This document shows positions 1 through 64,000 of a DNA stretch of 64,000 nt, piece by piece; within the stretch, counting starts at the first letter, position 1; every line of letters starts with the position of its first letter. Made by a program: the position numbers and the translations under genes. The notes beneath the pieces are model-generated. The model was not told where the DNA came from, did no database searches, and saw only the letters and a list, made by a program, of their open reading frames with translations. Source of the stretch: Sphagnum compactum (lineage: Eukaryota); contig OZ234493.1 in assembly GCA_965153455.1 (NCBI GenBank), positions 8,236,213-8,300,212 of the forward strand, in the 5' to 3' direction.

Positions 1-3000
1 ATGATGGTGTGCCCTCTCTCGACACATGGGACCTAGCTTTCTGGACAATATCAACTCCTGTATTGTTTGAAATTTCCTGTAGTAATATTGATAGATTGAA
101 TTTTCCAGCCTGAGTTCAACAATATCTGCTCTTCTGGGGATAGTGACAAGCTCTTTGAAACATTGGAGCCTGCTCTTGCTTATTATGCATTACTGTGTTT
201 TTCATGGTTCTCTGGGTTTTCCCTTGCAGGATGTACATGCAAGGTTTCGGACAGAGGCACATGTCGATGTTGTTGGACGGTTTAATGAAAGGTTCATACT
301 ATCCCTCGCATCATGTAAGGCCTGTGTGGTCATGGACGACGAGCTTAACATTCTGCCTATTTCTACCCACATCCGCTCCATCACCCCCCTTCCAAACATT
401 GAGGTATCATTCTCTGCATTCTGGAGTACATTTGACATACAAAATGGCATTTGTCACATCTTTTCATGTGCAGTCCTTTGGTCTGTTTTTTCCCTTAAAA
501 GTCTATTCTTGGTGTTGCTCAAAATTATTGAAGTTCTTTTTGAGGTTTTGTTTTCGTCTCTTTGGTCTCCTTTATTTCTGCATTATGTAGACTAACTTGG
601 TCCTCATTTTCTTTTCTGTAGTGTGAAGAAGGTCTCACAGAGATGGAGAAAGATTTGAAGGAGCTCAAAGAGTCATTACGAGACACACAGCCAGTTGGAC
701 CACTGGTGGGCAAGTGTCGTACTCTTGACCAGGTTTGATATAGCTCTCTCATCACCTACAGTCATTTTATACAGGTAGCAGATGCTGTTGTGATCTGTAA
801 TTGGGATTGGGTTTTGATTTTGATTTTGGGTGATGTACTGTAATTCCAAGTGGTGGCTTTGATGTTGACAGGCAAAGGCAGTGATTACCTTTTTAGATGC
901 AATCTCAGAGAAAACTTTGCGGAGCACTGTAGCCTTGACTGCTGCACGTGGTCGGGGGAAGTCAGCAGCATTGGGAGTGGCTATAGCAGGAGCTGTTGCC
1001 CTGGGGTATGTTGTAATCATGATAATTAATCCTCCTCCTAAGTTTACTTAAACATTATTCCCACAAGCAAATTTTAGGGTTTTCTGTAAACAGCGTGCTT
1101 AAATTTTTGATGTTATGAGTTATTTGTGGGTTTGGTCTTCTGTAGGTACTCAAATATTTTTGTGACAGCACCAAGCCCAGAGAATCTGAAAACATTGTTT
1201 GAATTTGTCTTCAAGGGTTTTGATGCAATGGACTACAAGGTTTGTCTAGTTCCATTCAACACTGCACTTTACAGATGGTACTAGGAAGTCTGTTTTGGTA
1301 CATCCTTTGGCAGGTGTCATGGGTTGAATTAGAGTAAGCTGTCTTGTGCTTTCAAGGTTTGGTCAGCATGGCTGTTAGAATCTTGACACTCTATCATCAT
1401 CATGATGGGTCTCTCTTCATCATCACACAAAAGCTTCTGAAGTCACATGTTTTGATTTTGGGAAATTGAGGAATTTCCGCATGGAACAAATAAGCAGATG
1501 GCAGCCCTATAATCTCATCTGTTACAGGATCTCAATGGGTGGCAGGTGTATGTCAGTCCAGATTATGGAGAGGTCCTAGTTGGTAAACAAGTTATTCCCT
1601 ATCTGCGGAATTTTTTTATGAGTAGCTCTCATTCTTTCTTTGATAGTTCGCAGGAGCATATTGATTATGAGTTGGTGGAGAGCACAAATCCAGCATTTAA
1701 CAAAGCTATAGTGCGAGTCAATATATTTCGGCAACACCGCCAGACCATTCAGGTATTGTCAGCTTTCATATTTGAGAGTTCATCTTTACCCAGCATTCTT
1801 ATAATGCAGGTGCTTCTTGACTACATCTGAGTGAGCTTAAATTTTGCTTGTGATTTATAAAGTGGGGTCCCTGCACTTTGAAGGGGAATGACTAATAACT
1901 GAGAGCTGTACTACATGTTTGAAATGGCAGGTTTCTAGGTTGCCCCTGACTTCTTCTAGTGAACAAGTGGTGGGACTATGTTTTCATCAGCTGGGGTTGG
2001 TTGAGTTGTTTCCTTACCTCAAGATTTTGTGCTTGTAATGGTATATCCATATATGCTGGTGGGTGCAGTATATACAGCCGCAGGATAGTCCAAAGCTGTC
2101 TCAAGCAGAGCTGCTAGTAATTGATGAGGCAGCAGCAATTCCTCTGCCAATGGTGAAAGCTTTACTCGGGCCCTATCTTGTCTTCCTTTGCTCCACTGTC
2201 AATGGGTAAGGCATCTGGTGTTGATACTCAAGGGCCATATTTCATGATCATGCTTTGCCACATTTAGCTCATGAATTGCTGGCAAATTGTACCACTTTTT
2301 GGCAACTGCATTATAATTTGTTCAATACTGCAACTGTCATGCGATGGGGTAGTTGTGTGCTTGTACAGGATATTTTGGGCTTCATAGAAGCATCATGCAG
2401 AGTTTGTGGTAGCCATTTGTTGAGGGTTCTAGATTCTGTGTCATCGGGATTGAGGTCTAGGACTTGGGCTATGAGGTTGACTGAAAACTCTTGGAGCTGT
2501 GGGATCTCAGTTATGAGGGCACAGGAAGGTCACTTTCACTGAAGCTTATACAACAACTGCGGGAACAAGGAAACAAGCTTTTGTCAAATGGCAGTGTCGA
2601 TGGTGGGCCTGTATCTGGTATTAATTGAATCCTTCTCTGCAGGTTTGAGTTGTGTTGTGCATGTTTTCTTAGGTAGTCCCACAGTGGGAAACTCTTCTAG
2701 GCAAACACCAGAGTAACTGAATTGGCTGTGAATTTAGATCAATCTTTGTGTGTATTCATGGATAAATTTTAGTAATAGCCATGTTACTTCCAAAGTCTTG
2801 TTATGGAGATTTCTCTGCAATCTCATATGTGAGGCTGTGGTGAGCAGTGGATGGTTGTGTGTGTGCCAATTTGGAATTTGGGATAACATACCTTCATGTA
2901 CCCTCAGAGCAGGACCCAGTGGACATAAACATCAAAGTTTCTTAAATATTTTTGATGCTTTCTAACAGGGCGGGTCTTTAAGGAGGTTGAGCTGGCTGAG

Positions 3001-6000
3001 CCCATACGCTATGCTGCTGGAGATCCCATTGAGGCCTGGTTGAATGAGTTGCTATGTTTAAATGCTGCCAACCACATCTCCAACATTGAAGGCAGGTCAG
3101 TTTCATGTTTTTTCACAGTGATAAAATGGACTTTGTCTGGTGGCAGTTGGCCTTTTCATCTGTCTCTCTAATCTACTGAGGATGAAATTTCTCTTTCCTT
3201 CCACTCTTCAGGATTTTGTTTTCTTGCAAACAGCAGATACTGAAGCTCCTAACTTTTTTTCATCACGTTCTTAAACAAAATGGTTCTGAATTTTGTGATT
3301 TCAGACTACCACACCCTGATGAATGTCAGCTGTATTATGTGAACCGTGATACTCTTTTCTCATACCACAAGGCCAGTGAGGTCTTTCTTCAGGTATTGTT
3401 GTCTGCTGTGGTGGAGGCTCAAATGTTGGTCTGATTCTTGAATTTGAAAATTCAGGGAAGAGTGGATCTCTTTAGAGCATTTTGAAGTGAGGTCTCATTT
3501 TCTGAGTCTAAATTTTTCGGCTGAATTGCTATACTTTGTTGGTCCTAGAGCAGTGAGTGTGTTCATCTTCATGAGAATAATGTTCTGTATAAATTTACCA
3601 ACAAAGTATAGCACACAAAGGGTCAGACCCCCTCCCAGCCCATTTTGGTTAGATGTCTTTGCTAGAGCAGAAATGCATCAAGACCTTTTCATGGTTCTTA
3701 GTAATAGTCAACTAAATTCCAAACTTATACCCCTGAATATATGTTCAGGGTTCAGGGTTTAGGGTTATTGACTTGAGTGGGCTTGGCTTGGAGGAGAGCA
3801 GAGAATGATGGCGTTGTATGTGGCGTCTCATTACAAAAACACACCTAACGATCTCCAACTTATGTCAGACGCACCTGCACACCATCTATTTGTATTGCTT
3901 GGTGAGCTTCTACAAGATCATTTGCAGTAGCTTTGTACCCTTTGTATGTGAAGTCATTGTCGTAATCAGATTGTTCAATATTTGAACCTGGGAAGTTCTG
4001 TTGAGGTTTTTGCCACTAGACATGATTGTGGATCACATATATGGTTTTTTTTTCAACAGGTCCAGTGGATGAGACACAAAATGCACTACCTGACATTCTT
4101 TGTGTTCTTCAGGTATGTGCCCTTTGTCCAATCTTACCTTCATCAGAGGGCACACCTGAAACTGGATTGAGGCTCTGTGCAGATTGAAGGCACTAATGTT
4201 CATAATGTGTTGGTGCACATGGCATTCTAAACTAATAGTAAACATTCTGCTGTCATGATGCCAACATGCAGGAACTGATTCTGATCTGTGTATCTGTTAT
4301 GCTGGTAAAGGTGTGTTTGGAAGGTGAGATCTCAAAGCAGTCTGCAATGAAGAGCTTGAGTGAAGGAAACCAGCCAAATGGGGATCTGATTCCTTGGACA
4401 GTATCCCAGCAGTTCCAAGATGCTGAGTTTCCGAGCCTTTCAGGTGCTCGTATTGTGCGCATTGCTGTGCATCCTAATGTCATCAGGGTAGGTAACTGCA
4501 AAGTTTCAAGTGCAGCTTATTTGGTTGTTATGCAACATGCAATCTAGTCAGGTGCCAGGAAGCATTAAACATTTAGCAGTCAGGGCCTATAGGTGCCTTA
4601 CTTGATGTTATGCATAGCAGTCATTCAAAGCATGCAAACCTGGTTGTCTGAGCTCTTATGACAACAACTGTGGGGTAGTGTGTGTACGCCTTCCAAAAGC
4701 ATTCATTGTGCTTATAAAGGGCAAAGAGACATTTGCCACCCTTGTTAGCAGATGTGGCATGATTCTTGATTGCCAGCATGCTATGAGTGACTTGTGTGTT
4801 GGCTGGCACATTGATATCTAGTATTGGTTGTGAAGAGGGGAACAATGTGCATCAAATTTGCAAGTGTTAATTTATGTCTTGTGTGCTGTGTGAATCCTGC
4901 AGGCTGGTTATGGCTCCTGTGCTGTGGATCTTCTAGCCAGGTGTTGTTTCATGCCTTTCAGCCACCTCACTTGGCATGAATGCAAGAGGCTTATGTGCTG
5001 AATGCTACCCAGCTTGAAGAATTTGTAATTCTGCCAAATTGATTTCTCATAGAAGACCTTGGTGCTTTCTGTTTCTGTGATTTCAATTGATTTATGACCT
5101 ATTTTATGCATATCATGCAGATACTATGAAGGGCAGTTGACAGGTCTCATGGAAGGTGATGTTGATCAACCCAAGTTGAATGAGAACCAGTCCGCAATCA
5201 CAGAAGCAGCAGCCAAGGTCAGCAATCCTGTATTCACCTCCTAACTGTCTTTTTTCACTGTGATCATGGGTAGGAGCATTGATTTGAGTATGGATTTCAA
5301 AGTATGAAGATTTTTTTGGTTTTTTGTGTTGACCCAGGTGTTGCTACTTGAAGAGAATGTGAAACCCAGGACAGATCTGCCCCCTCTTTTGATAGGGCTC
5401 CATGAACGAAGGCCTGAGAAACTGCATTACTTGGGTGTCTCCTTTGGGCTCACCCAGTCACTCTTCAACTTCTGGCAGAAACGGAAATTTGTCCCTGTCT
5501 ATGTGCGTCAGACACCAGTGAGTTCATCATCCCTTTGCAATGCCTGAGTTTGATTTGAATGTTGAAGGTGAGAGAATTAGAGTCATCATTTGAGAGATGT
5601 TTACACCTTATATACGTCAAATAAGACACCTACTCATCAAGTTTTACATGCTGAATATTTCAGAGTGACATCACAGGAGAGCATACATGTGTCCTTTTGA
5701 AGCCTCTGGAGAACGATGATGTGGATGGGAGAAAAGGGGTGTCAGGTGGCTGGCTCAATCCTTTCAATCTGGGTAAGGGCCAAGAGACAAGTGAGAGTCC
5801 TTTGAAACTGCTATACTTGGACCCAATTGAGAAACCTAAACAAATGCTGTCAGGAATTGAGCCTAAAAAGGCACCTTCGATTTTTGTAACTGAAACAAGT
5901 TCAACTGAAAAGAGGAATTTTTGTATTCCTCCCATCTTGTGGCAGAGTCATACTCAAAAGAGAAGTGTCCGTCTCCAACTTGTAGAACTGTATATGCCAC

Positions 6001-7931
6001 TCACTGCATGGTTGCTTGAATATTCTGTGCAGATTTCAGGAGACGATTTATGTCACTTTTGGGATACAACTTTCGTTCCTTTGCACCTGCACTTGCCCTG
6101 AGGTATACCCAAACAGTAACTAAAGTATTGTTGTGCAATGAATTAAGTGAGAGATCAGGAAACTAAAAGCTGATGTCTGGTTGCCTGTTGATCAGCATTT
6201 TGGATCCAAAGATTTCATTCACAGAGCAAGAAGGTATGGAGGGAGCATCTACCGAGAACATATTTGGGGGCCAAACTCCTCTTTTGACACCTTATGATTT
6301 GAAGCGCTTGGAGTCCTACTCTAACAATCTGGTGGATTATCATTTGGTAAGATTCTTCTCCCTACCCTTTCTTTAGCTTTCAGAGCACACATTGGTGGTC
6401 CATTATTATGAATGTACAGCACAAGTGGTATGTGTAGTTTGTTTCACAATCTTGGTTTTGCTGTCTTTGGGTTATCTTCTCCATGCCATCTAAAATTTTC
6501 AAGCATATTCTTCAGACTGTACTAGTCTTTGGTCCCTTGTTTCATCTATTTAGGAACAAGCAGTAATGTGTTTTATGCTCTGAATCTTGTTTCATTTTGT
6601 ACTGCATGTTTGTTGCAGATATTGGATTTGGTACCTACAGTAGCACGTCTCTATTTTCTGGAGAGGCTCCCAGCATCACTATCATATGGACAGGCAGCCA
6701 TTTTACTCTGTTTGGGACTGCAGCACCAACAACTTGAGCATCTTGAGGTGCTGGGTCTTTCCTCAATTGCCTGTGGTCTTTGTCAATGTCATTTGTTCTC
6801 AGGTTCAGGCTTAGTTCATTGCTTGGGTTAGATTCTGAGAATGCCAAATTGTAATCATTTGAACTGAAGTTCATAGCCGACATGCCTTTAAATGTTGTCA
6901 GTATGCAGAGGGGACTGCTCAAAGAGTGATTCTGAATGAACTTGGGTTTTGGTAGGGACAATTGAAACTTCCTGGGGGTCAAATATTGGCACTGTTCAAT
7001 AAAACAATACGTCGCCTTCACACCCAGCTTCACAAAGCAGCATCAAAGGATATTGAAGCTGCTCTGCCCCATCTCAGGGAGGTATGCCCCCATACTGGAT
7101 ATATCTTATGACATTTTGAAGGATATTTTCCACTGTACAGGACTTCTATGAGAAGAGTTTGTCCATATGCCTACACACCAAGACTTGGGACAATGGGTCC
7201 TTGCTTCTTGCTTCTTGCAGCATCTAGAGACATGAGTTCATCTCAATTTCCTCTCAAATAAAATGGCTTTGTTGAAGGATTCAGTAAAAGTGGGACAGAA
7301 GTGCTGAGGCTAACATTGACTTCCATTTATCGGATTGCATGCTTCAGTACTTGAACAACCTTATGCAGTCTAAGTCCTGTTAGTTACTAGATTTTTGTTG
7401 TCTCCATTGGAAGTCCAATCATTCAAGTACCTGGATTGCAGGTGACCATGGAGCCTCACAAAACGTCTGTTGATGATGATCTAAAAAGTGGTGCAAAGAA
7501 AGTTCAGGTTCGCATGTTCTGCTCCATCTTCTCATTAGAATTAGAATTAGAGTTGTGATGTTCCCTCTTGTTTCACTGGCAATCAGTATTTAGCCAACAG
7601 GTTAAGCTCTCATGAGAATCTCTGTTGAAGAATTGTGACTGCTTACTGTGACTTTTTCCCAATCTCACAGGAAGACATGAGGGAGAAGATGGAGGTCATG
7701 CTGGACCCGGATAAGCTGCAGCAATTTGCCATTGCGGGAACAGAAGCAGAATTTGATGAAGCTCTTGCTGGTGGGAAACTTCCTCATAGTGGCTTGCTCA
7801 GTGTAAAGTCCTCAGGTGCAAAGAAGGCTGACAGAAAGGAAAAAACGAAAGGGGGAAAAGCTGGTAAGGAGAAGCGGAAAACAGATACATCCAAACGACC
7901 AGCTTCAAAGAAAGCTAGGAAACAAACCTGA
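1..7931 (+). CDS. NAT10: RNA cytidine acetyltransferase (NAT10/Kre33), 5' part lies upstream of the window
   Basis: GT-AG exons join in frame: <1-6, 230-403, 622-732, 872-1005, 1146-1239, 1654-1752, 2069-2205, 2511-2617, 2969-3095, 3305-3392, 3802-3901, 4060-4112, 4311-4487, 4903-4940, 5121-5217, 5338-5517, 5664-5771, 6033-6102, 6196-6346, 6619-6747, 6956-7081, 7442-7507, 7671-7931. Motifs: DVHARFRTE, RFNERFILSL, Walker A AARGRGKSAALG, IDEAAAIP, GYEGTGRSLSLKL, SHYKNTPNDLQLMSDAPAH, GNAT RIVRIAVHP..GYG, lysine-rich C-terminus. Confidence 0.96.
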
Positions 7932-9994
7932 GTGCAAGATACTCTATTTTCAACAACCAGAGATTCTTTGTGTGATTATTTCCTGGGAAACTTTTTGGTC
8001 TTTTGTTGTATCAAGTCTTGGCCTAGAGAAATGCTTGAGTAAGTTTAGGTGATGGGTTTGAAACCTTTGCAAGTACATTTGGAAGTTTAGTCTATCTTGC
8101 ACTATTAGTACAGAGGCAAACACGAAATTTTGTCCTGCACCGAGCATTTAGGGCTTTCACAATTTGGGTTCTTCCAATTCTGAGTGTCAAATTATATGCT
8201 GTGGTATATCTAGGAGGTAACAAGGACTAACTTATACAGAACCCTGCTATGTCAGTTAACAAGATCTCTTTGATGCTAGTGTCATGAGTGTTCCTTTACT
8301 TCTGGAAATGCGACAGAATCAATCAGTATGTGGATTTTGTAATGATTGTTTGCCAAAGATTTTCAGCAAATTATCATATACCACTTGTGGATGTTGGGAG
8401 CTGACAAAGTTGCTGGGGAGTCATGACACCTAGTCATTGCTATAGATGTTGAAGGTGATGGGCTGATACTGTGTGAGTGACACTCAGAAGGACATGACAC
8501 TAGTTCTTGTCATCTTGTTGTTGGTTTCACTGGAACTGACTCAACAATTACCACCAAAGTGTTATTGTGGAGTTCCTTTGTAATCTCATAGGCATGTGTA
8601 ATTAAATAGATTTCTGTATGACTCTGAAGATCACCAGGGCACTTCACTTGATATAACCATTGAACCACACTGATATTTGAAGCCTTCAATTCTGCCCTCT
8701 TGTTTGAAGTTTGCAGAGGCAGGGTGGGGTCAATTCCATGTTGGGTTTTCCTTCACACAGAATTAAGGCGTTGACAACTGAAGGTGCACTGTTGCAGTGA
8801 CTCTTCTGTGCTCTTCAAAGCTTATTGAAGCACATACTTTGAAAGTTTGTAAGACATCGATAACAAATCAAAGTGGCCATGCACCTTTAGTATTACTCAC
8901 TACCTATTAAAATCTTGGATCGTGAATCTTGTGGGATGAGACCAAAGTGAGGCCAACTTTGTTTACAAACTATGCGAAAACTCTATTGCAAGCAAAATGA
9001 AATGATGTTTAAGAATAATTGATTACATCTCCATTTTTTCCCATCTTCCATTGTGAATCTCTCATGTTTTTTTCTTTGGTGTTATGGTAGTATTGTGATT
9101 CATCAACAACCTTACAAATGATGGTAACTATGATGCATAGATCGATGCATAGACCAAATCTAATATTTATTCAAAGTCTACCATCATAATTCATTAATAA
9201 GATCCGATGGAATCTCATGCAACCTAATAATAATAGTAAGTGCCATAATTAGTTTGATTGGGCGATGGTCATAAAAAAAAAGAGAGAATCTTTTATTAGA
9301 TTCAATCGACCAATTTTTCTTAATTCACATTTTTGTTGGAAATTGTTTTAATGCAATTCTTTACGTATATATATATTCGAAAAATGTAAGATCTACACCT
9401 ATGCAGTGAGATTTCCACCTATGCAATATAATTATCTATAAAAAAAGATAATTTTTTATAATTTTTGGATAACTTGTTTATAATTTTTGATAAATAAGCA
9501 TGATATTTAATATATTTTTTTTTTCTTTGATTTTTCTCAAAAAAAAAGCTAAGTGAATATTCTGTAGGAAATATTCTGTACCAATTCTGTAGGAAATAGG
9601 TCTCATATATATAGGTAGGTAGGTAGGAAAATAGGTAACTAGTAGGTAAGTAGATGGTTTATACATAGGTAAGGGTTTAGGGTTTCTCTCTCTCTCTCTC
9701 TCTCTCTTCTTCTGTGCTGTGTTGTGCTGTGTTGTGCTGTGAAGCACCTTTTCCTGTTCAGCAGCAGCACCACTGTAAAGCTCAAAGACGCTTCTCCCAT
9801 CTCTTGGGTGCGGATGATCGTGGAATTATGCGTACAACCCACAGAGAGAGAGAAACAATGCTTCTCGGAGTTGCAGTTGAAATCAGCATTCATGACATAC
9901 ATACACAGAGAGTTTTGCGTTAATGTGTGCTGAGAAGGTTGGTTTTGTTCTTCTTAACCCTAAACCCTAAACCCTCTCCTGCTGAGTCCTGCAG

Positions 9995-11722
9995 CAACTT
10001 GACACCAGGTCCCGGAACAGAGCGGCACTGGGGTGTGTTGTACCCCAATGGTACCAGTGTGTATCCCGTCGACATGACCGGCCAGTTAGCCAATTCTCAG
10101 TATGCGCCCTTCTCCAATGCTGTTCCTGCTGCAGCAATCGCCACTACGGATCTTCCTCCTCCCATATTGGAGCCGATCGGATCAAGTGGAACTGGTTTAA
10201 ACTGAACTGGACCAACTGGATCAAGTCAGAGGACTGGATTGAGTGGGACTGGATTGAGTTGGGTTGGATTGGGTCGAGTTGGACTGGATTGGGTGGGAAT
10301 TGGTGTGTGGTGAATGATCATGGTGTAAGCTCTGGAGCTTTGCAAGCGGTGTTGGATTATGCCTGCTGTGGAGCTGTTGCTGCAGATTGTGTGGCCATTT
10401 GAACAGGGGGTGCTTGCTTCAACCTAATACTCTGCTGGCTCATTTGTCTTACGCTTTCAACAGCTACTGACACAAGTACGAGAGCATTGGAGGGACACGT
10501 GATCTCAGCAGGGTTTCAACCATCACAACAAGTGATCCAAGTAAGTATGTAAGGAAGCAAGTGCCATGGCAGCCAGCAGGGTTTAGGGTTGAAACCTAAA
10601 CCCTAAAACCCTTCTTCTCTTCTGCAAATTGGTTTGTTGATGATGATTGCAGCTGTTTGTTGGATTCTTGACTATTGCATTTTTTTTGGGTTGATTCTTG
10701 ATTGCGTTCGGTTGTTGATTTGTTGATTGCATTGCTTTGTTGATTGTCAATTGCAGTGGTTTGTTGATTCAGTGTTGATTGCAGAGGTTAGTTTGTTGGG
10801 TTTAGGGTTTATTGATTCATTGTTGATTGCAGTGGTTTGTTGATTGATTGTCATTGCATTGGTTTTTTGTGAGGGAGGGGAATTTGATTTTCTTTCTTTC
10901 TGATGGATTTGCTGGTCTATCAATATCTCCTTTTGTCTCTTCTTTCCCTGCTCTCTCTTACTTGCTTTCAGTAACATTTTGCTCAGGTGATTCCTTGTAG
11001 CATTCAAATACTGCACTGGGTTGAACAAGCAAAGTAGGAGGGGCATTCAGTTCTGTTGTGGGTTGTGTGGTGGGTGCTCTTATCCATCCTCTCTTGGCTC
11101 CTCTTTTCCCTTCTATCGCTCACTTTCAGCTGAGGCAATTCTATGTAGTATTTGAACAGCATTTTTCTAATTGATGGTGTCTCTCCTTTCACCTTGGATG
11201 TGGTCGATAATGGGTTGCTAATATTTGTGTCTAGATGGCATAAACAAAGGTGCAAGCACAGAATAGAGAACCACTATGTGCAGCTGGGGATTGGAAATTT
11301 GTCTTTACAAGAGATTTGTTTTCAGAACTGTTAAAAGGAAGAAATTTATCAGAGACCCTAATAATGTCAGCAGTTTGAGATTCGATACTTTGATTGAAAT
11401 CTGCTCCTGTGTTTCGGTGAGCTCCAGTGATGAAATTCACAAGTCATAAAGCTTGTACAAAAAGATCATGTGTAATGTAATCAAACTTTGACCAGTGTTA
11501 TATGTTTGTGCAATTATAGACAATGATTCTAGTTGGGTTTAGGTTTCTGTTCCTTAACAGACTACAGATTCTAAAGACCCATCTCATTTAGCATTTAAGT
11601 ATAGACTGTGTTCCTGTGAAGAGAAGGGATATGAATAAAGTGAGCTGATGTTTGATCTTGGGTTGCTGTTTTTGATGACATTTGTTACAGGTTACGGCTC
11701 TTGCATATATGAGACAGACTAG
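9995..11722 (+). pseudogene. Glucan endo-1,3-beta-glucosidase (GH17 C-terminal end + X8/CBM43 domain) pseudogene fragment
   Basis: NLTPGPGTERHWGVLYPNGTSVYPVD resembles the end of a GH17 catalytic domain. After a G/T/S linker comes an X8 pattern: WCVV..ALQAVLDYAC..ADC..I*.GGACF/fs/PNTLLAHLSYAFNSY*..TTSDP|gtaagt. A final exon at 11691-11722 reads SYGSCIYETD*. Stops at ~10203, ~10399, ~10468 plus frameshifts. Confidence 0.85.
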
Positions 11723-12899
11723 GCCCAATTAGGGACATGCATGCAATTTATTGTGACATGTTAGAAACTTGTGTACCACAGGATTCACAGCAGAAATCTT
11801 GTTGTTTCTCCAAATTTTTGTGGTGATCCAAATTTTTATGGGTTTTGAAAATTGTTGGGCCATGTATTCCATCACCTTCCTGAAGCACCCAAATGCAGAG
11901 GTATGTGGAGATATTATAGAACATTTAGTGAAGCTGCTGTAATTTAAACCATTGGTGGTGATGTTTGTAGGAAAACAAAAGAGGTGTTGAATAGGGGACT
12001 GAACAGGTTTTGTCACCTAAATTGGTGCTCAGGGGAGTTCATGTTACCTGCAAACCTCATCAAACTATTAGCTGATACAATATTGCATCCTTAGCTCATT
12101 CAACTTGGCAAAGTATCACAGCCTGCAAAACCATTTTCATGCAACAATGTCAGCTAAAGGAGAGTACTGCAGTCAGTGTACAAGAATCTCCCTGCTGATA
12201 TGGCAATCCAAGTTTTAGTGGAGGTCATGCCAGACTATCTCCAGCCCAGAGGCAGGCTTACAAAGATATTCAATGTATTCACACCACATATTGGATCATC
12301 CTTTTGCAGTTATTAGAACCAACAAAAAAGTGGATAGAATGTGCTTTCTGGCTCCTTGGCCTCTCTCAGTTGCATGGAAGTTAAGCAACTGGAAGTGGCT
12401 TCAGAGATCCCTCAGCAGGAGGAAGTAGCATGGTGGTGATACACTGGTACTCACTTTAGGAATGTTTGCAGCAAAGGCTGTTTAGCACAGCTTCAACATA
12501 GTCTTGCACTTCTTGAGCCATAAATGTAACCTCTTCTTTTGGGTCCACAGATCTGTGTCCAATATTCCTGATTCCTGTGGAAAAGCCCATCATGACTCCA
12601 TCAATGTACCTCAGCAGAATTAGTGCTGAAGGGAGTGGTGTTGAGGTTCACACATTTGCCCAGAACATTCTGAAAAGAACTGGAAAATGAGGGATGACTT
12701 TGTTGCTACTTATCAGAACAAAGACTGCAATATCACTGCACAAAATGTTCCAAATCTCCATGTAAGAACGATGCTACTACTACAATCTGTGCAGAAACCT
12801 GAGTACTTGAAGTGCAAGCCATATGCCCATTGAAAGAAACCAGTGATTAACATGGGGTGATCTGCAACGTGACTAGCACCCTGTTAATCTCACAACTTA

Positions 12900-13740
12900 A
12901 TCCTTCTAAAAAGGTTAAGCAGAAGATGGTTGTAGTTTGGATTTACCACAGAACCATCTGCAATATCAGCCTCAGTTGAAATGTTGTCAGATTCATTCTT
13001 CAGAGAGATTCCATACAACTCTTGAACTTTCCCGTTGGTTCTAATTTCTCTGCTATGTTTTCAGCCTTCAGTACAATGGAATATTGAGCTGCCCCACTGA
13101 CACCACCACATATGTTGAATACTGGTGGTATTTGGCAGCTCTGGTTTTGCTAGTTTAGTGTCAAACCATGAGTATGCTTTCAATTCATCATAAGTTAATG
13201 AATTGCAAGCAACGCTGACAAACCCCAGCACTTGTTCCAATCACCATTCTTTACACTTCTCTTCAGTAAAAAATAGCCTGTTAAGACACATGAGTGAAAT
13301 CTACTTCAGAGTTTCATCTGCTGTTACTCCAAAGACCAAATCTGCCACATCCTTCAGAAAAACAAAGGTTAAAACCTGCAGAATGGTCGCCAATGGTCTT
13401 TAAGGTTGAAGGTATATATATCCTTGCCAACTTTTTCTTTCATAGACTTCATGCTTTCCTTCAGGCTGAAGCCAGATTTGTTGGAGCAGTTCACACAGCC
13501 ATATACCAAATGGCTAGGAACTGAGATCCACAGACAAGAATAACTACCAAACAAGACAAAGATGCCTAATGAAGGATCTAGCAAACACAATCCACCAGGA
13601 GTAATCAACTGCTGCCACTCAACACACATGGGCACTGTTTGAACAGACATCAAACCTTCCAATGCTCAATTTTCGAAAGTCTCTTTGCACTGAGGTTTAC
13701 TGCCTGCTTTTGAACTAACTACTGGAACCACAGGCAACAT
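12900..13740 (-). pseudogene. Degraded RPA1 C-terminal-like (OB-fold/zinc ribbon) coding sequence
   Basis: With frameshifts the minus strand reads ILSVDLSS*P.WYMA/CVNCSNK...IYTFNLK/TIGDHSAGFNLCF/LKDVADLVFGVTADE, resembling the RPA70 DBD-C pattern WYxACxxC..Y..I.DHTG....F...A..LFG.TA.E. Many stops; boundaries approximate. Confidence 0.5.
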
Positions 13741-15028
13741 GGTGGTTGCTCATTCTTCACCCCAAGGCTAAACCCCTAGGTACCTACCTACATCTGGTTT
13801 ATCAAGAGAAGGACCCCAACATGAGTGGGTTGGATATTGTCAGTAACATCTAGCATGGCCTGGAGGTGGAAATTGAAGCCACAACCAGTTGCAAGGTGGC
13901 CACGAGTCCCAACTTCTTGGATTGATGATAATAACACAGAAAGAAGGAACCTAGAAGGAAAGTACAAAATGGAGAAAGAATTCAATGGCCATCGACCAGC
14001 ATCCAGAGCATCCAGAGCACGGTTTAAAGACCCACTGAGCAAGAATGGTCAATAACAGAAAAACTCAACAATATTATTATACTTATGGAGACCTTCTCCA
14101 TAATCACAATTCCAGTCAATGTGAATAGAATTAAGAAAGAGGTGATGATAAGGTAATCCGGTATTAGAGATTTTAGATCTGACATTATATCAGCAGATAG
14201 GAAAAAGTGGAAAAAGTTGCACTACAGTTGGCACTCCAGCCCAGTCAATGCATCCTGCAGATATGAAAAATCCAAGTTCCACCCAATAGCACAAATGGCA
14301 CCCACATAAGGTTGGTAACACCACCAAGATCTCAAAGCAGATAAGACAGCACTACACTACTACAATCCTAGCCACTGCTGCATTTGACAGGCAACCTGCA
14401 ATGGACCAGTTTTGATGTTCATGGACTCCTCTCTTTATTAGAAAATAGCACTTAAATACAGTCTGAAGCAAACAAAGCAAAAGAAGAGACCAAAAGCTAC
14501 TTCTGCTGACATATCTCAACCTGTCTAGAAATACAAGTTTTACAAGTTAATCCAACCCATGCTTGACATAACTAGCTTGGATCTGAACAGTGATGAAGAA
14601 TCAAGTACTCAATGTGCTGATTATGGAAAACTGCAACATGTAGGCACTTAACCATTTCTAATACAACATGAGAAAATGCTAAGAAGTTTGGCACCTATAG
14701 ATTTCAAACTATGATTTATTCATCTAAGTCTGATTGATCTGGTCGTTGAAATGTGTGATTACCATCACTGTGACCCTATAAGTAAATGCTTATCCATCTG
14801 TTCTGCAACATTGCACACTACATGAGGCCCATGCAGGATGAACAGCACCATTGGTGTGCTTGAGCCGACTACCATTCTTGCATCACATCTATAACCTCCA
14901 CACTGGATGTTGTTGCAGGAGCATCGTCCAAGGAGGCTACAACACTCTCTCTTGCAGCCCTTGAGAACAAACGGGCAGTATGATGTGATAACCCAGTTCA
15001 AAAGGCACTGTGAGGCGGGCACTAAGTC

Positions 15029-17006
15029 TTAATGGGTGGTGGTTCGGCCAGCATCCCCCTGAAGTAAGCCATTACGGATCTGCTCTGCAACATCACGCAC
15101 TGCACCAGGACCATGTGGGATGAAGACTGTTGAGTTTCTGGAGCTTGCACCAATTTCCTTCATCGTGTCAAAGTACTGTGTCACCAACACCATGTCCATT
15201 ACCTCCTTAGGAGATGTCCCAGGAACATTGTCTGAGAAGGCCAGAACACTCTCCCTCAAACCATCAACAATCGCTTGGCGCTGCCGTGCTATACCCACTC
15301 CTGAAAGATACTTGGCCTCAGCCTCACCCTCTGCTCGCTTAACCTGCAGAGTTTTCTCTGCCTCTGCCTTCTCCCGTGTAGCCACTCTCATTCTTGCAGC
15401 TGCAATCAAACATCAATAAGAAGCATGACTTTGTGTGTTAGTGGGCCAGTAAATTCAGGTCTGTCAACAGAAGCATCAAGTCAGCAAAACACTTCATGCA
15501 ATGGGTACTGAAGAAAGCTCTCTCTTTTGTGACCCATATAACCAAATTCAACATAGGAGCTCTTGAGGACCAGCCACATGCCTGATGAGTGCATCATTAT
15601 ACACCTTCTGTACTACCCACATCTCAAAGCATGGAGGACATGAGAGAGTCTTACCTGCATTGATTTCATTCATGGCCCGCTTCACAGTCTCATCAGGTTC
15701 AATGTCAACGATGAGGGTCTGGACAATCTCATACCCATAAGTACGCATTGCCTGAACATTTGGCCAACAAACAGAATCAGAATCAGCAACTATGTACCCC
15801 ATCATTTGTTGAGTTTATGAGAGCACACTAGAGCATGGCACTCAAGAGGACATTAAACAAATGGTGCCATAATACAAAAGTACCTTCTCAAGCTCTTCTG
15901 CCACAGTCTTTGCAATCTCATTCTTCTGCTCAAAGACATCATCAAGAATCATTCTTGGTACACTGGCTCTCACAACTGTTACAAACAACAAACAAAAATT
16001 ATGGTTAGGAGTCAGGAATTTAAGCCTGATCACACAAGGAATCACAGTTATGTAATTATTTTTGCCATAAAAGTTTGCTGCATTTACCATCAAAGACATA
16101 AGATTTGATTTGTTCACGGGGGTTGGTAAGCTTGTAAAAGGCATCTTCAGCAGTCTCAACATGTGCTCGATACTGTACTGATGCCACCACTGTCACAAAG
16201 ACATTGTCCTGAACATCATAACAAAAGCACACCACAGAAATTTGTACCCAATCAGCTCTTTTTCATTCCACAACTTTTGAAGCTATTTGAGACCACCTTC
16301 ATGCATGAGCCAACCTGAACAGGACTGAGAGATGATAGGATGATAGCATTAAAGGGATTTCTGGACCAACAACATCATATCAGAAAACAAGAAAAAAATC
16401 AGGAGACTAATGCTACAAAAGCACAGAAAATGAGAGATGTGAACAGTAGTGATGGTCTCCTACCAGCCAATTTTTTGTGTGAAATTTTGAATCTAAATGA
16501 CACCTCTGTGTTTTAAACAGTCACAAGGTTCCTTTTAGATGATGAGGAGAAAAACATGAAGTTGCCATATTTAGACATTGGGTTCTTGGAGTTTGCCAAA
16601 ACATCATAGGATTCTAGAAAATGTCTACTGTCCTCTCTGACCTGTAGCTAAATTTGGCTCTTTCCTCTTGTGGGTGATTGCCACTGTGGTTACATCACAA
16701 AATTCGAAAACAAAAACCCATCTCCCACATGTTTAGTATTACCAATGTCAGAAATAAACTGACATACAGAGTTTCTGTCATACACATGGCAGTGCATGCT
16801 GTGGAAGGAAACTGCACCTTGGTCTTGGTTTCACATCTGACGTCAAGTTGCTGGACTCGCAGGGAAAGAACACCTGCAATGTTGACACCACAGCACCATG
16901 GAACACAGTGGCAACCAGGTCCCATCACAGTACTGAATTTTCCAAATTTTTCCTTCACAGCTACGGTGGACTGGTCCACCTGGTACAAACCACACACCTG
17001 CCCCAT
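15029..17006 (-). CDS. HIR: Hypersensitive-induced response protein (HIR; SPFH/Band-7 family), ~289 aa
   Basis: Exons 17006-16818, 16208-16088, 15975-15884, 15751-15655, 15399-15029 join in frame: [96 protein letters not shown]. Confidence 0.96.
16460..16720. mobile_element. Short dispersed repeat (non-autonomous element-like) inside HIR intron 1
   Basis: Core TGTAGCTAAATTTGGC..TTGTGGGTGATTGCCACTGTGGTTACATCACAAAA recurs inverted at ~19110-19170 (TTGTGATG..GTGATCATCATCCATAAAG..TTTAGCCAAAATTGG) and partly at ~40190 (TGTAGCCAAATTTG). Looser relatives at ~29770-29950 and ~48120-48275. Confidence 0.55.
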
Positions 17007-17584
17007 TTCTCCACACCTCTCTGTCGGAACTGCACACAGTGCAAAATCTGCACAGCAACAACCCATTTCTCAGCACTTGATGTATGGTGCAAAACCCCAA
17101 ATAGGAAGAAGAGATAATGACCAAAGAAGCTCAGAGCCTTGATCTCAAGATGGGAGGAAGAGAGAAACCTGTACAAAACACAAAACAAGAAGAAGACAAG
17201 GATCACAGCACAAAAGCAAACCGAAAGACAACAAAGAAGATGCAACAAAACATTCACAGACCACAGAAAGAATGGAATTGAAAGAGGAAGATGAATGGAT
17301 TGATCCCCAGAAAAACTTTTCCTGACCCCCACATGAACATGACATGCGCATGCTGAAGAGGATGAGCAGAAGGACAACCACCCCCTTGTTTCCATTCTAA
17401 AGCATGGAATTTCATGTAAAACAACAACAACACAACTCGACCAGCCACATGAATCAGGTCGGCAGAAGCCACAGAACAACCTTAACAAGATCACAAGACC
17501 TAGACAAAATATCAATCCTCACAAAGCCTTTTTTTCCCCTCCTTCTCCCCCAACCTCTATCTCCACTCTCATCACTCCCCCCCC

Positions 17585-17585
<1 letters not shown>

Positions 17586-17626
<41 letters not shown>

Positions 17627-17627
17627 A
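17586..17627. repeat. Compound (CT)n(CA)n microsatellite in the HIR 5' region
   Basis: ctctctctctctctctcacacacacacacacacacacacaca read directly. Confidence 0.9.
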
Positions 17628-17825
17628 AGAAGGAGAAGAGGATCAATGGAGCACACCCACAAAATTACAAGAAAAAAACCCAAAACCTCAGAAACCCCCA
17701 GACAGAAACAAACAAACAAACAAAAACACATCTCGACGACAAAACCCTTTTCTTTCTTTCACTCATACCCCAACAACCTTCCCAACACCAGTCTCCCACA
17801 TACACAACAACGAAAAGGAGAAAAA

Positions 17826-18226
17826 GGATGGCACCCACAACAACAACAACAACATACCTTTGATTGAAGACTCCCCAAAACGAGCAAACAAGACAAAAGC
17901 AAGAACAAGGAGAAGAATGGCACCTACAAGAAGAAGAAGAGCAACAACAACATACCTTCGATTGAAGACTTCCCAAAACAAGCAAACAAGAAAAAAAGCA
18001 GCAACAAGGAGAAGAATGGCACCTATAAGAAGAAGAAGAAGAAGAGCAACAACAACAACAACATACCTTTGATTGAAGACTCCCCCCAAAAACAAGCAAA
18101 CAAGAAAAAAGCAACAAGAAGGAGAAGAATGGCACCCACAACAACAACAACAAAAACAAGAGAGCAAGTTTCAAAGTGGTAACAACAATAACATGATGAA
18201 AATGCATACCTTTGATTGAAGACTCT
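17826..18226. repeat. Degenerate ~100-140 bp tandem repeat (about 4 copies) upstream of HIR
   Basis: Unit contains CATACCTT(T/C)GATTGAAGACT at ~17853, 17951, 18062 and 18205, with GGAGAAGAATGGCACC and variable (CAA)n/(GAA)n tracts. Confidence 0.9.
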
Positions 18227-18451
18227 ACAAAACAATCCAACAAAACCAAACAACGACTCCAACCAAAGAAACTATTGAAGAACTATTGAAGAACTATTTG
18301 TTTGTTTGTTTGTTTGTTGTTGTGGCTTGAGAAGAAGAGAGAGATGATGATGACTTTTGTCTCCCTTTCTTTTGTGACTCAACACACCAAAAATAGTACC
18401 TATTGAAACATGTTTTGGGAATTGGGAGGATGTTTGTGTACATAACATAAC

Positions 18452-18459
18452 ATTTATAG
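18452..18459 (-). promoter_or_regulatory. Candidate TATA box for HIR
   Basis: Minus strand CCTATAAATG (plant TATA consensus), upstream of a CT-rich leader and the repeated splice donors. Confidence 0.45.
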
Positions 18460-19774
18460 GAGGAGGTCTTCTTGTGTTTGTGCCTTTTATGCTCTAAATC
18501 TCTGACCCTTTCTTTCTTAGAAATACAAAAAACCTTGTGTCTAAATGTCTTGGTTTAAGTATTTTTTAGGGTTAATTGTTTTTTTAAAGCTTGATTATTA
18601 TATAAGGAAGGCATTATTAAAGGAAGGCAAAGTCTATTTTTTGAGCACTAACAAGTGTACCTTCGTCTTAGAGGCTTTACAAAAAACCCTAATCTTGTGG
18701 GAATTGGAAGGAAATTTCCACCATTCTACAGCTAGGCTATGGAAGTCAAGTGAAGGGAAAGCAACTTGTTAGCACCTTCTTGAGAGGCTTTTTTTTTTTT
18801 TTTTTTTTTTGAAGTGTTGAAAATTGAGACCCATACTACAACTTCCAAGAAGAGCAACTACAAGTAGTTACACACTAATTAACACCCACAAAGTTTGTAG
18901 TGGAGGGGGAATAAATGGCTTGCCAACTTAATCACTTTTGGGCCTAATTGCAATTGGGAAGAAGCTTGGATACCGACACCATGAGTGTCCCAAAAAAATA
19001 TTTTGCCATATTGTCATCACCTTATTATGGAGAGCAATGGGTTTTTTCCCCTAAAAAGTTAAATTTTAATTTTTAAAAAAAAATCAATTTAATTTTTTAA
19101 TTAAAAAAAATTGTGATGTTTCTCAAGTGATCATCATCCATAAAGAATATTTAGCCAAAATTGGTCATATTCAAAATATGAAAGTAAGAAAATGTTAAGC
19201 ACTTTTTCATATTGTAGGTAGTTGTGGCCATTTTTTGACGATTTAAGGAAACAAAAATAAAAATAAAAATCATTTTCAATGTGCAAAGTACACCTTGTTG
19301 TTGTTGTATTGTGTATTTGTAATAATAACCCAATGGAGTTTGATTTTCAAAATTTTTGACAAATATTAATTACAATTTTCTTTTTTTTAATTTTTTCTTT
19401 TGGCTAAAACCTTTTGTGAATTATTTTGTGTTGAACATCAATCATAGGGACGGTATTAAGCCGCTCGAGAAATAAGGGTTTAGCTTACATGGACAACAAC
19501 TCGAATGATGACCTGTCTAGCACTATATAAGTTTACCTAGCACGCAACAACCGACAACACCACTATTACGCTTACAATTGAAAGTATTTCTATAATGGTG
19601 GCCATGTGATTCCACGAAGTTTGAACCAAAGGAAATCATAGTCAGCATAGCGAAGAATTTATTTATTTATTACTTTTTTTTGGGTTGTACCTCGCCTCCT
19701 CGTGCCTAAACCCTAAACCCTAAACTAACTAGGGTATAGCCGACTCGTTTCTCACACTTTTTCTTTTGGTTGGA

Positions 19775-19854
19775 CCATTGTAAATGAGTCGGCTATCTAT
19801 TCTAAATGATACCTTATTCGCTCTTTTAGAATATAGCCGACTCGTTTATGATGG
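19775..19854. repeat. ~30-bp inverted repeat (hairpin/MITE-like)
   Basis: CCATTGTAAATGAGTCGGCTATCTATTCTAAA pairs with TTTAGAATATAGCCGACTCGTTTATGATGG; a third partial arm sits at ~19735. Confidence 0.75.
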
Positions 19855-20794
19855 GCTAAACTCATCATCCTCTCTCTTTTCTCGACACTTACTTACTTGC
19901 CCTCGTCGTTGTTTGTGCATCGGGTAATGCCCACGGTCGAAGGTGTTACACGGCATAAAAATGGATGATTTTAGTTTTTAAAAAAAAAAATAAAATTCCC
20001 CCATTATACCTGGTGGGTATCTAGTGGGCACCTCTCGAGTATCGTAAGAAAAATTATTTAAAAAATAAAATGGATGTGAGGTATTTTGGAAAATGGAATG
20101 CTCATAAGTGCAACAAGGTGTTTTTGTTTTCTAAAACACCTTGTGATTTTTATAAGAGGCTTAATTCTAATTTTTGGATGTGTCGAGTTCCACTTAGTAA
20201 TTAGTTGGGTGATTTGAATTTTTCAAAAATTTAAAAATAATTAAATTTTTTTTCACAATGAACCGTTTTAATTGACCCATCCCACAAATAAAACATTTTG
20301 AAACTTTAGACACCCCCCAAAAATATATATATTTATATTTTTTACTTTCAATAATATAGACATGTTATTTCCTACATGTCTATTTACCATATATTTTAAA
20401 TAACCTATTTTTTTTTATAAAACTAAATAATAAAGTGACACACCTTAACTAAAATCTTAAGATGGATTTACTTCTATTTATAAATTTGTATTTCTCTTTT
20501 GGAAAGTTATTTTAAAATGATGTCATTTATTAAATCAGGAGTAAATTTAATTTTCTTTCTTTCTTTTATGAACATAATTATGGCCCTTGATGTATGTCCA
20601 TTTGCCAATGGTTGTTTCAAAAATTAAACTAATGTTGCACACCACTAGCAAAACTTGTATAATTTCATCATTGAAATTAAATAATGGTTCACTAATATTG
20701 TAACCAAGGTTATTTGTGCAAATTTTTGCTATGAAAAAATTGGCAATTTTTCCAAAAATTTAGTAAAACTAGTCAAATTTACACTAGAAGGGAA

Positions 20795-20927
20795 AATACA
20801 TTAACCCTAAAACTAGATTGGCGACTATACATTTTACTTGGGTTTACAATACATTAACCCTAAAACTAGATTGGCGACTATACGTTTCACTTGGGTTTAC
20901 AATACAATAACCCTAAAACTAGATTGG
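20795..20927. repeat. 53-bp tandem repeat, 2.5 copies
   Basis: AATACATTAACCCTAAAACTAGATTGGCGACTATAC..TTGGGTTTAC starts at 20795, 20848 and 20901. Confidence 0.9.
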
Positions 20928-22506
20928 CCCATCATGATCTTTCTAATAGGTGAATTTCATGATCTTCTTCAAGCAAGTCTTTTAAAAAAGTACTTTATAA
21001 CTTAGAACTAAAGCTTACACAAGTCTTCAACTTAAAAATTCTATAATTAAATAAGGGGAGGCAAATTAGCTAATACTTTATTGATTTCAAATATATATTC
21101 TAGTTAAGTATTTATGTATTTTAATTTAATATTGCTTTCTTGTGCAATCTTTGGTTTAATGGCAATTTTTTTGGTTTTTTATTATTAAGTAAACTAGTGT
21201 TATTATGTACATTACAAGTAATGCAATCTGATTTTTCATTATAAATTTACCAACTAAATGAAATAATGTAAAATGGCATGGTGTGGCCCTCATGTATTTT
21301 ATACCGTTATCAGCTATACCCATACGGAACTATGGTAGGATCTCGGCTCGAACTTGACCCAATGTGTGAGTGATATTTGGAGTACGATATGTGCACATAA
21401 TCGATCATCGATGGGGTGCCTTATGCTTCGATTGGTTGGTTGGATGTAGATTGTAACTCATAATTTGCATGTGTTTTGTCGCCTGATTGGTTGAGCTCAT
21501 ATTGTCATCATCCCCATGTTGGTGTTGGCCATCTCCATGTTGCCATCGGCGGGAGTGCACACAAGTGGTAGAGCTTCTTCCTTCATAGCCCATGCCCGGT
21601 GAGAGGGGAGTGTTGCCATCCTTGCCGACTACATTTGGTAACCGTTACCAGCTCTTGCCGATTACCTAGTCCATCATAATGAACAGGCATGTTCCATAGA
21701 AGTGCATGAATCGACATGAAAACTTCTAAATCAAGTAAGGGGAGTTTTTTTGTTTGAGCTTGCACGAGTCGTTCGTGACAAGCTGCTTCTTGGTGATGTC
21801 GGGGTGGTGAAAACCCTAACTTATTAGTCGGCCACACGTTTTTATACTAAATTCCCCAAAGCTGAATGACTTGCGGAAATTTGAAAATGAATGTGCTTGC
21901 TGGAAAGACAGGATGGAAACTCAGTTTACTACCAAAATTGATGGGAAAAGCTAGTTTGGGTCGCAGTTACTTTTTTTTCCTTTTGTAAAATTTTCGCTCG
22001 CCCCCCAGTTCCGCGTTTGATGCCCTATTATGCTGAAACTGGCCGTTCTCGCCTCCTAATCGCCTGACTTTACAGATAACTCTACTGGTCATTCCAGGAT
22101 ACCTTGGACAACACAAATGACAATTTCCCGAGGACTTTCCATTTCCATAATGCACTTTTGAATTTCTGCTAGTGCTTTAATATGTTAGATAACCGCCCTC
22201 GAAGAAGGGTGTTTTCAAAATAAGCATGCCTTGACTCTATCTAAGGCGAGTGTTTTTTTGTTGGGGGAAACACACTACTCCTTGGCCATTAACGTTATAT
22301 ATAGTAAAGGACGTCGTGAAGCTTCCCCTTAATCTGTCCTGTCATCCGTCTCATCATCCAACTGGATGAACATTTCATCCATCTTGTCATCCGTCTATTT
22401 AAGCCGGACGGACATTTTATGCATCTTGTATGTATGTGATACACATTTTCATGAATTCCTTGGTCCGTCCTCCAATTAACTAACTACCATTTGTGTGCGG
22501 GCTAAA

Positions 22507-22682
22507 GGATTATGCCATCACTTAGCACAAGTATTTTACCGAAGAAGGGCTTTTGTACAACTTGGTGCTAAGTGATGGCACAATCCTAATTGCCGAACCT
22601 TCTTTGGTTACATTTAACACTTCGGGTAAGGAGTGTACCAAAGAAGAAGCACTTCGGCTAAGGAGTGTGCCAAAGAAGGTTT
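22507..22682. repeat. Two adjacent inverted repeats with a nested direct repeat
   Basis: GGATTATGCCATCACTTAGCACAAGT / ACTTGGTGCTAAGTGATGGCACAATCC (22507-22586); AACCTTCTTTGG / CCAAAGAAGGTT (~22596-22681) enclosing 2x CACTTCGG(G/C)TAAGGAGTGT(A/G)CCAAAGAAG. Confidence 0.8.
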
Positions 22683-24144
22683 TGGTTTTCATACATAGAG
22701 AGGCCCCCATGGAACTCACTACCCGACCCTTAATGTGGCATGATGGCCCGTTGAGTCCGTTTCTCCGGGATGCTTCCGTAATGCACTTTTTAATTTTCGG
22801 CCTTTGATATTTTCCGCGCATTTTATGCCGCGGAATGGGCACCTATCAGAACAAACTCAGTGGCAAAAAGCACCATAAGGGTGCATCTCTAGACACAAAG
22901 AACCATAGGTAGTAGGTAGGTAGGTAGGTCATAAATTAGCATAGGTAGGTAGGAAATCATTCACTTTTTCAGAGGTGTGAAAAGGCTCAATTGGCATCCC
23001 CCTGGCCTTTTAGAGGGGTCAAGAAGAAGAAGAAGGCCCAACATGTTTGGCTTTGGGCCTCGTTCACACCATTTGGTAAATACGAACATCCTTCCGTTCA
23101 CACATGACTTGTTTAATCATCGAAATTTGTCCACCGATCGATCCATGTATCTCACCTCCTTATTATTAGAACGCAAAAAATTCGGATTAATTTGTGTAAT
23201 TTTTTGTTCCGGAAAATTTTTTTTAAAAAAAAAGGTTTATAATTAAAGCAACCTCCATAACACATCGAACAAGATTTACGTCTTCGAGTCTCAACGATTT
23301 TTTGTTGGTTGATTGCCGAGGGAGATTGTTTGCCGGGATCGGACGGGGAAAAAGAATAACCCACAAACGTGCTCGCTCGAAAATGAGATGCATTGGCCGT
23401 CGTGTCATCATTCGTGTCATATTCTTTGAGCCTTTTAAGGGGGGAGGGAGGGAGGGGGCGATGGGCATTTTTTTTAACACGCATGAGGTCGTATGTATGT
23501 ACGTACGTGTAACAAATATTGTGGCTTTTGGGGGCCATTTTGTAATACGTTGCATCCACTTTGTTGAGACTTTTGGGGGGCATTTCGGGTAACCACGTCA
23601 TTGTACATAGATGGATCGAGAGGTGTTTGTTGAATCCCGATTCGGGCGGGCGGGCGAGCGAGCGGGGGAATTACGAAGTGGTCCTTGAAGTGCTTCCCGA
23701 GTTGAAGTAAGTCTAGGCCTCGCTCATTTCATTTCCGTGGGTTTTTCGCGGGTGGGTGGTGTGTCGGGTGAGTATGCGAAACTGCACCCGACTCCTCCCA
23801 TCGGGTATCCGGGCGGCTCTTGAGGTTCATAACCACGGTTCTTTTTTATAACCTCCAAAAAAAAAAATTTACCTGACGTTCGGCTTATATATAAGCACCG
23901 TTCCGAATTTTTTTTGGAAAAAGCCGAACAAAAACGCTCGGAAAAGCCGTCGCCTCCTCGGGTTCTTCCACGATACCCGGCAGTTCTTTGACATTTCGGA
24001 AATAGTCGGAACTGGCGGTTCTTTGATTCCGGTGTTGTGAGTTTGTAGCCTAATGGCTGCTTTAGATGAGGCTACCAGGTCCAATGAAATAGATCAATCC
24101 TATTGGATGAGAGCCAGAAATTGGACCCATGGCCTTTAGGTGTG

Positions 24145-24283
24145 GGTCCGAGACCAAAAAGGGGCAAATCTAGGCTAAACTTACATGGCACCATTTTGGA
24201 GGGACAAGCAATTGGCTAAACTTACACCGCACCATTTTGGAGGGACAAGCAATTGGCTAAACTTATATGGCACCATTTTGGAG
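24145..24283. repeat. Dispersed repeat with 41-bp tandem expansion (~2.8 copies); a second family member at ~44410-44470
   Basis: GGCTAAACTTACATGGCACCATTTTGGAGGGACAAGCAATT x~2.8. The 44410-44470 copy reads GGTCCAAGACCCAAAAGTGGCAAATTGAGGCTAAACCTACATGGCACCTGTTTTGGAGGG. Confidence 0.85.
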
Positions 24284-27161
24284 GTCTCTTGTGTTTTTGC
24301 ATGTATCTATCTAAGGGCCTACCTAGGGTTAATTCATAACTCCTTATGTAGACCCAATATAGCTTTTTACGTATCCTTTAACATATGTAGGTCCCTAAGT
24401 AATCCCTAGGTAGCATCTTGAGTAGGCCCAAGGTAAATGTACCCTAGGTAGTTCCCTAGGTAAATCCTAAGTAGCCCTAATATAGCTAGTCCTTTCAATA
24501 GCTTCATAGGTAGACCATAGGTAGCTTTTAAGTAGGTCCTAACCTAATTACTCCTTACCTTAGGTAGCTCCCTAGTTTATGTGATAGTAATTTAGATAGA
24601 TTATAGTGCGGTTAGAATAAAAACTATTGTGATCATTTGGGAGTGTTCATTCTTAGTTTTGAGGAGTGATTTTTGGTAGATTTTTTGTAATATAAAATTA
24701 AAAATTTCTTAATACACCATCTCCATTATATCTCATTTATATTTGGTAAAGTATTTTTGAATTAGTTTTGAAAATTTGAAACAATTTTGAATTTTTAAAA
24801 AAAATTTAAAGTTTTACAATTTCAATTTTTAAAAAAATTATGAGTGTAGCTAATAGGTTGTTATCATTAAAAAAAAATCCAACCAAATGCAAGGTGAAAG
24901 CACATATAGTGACGCCTTTTTGAAATGTCACATTGTACTACATTTTAAGTTTGTGCTTGTTTGAGTGTATCCCACCTCAAACTTTTGAAATATTTTCACA
25001 ATATTTTTTCATATTATGTTAGAATATATAACCTAAGCAAAAAATTAGAAAAGAAGTCATTTTGTTTTATTTTATAAAATGAGATATTAAGTATATTTGT
25101 GAAGATGAATGTAATACCTATGTACTCAAAACACAAATATGTTCCAAAAAAAATTTGAATAATTTTTAATACTTATGAAAGTTAAAGATATATTAAACCA
25201 TGTCATTTCACATAGTTTGAACTATGTTTCGATATCATGTGATTAATTTGAAATTTTCCATTTCAAAAAATGAGTTTTTTCAGCAAAAATGCGATAAATG
25301 TGTGATAACATGGAATTTTGACAAATAATCACATGCGCATAGAAGGTGACAAGCATAGTTAGATGGGCCATATTTGAAATTTCATTAAAATTTATTATTT
25401 TAATGATTAATGAAGCTTTAAAATAATGCAATCAAAATGTAACAATGACCTTATTATATTAATGTATACTATAAATATACCCATGGATCTTTCAATATAG
25501 ATAATGAAATTTATTATTATTTTAAAACTAATATTATATAATATTAGTTTTGTAAAAATAATAATTGTAGGGCCCAACAACCAAAATTGATACCCAAAAT
25601 TAAATGTATTATACAATTGAAATAGTTATATTACATAACCTGTAGTACTAGACCCAAAAGTGCGTCTTATTATGCTTTTGCTAGCTTTTATTAATTGAGT
25701 CCTTTTGATAGTCCTTTGCAAATTTTTTTTTTTTATGTAATCAAGTTCATTCTCAAACATCCTAAATTAAAACCTAAACTTAATATTAGATGAAATGAAT
25801 TTTTAATTTGAATTTCTTGATATTCATATGGGGAAAAAGGAACAACTTGCCAAGATTACAATGGTTTCATATGGAAAAGCATAAAAAAAATTTAGTTTTG
25901 ATTGATTATGTTTAACATCTTATACCCTTTTTGACCCCTTTGAATGTATTTTGAAAAATGCAACCATACATTATATTTATATCCATGAAATAGACCATAA
26001 TGGGTATTACAACCCCCAATTTGCCCAAAATTAGGGCCAAAACAACAACTAAGGACAGTTAGTCTAGACAAAAAAAAAAACTAGAAATCAAACTTAAATT
26101 TCCACCTAAATTGGGGGTCTAGGGATTTTGGTCCCTAGTTTTGGCATCAAGTTTTTTCTTGTTCCCCTTGAGTTTTTCATGAGTGGTCACATTGTCCAAA
26201 GCAACCAAGCTACAAGAGTGACAATGATCATGCATATGGGAGAGATGAAATGCTATAGTTGAAATTGCAGTTGGCAACTTAATTACAAGAAGAAATCAAT
26301 ATTGAGTATGTTAATGAGGATTCAATTACAATGATGGCATGACTTGGAGCTACAAACTTGATTTGGACCACATTATGGACGACATGCAAGAGCATAGTCA
26401 ATTATACATTGTGATGGTGTAACTAGTAGCTACCTGAAGCTGGAGATAAATCCAACAATTTGACAACAAAGATTGATCCGTTCAAGTTAGGGCTACTAGG
26501 CTTCTATAGACATTGTTATGAAATTAGGCATTTTGATGATCAAGCTTTATATATACGACAATTTGAAATGAAACACATTTAAGAAATTTTATTGAATCCA
26601 TGCAATATGATTGACTTTGCAACATGATCAAGTCTGAAGGAGTTGGATATGATCTAGAGTTGATCAATCATTTGTCAAAGTTTCACGAGAATTCTAGTAC
26701 TTGCACATATATATATATATATATATATATTCTAGTCTCATCGTTTGTCTAATGAGTTAGTAGTCTTTATAGCAAAATTCCTCCGGAAACTTATATGCAT
26801 TACCACAATTTGCAATGCATTTGGTTGTACCTTGACTTTTTTTTGAATGAGCATGATAAAGTTAATGTTTTTCCTTCTTGCGTTACGCATGCTATTTATG
26901 TTAATTGCACTCATTATTAAGAACAATAGTATTACTAGCTTATACCTTTTGAACTTCTCTAGTTTGTGCAACCATTCTACTTCTTGGGAATTGAAAGAAA
27001 TTGCATTCCAAGTAGTTGCCCAAAATTTTGTGGGCAAAATTTTTGTGCTAGCTACCACTCTCCTTATGAAAAACATTTCATTTAGGGTTTAGGCCCTTTT
27101 GGATAGGGACCGTGATTAAAAGATTTGTTTAGAAAATGGAAATCTTTAGTCGACATGTGTA

Positions 27162-27337
27162 TGCAAATTCTCGAGTCCATCAAGATTGTCTAAAAAACAC
27201 TCTAACATGCTAATGGTTTTGCAAATTCTCGAGTCCATCAAGATTGTCTAAAAAACACTCCAACATGCTAATGGTTTTGCAAATTCTCGAGTCCATCAAG
27301 ATTGTCTAAAAAACACTCCAACATGCTAATGGTTTTG
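27162..27337. repeat. 58-bp tandem repeat, 3 near-identical copies
   Basis: TGCAAATTCTCGAGTCCATCAAGATTGTCTAAAAAACACTC(T/C)AACATGCTAATGGTTT at 27162, 27220 and 27278. Confidence 0.95.
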
Positions 27338-27476
27338 TCCAAATTTCAACATCATTTGAATGGTGTTGAGGGTGTAGCTATGCCAACAATCAAAGACTTG
27401 GTACCCAATAACCAAATGGTAGAGTTAAACTTATTTTGTCCTTAGTCTACTTGAGGAATGTGGGTTTGGTTGAGTT

Positions 27477-28562
27477 TCATAGTTTTTGCAATTTAGTGAC
27501 AACAATTGTTCGGAGACATTGATCAAAAGAGCCACAAACAGCAAGGCCTGCTTTGTCAGGGCTCCAATTGAGGCAAGAGATGGGTTGTGTGGCAAGTGTT
27601 TGGTGATTCAAGAGCTCCACTTTTCCCACAACTCCATATTCTCGGTTCTCCCCATCTTTCATACTTTGCTGGTCAGGGTATGAATACTTGTAGAGGGACA
27701 AGGACCCATCTCCTCCTAATGTCACAAAAACTTCTCTGTTTTGGGGAAGATGCTTCACTCCCCAAACGGTTGTTCCATGTTTTAGCTTCTCTTCCAAGCT
27801 CGTGTAGCCCTTCTCGGGATGATGTACACGAAGGTTGTATAAATGGAGCTTGGATTCTAATGTGGTGCACACAAATTTATTCATCTTAATGTCCTTGCGA
27901 TCAAAGTCTATGCCACAAATCCCATTTGGAAGTGTTGTTTGCCACCGAACTTTGCCAACTCTAAGATCAAAAAGTTTGATATCGCCATTGTCATAACCTG
28001 CTAGTACACAACGCTCTTCATCATTGTATGAATTCCCAAATGCGACTGTCCAACAATCTCTTGCAACATCACCTGTTTTAGGATCAAAACTAACTACTGG
28101 ATCATCTTTTTGTCGTTGATCCCAAATTCGAACTCGCCCATCTCTTCCTCCTGTTACAATCTCAGGTGCACCATAACCAATGTTCAATCCCCCACAACCA
28201 TCCATTGCATTTACAATTGTATCATGAGCTTTCTTCACATGCCAGATGGGCAAACTAAGCCTTTCCAAGTCCCAAACAAACAAAGTTCCTTTGAAGTCTC
28301 CAGTAGCTAGGTGCCTTTCTACCAAACTGGATGCTGCAAATGTACCACATTTGAAGCTGTTGTGCTTCTCAGCTTCCTTCAGTTTCTTCAACTTGTTTCC
28401 TTCCAATTCATAAATATACAATGCTCCTGTGTTGCGTGCAGTGGAACCTAGAGCCACGAACCTTGCACTACATGGTACCCATAATGTTTCAAAGATTGTG
28501 ACTGTGAGCGACTCACAAATGTGTTGCAATATTTGTGGTCTATTCCTTGCATCACATGCCAT
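27477..28562 (-). CDS. WDR92: WD repeat protein 92 / dynein axonemal assembly factor 10, intronless, 361 aa
   Basis: Single ORF with family motifs RPQIL.H, W.PCSARFV.LGS, FKCGTF.ASSL..RHLATGDF.G, GAPEIVTGGRDG.V..WD.RQK, RDCWTVAFGNSYN.EERCV.AGYDNGDIKLFDLR, FDRKDI.MNK, HLPQNRE.F, WSPDK.GLAVC.SFDQ..R..VTKL. Confidence 0.95.
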   Translation of the reverse strand: MACDARNRPQILQHICESLTVTIFETLWVPCSARFVALGSTARNTGALYIYELEGNKLKKLKEAEKHNSFKCGTFAASSLVERHLATGDFKGTLFVWDLERLSLPIWHVKKAHDTIVNAMDGCGGLNIGYGAPEIVTGGRDGRVRIWDQRQKDDPVVSFDPKTGDVARDCWTVAFGNSYNDEERCVLAGYDNGDIKLFDLRVGKVRWQTTLPNGICGIDFDRKDIKMNKFVCTTLESKLHLYNLRVHHPEKGYTSLEEKLKHGTTVWGVKHLPQNREVFVTLGGDGSLSLYKYSYPDQQSMKDGENREYGVVGKVELLNHQTLATQPISCLNWSPDKAGLAVCGSFDQCLRTIVVTKLQKL

Positions 28563-28758
28563 TTCTTACCGCCAAAGACTTGAAATTTGCAGTTCTACTA
28601 CTTCATGAAACTACTGTCAACCATCTTCAATCTGCATTCACACAACACTTAGCTGTCAAGGCAAAAATCCCAACTCATTCTCAAATTGATTCTTCATAAA
28701 ACCCCTTTTTGTCTCTTGAGTGATTTGGAAGTCTCCCAAAGCTTACTATGGCATAAGT

Positions 28759-31700
28759 TCACAAGGCAAGTTGGCCTTCCGAAATAGCTTGGCTTCTTAG
28801 CTCATCATGCTTACTTATCAGATCAATCTCCATCTTCATGTCTTTGAGTGCCTTCTTATCCTATACACATTGAAATTGTCATGAAATCAGAATTGCAGCA
28901 TCTTGGTTTTCGTAATTTTGTACAATAACACTTTGCACATTCATCTTTCATACATTGCTTTTGAGTGATCTTTCACGATTTCCACATACCCTAAACCTCC
29001 AAGAAGGACAATGTATGCAGATGTTTCACATGGGAGTTTAGAACAAGGAAGAGGCTGAGTACCTCAATTACACGGAGCTTAGAACGATGAAGAATGCTAT
29101 TAAAATCATGGTTTAGCTTCTCACAAGCATGTGCTAGAATGGATTTTAGTGCAGAACCTGCGATGGGCAAAATGTAGAAAACATATGAGAATTGAAATGT
29201 GCACACCATCTTCATCACATAGAATCCCTATTATAGAACAAATTGCCAACCGGAGTTAGTCTTTTTCTGCTAGTCTAGACACACAAGAATAAGAAAAAAA
29301 ATGAAGAAAACTATGCATGTGTCTATGGTGGATATAGATGATTGTAAAGTAATAATCTTGATAAAAATGTATGAATCCGGTATTTCATTACCTGAGTTGG
29401 GTGCTAGTCCATCATCAACATACAGATTTGCAAATTGCTTGAGTTCATTGTCTGGGTTTAAATCTCCAATTTCACTATCATGTTTACAGTTTGCACCATC
29501 AATCTCTTGTTCAAGCTTGTTTCCATTTCTCGTGTGTGAGAGGTTTTCTAGCGTAGTCTCAAGTGCTTGTTCTGGAGAATTTGAAGAATCATTTGGATTT
29601 TCAGGAAACTTTTTATTGTCTGGAGTCCGAACCTCACTGCCTCCTTCATCCTCCTCCTCCTCCTTGTTCAATCTCATCAATATGCTGGAGATGGGTTAAG
29701 CAGCCCCACACGTCCAAATTAGACATGAGTATTCTGTTGCAAATTCCCTCTTTGCAAAGAAAAAGAATTCACCAGATTTTAGAGGAAAAAACATTTTGCC
29801 ACATTTCAACACAAATTCTAGTTTTGGGGTAGTTTTGTTTTTGGTCAGTTTTCTACAGTTTGGACATTTTTCCGCAAAGAAGTCACCAATTAATGCTAAA
29901 TCTTTCTTTGGATCATGGGTAACAATGCTACATTAGAAAACTGGGGAAAACAGAAGAAAAAGAAAAAGAAAAAAACTGGTCTAGATTGATCTTATTGGAC
30001 AATGTAATTGAGTTGAAGGACCTGGTCTTTATGACCTCTTTGAGAACCATTTCTGGGTCCTCGTCAGAGACATCATCAACATCCTCTTGATACCCAGTTT
30101 CTCTGTTTTCATCATCTTCCTCCTCCTCCTCCTCCTCAAAAAGGCTCACCCCATTCAACTCCTTGAGATGAGGGAGGCTTAGCAACTCATGATGAAGCTC
30201 ATTTGCCAATTCCCAACAAGGATTTTCCGCAATATTCAGAAAGCTCAATGAGTATGGGATCTCTGTTTCTGTTTGTGAATAGTATATCCGAAGTACAAGT
30301 TTTCTTTGTTAGCAGCAACTTGATGAGGAAAAAACATCAGTACCCAGAGAAATGAATATTTTCATTAGAGAGTGATATGGATGTGATGGAGTTGACAAAC
30401 GGAAGATTTGATGTGTGATCATGATTGGGAAATTTCTGGCCCATGTTTCCTAAGGGTGTGTACAACATGAATCTGTAGATCAATCTGCCCAAATGGAGCT
30501 TCAGAAAATCCATGACAATTGTACATTTTCACAGCATTCATTTTGCATTTAGACACAACCCACTTTACACAAAAGCTAGAAATGGTGTAAAAAGACTTGC
30601 CTACATTGATGTGATCAATGGAGTTGTTTGAAGCATCAAGTGAGATAAGGTTCTGAAGAGATTGCAATCCGTTGAGAGTTGAGATTTGGTTTCCAGTTAC
30701 TGTCAAAAACCTCAATTGTTTGGCTCCTTCCAAAGCTTTGAAAGTACTTAAGAGATTCTGCAACAAAGTGCAACGAAAAAATCTGATCGTGTAATTCTTT
30801 GTGAACCAAAGTTTGCATTTTAGATTTTTGCACTGTTTAATGGGTAATTTTTCATCAATGATCGACAAGTTTTGTATAGTTTGTAATTGTTTGGAAAACT
30901 CAGATTTTTTTTTTTCTTGGAAACTTTAGAATAATGTTTTGTTGTCAAGCTTTTTAAGGGGATCAATTCCAACACTACAACTTGCATATGCTTACCTCAA
31001 GCAAGCAAGCAAGGGAGAGGGAGAGTTGCACCTGTTGCAGATACAGATGGGTTAAATTGGGAAGATAATGAAAAAGATCAGGCTCCAGACCAGTTAAATG
31101 TTCCCTATCCAGCTTTACATGAGACAGCTTTTGCAATTCTTCTTTTCTGGAATGAGGAATGAAAGTTTAGTGTTACAAGAACCCTTTACCAAGAAAGAAT
31201 TATGTCAAGACATTCCTCAAGAGATCCCCCCAAAATTCTGATCCTAAGTTGTACCCAAGTACATTACATTCAAGTGCTCAAGAATTCTCCAGGAAGGGTT
31301 ATGTGCAGAATAGAGAGCTTGGCGAGACTCTTGAGAATTGGAAATCAGCATTTCTAATCTTGTTTTCATACATGGTTGGTTTTCAAAGTTGAGCTGCACT
31401 CTCAGTTATTCTTCTTGGGTTTTTTTCTTGGCCAGCCAATCAGATGTCAATTAATGCAGAAAAGAAATCTCATGAGTATCTAGAAATCTCCATACTCACA
31501 ATCAAGGAAACTGGAACCACAGTTGAAAAAACTTTTCCTTTCTTTTAAGTCAAAGAAAAAACTCCCGGATAAGGACTGAAGAACCAGGAAGAAGAAGAAG
31601 AAGAAGAAGAAGAAGAAATACACCAGAAGGAAAGAAGAAACAATCATGAGTTTCAGAACAATAAAAGATCTATGAAAAGAGAGAGTTAAAAAAAAACGCG

Positions 31701-31822
31701 CACATGGAGTCTGCTGAAGCTTCTTCAAGGAAAAAAGGAGAGAGGTTGCGCTCAGCAACAATGGAAGCATGCTCAGCCAATGTTGTAGTCCAATTAGGAA
31801 GTATAGTTTGAACAGCCATCAT
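28759..31822 (-). CDS. LRRC46: Leucine-rich repeat protein, LRRC46-like, ~373 aa
   Basis: Exons 31822-31704, 31146-31032, 30757-30601, 30262-30022, 29684-29392, 29157-29063, 28860-28759 total 1122 nt in frame; intron 3 has a GC donor. IVAERNL..LSHVKLDREHLT..LTHLYLQQN..LRFLTVTGNQI..LDASNNSI..EIPYSLSFLNIAENPC..LPHLKELNG plus an acidic tract parallels human LRRC46 as I recall it (TKRNL..VRLDREGIT..LYLQGNKI..LRFLSLAGNQI..EFPQSLLILNLSGN). Confidence 0.8.
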
Positions 31823-34800
31823 GGTTTTTTTAATGCTCCTGTCATGGTGAGCTTCAACATACGATTACATAACTCATCACTCTATAGATCAGACATTCAT
31901 TGCTTCTTTGGACGATTGACCAAAGAAAAAAAAACAGTGAACAAAATCCAATGAAGAGAATTTGTCCCTCAACTTTTCCATCTCACAACATATCAACTGT
32001 TTAGACTTGATGTCAAATTCTACAACAGATCAGCCAGCCACAATAATGCTGCACTTTTCATGCATGGGGCATTTCTCATTTTACAAAAATCAACAACCTT
32101 GATAATACTCATATTGTATTTGTTATAAATGCTCAAGGTTTTGGTGCAAATATATGCACAGAAAAAATAGCATGATTAAACACCAAAGCAATTGGGAGGC
32201 AATTTTGTGTATGTCTTTTTTACAACACCAGAAATCCACTGACATAGCATCAATTTGGAGAGTTCAAATTGTGCACTATTTTGTACAAATCGATATAGGA
32301 TGCTTGAGAACAGCAATTGAGCATCAGGAAAAAGAAGAAGCAAATGCTTGCTATTTCAACACACATTTCAATCATTATTGTACACAATCTGGATATTGAC
32401 TAACCTTGCACCGGACTTTTTCAGATTGCTGTTGTTGACAAAGGAACATAGGTATAGTTCAGGAGACAAAGTGAAATCTACATTGTGAGTGCAATTTTTG
32501 CATCATCTCTCTCCTCCTCCCCCCATGAAGAAGAAGAGCTGAAGCATGATACCCTTTGGTTAGTTATGTGCATCATCATCCACTTTGATTTCTTAAAACA
32601 GTTATCATTCATTTGTCATGTTTGGGTAGATTGGATTCAGCAACACGTGAGAGCACTACTGGCATAATGTCATTCACTTTGCCATAGATCATAGTTTTCT
32701 TGTAGCTACACTAAGATAAGACTTGCTCCTAGAAATCCACAAAATCCTAGAAATTCATAAGGACTTCCTCCTAGAGAAACCCACGAAACTTGCTCCAAGA
32801 AATCCATGAGAACTGGCTCCTAAAAATCCACAAAAACATGCTTGTAGAAATCTCACATATGCATGGAGCAAAACCAACAAGATCCAGTTTTGATTTGTTT
32901 TTGTTTCCATGTCTGAAATGCTTGTTACTCAAATGCTTTTGTTTTGTTTTTTTTGGCTTGCGAAACCATCTACATTCATTTCAATCCATTTTCCTCACAC
33001 AGGTATTACAAAGATGGGTGATTGATGTGGTGCAAACAGGAAGGGTGGAGCATGCAAAGAAGAAGCTTGGGAGCTGATCATCACATCGCTGCAACTGTCA
33101 TTATAGGTTTTTTTTGCTGCAATACTCATTTCTTAAAATTTCAAATCCTTTGACACACTATCAAACCAATCTAAACGTAACGAGGCAGCTGGTCAACTAT
33201 GAAAAGATGGGCTCAACGTCTCAGTTCTTACTTCTCACTTCTCAACATAGCAAATAGTGAGGGAAAATTTTCCTTTCAGACAAAGCAGACCCAAATGATA
33301 TCAGACTTGCAAAAGCTAACCCCAAATTAGAGTAACATAACAAAACTCGCTGTCAGTTGTAAGATTGAAGGGTGCTTTGGGAGATAGCAATGCCCCTCAG
33401 CTAACTAATGAATGTCACTTTAGTGTAACCCAAATCTCTATAACACAAGAGGCTATATTGTGTACAAAGTTGGATCCTGGAATTCATTCAGTGGTCTTTG
33501 ATCTAATCCCGTCATGTTAGTCACTCACTCCTTGTCACTCTCTATGCCCCAGATCTGCCAACCTACAACATCCAAATATTCAGAGCAGCCAGCAAGCATC
33601 AAGCTTTGCCTTGTGAAAGCCTCTGTAATCCATGCTCTCCCTTACGCATCCACTTTCACATACCTATTTCTCTCTGTATGGATTGAAGTTATTGTTGTGT
33701 TCTGGCCTGACAACCCTAGAGCAGAGTGACAATGTTCAAAACCTTCATGCCCATGACATGAACCTATGGTGTCAGGTGACACCATAGGAAAAAAAAAATG
33801 AAAATGCGACACATTTGAGGACATGGTCTGCACTCCATTGTATATACTAACTAACAGCAGCTCAGAGCAGCACATGCTTTGACAAATGAAAAGAAAAACC
33901 ACTGTACTGTCATTCCCTGAATAGTTTAACACTTTCTAAGTATGTTCAGTGTCATTTGCAAACACAAAAGGAAACACCACTCCAATTAAGATTTCCAATA
34001 TATATATACAGCCCAAGCATCACAAGGTGATCATGGATCTTGACATGCTAATATTTAAAATTTCACAGTGACAGATGTCATCAATGACAACAACCAATTT
34101 TGACAACTAGGAACAGCACCGAGAGAACCCTTGGGCATCAGGCTCAGGCTCTACACCTTTCCACTTATCCCTATCTCCAGCACATAACAAAGAACATATA
34201 CAACCAGATTGCTCCATTGCAACCTATGTGTCACTACAAGTTACTATGCAGTGTACTCTGATACTACATTAAAACTACTTTTTCTGCGACTCAACAATCA
34301 TCTTGCAATTATGTCGCTAGTGTGTGAGGTTCTGTTCTCAGTTGTCTTTGGTTCACAGAGAGGATTGTTAACAGCTTTCTTTTGCTGGAAATCTCCAAAG
34401 GATACTCACATCTCAAACAGTTTCAACCAAGACTGGGACTTGTAAGTTACAGAATCCTAACCACAAACTTCATTGAATCTATCACAGCTGACTGACTAGT
34501 ATGCAATCAGAATTCATATTGCAGGTGCTATTGAAGCAAATATTACTCACATCCTCCAGAAGTGAAATCAGGGACCAGTGGCATTATCTATAATGGTCTC
34601 TCAACCATAGACCTCACCTACACATTGCCTCTCCTTCTCTTCTTGTTCCACTATGTGACTTTAGAAGGAGCAGGGCATGGAGAAGAAGATGACCTCAAAA
34701 GTATGTCACAATTCAGCCATATCAGCAATTCTGCCTCACATGCTGCTTTCAGGCACATTTCCACTTGGCCTCCTGCTTCTGTCTGAAGAAATCATGCTCA

Positions 34801-35352
34801 ACATCACCCAAGCACAACACAGCGCAGCCCAATTCAGCAGGTGGCAATGATGCCACAAGAGAGAAGATCAGCCCTAAGTAGGAGAAACAAGTCGCAAGTA
34901 GCCAGGTCACCAAGTTGATGTAGTGATTTTCATCCTCTCAATCCAGCTCCACCTCGCATCTTTGCATAATCTAAGCTGAGAGTGAACTTGTCTGCATCAT
35001 TGACAAGCACAGTGCCCCCATCTGTGGCAATCAAAGACAACCCTCAAACTCACCACTCAAAGCAATCCATGAACATCATTCCTACACTTATCAAAATGCA
35101 GGCAAAAAATCATCAGAAATGAAGCAAGATGAAAATGAATCTACAAGTCAGAAGCCCAGCAATCGAAGCAGCAGACTAGAAATGAAAATTGAGTACAATT
35201 GAAAACCAATCATAACTGATCAGACCAGCTGAGCAATAGACAGAGAACAATGGACTCCAACCAAGCAAGGGACATGTGCACTCCGCAAAGGACAAAAGTT
35301 TTGTGTCTGACCAGCTCCATACTTTAACAACATTTGAATTTACTTACAGAAT

Positions 35353-38300
35353 TCATAGATTGTCCAACCTTGCGGGATCTATTACCTCTTGGTTTGCCCT
35401 CAGCATAGACTGTGTTAGTCTTCGAGAAAAGCTTCCCCGCCGCACATTTGCAATCTCTGGCACAACACATTCCGCAGATGCTTGCAGTTGTGCATGACTT
35501 AGAACAGATGGTGACCAGACTGGAACTGCCCTGCCATCACTTTCCGCACTCTCACGAACTCCAGATTCAGCTGTGGAATTGAAATCCAAATCAAGACTTG
35601 GTGCTGCAGCCTGACCAGACTGGGATCTGTCTGCAAAACCTTGGACATGACCTTCAAGAGGACGTGAATGCCCAGCCATAGACAAGCCTGCTGAAGCAGA
35701 TGGAACAGATGGTGGCAATGCAGCAACGGCTTCCTCAATGTCCTCTTCAATAGGCATACTTTGGTGCAGGATGGATGCAGCAGCCTGCAGTTGAGATGTT
35801 GTAGGCAGAACTGGCACAAGCCTGTCTCTAAGGAAGCTACCTGAATGAGCGGGCCACTGTCTAACAACCACTGTATGTACATCCATTCTTTCATGGAAAG
35901 GGCCTCCTGTTCCTGGAACTTCAGTGGTTTCCCCAAGTCCTTCTTCCAGACCATTTGCAAGGATGGCTTTTGAGGCTGCCTCTCGTTCCCACATCTCTGC
36001 AAGTGAAGCTTGAAGCCTCTCTCTGGCAACCCCCATTTCCACAATAGGTCTGGGATAATTTGTTCCTAACTCAACCCCAGCAGCTCGAAGCGCAGTCAGA
36101 GGAGCATCCCATGGGTGGTGTATCCACTCAGTTGGTAATCTAGAGAGCTCCGGCAACCATCGTCGCACATATTCTCCATCTGGGTCAAACCTATATCCTT
36201 CAACCTGATGCACCATCATGTACCCATGTCAGTAGGCTGGAATAAATAATAACAGAAGGTAATGAAACTGAATCAGACAAGTTAGATTGAACAAAACATC
36301 CTTGTACCCCAACTGCAACCACTCCTACAATGACTCCCTCACAATTATCAAACACTGGCAACAACAATACCTGCGGATTATCCATTCGGTCCAGTTCATG
36401 ACCATCTGGCAAACTGCCGGATATATATTGCCAACCAAGGACATCACACTCCAAGTCCGCATCCAAAAGGGTGTCCCAGAAGTATTTCATTCCCCACCTC
36501 CAAGGCAGCTGCAAAAACTTCACAAAAAAGCTTGAAACTACAATTCGTATTCGGTTGTGCAACCACCCAGTGGCCCAAAGCTCTCGCATTCCAGCATCCA
36601 CCAATGGGTACCCTGTACGTCCTTGTCTCCATGCCTTGAAATAGGCCTCGTCCACACGCCATGGAAATGACTTCAAGTTGGCAAGCAGCGATCTCTCATG
36701 TGTGAAAGGGAAGTGGAAACTCAGATATCTGGAGTATTCTCGAAAGCCAATTGACCTTAAAAACAAGGTCACATTCTGCTCTCCCACAGCATTAGCCTCC
36801 CTGGTCCATGTGACTTGCTTTGTGCGCACCTCATAAAAAAGCTTCCGCACACTCAACTCCCCAAAATGCAGGTGAGGTGATAGGAGTGATGTGGTCACAC
36901 CATCTACCTTCTGCCGATTGGTTGCATACTCGAGCAAAGAGCCCTGAAGAAATGCTTCCAGTGACTTGTTGGCATAACTCCACCCAGGACACCATGCCCG
37001 AGCTAAAAGGGCGTTGCTACTCTTCTCAGACGAGTCTTCGAGACCCAACTCCTCAGCTGAGCAACTCAAGATCTTGCCTGGAAAAAATGAGGTTTTGTCA
37101 GTCCAGCCATTCAATATGCCTGCTCTACTTTCAACACCATTCAATGATTATATTCCTATCATCAGGAGCCCTCAACCCCTTTGAAAATAGGACAGTATTG
37201 AACAATCATGTGCCAAAGTGTGCATTAGAAACTGTAACACAGATGAACATGCATTATAGAGCATATTGATGATCACAGCAATGCAAAAAAGATGAATTCA
37301 GAAAAAAAGGCAGGACTTGGGGATGGCAAACACAGCCTTACTTCGTGCAGGGAGAATATGACCCAAACAAACCAGACATTCTCCCAAAGGGCTTACCTAT
37401 TGGTCCTGTCAATCGCCTTGGCGGTAGAACTGGGGCTTCAGGCTCATATGGTAAATTAAGACACTTCTGCCAATAAGCGTTGAATACTGTAAATGCTTGT
37501 CCGTTGTCATCATAAACTTGCCAAGGCTCATGGAGTAAATCTCCATTGAAGGTGTGAACAGAAATACCCTGCTCAGCCAATCCTTGCTTTACACTATGAT
37601 CCCTGACAAGTGACACAGGATCTGCAACCAAACCAAAGGCAGAGGTTTCTCTCAATTATGATCACCCATGAAGATTGAGCTTCCCCAAGACCACTGCAGC
37701 ACAATACTGCACTTACCTCAATTATCTTTGAGATAATTTGATCAAGTCCAGCTTGGACCAACACAGTAGGAATCCCAAGGAACATATACATCCACATAAA
37801 ATGAAAGTGCAGACAATCTCAACAACATGTATATATCCATGTGGAGACGAAATTCCACGTGGTTGGAATCCCTCAGCAAAACCCATGTACACAGAGTTGA
37901 GGTCAGAAGAAGTCCTAAAAAAGAAGCAACAACATCCTTTGAGATCTCCATGTCTAGAAGATCTCCATGAGAGTTCTTCAGTTTTGAGATGCAGTACTGG
38001 GGTCTAAATCAGATAGAAGAGAGGGACAGCAGGCAGCTGGAGAATGATGACTCATGAACTCACTCACCATAGAGATGATTGAAGAACACCTGAGTAGCTC
38101 CAGTTGCTTCCACAATCTCTAGAAGCATGCTCAGTGAATTGTGCGCCTTCCTCATAATCAAAGGAGAGCCTAATCTCCTGAGGGAAGTGTCTAGATGCAT
38201 CAAGCTTTGCTTCAGCCACCATCTTGAGACTCGGCCCGGATGGAACTGTCCGTCCTCCGCTGGACACCATATGAAGACAGGGATGACGGATCCTGATCTG

Positions 38301-38377
38301 GTAGCGGCAATTAGAGCCGGATTATCCTCCAGCCGGAGATCTCTTCTGAACCAAACTATGGAACTGCATGTCGCCAT
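35353..38377 (-). CDS. CRY1: Plant cryptochrome blue-light receptor (CRY1-type), ~697 aa
   Basis: Exons 38377-38068, 37621-37397, 37077-36371, 36204-35353 join in frame. Motifs SIVWFRRDLRLEDNPAL, TSLLSPHLHFGELSVR, WRQGRTGYPLVDAGMRELWATGWLHNR, DADLECDVLGWQY, DPDGEYVRRWLPEL, and C-terminal DAS-like DRLVP..acidic..STAES..VPVWSP. The exact C-terminus is uncertain if an alternative donor is used. Confidence 0.95.
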
Positions 38378-38766
38378 GATTCTCAAAACTCCGTTGTTTT
38401 TCGACACCGCTAATTATTCTTCCCAACTTGAGGCCATTGATCTAGTCTCCAGATTCTGCAACGCCGAATCTCTGCTGCTGCAAAGCTCAGAATCTCAGCC
38501 GCCTTCCTGCAGCCCTATGATTCTCTTTCAGGTTCCTATCTCCTCCTCCACCTCCAACATCCAGTCTTAACCCTATCGCGTTCTTTTGCGTGATGAAATC
38601 CCTAGTTTTCCGGAAGATTATAGCCTTATTCGACCGCCACCAGCTTCCCGAAGACGATGAGCACGTGTAGCAGCGGAAGCCTTCCCGGGTTCGCCTGACC
38701 CGGCCAGAAGGGGGTTCCTAGGAAATTTCAAGAGCTTCTCCTGCTGCTGCAATCGCCAGAGCCTCA

Positions 38767-38801
<35 letters not shown>

Positions 38802-40491
38802 ACGACATTTGTGAACTTCCTCAAGTGTAAACGTTCTTCATTTGACCCACACTCTCTTTCTCTTTCTCTTTCTTTCTCACCTGATGTGTCCGGGAGTGTG
38901 ATCTTCTGTGCACATCTTATAACAAGAGCTCGGATATGGCGGCAGCAGCAGCTTGTTCCTCCGCCACGGCAGGAAAGTAGTCAAGAAGCAAAAGTTCCCG
39001 CATCCAAACTCCTGGCACCGTATGGCCTATTCTATCTTGTTCGTCACGGGGGTGTGGTCTTTTTCTGTCGACCCTAAGGAATTAGCACGGAGATCCTCGA
39101 GATCACAGTTTCGTCAGTTATTGTTCCTCTACTGATTTTAAACAGAAGGAAGCACGACCCTTAATCATCCTCCTCCTCCTGCGATTCTTCCCTCGTCTCC
39201 TTCTAGTAGTTCTTCCTGTCGAGAGGCGAGAGCGGAGCTCAAAGCCCGGGGTACTCGGAAATCTTTCGCCACACCGGCGCCTTCATCGACGACGAAGAGG
39301 CAAACAAACGACGGAACAGACGTACGTGAAGCACGTCAAGCTAAGGAGCACCACAGCGACGACGATGACGATGATGACGAAGACGATGACGATGACGACG
39401 AAGGCGATTCCAATGACTCCTGTGGAAACAGAAAAAACCTATGGCGACCAACAACAGCAACAATATCAACAATATTATTAATTCATTTTTATTATCATCG
39501 CCATTAAACAAAACATAAACTGCACACAACTTAACTCACCTGCTCCTCACATTCTTTTTGGCAAAAAAATATCCCACAATTTAGGAAACTCCCGAACCTC
39601 AAAACCCCCGCCCCCCTGGGCCTCCCCCTCTGCCCCAAATTTGCCCCATTTTTTCGGTTAAAAAATAACCAAAATTCGACCCCAAAAACAAAACACTGGA
39701 CCTTGGAAAAAAAGTTTTTTTCTTTAGTGGCCAATTTTAGCGACTCTTTTTCTTTCTTTTTTTTTCTTTTTTTTCTTTTTCCCTTTTTTTTGGCACAAAC
39801 GGATTACAAACAAAATAAAATACATATTTTGGAATTCTTTAATAGTGTAAAATCGACTAATTTCGCAAATTTTCCGATTCGCCAAATTTTGATACACCAA
39901 AATTGGGAAAAACCAAAACAAAATAATAATATTAATTAATTAATTAATTAAATCAAACTTACCTGATGGAATAGTTGGAGCCAGTCACTTGTGGCGTGTT
40001 TTTTTTTTTTTTTGGCGAGTTTTCACTTTTTCTTTTTTTTGACCGGAGAAACATAATTTCCACACCATAATACAAAGGATTTTGGAGAGAAAAATGATTT
40101 TATTTTATATTTTTTTTAAAAGAAAAAAATCCCAGTAAGTGGGTAGTCAAAATATTAAAGGATTTTTTTTTCAATTTTTTTTCTCTTCGTCTGTAGCCAA
40201 ATTTGAGCCTCACAAAAAATCTACCATCCCTCCTCCTTCCTCCAGGGCCCATTTCTTTTACTTAAGAAGGGTGTGTTACAAAGGGATGTAATTATTTTTG
40301 TGCGCTTTTTTGCTTTGGTTTGGTGGAGGAGGAGAGGTAATAGGGGGGTCTTCTTTTTGTGGGGTGGGAGGGGGGGAGGGGAAATGTATAGCCCACACTT
40401 CCTTCCTAAGAGTAAGAAAGAAAGGGGGGAAGGGGGTTACGCCACTCCAATTGAAGGGCCTATGAAAATTCTTTTCTTTTAAAACAAGAAA

Positions 40492-40578
40492 GGGACTAGG
40501 CTAGGGACCTTAATTAGGACTAGACTAAGGACCTTAATTAGGACTGGACTAAGGACCTTACTTAGGACAAGACTAGGG
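40492..40578. repeat. 24-bp tandem repeat, ~3.5 copies
   Basis: GGACCTTAATTAGGACTAGACTAA unit repeated. Confidence 0.85.
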
Positions 40579-43500
40579 GTGGTGTGTCATTCCATAACTA
40601 TCATCTTGCACTTTGTGAAGAGAAAGGGCCCAAAAAAAAAAACAAAAAAAAAAAAAGAATATGTAGAAAGTATTGCGCCTCCCATTTTCATTCAATATCT
40701 ATAATAAATTTTTTTTGTCAAGGTATGAGTTTTGTAACTTGGAAGGCTCATAACTTTGTCATTTTGCATTTAAATTAAAATTTTTTGAAAGCAAACTTGT
40801 AAGTACATAAAATAAATCTTTCGAGAAACATATCAAGCTCTTCAATTCAACGAGAGATGATTGGAATGTTTGAGTAGTTGAAAATCACTTTGGCAATTTA
40901 AATCCCGACCACCCTTCAAACAACCATCGGAACTATTGCTACATATATTTGATTTAAAGACTAAGACACCATTTTATTATTATAATATTTTCACCCAAAA
41001 AAATTCAATTCTCTTAAAAAGAACCCAATTTGAGCAAAATTTGAATCCCACAAAATCATGATCCAAATCCAATGTGTGATCCACCCTTTTGCTCATATGA
41101 CAAGGAAGTATGAGACCCAATTGGATTTTTACAAATTTTAATTACTTTCTATTGGTTTTTAAGATGGGTAAGAAGAAGGCTCCTCATTTTTATGTGTTAT
41201 GGGTGTAAGCTCCTTACATACAAAAAGGTGAATAGTCCTAATTTTAGTTTTAGGTGGATATTCGGAAATTTCAAATATTAGACATGGATATATCACTTTG
41301 GATATTCAAAATGATATTTTGACCCTTGGATTTCAAAAATAGGAAATCTAGTCAATTAATATTATGAATGAATTTTTAAATCAAAATTTGAACAATAAAA
41401 TCAAAATTTGTGCCCAAATTTGAATATCAATCAATATTCACAATAAGCCTAGGAGCTAGAACATCAATTTGAGAAATAAAAATGAAAACATGATTTTGGA
41501 GGGCTAGGGCTTCAATATGAGGGGAAAGAAAGTAGATAATGTTTTGGAAACCAAATATACATTGAACTTTAAATCCAAGGGGTTATAAACGAGCCAAGCT
41601 CCATTTGTGGGCCTCACTTTTTTTTTCTTTTAAAAAAAATATATATTATTATTATTATTATTTTGTCAATTATTTTGTCTTCTTGTTTTCCTTCCTATTT
41701 TTTATTTTTCACCATTTTTTTTGTTTGTTATTCGTCCTTATGATTTTCCTTTTTTTTCCCCAAAGCTAATGCTCCATATTCTTCTTTGGATTGTTGCTTC
41801 ATTTTTTAGGCATACATGTGCGCCCCCTAATCATACAATTGAACAATAGTTTCATTATTATTAAAAAAAAAATTGGCCTATATTGGGTTACATATTGTAT
41901 GTGATAACTAGCTATGTAGTTTCTTTAAAAAAGGTGGAAAAGAGTTGGGAGGTGAGTTTCTTGGTAATAACAAAGTAAATTTTTCATTTATTATTTATTT
42001 TTGTGTTTTTTTCTATGTGTTTTGTTTCAGTTTCCTTTCCTTTGTTCATTTTTCGGTTTGTTTTGGTCTTTTTCTACTTCTTTTTTTGTGCCATTATAGA
42101 TGGTTTTTTAACATGCTCATTATTTTTTGTTTTTCTTATTTTTTCTATTTGTTTTGTTTGCATTTTATTGGTTTTAAAAAAAATTACTAATGGCCTATTT
42201 TTGTTTTCGTGGTTGTTGTGTAGGGCTTATATACAACATTTTATTTTACTTTATTACATTATAAAGTGAACTAAACTTACATTGCACATCATAGTAAACC
42301 TTGAACTCTAAACCCACATCGCTAATTTGTTTTGAATAGATTTTTTTGCTTGTAAAAGTTTGCATCACATTTTTTTAGGTGTGCATAACAATAACAATAT
42401 CTTTGATAATGTTTTTAAGACATTTTTTTATTTGAGTTTTGTCCATCATTGGCTTTGTAGAGCACTTGTGTGAAAAATGAAAATGAAAATCAAGGAATGC
42501 AAAATGATAAAGTAATAACATTCGTAAGTGAAATTGAAAAAGTGGAAGGACTTGAAACAAACTCAAGTTTGCAAACTAAGTGTAGTAGAATCTTAAGAGT
42601 AAATGAAGAAAATATACAAATTAAAAGGAAAAAAATTAAATAAATTTTGTAATAGTTGCATCTAAAAAAAGAAAGTGACAATCGGATAGCATGAATGTTT
42701 TATGTTGATGTTTTTATTGTATTAATGATCGTAGGGTGGGTTGTAATTCATTTTTTTAGTTTGATAGAGTTGATTGAGTCTAATGCTACACTAGAGGAAG
42801 AGTTAGAAGAGTATGAGAGCAAATTTGAAAGATATTAAATTTTAAACTTGTAATTTTATCTCGATGAATTATTGGATTGAAATTGTTGTATCATGTTATT
42901 TGAAAGATTTGGATATCTTAGCATTATTGAAGTTTTAAAATAACATCAAATTAATTTTATATCTCAGAAAAAAATTCCATTAAAGTTTTAATTTATTTCA
43001 AAATTGACATGTTTTATTTTAATCAATTCTTGCATAATCTTTCAAATCAATATTTTAAGAATCTCATTTTAATAAGATTCAAAAGAATTGAAGCTAATTA
43101 TAAGCATGTTTATCAAACAAATTTCAATTAAAAAACTAATCAAATGACTTTTTTTTTACATTTCATAGTGATATGAAACCTTGTGATACAAAAAGGCAAG
43201 TCACAACCCGAAAAAATAAAATGATATAAAGGCATGATTGAATCAATTACCCAACATTCATATTTTGAAAACAAACCCAACAAATAGATGAGAAGACTTC
43301 AAAACAACCCATCAATTGGATGGGTGCACCCAAAATCTACACATGTGCATCCATTACCTTGGGGCAATTGCATATGCAAAATTATTATTCAGAAGGTTGT
43401 TGTTTCCATAGTAGGAATCAAAATCATGGTTGAATTAAAAAGAAAAATAAAATAAAAATTGTTCATAGTATTTTTCCTTGGGCTTAAGAAATAAGTATAA

Positions 43501-44471
43501 GTGTCATGTCGGTTGGTTTTTGGCTTTTAAAAGAATTTAATGAAGCCTATTAATTATCATCAGGTCAAGGCAAGGCTGATTTTAGGGTTTTATGATGAGA
43601 CGACATGACTCCAAAATTCAAATGAAATTGTGCCACAAAGAATTAATTGGAAAAGCAAGGACCAAGATCCCATGTTCCAAAAATATTGGTGATGGGCCAA
43701 TCAAATGGCTCTTCCAAAAAAAAATTAAAAAAATACTAAATTGCGGGGGCACCCCTCTCACTAATTAATTAGAAGCATGAATAAGTACCCCCTAGTTTAT
43801 AATATGCTACCACAAAAAAAAAAATTTGGGGGCAAGAGGACCAACTTGATTGCATGATCTCACCAAATAAAGTGAAAAAAAAAAGTAAAAAAGTGAGGTC
43901 TCCTATTTACATTAGCAGATTTTCTTTTTAAAAATTCAAACTACATTATTTCAAAATCTTCATGAAAGGAAATTATCACCTTCTAAGAGATATTTTGACT
44001 ACTTTAAAATTTTAAAAAAAGCCTACATATACTTTTACATTATATAATTTCAGGTTTGAATTTTATGTTTTAAAAAGCTGATTTACTTCTAATTATGAAA
44101 ATAGCAAACCTGATTTTGGTCCAGTTCGAGGGTAACCTAGGCTGGAACCAATGGTTAACTGTTGGTTAGCCCTTGGTAATATAAGGTTATTATTTTAACA
44201 ACCAAACCCAAAACCAGGTTCCTAGTTTTTATTTATGTGTGGAATTGGACCAAAATCAAGTCTGATTTTCAAAATCAAAATCAGAATTTTATTATTTGTG
44301 AGAATCAATAAATTGAAAATGGAAGCGCTTCGTCATACGTTTTGGAAGTATTTGGCCTTTGAGAAAAAAACACTAGAAAAAAAGCAATTTAAACGAGGCC
44401 TTTAAACGAAGGTCCAAGACCCAAAAGTGGCAAATTGAGGCTAAACCTACATGGCACCTGTTTTGGAGGGA

Positions 44472-44596
44472 AAATCAAATAATATCGTAGAAATAGAATT
44501 TGGGAGGAAATATTCAACGTATTGGGTATCTCTTACTAAACGAATTTTTGCTTCCATTTGAACTTCTTTCTATGATTCTTTTAGTTGCTCTAATAG
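44472..44596 (+). pseudogene. ndhG: Nuclear plastid DNA insertion (NUPT): ndhG 3' fragment
   Basis: NIQRIGYLLLNEFLLPFELLSMILLVALI matches the plastid NdhG C-terminal motif (IG..L...F.LPFEL.SIILLVALIGA); truncated at both ends. Confidence 0.8.
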
Positions 44597-44699
44597 TGCA
44601 AGGATGGAGAGGTCTTTGTTGCCCTTCGATAGAGTGAGTATACTTAACAAATAGACGAGATTGTAGCACCGTGGAAATTGATTGATCAATATGCATCGA

Positions 44700-44768
44700 T
44701 GTTCATTTTAAACGTAGTCAATTTTTCTTTATTGGCGTTGTGTTATCATATGAGTAATGGAATTCGTT
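44700..44768 (+). pseudogene. sdh3: Nuclear mitochondrial DNA insertion (NUMT): sdh3 fragment
   Basis: FILNVVNFSLLALCYHMSNGIR matches bryophyte mitochondrial Sdh3 as recalled (FILS.VN.TLLALCYHMSNGVRHL); stops abruptly before HLLWD. Confidence 0.75.
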
Positions 44769-45189
44769 CAGACCAAAAAATAGTGCTAAAAGGAGAGCTC
44801 CTGATTGGGAGAACCAAGAATCAGGCTAGGGATCAAGGTATAGTCCAACTCAAGGATTCAATTTGCTTCAAATTAGTCCAAATTGGTTCCTCGGAAATTG
44901 GACCCTTGACCCTCGTCTAAAGTGGGCCTTGGTGGGTAAGATGAATGCCCTTCGAAAAACACTTGGACAAATTTCTTAGTGTATTTGGAGGGCACTTTAA
45001 AACCATGAATACTAATGGACCCTTGTTTCATTGGCCCAAGTGTGATTATTTTCAAGGTTCTAAGGGATGCAATTTTCTAGAAAATCTCTTAAAAGTCTTA
45101 AGAGACTAATGTGAAAAGGTAATAGTGGGAAAAGGCAAATAGGATGACCAACAAGAAATTTTCATGTGGTGTGAAAGTGCAAACAAAAG

Positions 45190-45715
45190 GATTAATATGA
45201 TGATGAGGCAAGGATTAGTTGAAATGCTTCAAATGTTATTGGTCAAAAAATATGAAACAAATGTGAATAGTAGTCATTACTTGTTCAAATGTGAATTCAA
45301 ATGTCATTGGCTCCCAAGTGGTAAGGTTTGGGAAACGAAAGGGGCAAACACAAGTAACAATATGGTTGAAGTGGCATTGATTGATTGAGTGTTACTAATC
45401 AAAATGTGAAACAAGTGTGAACATGACACCTTATTGGTTTAAATGTGAATTCAAAATGTCATTGGCCCCAATTGTTAAGGTTTAGTATGTAAAATGATAA
45501 ATTAAAAAGGTCAATATGATGAAAAAGCATTGATTGGTTGAAATGGCTCAAGTGTTATTGACCAAAGTGTGAAGCAAGTGCAAACACAACCCCTTATTGG
45601 TCCAAATGTGAACTCAAATGTCATTTGGCCCCAACTATTAAGGCTTGGGGATGAGGAAAGACAAAAAATCAAAAATCAAAAATCAATATGATCAAGAGAA
45701 ATTGATTGGTTGGAA
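45190..45715. repeat. Degenerate ~155-165 bp tandem repeat, ~3 copies
   Basis: AAATGTGAA(T/C)TCAAATGTCATTGG..CCAA....TAAGG recurs at ~45288, ~45441 and ~45604. Confidence 0.75.
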
Positions 45716-47689
45716 AACAATCAATTTAATAAGTTTTAATTAATTTTAACTCACAAAAATCATTCTAAATTCAATCAATCTTGCTTTGTTGATTTGAAAT
45801 TTATGAAAATGACCATTGTGCACACCACCTGATCAAGAGCTTTCACATAGTACCAAAAGTGCAACAAGGGCTTGCATAGTTCACAAGGTTAAAGGTGGTC
45901 ACAAACAAAGCAAAACAAAACAAACACATATTTTAATATAGATCCTTCCTAGTATCACCTCGTGATCTACCTATGCTTGGGTGTAGAAGGTTCACCTTGT
46001 GTTTTAAAGTGGGTTAGATTAATGAGTGGGTGACATTCTCAATATGTGGCCCTAGATTCAACTATTCGTCCTTGGCTTCATATTTTGAAAATCCTCTCCC
46101 ACCATCACCCCCCCTTTCACACCTTATCTTGAAACCACCTATTGAGAAAGGTTCAAGTGTGATGTTTTTGAAGTTAGTTCTAGTGCAATTGCTATCATAA
46201 TTAGAGCATTTCCATCATAAGTACTAAATTTATCTTTTATGTTAAATTAGTTTAATGATAAATGTGATTGTGTTCTCATTCATAAACATTAAAAATTACA
46301 ACTGAGCAACTTCTTATTGTTCTACATGCAAACCAATCATAAACATCAATGAATCATAATGTTTACTTGTTTTCAAAGGGTTGGTTTTGAACACAACACC
46401 TTAAGAAAATTTGGTGCACAACAAAGGTCACACAACACAACATTAAAACAACCCATGGAAGCATTTCACACATATTCTATTATATGGTTACAATATTAAA
46501 TGCATTTCAAGTTTCAACCAAGACATATTCGTGTAATTAAGGTATGACCTAGTATCAATTTGATTCAAGTTTATGTTATATCTAATGGTAAATGTGTTGA
46601 TTGGGTTGAACAAATTCAATTAACTATTAAAAAAGGACATGGTTGACATTTCTACCATTGGTTCTTCTTTTGGAGATAATCATTTATGTGTTAAGGAATA
46701 AATTTTTAGATCCCACTAAAGAACTTGGCCCTTTCATCATTACTTTTTTTTGTTGAAAATACTATTACAATTCATGGTTTTAAAAATTGTCCAAGTTGAT
46801 TACCATGTTAACCTTCGACTAGAGACTTATGGCTTGAATGATATGTGCATTTTTTGACTAATGAACTTGATTACAATGACCCATTTGATTATTTACCAAA
46901 TTGCACATCCAATCAAATTGAATAAAAAATTGACCACTTTGGTCAAAATGATCAATGAGTTCTAATCAAATGGGACAATTAGTCAAGTTGAACAAAACAA
47001 AACAACATTTTTGGGGGTGCAAGTAAGGTAAAGTAAACAACTCACTATTCTATGTTAAAAAAATTTACAAGTAGGCATGAAAACGTTTTAATGTGTTGAG
47101 AGTAAAAATTTTATTTTGTACAATAATTAATGTGATAATAATCTTTCATTTTATATTTAAAAATTTGAAAAACCCCTTCTTAAAAATAAAATTAAGTAAA
47201 AAATTTTAAAATATTTTTACTTGCACAAATTGTCTGATCTTACAAAATGGGCTACATGTAAATGAAATATTGTTTTTTTTAAAATTCAAATTAACGGGGC
47301 CCTAAAAGATACTTATGCATTGTCAAATTATGCAGGTTATAATCATAATATATCAAAATTTTATTATGAAGTAGGTTTGAACACCATATTGACCTAGTTA
47401 ATTTCAAATGTACTTTCAACCTATTTTTATGATACCAAAGTTGTTCAAACTTTGTATCCAACTTCCCATAAATTAAATGTAGTGACTTATGTTTTCATAT
47501 TTCTACTTTAAGATATTTTGAATCTACTTTCTTACATGCATATTAAAAAAAATTCCATTTTCAAATTGGATTTTGGGTAGACTATTTTTTTATTTATTTT
47601 ATCTTGCTGACACCTTTGGTCAAAATGACCACTAAATTTTTAATCAAATTGGACATCCTATGTAGTTAACAAGTCAAGTTGGCTAATTT

Positions 47690-47990
47690 TACCTAAGCTA
47701 GGTAAGTAGCCTAGGTTACCTACCTACCTATCTAGGTTAAATAGGTAAACCTAAGTAGGTAGGTCACTAAAGCCTATTTACCTACCTTTTACATAAGTTA
47801 AGTAAATAGCCTAGGTCTACCTACCTAATTATTACATAAATCAAGTAGGTAAATTTAAATAAGCAAGTAACATAAGCCTATTTACTTGTTTAGGCCTAAC
47901 TACCTACCTGTGTGTTTACCTAATTATTACCTAAGCTAACTAGGTAATCTAAATTTACTGACATACCCACTTACTTCTTCTACTTATCTA
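47690..47990. repeat. TAGG/CCTA-rich low-complexity repeat (also near 9600, 22900, 24310-24580, 59980, 61640, 63000)
   Basis: Dense TACCTACC/GGTAGGTA/CCTAGG motifs in both orientations. Confidence 0.7.
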
Positions 47991-50106
47991 TCATTTTGCA
48001 ACCATGGTTTTTTTGGATTCCTCAAGTAGGTGCATGGTTAAGATCCTCAACACTAATTAATAGTAAATGGTGACTGTTATGGTGGACAAATAGATCCTTT
48101 TTGAACTCTGCTTAATTTCAGTAACCTACAAGAACAAGTTGTCTAAATATGATGATTTCTATTTTTTTCCTCAAAATATGGCAATTAAAAAAATTCCAAA
48201 AAACCCTTTGTTGGATTTGCCAATGTTTTTATTTTGTTACCAAGTTGCAAAAATTGGCCAAAACAAACACATTGCTTGCAACTTACCTACTTATTTACTA
48301 ACCTCCAACCTACTTATTAATTATTTAACTTTTTCACTTACATGAATAATAATGTGAAATAATTTTTTTGAAATGAATTAACACCTTTTGAAAATGTAGT
48401 TCATTCGTAAGGACTTGATGTATCATTTGAAGATGAAAGGTTCAATTCTTTATACCATAATACCTTTACCATTTTGGCAATAGATTGCTAAATAATTAAT
48501 TAAATCTTAAATCTTAACTTTGGCACTTGATTTTTTAATTTTGAAATTTTCGGCATGTAATGCTTATGCAAAACAATAAACAGTCTCTTGTCAATGTTAT
48601 TCAATAGTTTAATGTGCCTAGATTTTCTTAATTTAAGTCACTATTCTTGAAGGTTCAAAATTCAAACTTGACAGTGAGAATCTTGATTTTATTAAAATTT
48701 TGGCACAAATAATAAATAATTTTTCAAAAGTTCGACGAAATTAAAAATAATTTGATTTGTGTTGAAATGGTAAAGTTACTACGATACTCTAATCTATGTG
48801 CATGTCCAAAGGACTAGGTATGTAGGTTAGACTAAGATAAGCTAAGTTAGAATAGGATTACCACCTATCAACTTGTTTTTCTATGACCTACTTGAACATA
48901 TTTACTTTTTTTTTTGGTGCAGGGGAGGAACTTCATGTTTTCACGGAGGACAATAAATACCCCTAACAACCTTCATGTGCATCTAACACAAATAGAGCAC
49001 ACAATTTTGCAGAGTTCTACCACATGTAGCTTTACAAAACATTAACACATTTCATGTTTTGCAAAGAACGTTTCTTTTTTGGTATCTACTAGTGGCTTCA
49101 AATTCAAACCTAGCACTATCCTGACTCACTCTCGGTCAAATTAGATACAAGCAGCCTAACTCTAGCTGCCATACCACATCAAGGTTTATTACTAAATTTT
49201 AAGTTAAATCAAGCTAGGACGTCTATCCAATGTGAGAGAAACATGTGCAAACCATGTGCGCTCCGTGCATGAGGTTTCAAATGAAATAAGCTTGTTAATG
49301 CTCATTGGATTCATAGTTGGGCAAATCTCAAGGATCTTAATGTTACTATGGAATGGTCAAGCTGCTGTCCATTATGTTGGGAAGGCACCACATGACCCCA
49401 TTTGGGCGTGCTAACTAGGCACCATACCCACTGTAATGGGGCAAGGGCAGGGCCATCACATTACATTAAGGTCTGGGGTCGCACATTCAAAGATTTTTCT
49501 GAAAAGATCATGTTCTCCACTTGTATGAGTGTAGCCATAGTCATGGAAAGAATATGTCATACAAAGTGAACATTTGTGCAACTAAAGAATTGCTGGAAAA
49601 TGACTTGAATTGCTGGAAATGACTCGACAAGAATAAAGATATGAAGTTCAGAAGCCCACTCTGATCAATAATAAAGTAATTCAATCTTCAGAAACAGTTG
49701 TGCAGACCGTTTCACAACAGGCCCATTTTGAATGCTCAAGTTGCATTGTACAAACTTGACATGGAAAAAACCACCTACACTCACACAAATTTCACTTCAT
49801 TTGCCTAACATGGAAATCACTCAAACAATTGAAGATTTTGTTTGTGATACCCCATACTCCTAGCAACTTGAATGTGACTAGCTCATTTATCCTTGCATCC
49901 ACTTACAAGAAGACTTCTGATATATCCACGTCTATCTAGAACATAACCCAACATTTACAGGACAGAGATATCCCAGTAGAGTACACACAGGATTCCGACA
50001 CACAATAAGCATCTGTCCACCCTTTGCAGCATGATGGAGACAGAAAGCTGACATTTGCTGACACTCCACATCATTTGAAAATATTTTGGCAGCTCAACAC
50101 TATGGC

Positions 50107-53100
50107 CTATGCAAGGGGTACCAAAGGGGGTAGTAATGCTTCCAGACCATACTCTTGTTCTGAATATTTCTGCAAAAACGGGTGATTCTGCCACATATAC
50201 ACATAAAAGTTATTATCAGTACTCGAGATATCAGTCACCTATCATTTCCATCTATGCAGCTTACTACCTTACAAGAGGAAACAAATACTGGTTTAAAATC
50301 TTGATGTGTCTTACAACCACACCTGTTCAGCTAGAAAAGGAGACAAGCCATTTTGGGATCCACTGAAGGGTTACACAATCACTGCCAGTCAGATTACAGA
50401 ATGAGGGTGAGCTGAACACAATAGCATTGCTGTAAGTGCAAAAGATTATACTTACCAAAAGTTCTGCAGCTGATAAGCGATCTTTAGGCTCCTTTTGAAC
50501 ACTGTGTAGACAAAATAGAGTTTGAAGATGTCAGGTCTCCGACAACATAATGCATACTTTGTGATCACCTCATTCAAAGTCTTGCTAGACACCCAAGTCC
50601 TAACCCTAACCCTAATCTCCACACAGACTCATCAACAAGAAAGACAAGGGGCACACCATGCAGAAATGAAAGAGCAAAACTCTGGTGAGAATTTGTCAGC
50701 AGGAGCAACAGGCGGGGGCTGTTCAACAATGGTCTCAAGAAGCTCATAGAAGTTGAGCCAGCCCTCATCCTCTCCAGGTGGCTGGTAAGGGAATCGACCC
50801 AGTGCACACTCCAACAATGTCAACCCTAAGCTCCATATGTCACTGTCATACCCATATTTGCTCCCACTGATGCGCTCTGGCTGCCAAATTTTCACAAATA
50901 TAGGTATCACTTTTGAATACTCGCTCAAAGCATTCAACTTCACACTTACCTGCTCTGATTGCATCTACATTACGGACAATGGTAACATTTAACATAACAA
51001 AAATTACCTAAAGGCTATTAAACATACCGACATATATGTATATGTGCCAACAAATGTTTCTCGTTGACCCATTGAATTTGCCAGAACTGCACTCACGCCA
51101 AAATCTGAGATTTTGACTTCACCCTTGTGGTTTACAAGCAAGTTGGAGGGCTTAATGTCCCTATGAATGATATGCCTGACTTGATGTAGGTAATCAAACC
51201 CTTTCAATACCTACCAACCCTCAACCCCATTTCAGTGAAGACCCTGTTCTGTTGATACTCAAAAGAATTCCAAGAAAAAGAGCACACATAATGTCGACAC
51301 TGCTCCGCTAAAAGATTTTCCATCAGTCAGCATTGCCTGGAAAATCTTTGAGGAACATAATACATTGTGTACAAGATTGGGGTTTCAGAAGAATCACCAC
51401 TAAATTTTTGGTTCTACACAGGTGCAAAATTGGATACTTTTCACAGACATCAGCAAGGAAAACCAGGGAACAGCTAAGGCTTACATGCTTGCTGATAATT
51501 GCCAAATAAGGCTCAGGGATCTGCTTCACTTCTTTGATGATGTCAGCAAGGGAACCCCCATCCATGTACTCAAGCACAATAGAGATGACACCATTGTTGT
51601 AAAAGGAATCGTAACACACCACCACATAAGGAAATTGGGCAGACTGATTAATTTTCAGCTCCTGGACTATCTGCTTTCGTACTGTTTCATGAATGTTCAT
51701 TTGAATCACCTGCACATATTATTGCTTTTTCCATGAGAACAGAGATTCAACAACAACATCGGATGTTGGCTCAGAAAAATTGGGATTCAAAGATCAAAAG
51801 GAGAATATCACCTTCAAAGCATACATGTTGTTTGAAAACTTGTGGCGGACAAGCTGCACAACCCCGCCACTGCCCTTGCCAATAACTTTTACGGTCTCCA
51901 AATCTGCAAGAGACATCTGAGCTTCTGCTGCAGGTTGGACCTGTACCCCAAATCCCATGTTCAAATCATGCTAAACTAAGCTATCACAAATCTTTACCAA
52001 TTGATCTCAATTACAGCTCACAAGCACCTGTAACCACTCAACGTGTCACATAAAGTTGCTATAATCAGGAACATATAAGGGGCAAACTGCACAGTCACTA
52101 AGAACCTGTTCAGCTAGCTTCAAACATGGAAACAAAGATCGATGAAGTTGCAGAGAAATCTCCACAACAACAATTAAAGGTAACACGACAATGAGTGCAG
52201 TCATAACCTCATGAGAGTCGCTCACGAAGTGACAGACCATCACCTTCAAACATGGAAACAAAGAATGAAAGTCTCACCTGAATCTCTTTTGAGCTGTAAC
52301 AGAAAGACTTCCTTCTAAGATATCAATACTTCTACACTGCAATGTGACTTCAAACCTCTTAGCCAATGGTTCCCATTGATTGTCCATACGCTAGTGACAC
52401 AACTGACAAAAAACCCTAGGGACAAATTTCTGTAAGTAGACCATGATAGATTAGCCACACAGCTGACAGCAAACCGTATGGACAAAGTTCTGTGACACCA
52501 TGATTTCAATAAACAGGAAACCAGGGATACTAGAGTAAACATAGGGTTCCAAGTTGTGCAGGGACCTACTGCTGGAGTGGTTTCTTGTGAAACCACACGC
52601 AGGCCTTCCTTGTTAAGCAAGATGTCACCATCCTGAAATGTGCCGCTTGCCGTCCTGCATGGAAGGTCAGACGCAAACAGACCAATCTGTCATCTCTGGA
52701 CCAGATCTCGATGTGCAGCGAACTAGTAGCATGACTGATTATTTCAGGTGTGAGGTGACTGAATACTATTTAGAATGCTAGGCCATCCAGACGTAGAAAA
52801 CCTGCGGCATCCGTTATTAAAGCAATTCCTTCACATGCAGTTTCAGAAAGCCACAAAAACAGAGGCAAAAGAGAGAGAGAGCGATCTAGTCAGAGAGCTA
52901 AAGCTTCTAATGGACACAATACCATCAATGGTCGGTAAGGCTAGGGTTTCAGATCGAGCGAAAAAACACGCAGCCTTGCCTATGTCCCTTCTTCAATCTC
53001 TTGCCTTCGCAAGTGCACTTAAAGGGAGGCAAAAAGACCACACACACACGGGCATACACACACACATACACATGAGGAGCAATAGGAGGCGGGAAAGGCA

Positions 53101-53200
53101 AAACGAAAATGTACAGGAAGTCGGAGATCGTGTTCTCCTGCTTAGGGACTGTGACTCTGAGACCTCGCTTGACCTCCTTCCCCCTCATGCTGGGTTTCAT
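50107..53200 (-). CDS. MKK6: Mitogen-activated protein kinase kinase, plant group A (MKK6/NQK1-like), ~352 aa
   Basis: Exons 53200-53115, 52654-52570, 51940-51812, 51709-51485, 51210-51028, 50880-50657, 50501-50456, 50187-50107 total 1059 nt in frame. Motifs [39 protein letters not shown], activation loop S-MGQRE-T (S/T-x5-S/T) [13 protein letters not shown]. Group A is secure; the MKK6 versus MKK1/2 assignment is less so. Confidence 0.93.
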
Positions 53201-53817
53201 GTTGGCCGCTCCCCCTCGAAACCCCCACACACCGGCCGCTCTATTCAGGAGTGTGCAAATCACTATTCCATGGCCAAATGATAATAATAAATCTATTTCC
53301 GGGAGGAGGGGCGGGGGAAATACTTCTCTAGCGCACGAGGAAATAAACACAACACTACACGAGTACGATACTTACTTAATGCCAGGAGTGTTGTTCTCTG
53401 AGCTAGCTATCTATGCTTTCCCCCCTCCCGCACAAAAGCTGCAAATAAGACAAACAGAGGAAGAAGAAGAAGAGAAAGAAGCTCCGCGAGGACGGCGAAC
53501 GCAACACTGCCGTTGTTTTGTGTCGGCTCCGGTGCCGTCCGTCGTCGTTCATTCCTCTTCGTCTGCCTGACTGCCTACCCGTCTGCCCGTCTTCCTGCCC
53601 GTCTGCCTGACTGCCTGCCCGTCTGCCCTTCCTTCATTCCTTCCTTCCCTGCCCGTGCTGCACGGTGATAGGGAGGTCCTGGTAAATAATTCCTGCCTAG
53701 GTAATTCTTTCTTTAGGTCTTTTACCCTATCTGCATATCGTAGTTATTCCAAGTTACTCGCTTCCTTCGTTTTTGACATTTGTGGTGATGTAGGGTAAAG
53801 CCTAGGGTCACAAGCTC

Positions 53818-54054
53818 GCCTCGGGCTATACCTTGGTCGCCTTTGGGCTTTACCCTTTGTTGCCTCAGGCTATACCTTGGTCGCATTTGGGCTTTACCCT
53901 TTGTTGCCTCGGGCTATCTATACCTTTGTCACCTTGGGCTTTACCCTTTGTTGCCTCGGGCTATACCTTTGTCACCTTTGGGCTTTACCCATTGTTGCCT
54001 CGGGCTATACCTTTGTCGCCTTTGGGCTTTACCTATTGTTGCTTCAGGCTATAC
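53818..54054. repeat. 44-bp tandem repeat (~5.3 copies) made of two related ~22-bp halves
   Basis: GCCTCGGGCTATACCTTGGTC + GCCTTTGGGCTTTACCCTTTGTT starting at 53818, 53862, 53906, 53953, 53997 and 54041. Confidence 0.92.
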
Positions 54055-55719
54055 TTCTCTCACTTCTTACGGAGTTAGGTGTAAAAGATCTTCGAGGTTT
54101 CCTAAGAGGGATGGATATTCATGGATGTAAGGTGCCCTCCAAATATAAATACGCAAAAGAAATTTGTGCAATTGCTTGACCTATATTTTTTGTTGGCTCT
54201 GCCCGTAAGGACTTTGCAAAGACTTTTGTTTTGCATCATCGGTGTAGAATTTGGGATACACCATTGTCGTGTAGTTTTTTGCATTTTCAATAGAACCACA
54301 CAAGTCCATGTTTTGACATTTTAATCAAAATTCGGGAAGGTTCTCTATGTCAGGTTTTGAGGAAGTTTTGAAAAATGTGTAAACCTCTGGACAACAAGTT
54401 TTTTATTTCTCTTTTATTTCCTTTGTATTAAATTTTTTTAAATAAATTGTTTTTATTTTATTTTTATTGTTATTTTTTTGGCTTTTCCCAAAGGTGGTCA
54501 TGGGCTATAACTTACAATGGTTTTCATTTGCCTCTTCACCCTAATAACATTACATCACACACTCCATCTTATTTCAACTTGTCACCTTCTCACTCGTTGT
54601 CCAACCCTCCTATAAAAGCATCAGCCTTCACCTTCTTTCATCCGTCAACATTTTTTTATCATATCTTGATATGATAGTATTAAAATGTGCAAGGTAAGTA
54701 TATGATAACATGATCCACTGCATGTGGAATCATTTTCAAATAGCATATTTGTAAATTTTCAATTCGATTTAGGATTTAATGTTTCTCATGTAACCTATGT
54801 GTTGTGATGTAATATACATTAAAAAATGACCCAAAAAAATGATTCATTTCTATCAACATTTGAGGATGGACAAACACTAATTTAAGATTTGTAACCACTT
54901 TTGAAGTCCTAAGTAAATAGTTTAAGAATTTTCAAAATTGATCCAAATTTTCCTATGAAATTTTCATATTAATATACCTTGAATAATCATTACAATTTAA
55001 AAATCATCATTTGGATTGATGTAAAATAAATGGTAACTTTTTTAAAAATAATATTGTAAAAGTGGTGTAATATTCAAAATTATGATTAAAACATAAAATG
55101 TGTGCAATAGTTGCACATCACATTTCAATGTCAAGTCATTATTCCTATGTTTTTGGAAAAGGAGTTGGGTGTGAATTGTACTCCCATAAACTTACTCACA
55201 ATGCAAAATATTGGTAGACTATTATTAAAAGACACAACATGAACATTACAAGTTACAACATGTTTGCCAATGAGTTTTAAATGAATCTACGATAAATCCA
55301 CGACCCAATTTGGCCATAACTCTTAGCTCACAACTCCAATTGAGAATGTGAATTCACTTTCAACACTTACGTTTCAAAACTTGTCCAACGATATGTTGGG
55401 AGTTCGATTTGAATCACATTTGTAGTAGTAGAAATCTTGTCGTTTTTTATCAGTCACTATGCAACTAAGTGTAATTAGGTGTCGTTTGCAACTAGATTGT
55501 TTATGCTTGCAATTACAAAATGGGTATTGTATAATTTTTAGTCATACAATTGTATATGTAACTAATATGTAACTATAAATGTATAAAATGGACACGTGTC
55601 ATAAAATTCATAACCTAAGCTAATATATACCTACATTAATACACGTAATATGTCTACCTAAACTATGTATAATAATCTTATACCTTTAGTACTAAAACTA
55701 AACACACATTAACTAATGT

Positions 55720-56199
55720 TACCCAAGGCAAAACTTTACCTAAACCTAAGTTAAATTCACACTAACCTAGGCTAAACTTAACATAGACCTTGGATAAATT
55801 AAGCATGGTTGAATTACCTTAAGCTAAACTAACCATGGTTAAATTAACTATGAAGATAAACTAATTAATATACTAAACTAACCATGGTTAAATTAGCTGA
55901 CTAAATTAATTATGAAGCTAAAAACTAATTAGAAGATTAAACTAACCATGATTACATTAACTTTGATTAAATTAGCCATGGCTAAACTAACCATGAATAA
56001 ATTAATTTTGATTTAATTAACGATGGCTAAACTAATTTTGGTTATATTAGCCATGACTAAATTAACCACAACTAAACTTATTTTGCTAAATTAGCTATGG
56101 TTAAACTAACCAAGGTTAAACTAATTTAGCTAAATTAAACATGGCTAAATTAACCAAGGTTAAACTAATTTTAGTTGAATTAAGCATGGCTAAACTAAA
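55720..56199. repeat. Quasi-palindromic AT-rich minisatellite (TAAACTAACCATGGTTAAATTA)
   Basis: More than ten degenerate copies of CTAAACTAACCA(T/A)GG(T/C)TAAATTA. Confidence 0.8.
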
Positions 56200-56632
56200 C
56201 GACGCGCTCCTAATCTCCTTGATAGACTCAAGATGAGTCTAAAGTAAGAAAACAGCGGAAAGGTTAGGAGCTCGGGGCACGTTCCCTGGCTCTCAGCACT
56301 TAAAGGGGTAGAGGGGCATGCTGGAGCTCTGGGATGGGACTAAGAAGAGTGACAAGCAATCTATTTATTCATTCGAATTTGCATCCAACCAACCAACACG
56401 TTGGTTAGTACCATGTTGGAGCACCTTTGGTGCTAGGACGAACCACGGGCGACCTCGGATTCACAAGATTCACCACGGCCCGGACTCGAGGGAAGCCACC
56501 ACCTTCCCCCATATAGTATACTATGCACCTTTCCGCGAGGCCTACATCCAAATGGTTTTTTGTCCTAGGACTTTCGAAGGAGAGTCCCGAAACTGCCAAG
56601 GTTGAAACTCCCGCAACTTTGCGGGGCCGTAA
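56200..56632. mobile_element. LTR-retrotransposon LTR-like fragment
   Basis: GC-rich island with sharp edges in AT-rich DNA. CACAAGATTCACCACGGCCCGGACTCGAGGGAAGCCACCACCTTCCCCC..GAGTCCCGAAA resembles a very abundant Sphagnum LTR-type repeat (recalled, not searched). Confidence 0.6.
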
Positions 56633-56899
56633 TTAAATGTCATCACATGTTTCTACTATAATTCCAGCAACTCTAATTCTAACTATGTTGTGTGCACATA
56701 AAAAAAAAAATCTCTTCAACTCCAACAAATTCCAGAACTACATCTTAAACCTCTAATCATTTCCCTCCAAAAGTAATTTCGAATCAAATGCCCAATAATT
56801 TTGGTTTTAACCAACTCATTAATTGTCTTATTACATCCTTGCCCTTCATTAACTAATCATTGCCTTGTTGAATCTGTTCCATTCACTAAGTAACATAAC

Positions 56900-59450
56900 C
56901 TTCCCTCCATTCTAGATCCCGTCCTCAAAATCCTTACTTCAATATAAAAAAATGTCTTGTTTTTCATATCATTGTGTTAATCATTTGTGGCTTGATTTGT
57001 TCCTCCTGATTGCTAGTATTTGTAGCTGCATTGCAACTTGTTGTTTTATACGACCTTCAACTTCTATACTCACCTGAAGAATTGGAACTTCTGATAGTGG
57101 TGCTATTATACCTTGTTGGTTTTGCTTAAAGGCATATAGACATTGTTTGTAAGTTTCCTCATCCCTTCTATGCATAGCCAAGTTTTTCTAGATCTCCTCT
57201 TAGAACTGAGCTTTTGCTAGCTTCTAACACTCATTATGTTCAACATTGGAATCATCCATCTATTATTTGGTATGCACTATTGAATAATATTGTACCAACT
57301 CATCATACTCTTCCAATTTGTTGTTGACATATGCTAGATTGAAATCCTTGTTCTTCTCCACCAAATCATCCAGCTTTGATTTGGTTTTGATGATTTTCCT
57401 TCTTTCACCCCCATGATTGTTTGTTCCTTATGTTATTCTACTTTTTGTCTATGGAACTCCTTTCCTGTAATCATGTTCTTAATTTGTAAAATTTGTACCG
57501 TCATCTTCTCCATGGTTTGATTTTTAGTATCATGTTCCTACAACCATAGTACCCCCTCTCTTTCCAAGCCCTCAATCTTATGCTTATATTCTATTAATGC
57601 CTTCTAATATGCATGGTCTTCATCATTCCATGCCTCCTCTTTTTTCTTCAATTCTTGGCATTCCCTCTGCAAAGTTGTCCATTCCACCATCTTCCTCTTC
57701 AACTCCGTATTTTCTATGGTTAGTTCCAACATTTTTACATTGCCTTTTTCTTTCGTCTCCTTCTATTTTTTCCAATTTGTTATACATTATCATATCTTGC
57801 CTGCTCCTGCTTCATCTGCTTCAACAATCCTTGTTTTTCCCCCTCCATTGTGGTTAACCTACTTTTAAAATTGAATTTCCAAACCCAAATTATTCGTATT
57901 CATACTCACAATTGCCATTGCTTGAAACATCTCAACAATTTTGTTATTTCCCAACACCTCTTCTACTAGCTTTTCTATAGATTTAGGTGTCAAATTTTGT
58001 GGGGTCTTTTCCTTAGAAACATCTTTTAATGACATTTCCCTTATCCTTCATTTGTAAACCTAGATCCATGTCCAACATTTGTCCTTTTGCTAATTGTGGT
58101 CTACTCTATGGTAACACTATGGCAGGTGGTTTAAAATCATTAAATGTTGGTCCTAATACAACCATGTCTATGGTTCCTGAGATGGATGTGGTTGTTGTTG
58201 TTCCATTTGTGGTTGTGTGACTTGTGCTTCCATTAGAGCCTCCTCATGGACCTCCATTTGAGCATGAAAATCATATAAATCGTCCACTTCATCATACTGC
58301 ATCTATTCATGTTGTTTTTATAGTGCTACTATCACCTGAGGTGATATGCTCCTTTCTGATTTAATCTATTGCAAATGCTCCCTCCTTTCTTGCTCATGTT
58401 TTGAGCTATGATCCCTTTGTGGTTTGGATGGAATATGTTTGCTTGCCATTCCTAGAGCTATAATTCTTGTTGGTCTAGTGTTTCCATGCATGACTTTTTA
58501 AGGTCTAACATCCTTTCCCGACTTCCTTCACTAATCTGATCCTTTCTTTTCTATAGAGATCTCGCAGATCCCCTTGTTACACCCCTCCTATTGTCCAACA
58601 CTTGTTGCAACTCCTGTTTAAACCTCATGGATTTTTTTAAAGTTCTTGTTGTTTTCTTTGCTGTAACCTTATAATCCTCCTAAAACATGTACCTAAACAA
58701 TCTCTCTAAAACCAACGCTGAATGACAAATTTCTTTCTTCTCCTCATGTTTTCCTCCTAGCTGCATCTTTTCTTGCATCTTTGTCCATTTATCCAACTCA
58801 TTGCACAAATTATTAAATAGAATTTATGCCCAATCTACCCCAATTCCCTCATGTATTTTCATGAATGTTAGTGCATTCTTGTTATTCATGTAATTCACTT
58901 TTTCCTTTTGGTAAATCACATATATAACTTAAGGGTATCAAATAATATTTGGTAGTTTACACTTGTTAACATTCCATTGGTTTGCATTGGTGTATAGAGG
59001 TTTGGTATCACATTTGAACAACAATTATTTTGTTAATGTTTTTGTCACTTGGTTTTTGGGATCCTCAACATAACCACTCTAGTAAACATCAAATGCATTA
59101 GCTATTAATTGTTTACTAATGACATACATTATGTTTCTCCTACCAAAATAAATTTTAGATCCTTTGGTCACAAATGTATTCTAGAATTATACCAATGCAT
59201 CATGATCTGGTTCCTTCCACTCAATGGCCAACAACTTGACCAAAACTACCTTATTAGCCCATGCCTCTTCTTTTTTTCCCATCTTCTTCCACATCTCTAG
59301 TATGTCCACCTATTTAGAATAACTTTGTTTAATTGGAATAAAAAATATATTTGTTCTCATCTAGGATCATAATTCTTCTTTCTACTAAAGTTTTTTTATT
59401 CATCTTCCCCTGTTTTTTGTTTCTTGGTACAAATATTGGTAAGTTTTCCA
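56900..59450 (-). mobile_element. Degraded retrotransposon-associated ORF (extra-ORF/plant transposon protein-like)
   Basis: Minus frame ~59219-58760 reads WKEPDHDALV*F*NTFV..YVISKQLIANAF..QWNV..VIYQKEKVNY..GIGVDWA*ILFNNLCNELDKW, with several stops but no frameshift. Downstream sequence looks like decayed K/E-rich coding DNA. Confidence 0.5.
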
Positions 59451-59949
59451 AATTTGATTGAGATGATGGAAAGCAAGAGTTGTTGTTCTACCATCTATGG
59501 CTACACGTCCTTGTGTGTGATTTTTGTGGTTTCACCAACTTCTGTCATTGCTTCAATGAGTCTCTAGACTGCACCAACACCACTAGAAGAAATCCCCCAA
59601 AGTGCAACCAATGCATTTGCAATTACATGCAATTAATTGTTAATGTAACTAGTTCTAATTTTTTTTGCAATTATTTTGCACCGTTGACCATTCTTGCAAC
59701 TATGCTACAACTACATTTCCAACTAATGACTTCTTCATCCTACAGATTAGAATTTTTTTCATCCATGATCATACCCATATGTCCCATTAGTTGTAAATGG
59801 AACTATACTTAGTTGCATTATTAGGGTGTCAAGATAGCCCTAGTGTTCTACATAAATGTATTAAGAAACTTTTGAAAAGTATGTGTACTTTTGTTAAGTT
59901 CTATTAGGGGTGTAATACAGGTGTGTTTCCACTTGTGTATTTATAAAAT

Positions 59950-62900
59950 AATATTTAGTTTGTATTTAAGCAAATTAACTACCTACCTACCTATATATGA
60001 TTTTTTACCTACCTAACTTAACTTATCAATCTATCTATTTATATGTTTAGCTACCTATCGAGCCTAGGTTACCTACCTACTTAACATAAACTATTTGATT
60101 ATTAATTAGTCAAAATTATTTTAAATTAATTCATGATTAATAGTTCATATTTAATACTTATAATTAATATTTCAATATTAATGAATATATTAGTTATTTA
60201 TTTTCTTCTATATGAATTATTAATCAATTATTTATACCAAATTAACTGGTTACTTGTTATTTAATTTATAATGGTTAATGTAATAATATTGTAGTTATTT
60301 TAAAATATATTTATGAACTATTCATCAATACTTTATAGCTAACTCATAAGTTAATTCTTGGTTAATTAATAATTAATAATTAATTCATATTATTATTATT
60401 ATTCAACAAATTTTCATCAGTAAATTATAAAATTTTAATAAATTATTATTTATAAATTTGTATTTTTAGTTATTTATTTGACTATCTAAAACCATTAATG
60501 AAATCTTAAAGCTAATAAGCTAGTTAATTAACTCATACTCACATTGTAAAAACTAACTGATTAATATTTTCATTATTTATGAAAGTATTATTTAATTACT
60601 CATAAGTAAATAAATTGGTTAATTAATTAAATATTCTTTCATTTTTTAATTTCTGAAATACTAATTAATAATGTATAACTATTATGTTAGTTGCTTATTA
60701 TTTAAACATTAATTACTGATTATTTAATATTTTCGTTATTTATTTGATAATTTAACATTATTAATGAAAGTTTATAACTAATAAGCTGGTCATTCAAGTT
60801 ATTTATTAATTAGATGTTAATTACTGATTATTTTATAATTTAACTAAATTGTATGATTAATAAGTTAGTTATTTACTTATTATTTAGATACTAATTATTA
60901 ATTGGATAATATTTAATTAATTATTTTGCAATTGTAAAAAATATTTTAAAAAACTAATAAATAATAATTTAGTTCATTAGTTATTATTCTAGTCATTTTT
61001 TTAAATATCTGAATTATGAATTAATAATTAAATTAATCAATTTATTGAATGTTATATAAATATTAATTAATAATTATTTAACTTATTAACTAGTTAATTA
61101 ATTAGTTATTATTTAGATTTTAATTACTAATTGGAAATATTTTAGTTATTTTTTAAAAATCTTAATTTTTTTTATTAAAACCCATAAATAATAATTTGGT
61201 AAATTAGTTATTATTTTAATCATTTATTTTTCTATATATGAATTATGAGCTAATAATTTATAACTAAATGAATTAGTGAATTGATTATTATATAAATATT
61301 ACTTTATAATTATTTAACTTATTAAATACTTAGATAATTACTTACATACTTAGTCATATAATTTACAAAATTAAAAAGGAAAACAAAAGATATGAGATAA
61401 ATTTTTAAATTGCAATTATATTTGCAACTAAGTTGCAATTTCAAAATTTTTCAATTTCGAATTTTTGTCCTCCACATCCATTTTGATAACTATATAATGA
61501 AGAGGTTTCGTCCCACACTTTCACATGAAAAACACATGTCAATTCGGATGAACAAATAAAAAAAGCTTGACCCCTTTTTTAAAGAATTTAATCCTAAAGG
61601 TTAAACCCAAAAGAAGTTTAAAATATTTACCTAACAACCTATCTACTTAGTTCAACCTACCTACCTACCTGGTCCCACCTACCAACTACCTATGTACCTA
61701 CGTACTTCTCTAGTCCAAAGTTTATAAGGAAATAACCTATATTTTATTTATTAATCAATGATTAATCAATAATTTATTAAATATTAGTTAATATTTAGTT
61801 ATTATGAAATAACTAATTATTCTAAATAATTATTCAGGTATTAATTGTCTTATTATTCCTTATTTAATATTTATGAAATATATGATTAGTTTTGAAATAT
61901 CTCAATAATCTAATGTAGGTAGTTAATCAAAAGTTATGGTAAATAATTAATGAGTACTAATTAGTAAATATTTAGTCAGCCAATGAATATTAAATAATTA
62001 ATTCTTCAGAAATTAAATTGTCTAGTTCCTATTAATGATTCATTTAATCTGATTTAATTTTTACTTAATAAATAAATAAAATTCATAATATTTATTTTTC
62101 TAATATTTATTCTTTAAACAAGTTAGTATTTCTTCAATATAAGTTAACAATTTATTTATTCTTTTATTATTATTTATTAAAATATGTGATAGTTAATATT
62201 TATTAATAAAAAATTAATAGCTAATAAGTATTAATTAGTTAATATTCAGGAATTACCAATTAATTATTAATTTATAGCAATTTAAAAGGTTTTTTTTCAG
62301 AGGTAAATTTTTATTTATTTAAGAAATTGAATAAATAAAAAATTAGTATTTTAAAAGTAATGTCCTAACAATTAAATATATTAGAAATTAGAAATGATTA
62401 ATTTGTTATTTGATTAATTAAATAGATTTGAAATAATTATTTCTCGAAATAATTTATTATTAATTTTGAATTATTACTAGGAACCAATTGATTAATTATT
62501 GAAAACCATGAAAGAATAATGGTCAATGCTACTTTTAAAATTATTAAAATAATTAAACAATAAAATGTAGTAAGTAGTTTTGTAAATGGGTGGGTGGGTA
62601 GGTGATTAGTTATTAGCTAATTAATTAGTTACTTATTTCTTACCTATTTAGTTGTATAATTCACAAAATTAAAAATAAACACACAATTTTTGGGAGAATC
62701 ATTTTTAATTGCAATTGAATTTGCGACTAAGGTGCAACTAAAAAGTTTAACCAATATGTTTTTCTTTTAATGTTATTTTACATAGTATATAAAGAAAGTG
62801 CCTTCTCTTTGGATTTCACATTAAAAATCATGTGCCATTAAAGATGAGTTGAAAGAAGTTTAACCTTAAAAGCAAAACATAAAATAAAATAAAAGGATTT
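59950..62900. repeat. Extremely AT-rich degenerate repeat domain
   Basis: TAAT/ATTA-dominated, with internal degenerate repeats (e.g. ~60900-61130 vs ~61130-61340; ~61350-61560 vs ~62650-62850). Confidence 0.7.
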
Positions 62901-64000
62901 ACATGGTTACTTTTTAATTCACCTACTTTTCTATTGTTCTACCTTCTTATTTATTTACCTACCTTCTTACTTAGGTAGCTAGGTGGGTAAGTAAATAAGT
63001 AGTTTAGATAAATATGTATCTTAGGTAAGTAGACATTTTTTTATGCACATAATTTTACCTACCTACCCACCCATGTAAGTAATTTTATTTTAATTAAAAT
63101 TTTCCAAATTTCAATCAATATGCCATGTGGCAACTTTTCCTTTGTCCAAATGTCATCATGTATATAGTTTGGATCATGTTGATTTTTCATCATTATATAT
63201 TATATAAATCATATTAAAAATTCCAAGTTTTGCCACATGGCAAAATCTGATTAGAAAATGTGTTGGCCCTAGAATAATATTTCAATAATAAAAAAAATTT
63301 GGAAATCAAACTCCCATGCATCAACTTGTTGCTCCATAGGGTTTATTCATGATTGGGGTTCCAAAAAAAGGATTCCAAGACTTTTGTGGGGCTACTTTTT
63401 GCAAATAACATTTACTTGAAACAAATTTACTTGTGAAAAAATTTATATAGTCCAGTTTAAAATAATACATTTGATTGTGGTGAGTTTTCACACTCATACA
63501 TAATTGTGTATAAATATTTTGGTTTATAATTTAAAATGTAAAAAATCCCAGAAAATTTTTAAATGAGTTTTAGGACAACCAAACATTTTTTTGGCAAAAT
63601 TATTTTTTGCACATGTGATTTGCACCAAAAGCTAGACATTTTGAACCCATTGAACATAATGTTTTTATCAAATGGTTTAAAAAGTGAGTCCTTTTCCCTC
63701 AAAATTTCAAGACTTTGAATTTTTTATATGATTTGGTTTTTCGTCAAGTTCATCTGATGAACATGTACTTTTATAAAAGGGAACATGTTTTTTTTGTGCA
63801 AAAAGTTTGAAATCAATTGTATAATTTTATGCATTCCTTTTAATTCCTTTTAAAAAAAAGTGCAGTTTAGACATTTGATATAGTTAGTTTACATGATTCA
63901 AAATGACATTTACATAGTATCCAAATTATTTTAAAATATTTTTATTAATTTAACACGACATCATTTTATCAATTGACATACAACAATCCATTACAACTAT

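What the first reader, a model, noticed from the sequence alone, without database searches (positions are those of the whole stretch)
27477..31822. LRRC46-WDR92: two flagellar genes 196 bp apart with an intron in the gap - candidate dicistronic sperm-flagellum unit
Seen in sequence: the LRRC46 stop (TGA 28761-28759) and the WDR92 ATG (28562) are on the same strand with only 196 nt between them. That gap holds a complete intron: donor GTAAGC at 28746 (12 nt after the stop), a CTAAG branch-like motif and acceptor TGAATGCAG ending at 28632 (115 nt). Splicing leaves an 81-nt linker with two tiny uORFs (M-P-stop; MVDSSFMK-stop), no in-frame fusion, no AATAAA and no room for a promoter. Established: WDR92/DNAAF10 is an axonemal dynein assembly factor, LRRC46 is linked to sperm flagella in animals, and bryophytes have flagellated sperm. 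Inference: one transcript runs from the LRRC46 last exon into WDR92, either as an operon-like dicistronic mRNA or from a WDR92 promoter buried inside LRRC46.
Basis: partly seen in the sequence, partly recalled or inferred. Interest (0 to 1): 0.8.

Follow-up and report, generated by a model that had tools for sequence, protein, structure and literature searches.

The report
Two moss sperm-tail genes, one RNA
In peat moss, two genes needed to build sperm tails (LRRC46 and WDR92) sit back to back and appear to be copied into one spliced RNA, a neighbourhood also kept in a distant moss, but whether the second protein is made from that shared RNA is still untested.

Summary

- One RNA unitig runs through LRRC46 exons 3-7, splices exactly 28746-28632 and enters WDR92. 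A second spliced contig covers both genes with that intron retained. The two share a genotype, so they may not be independent.
- Both genes are single-copy here and intact. They are consecutive gene models in Ceratodon too, but unlinked in Marchantia and Selaginella.
- WDR92 is intronless. Two Sphagnum reference annotations have no model for LRRC46.

Against a simple dicistron:
- Contigs are not single molecules.
- The RNAs seen skip LRRC46 exon 2.
- 38 AUGs precede the WDR92 start, which rules out leaky scanning.
- The RNA could be read-through from the upstream cryptochrome.

Best reading (0.45): WDR92 is a promoterless second cistron translated by reinitiation across the 81-nt spacer. Main rival (0.35): WDR92 has its own short mRNA from a promoter inside LRRC46. 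The closest known kind is Arabidopsis intergenic-splicing read-through. The scan earlier noted two other two-gene transcripts in this genome.

The parts
32405..32512 (-). Upstream non-coding exon 0 (5' end not mapped; four AUGs). It may be the LRRC46 leader or the tail of cryptochrome read-through.
   Evidence: First 108 nt of spliced contig L004; X1 loose end matches its 3' end; donor GTTAGT
31704..31838 (-). LRRC46 exon 1, with a double start ATG-ATG at 31822 in strong context
   Evidence: L004; X1 depth 6.47 at 31832; 0/119 coding substitutions vs L005/L006
31032..31146 (-). LRRC46 exon 2 (LRR core), needed for the intact 375-aa ORF but skipped in the RNAs seen
   Evidence: Model; 69% identical to the Ceratodon protein over 36 aa in tblastn of relative loci; 1/115 substitutions vs L005; little or no X1 depth
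30996..31031 (-). 36-nt mini-exon (33 nt in some relatives). Its 5' boundary CAG|GTGCAA is the exon-2 donor in the intact model but is used as an acceptor in RNA.
   Evidence: L004 exon1>mini>exon3; X1 joint 30757/30996 and loose end at 31033
30601..30757 (-). LRRC46 exon 3, followed by a GC-AG intron
   Evidence: X1 joint 30268/30601 with ends CT..GC; Pfam LRR_4
30022..30268 (-). LRRC46 exon 4 (LRR cap, acidic stretch)
29392..29684 (-). LRRC46 exon 5
29063..29157 (-). LRRC46 exon 6
28747..28860 (-). LRRC46 exon 7 with the stop TGA (28761-28759) and the first 12 nt of the spacer
28632..28746 (-). 115-nt intron in the spacer, beginning 12 nt after the stop; spliced in X1, retained in L004; it carries three further AUGs
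28563..28631 (-). Last 69 nt of the spacer: uORF MVDSSFMK* (AUG 28624) with an internal MK* (28606), then no AUG for the last 44 nt; in-frame TAA two codons before the WDR92 start
27477..28562 (-). WDR92/DNAAF10 ORF, 361 aa, intronless, single copy in this genome
   Evidence: 1086-bp models in two reference genomes
27045..27476 (-). Shared 3' untranslated region (poly(A) site not mapped); includes a 58-bp x3 tandem repeat at 27162-27337
   Evidence: L004 ends at 27045

Best explanation
In mosses WDR92 sits directly behind LRRC46 and has no terminator or promoter of its own between them. One transcription unit covers both genes and ends behind WDR92 (shown at contig level). In sperm-forming cells the full seven-exon LRRC46 ORF is translated from a strong double AUG (inferred). 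Some 40S subunits stay on after the stop, pass the three AUGs in the first 40 nt of the spacer before they reload initiator tRNA, and start WDR92 81 nt downstream (inferred; mechanism untested). Splicing the 115-nt intron shortens the spacer from 196 to 81 nt and removes three decoy AUGs, so it could act as a WDR92 on-switch (inferred). The intron lies only 12 nt past the stop and WDR92 has no introns, so no exon-junction complex would remain far downstream of the LRRC46 stop to trigger decay (inferred from the recalled 50-55-nt NMD rule). The effect would be joint expression of two motile-flagellum factors, with WDR92 at low dose.
For:: one 1240-nt X1 unitig joins mini-exon, exons 3-7, the spliced spacer and 238 nt of WDR92 CDS at depth 7.18; the rest of WDR92 is at 7.0 and exon 1 at 6.47, so there is no excess of WDR92-only RNA. 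No contig lies in intron 6 or the spacer intron (depth arithmetic). L004 (2766 nt, spliced) runs from exon 0 to 432 nt behind the WDR92 stop; single copy of each gene, so WDR92 must come from this locus.+34: Ceratodon WDR92 is M758_12G034200 (KAG0597972.1) and its LRRC46 homologue is M758_12G034300 (KAG0597973.1). WDR92 is intronless in two reference genomes. LRRC46 exons 1-3 differ from L005 at 2/391 sites against 96/2186 in introns (Fisher p = 2e-5). Functions: WDR92 is restricted to organisms with motile cilia (PMC4831875, passages); LRRC46 is needed for mouse sperm flagella (PMC9369233, abstract).
Against: Contigs cannot show single molecules, starts or ends (tool caveat), and depth is only about 7. 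Neither RNA carries exon 2, so the predicted full dicistronic mRNA was not observed. X1 and L004 share alleles at 16 of 16 testable sites, so they may be one population. In Arabidopsis, second ORFs of 7 of 8 tested read-through RNAs were rarely translated and most loci had their own second-gene start sites (PMC9768141). Reinitiation after long ORFs is generally poor (recalled). The 81-nt spacer is not measurably more conserved than introns (1/81, p = 0.26) and not unusually structured (-32.4 vs -28.5 +/- 3.5 kcal/mol). Strand and distance of the Ceratodon pair are unknown. Tissue of the RNAs is unknown.
Confidence: 0.45

Rival explanations
1. Overlapping tandem genes with one shared 3' end. 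WDR92 has its own promoter inside the 3' part of LRRC46 (intron 6 or exon 7) and the 115-nt intron is its 5'-UTR intron. The long RNA is the LRRC46 mRNA carrying WDR92 as untranslated 3' UTR, like Arabidopsis intergenic-splicing read-through RNAs.
For: There are 38 AUGs ahead of WDR92 on the long RNA. In Arabidopsis, 202 of 271 second genes had their own start sites and second ORFs were rarely translated (PMC9768141). A start inside exon 7 would not branch a unitig, so it would be invisible. WDR92's lack of introns fits this reading too.
Against: No X1 contig in intron 6 and no depth step between LRRC46 exons (7.18) and WDR92 (7.0). No TATA-like box between 33600 and 28560 (weak evidence). A short mRNA would still start with a strong-context 8-codon uORF.
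Confidence: 0.35
2. The joined RNAs are incidental read-through in non-sperm tissue, possibly starting in the upstream cryptochrome gene. In antheridia LRRC46 is polyadenylated inside the spacer intron and both genes are ordinary monocistronic units.
For: The RNAs seen are mis-spliced for LRRC46 (exon 2 skipped). Published models put the upstream cryptochrome end about 4.2-4.4 kb above the WDR92 start, which I map to only about 300-450 nt above where L004 begins. Exon 0 has four AUGs. In Arabidopsis, 106 of 158 intergenic-splicing loci end the first gene inside that intron.
Against: About 1,800 million letters of poly(A) RNA (X11, 12% of 4 runs; species not named, but it matches the local repeats) gave no read on either gene, which constitutive cryptochrome read-through would not predict. 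The linkage is kept in Ceratodon. WDR92 would still need a promoter within LRRC46.
Confidence: 0.12
3. The long RNA is the only transcript, but WDR92 is reached by internal ribosome entry in the spacer or by cleavage into two mRNAs, as described for Drosophila Adh-Adhr and CheB42a/llz.
For: Same RNA evidence as the best explanation; precedents are cited in PMC2776167 (passages).
Against: The spacer is short, weakly structured and not extra conserved. No IRES test was run.
Confidence: 0.07

Closest known systems
Arabidopsis intergenic-splicing read-through transcripts (Kurihara et al. 2022, PMC9768141; read parts 1-3 of 6)
   Same: RNA spans two protein-coding genes, with an intron spliced between the first gene's 3' end and the second gene's 5' end (158 of 271 loci there).
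   Different: There the RNAs are mostly minor, NMD-degraded by-products beside monocistronic mRNAs. Here no monocistronic form was seen, the intron begins only 12 nt after the stop, the second gene is intronless and single-copy, both genes serve one process, and the neighbourhood is shared by Sphagnum and Ceratodon.
Green-algal bicistronic loci and CDC26-TTM3 (Gallaher 2021 PMC7896298, passages and supplement search; Duenas 2024 PMC11291117, abstract and first third of Results)
   Same: Short inter-ORF distance (medians 183 and 40 nt there; 81 or 196 nt here); ORF2 of about 1.1 kb; conserved colinearity.
   Different: Algal ORF1s are short (medians 357 and 291 nt), have weak Kozak context and few AUGs, and are bypassed by leaky scanning. 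Here ORF1 is 1128 nt, starts with a strong double AUG and has 25 out-of-frame AUGs against 20.9 expected. Chlamydomonas WDR92 appeared only in an all-genes table among the held Gallaher supplements (that file was cut when stored).
Animal dicistronic mRNAs with a long first ORF: Drosophila Adh-Adhr and stoned, mammalian CERS1(LASS1)-GDF1 (PMC2776167, passages and reference titles; details otherwise recalled)
   Same: A full-size first protein, a short spacer, and a second ORF reached by reinitiation or internal entry.
   Different: Protein from the second ORF was reported there; here it is untested. The genes and the kingdom differ.
WDR92/DNAAF10 and LRRC46 protein families
   Same: WDR92: 56-72% identity over almost the full length to named DNAAF10/WDR92 proteins. 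LRRC46: single-stretch hits named LRRC46 in lungfish, sturgeon and frog; top Atlas hit 'LRC46' at 0.93.
   Different: The proteins look ordinary; only the gene arrangement is unusual. No tree against DNAAF1, DRC3 or LRRC61 (the next Atlas hits, 0.92) was built.

Membership tests
Intergenic-splicing read-through transcripts (plants) | RNA overlapping two protein-coding genes | tested here: met
   Contig level only: X1 unitig and L004; no long reads
Intergenic-splicing read-through transcripts (plants) | Intron spliced between gene 1 3' end and gene 2 5' end | tested here: met
   Joint 28631/28747 in X1; absent from DNA-like runs X6, X7
Intergenic-splicing read-through transcripts (plants) | Monocistronic forms coexist; first gene often ends inside the intron | tested here: inconclusive
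   No intron contig and no depth step in X1, but contigs cannot show ends
Intergenic-splicing read-through transcripts (plants) | NMD target; second ORF rarely translated | not testable with these tools
   Needs upf1 mutants and Ribo-seq
Leaky-scanning bicistronic loci (green algae, CDC26-TTM3) | Short ORF1 with weak Kozak context | tested here: not met
   375 aa; context ACC-ATG-ATG-G
Leaky-scanning bicistronic loci (green algae, CDC26-TTM3) | AUG depletion before ORF2 | tested here: not met
   38 AUGs; 25 out-of-frame in ORF1 vs 20.9 in codon shuffles, P(<=obs) 0.99
True dicistronic mRNA (Adh-Adhr type) | One molecule carries both complete ORFs | tested here: inconclusive
   Both RNA assemblies lack exon 2 of ORF1
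True dicistronic mRNA (Adh-Adhr type) | Two separate proteins, no fusion frame | tested here: met
   In-frame TAA two codons before the WDR92 ATG; sequence level only
True dicistronic mRNA (Adh-Adhr type) | Second protein translated from the shared mRNA; no own promoter | not testable with these tools
   Needs CAGE, Ribo-seq and reporters
WDR92/DNAAF10 | Full-length similarity to named members; WD40 propeller | tested here: met
LRRC46 | Short N-terminal LRR block plus cap and acidic tail, best matching named LRRC46 | tested here: met
   3 of the 10 hits looked up are named LRRC46 and none is named as another ciliary LRR family; no tree against related LRR families

The most novel reading that the evidence does not exclude
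Mosses have kept, since the Sphagnum-Bryopsida split, an obligate two-protein sperm-flagellum mRNA. Their only WDR92 gene has no promoter and is translated by reinitiation after a 375-aa first ORF. It is gated by two splicing switches: the spacer intron and a dual-use splice site that turns LRRC46 off. This would be a functional eukaryotic operon in land plants that does not use leaky scanning.
Probability: 0.3. Interest if true: 0.8.

Novelty: new variant of a known kind. Interest (0 to 1): 0.6.

Why it matters
Plant nuclear two-gene RNAs are mostly regarded as decayed read-through, or work by leaky scanning past a tiny first ORF. This locus has a full-size first ORF, two functionally linked sperm-flagellum genes, and a single-copy second gene, so it tests directly whether plants can reinitiate usefully after a long ORF. 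If the linkage holds in Physcomitrium (not established here), sperm motility gives a clean knock-in readout. In practice, LRRC46 is missing from two Sphagnum reference annotations, and knock-outs or terminator insertions in LRRC46 may be polar on WDR92.

Tried and rejected
Fusion protein: rejected by the in-frame TAA two codons before the WDR92 start.

Leaky scanning from the cap: rejected (38 AUGs, no depletion, strong ORF1 start).

LRRC46 as a pseudogene: rejected. The ORF is intact and the LRR exons are conserved. The acidic tail varies freely, with 10-12 non-synonymous against 3-4 synonymous codon changes.

An intron-bearing parent copy of WDR92 elsewhere in the genome: none found (1 match among 5 candidates scored).

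Extra conservation or structure of the spacer: not significant. TATA-like or AACCG-like motifs (the latter recalled as DUO1-type): no TATA-like match and one CGGTT at 29252; uninformative.

Linkage outside Sphagnum by DNA: LRRC46-like matches lay in 5 of 80 metagenome loci, all Sphagnum-like. Many of the other loci have little upstream DNA; the one other-moss locus (L008) has none.

Physcomitrium LRRC46: not retrieved. One search scored only 8000 candidates and missed even the Ceratodon query member, so this is no evidence of absence.

Raw poly(A) run X11: no reads on either gene, so no read-level test of the junction.

Ceratodon coordinates: the supplement of PMC8245031 could not be read and may bear on strand and distance. 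The PMC12851517 supplements had no hit for the gene names. No complex prediction was run, since binding is not claimed.

Literature: no paper holds both LRRC46 and WDR92. WDR92 with Physcomit* gave one paper, not about linkage in the passages seen. Listings showed no moss bicistronic report. Subscription papers are largely missing from the library.
Full report
OBSERVATION. The linker has three AUGs rather than two. By sequence alone the intron is not special: the gap holds 15 GT..YAG pairs of plausible length, and a second acceptor with a better pyrimidine tract sits at 28653. The window lies in a 382-Mb genome. Its WDR92 is 98% identical to a cluster holding Sphagnum proteins, so this is a peat moss.

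THE GENES. The downstream ORF (27477-28562, 361 aa, no intron) matches named DNAAF10/WDR92 proteins at 56-72% over nearly full length and groups with moss WDR92 in a tree. The upstream gene has seven coding exons giving an intact 375-aa protein, including a GC-AG intron after exon 3. Its closest hits outside Sphagnum are Ceratodon and Selaginella hypothetical proteins. Marchantia and Klebsormidium homologues and three animal proteins named LRRC46 were among the 10 hits looked up; the top Atlas hit is 'LRC46' (0.93). Each gene is single-copy in this genome (lower bounds). LRR exons 1-3 differ from relative locus L005 at 2 of 391 sites against 96 of 2186 in introns (p = 2e-5). WDR92 occurs only in organisms with motile cilia, including Physcomitrella and Selaginella (PMC4831875, passages). 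Mouse LRRC46 is needed for sperm flagella (PMC9369233, abstract).

RNA EVIDENCE. Of 11 runs offered I laid 4. In X1, a moss metatranscriptome kept as contigs, one 1240-nt unitig (depth 7.18) joins a mini-exon, exons 3-7, skips exactly 28632-28746 and continues 238 nt into the WDR92 CDS. A second unitig (depth 7.0) covers the rest of WDR92; the two overlap by 21 nt. Exon 1 has depth 6.47. Bin arithmetic leaves nothing for intron 6 or for the spacer intron, so there is no sign of an alternative first exon or a WDR92-only surplus. X6 and X7 behave as DNA, with no skip at any intron, so the spliced form is not a DNA copy. X11 (raw poly(A) reads, about 1,800 million letters, 12% of four runs) has no read on either gene, only partial repeat matches; both genes look silent there. 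Separately, locus L004 from the metagenome collection is a 2766-nt spliced contig (an RNA assembly, by inference) running from an upstream exon 0 (32512) through LRRC46 and the whole of WDR92 to 27045, with the spacer intron retained. X1 and L004 agree at 16 of 16 testable alleles, so they may come from one population. Contigs do not show single molecules, starts or ends.

A COMPLICATION. L004 skips exon 2 and joins exon 1 to a 33-nt mini-exon just behind it, cutting ORF1 to 53 codons. X1's unitig begins at the same mini-exon, a loose end shows exon 0 joined to it, and exon 2 can have had at most about 1.5-fold depth on the arithmetic (inferred; up to about 2.3 if only 20 nt of the mini-exon were laid). 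The junction CAG|GTGCAA at 31032/31031 is therefore the donor in the intact protein model (the Ceratodon, Selaginella and Klebsormidium proteins have no insertion there) but an acceptor in these RNAs. The full dicistronic mRNA is thus predicted, not seen. Also, published Sphagnum gene models place the end of the upstream cryptochrome about 4.2-4.4 kb above the WDR92 start (PMC9946827 supplement rows). By my mapping that is roughly 300-450 nt above the start of L004, so read-through from that gene is possible. The silence in X11 argues against constitutive read-through.

CONSERVATION. The layout and both spacer splice sites are the same in the 5 Sphagnum-like DNA loci aligned. In Ceratodon purpureus, WDR92 is M758_12G034200 (KAG0597972.1) and the LRRC46 homologue is M758_12G034300 (KAG0597973.1): consecutive models, strand and distance unknown. 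In Marchantia polymorpha the two are on different scaffolds (MARPO_0021s0031 vs MARPO_0045s0107). In Selaginella both WDR92 alleles lie on scaffolds of other lengths (3.67 and 6.95 Mb) than the LRRC46 homologue (4.14 Mb). The linkage therefore looks moss-specific, on two moss lineages and two outgroups. WDR92 spans exactly 1086 bp in S. angustifolium and S. divinum, and neither annotation has a model where LRRC46 lies. Other mosses also seem to have an intronless WDR92 (L008; full-length calls on metagenome contigs; inferred). A Cryptomeria isoform lacking an internal 30 aa suggests exons in seed plants. One apparently intronless protein (P0006) falls outside mosses, so intron loss is not proven to be tied to the linkage. 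Retroposition into the LRRC46 3' UTR and rearrangement followed by intron loss both fit.

MECHANISM. The green-algal route, leaky scanning past a short weak ORF1 (PMC11291117, abstract and first third of Results), does not fit: 38 AUGs precede WDR92, out-of-frame AUGs are not depleted (25 vs 20.9), and ORF1 opens with a strong double AUG. What remains is reinitiation after the LRRC46 stop, internal entry, or a separate short mRNA. The spliced spacer has its AUGs in the first 40 nt and none in the last 44, and splicing removes three more, which suits reinitiation (inference). The intron lies 12 nt after the stop and no intron follows, which suits escape from junction-triggered decay (recalled rule). 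Against this, Arabidopsis read-through RNAs with intergenic splicing are mostly NMD targets whose second ORFs are rarely translated, and most second genes have their own starts (PMC9768141, parts 1-3 of 6). The spacer shows no extra conservation or structure. I put dicistronic reinitiation at 0.45, an internal WDR92 promoter with a shared 3' end at 0.35, incidental read-through at 0.12 and internal entry or processing at 0.07. That some RNA spans both genes I put at about 0.9.

KNOWN KINDS AND NOVELTY. Two-gene nuclear RNAs are known in Arabidopsis, poplar (10.1101/2025.07.17.665350, abstract only), green algae (PMC7896298, passages) and animals (PMC2776167, passages). I found no paper naming this pair (listings). 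The locus meets the two structural features of intergenic-splicing read-through and fails the leaky-scanning features. It differs from both in its long multi-exon ORF1, shared function and cross-class linkage, so I file it as a new variant of a known kind. Earlier AI notes report two other two-gene transcripts in this genome (not checked here); none covers this pair. Interest 0.6; 0.8 if the obligate reinitiation reading holds (probability 0.3).

Noticed in passing
window 31032/31031 and 30996-31031 (-): One CAG|GT junction serves as exon-2 donor in the intact LRRC46 model and as acceptor of a 33-36-nt mini-exon in RNA; the 3' half of coding exon 2 doubles as a pyrimidine tract. This could be an off-switch for LRRC46 outside sperm cells. 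It resembles dual-specificity splice sites (label recalled; listing only).
   Followed up: partly
window 30269-30600 (-): LRRC46 intron 3 is a GC-AG intron, confirmed by the X1 joint. X1 also has a 175-nt contig inside it (30391-30565, depth 3.2) and one in the first intron (32094-32260): pre-mRNA, DNA or unannotated exons.
   Followed up: partly
window about 32900-39300 (-): Cryptochrome/photolyase gene (ATG near 38377; Pfam FAD_binding_7) on the same strand. Published models suggest its transcript ends only a few hundred bases above LRRC46 exon 0, so a three-gene read-through is possible. An exon-like stretch lies near 33764-33662.
   Followed up: partly
window 28759-31822 (-): LRRC46 has no gene model in the published S. 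angustifolium and S. divinum gene tables; S. troendelagicum and S. jensenii records hold only 159-161-aa C-terminal pieces.
   Followed up: yes
window 32405-32512 joined to 30996-31031: The exon0>mini-exon isoform opens a 324-aa N-truncated LRRC46 frame from an AUG in exon 0; significance unknown.
   Followed up: no
P0070, P0077, P0090: Several database WDR92 records (two mammalian, one with no organism given) carry EF-hand domains fused in front, as if an upstream gene (recalled: PPP3R1) reads through into WDR92 in mammals too.
   Followed up: no
WDR92 and ASDURF belong to the same R2TP/prefoldin-like complex (recalled), so two subunits of one complex may sit in two-gene units in Sphagnum.
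   Followed up: no
window 27162-27337: 58-bp tandem repeat, three copies, 99% matched, in the WDR92 3' UTR; relatives appear to have fewer copies.
   Followed up: no
window 31460-31510 and 30870-30915: Short repeated elements in LRRC46 introns 1 and 2 with very high depth in relatives' DNA; about 80 nt of intron 2 (30825-30905) is absent from several relatives.
   Followed up: no
window about 51300-53300 (-) and 95-595 (+): A protein kinase gene (Pfam Pkinase; MAPKK-like by recall) and a TmcA_N-domain exon.
   Followed up: no
P0006: A full-length WDR92 called on a 21.8-kb contig, hence probably intronless, groups outside mosses; its upstream neighbour is worth checking.
   Followed up: no
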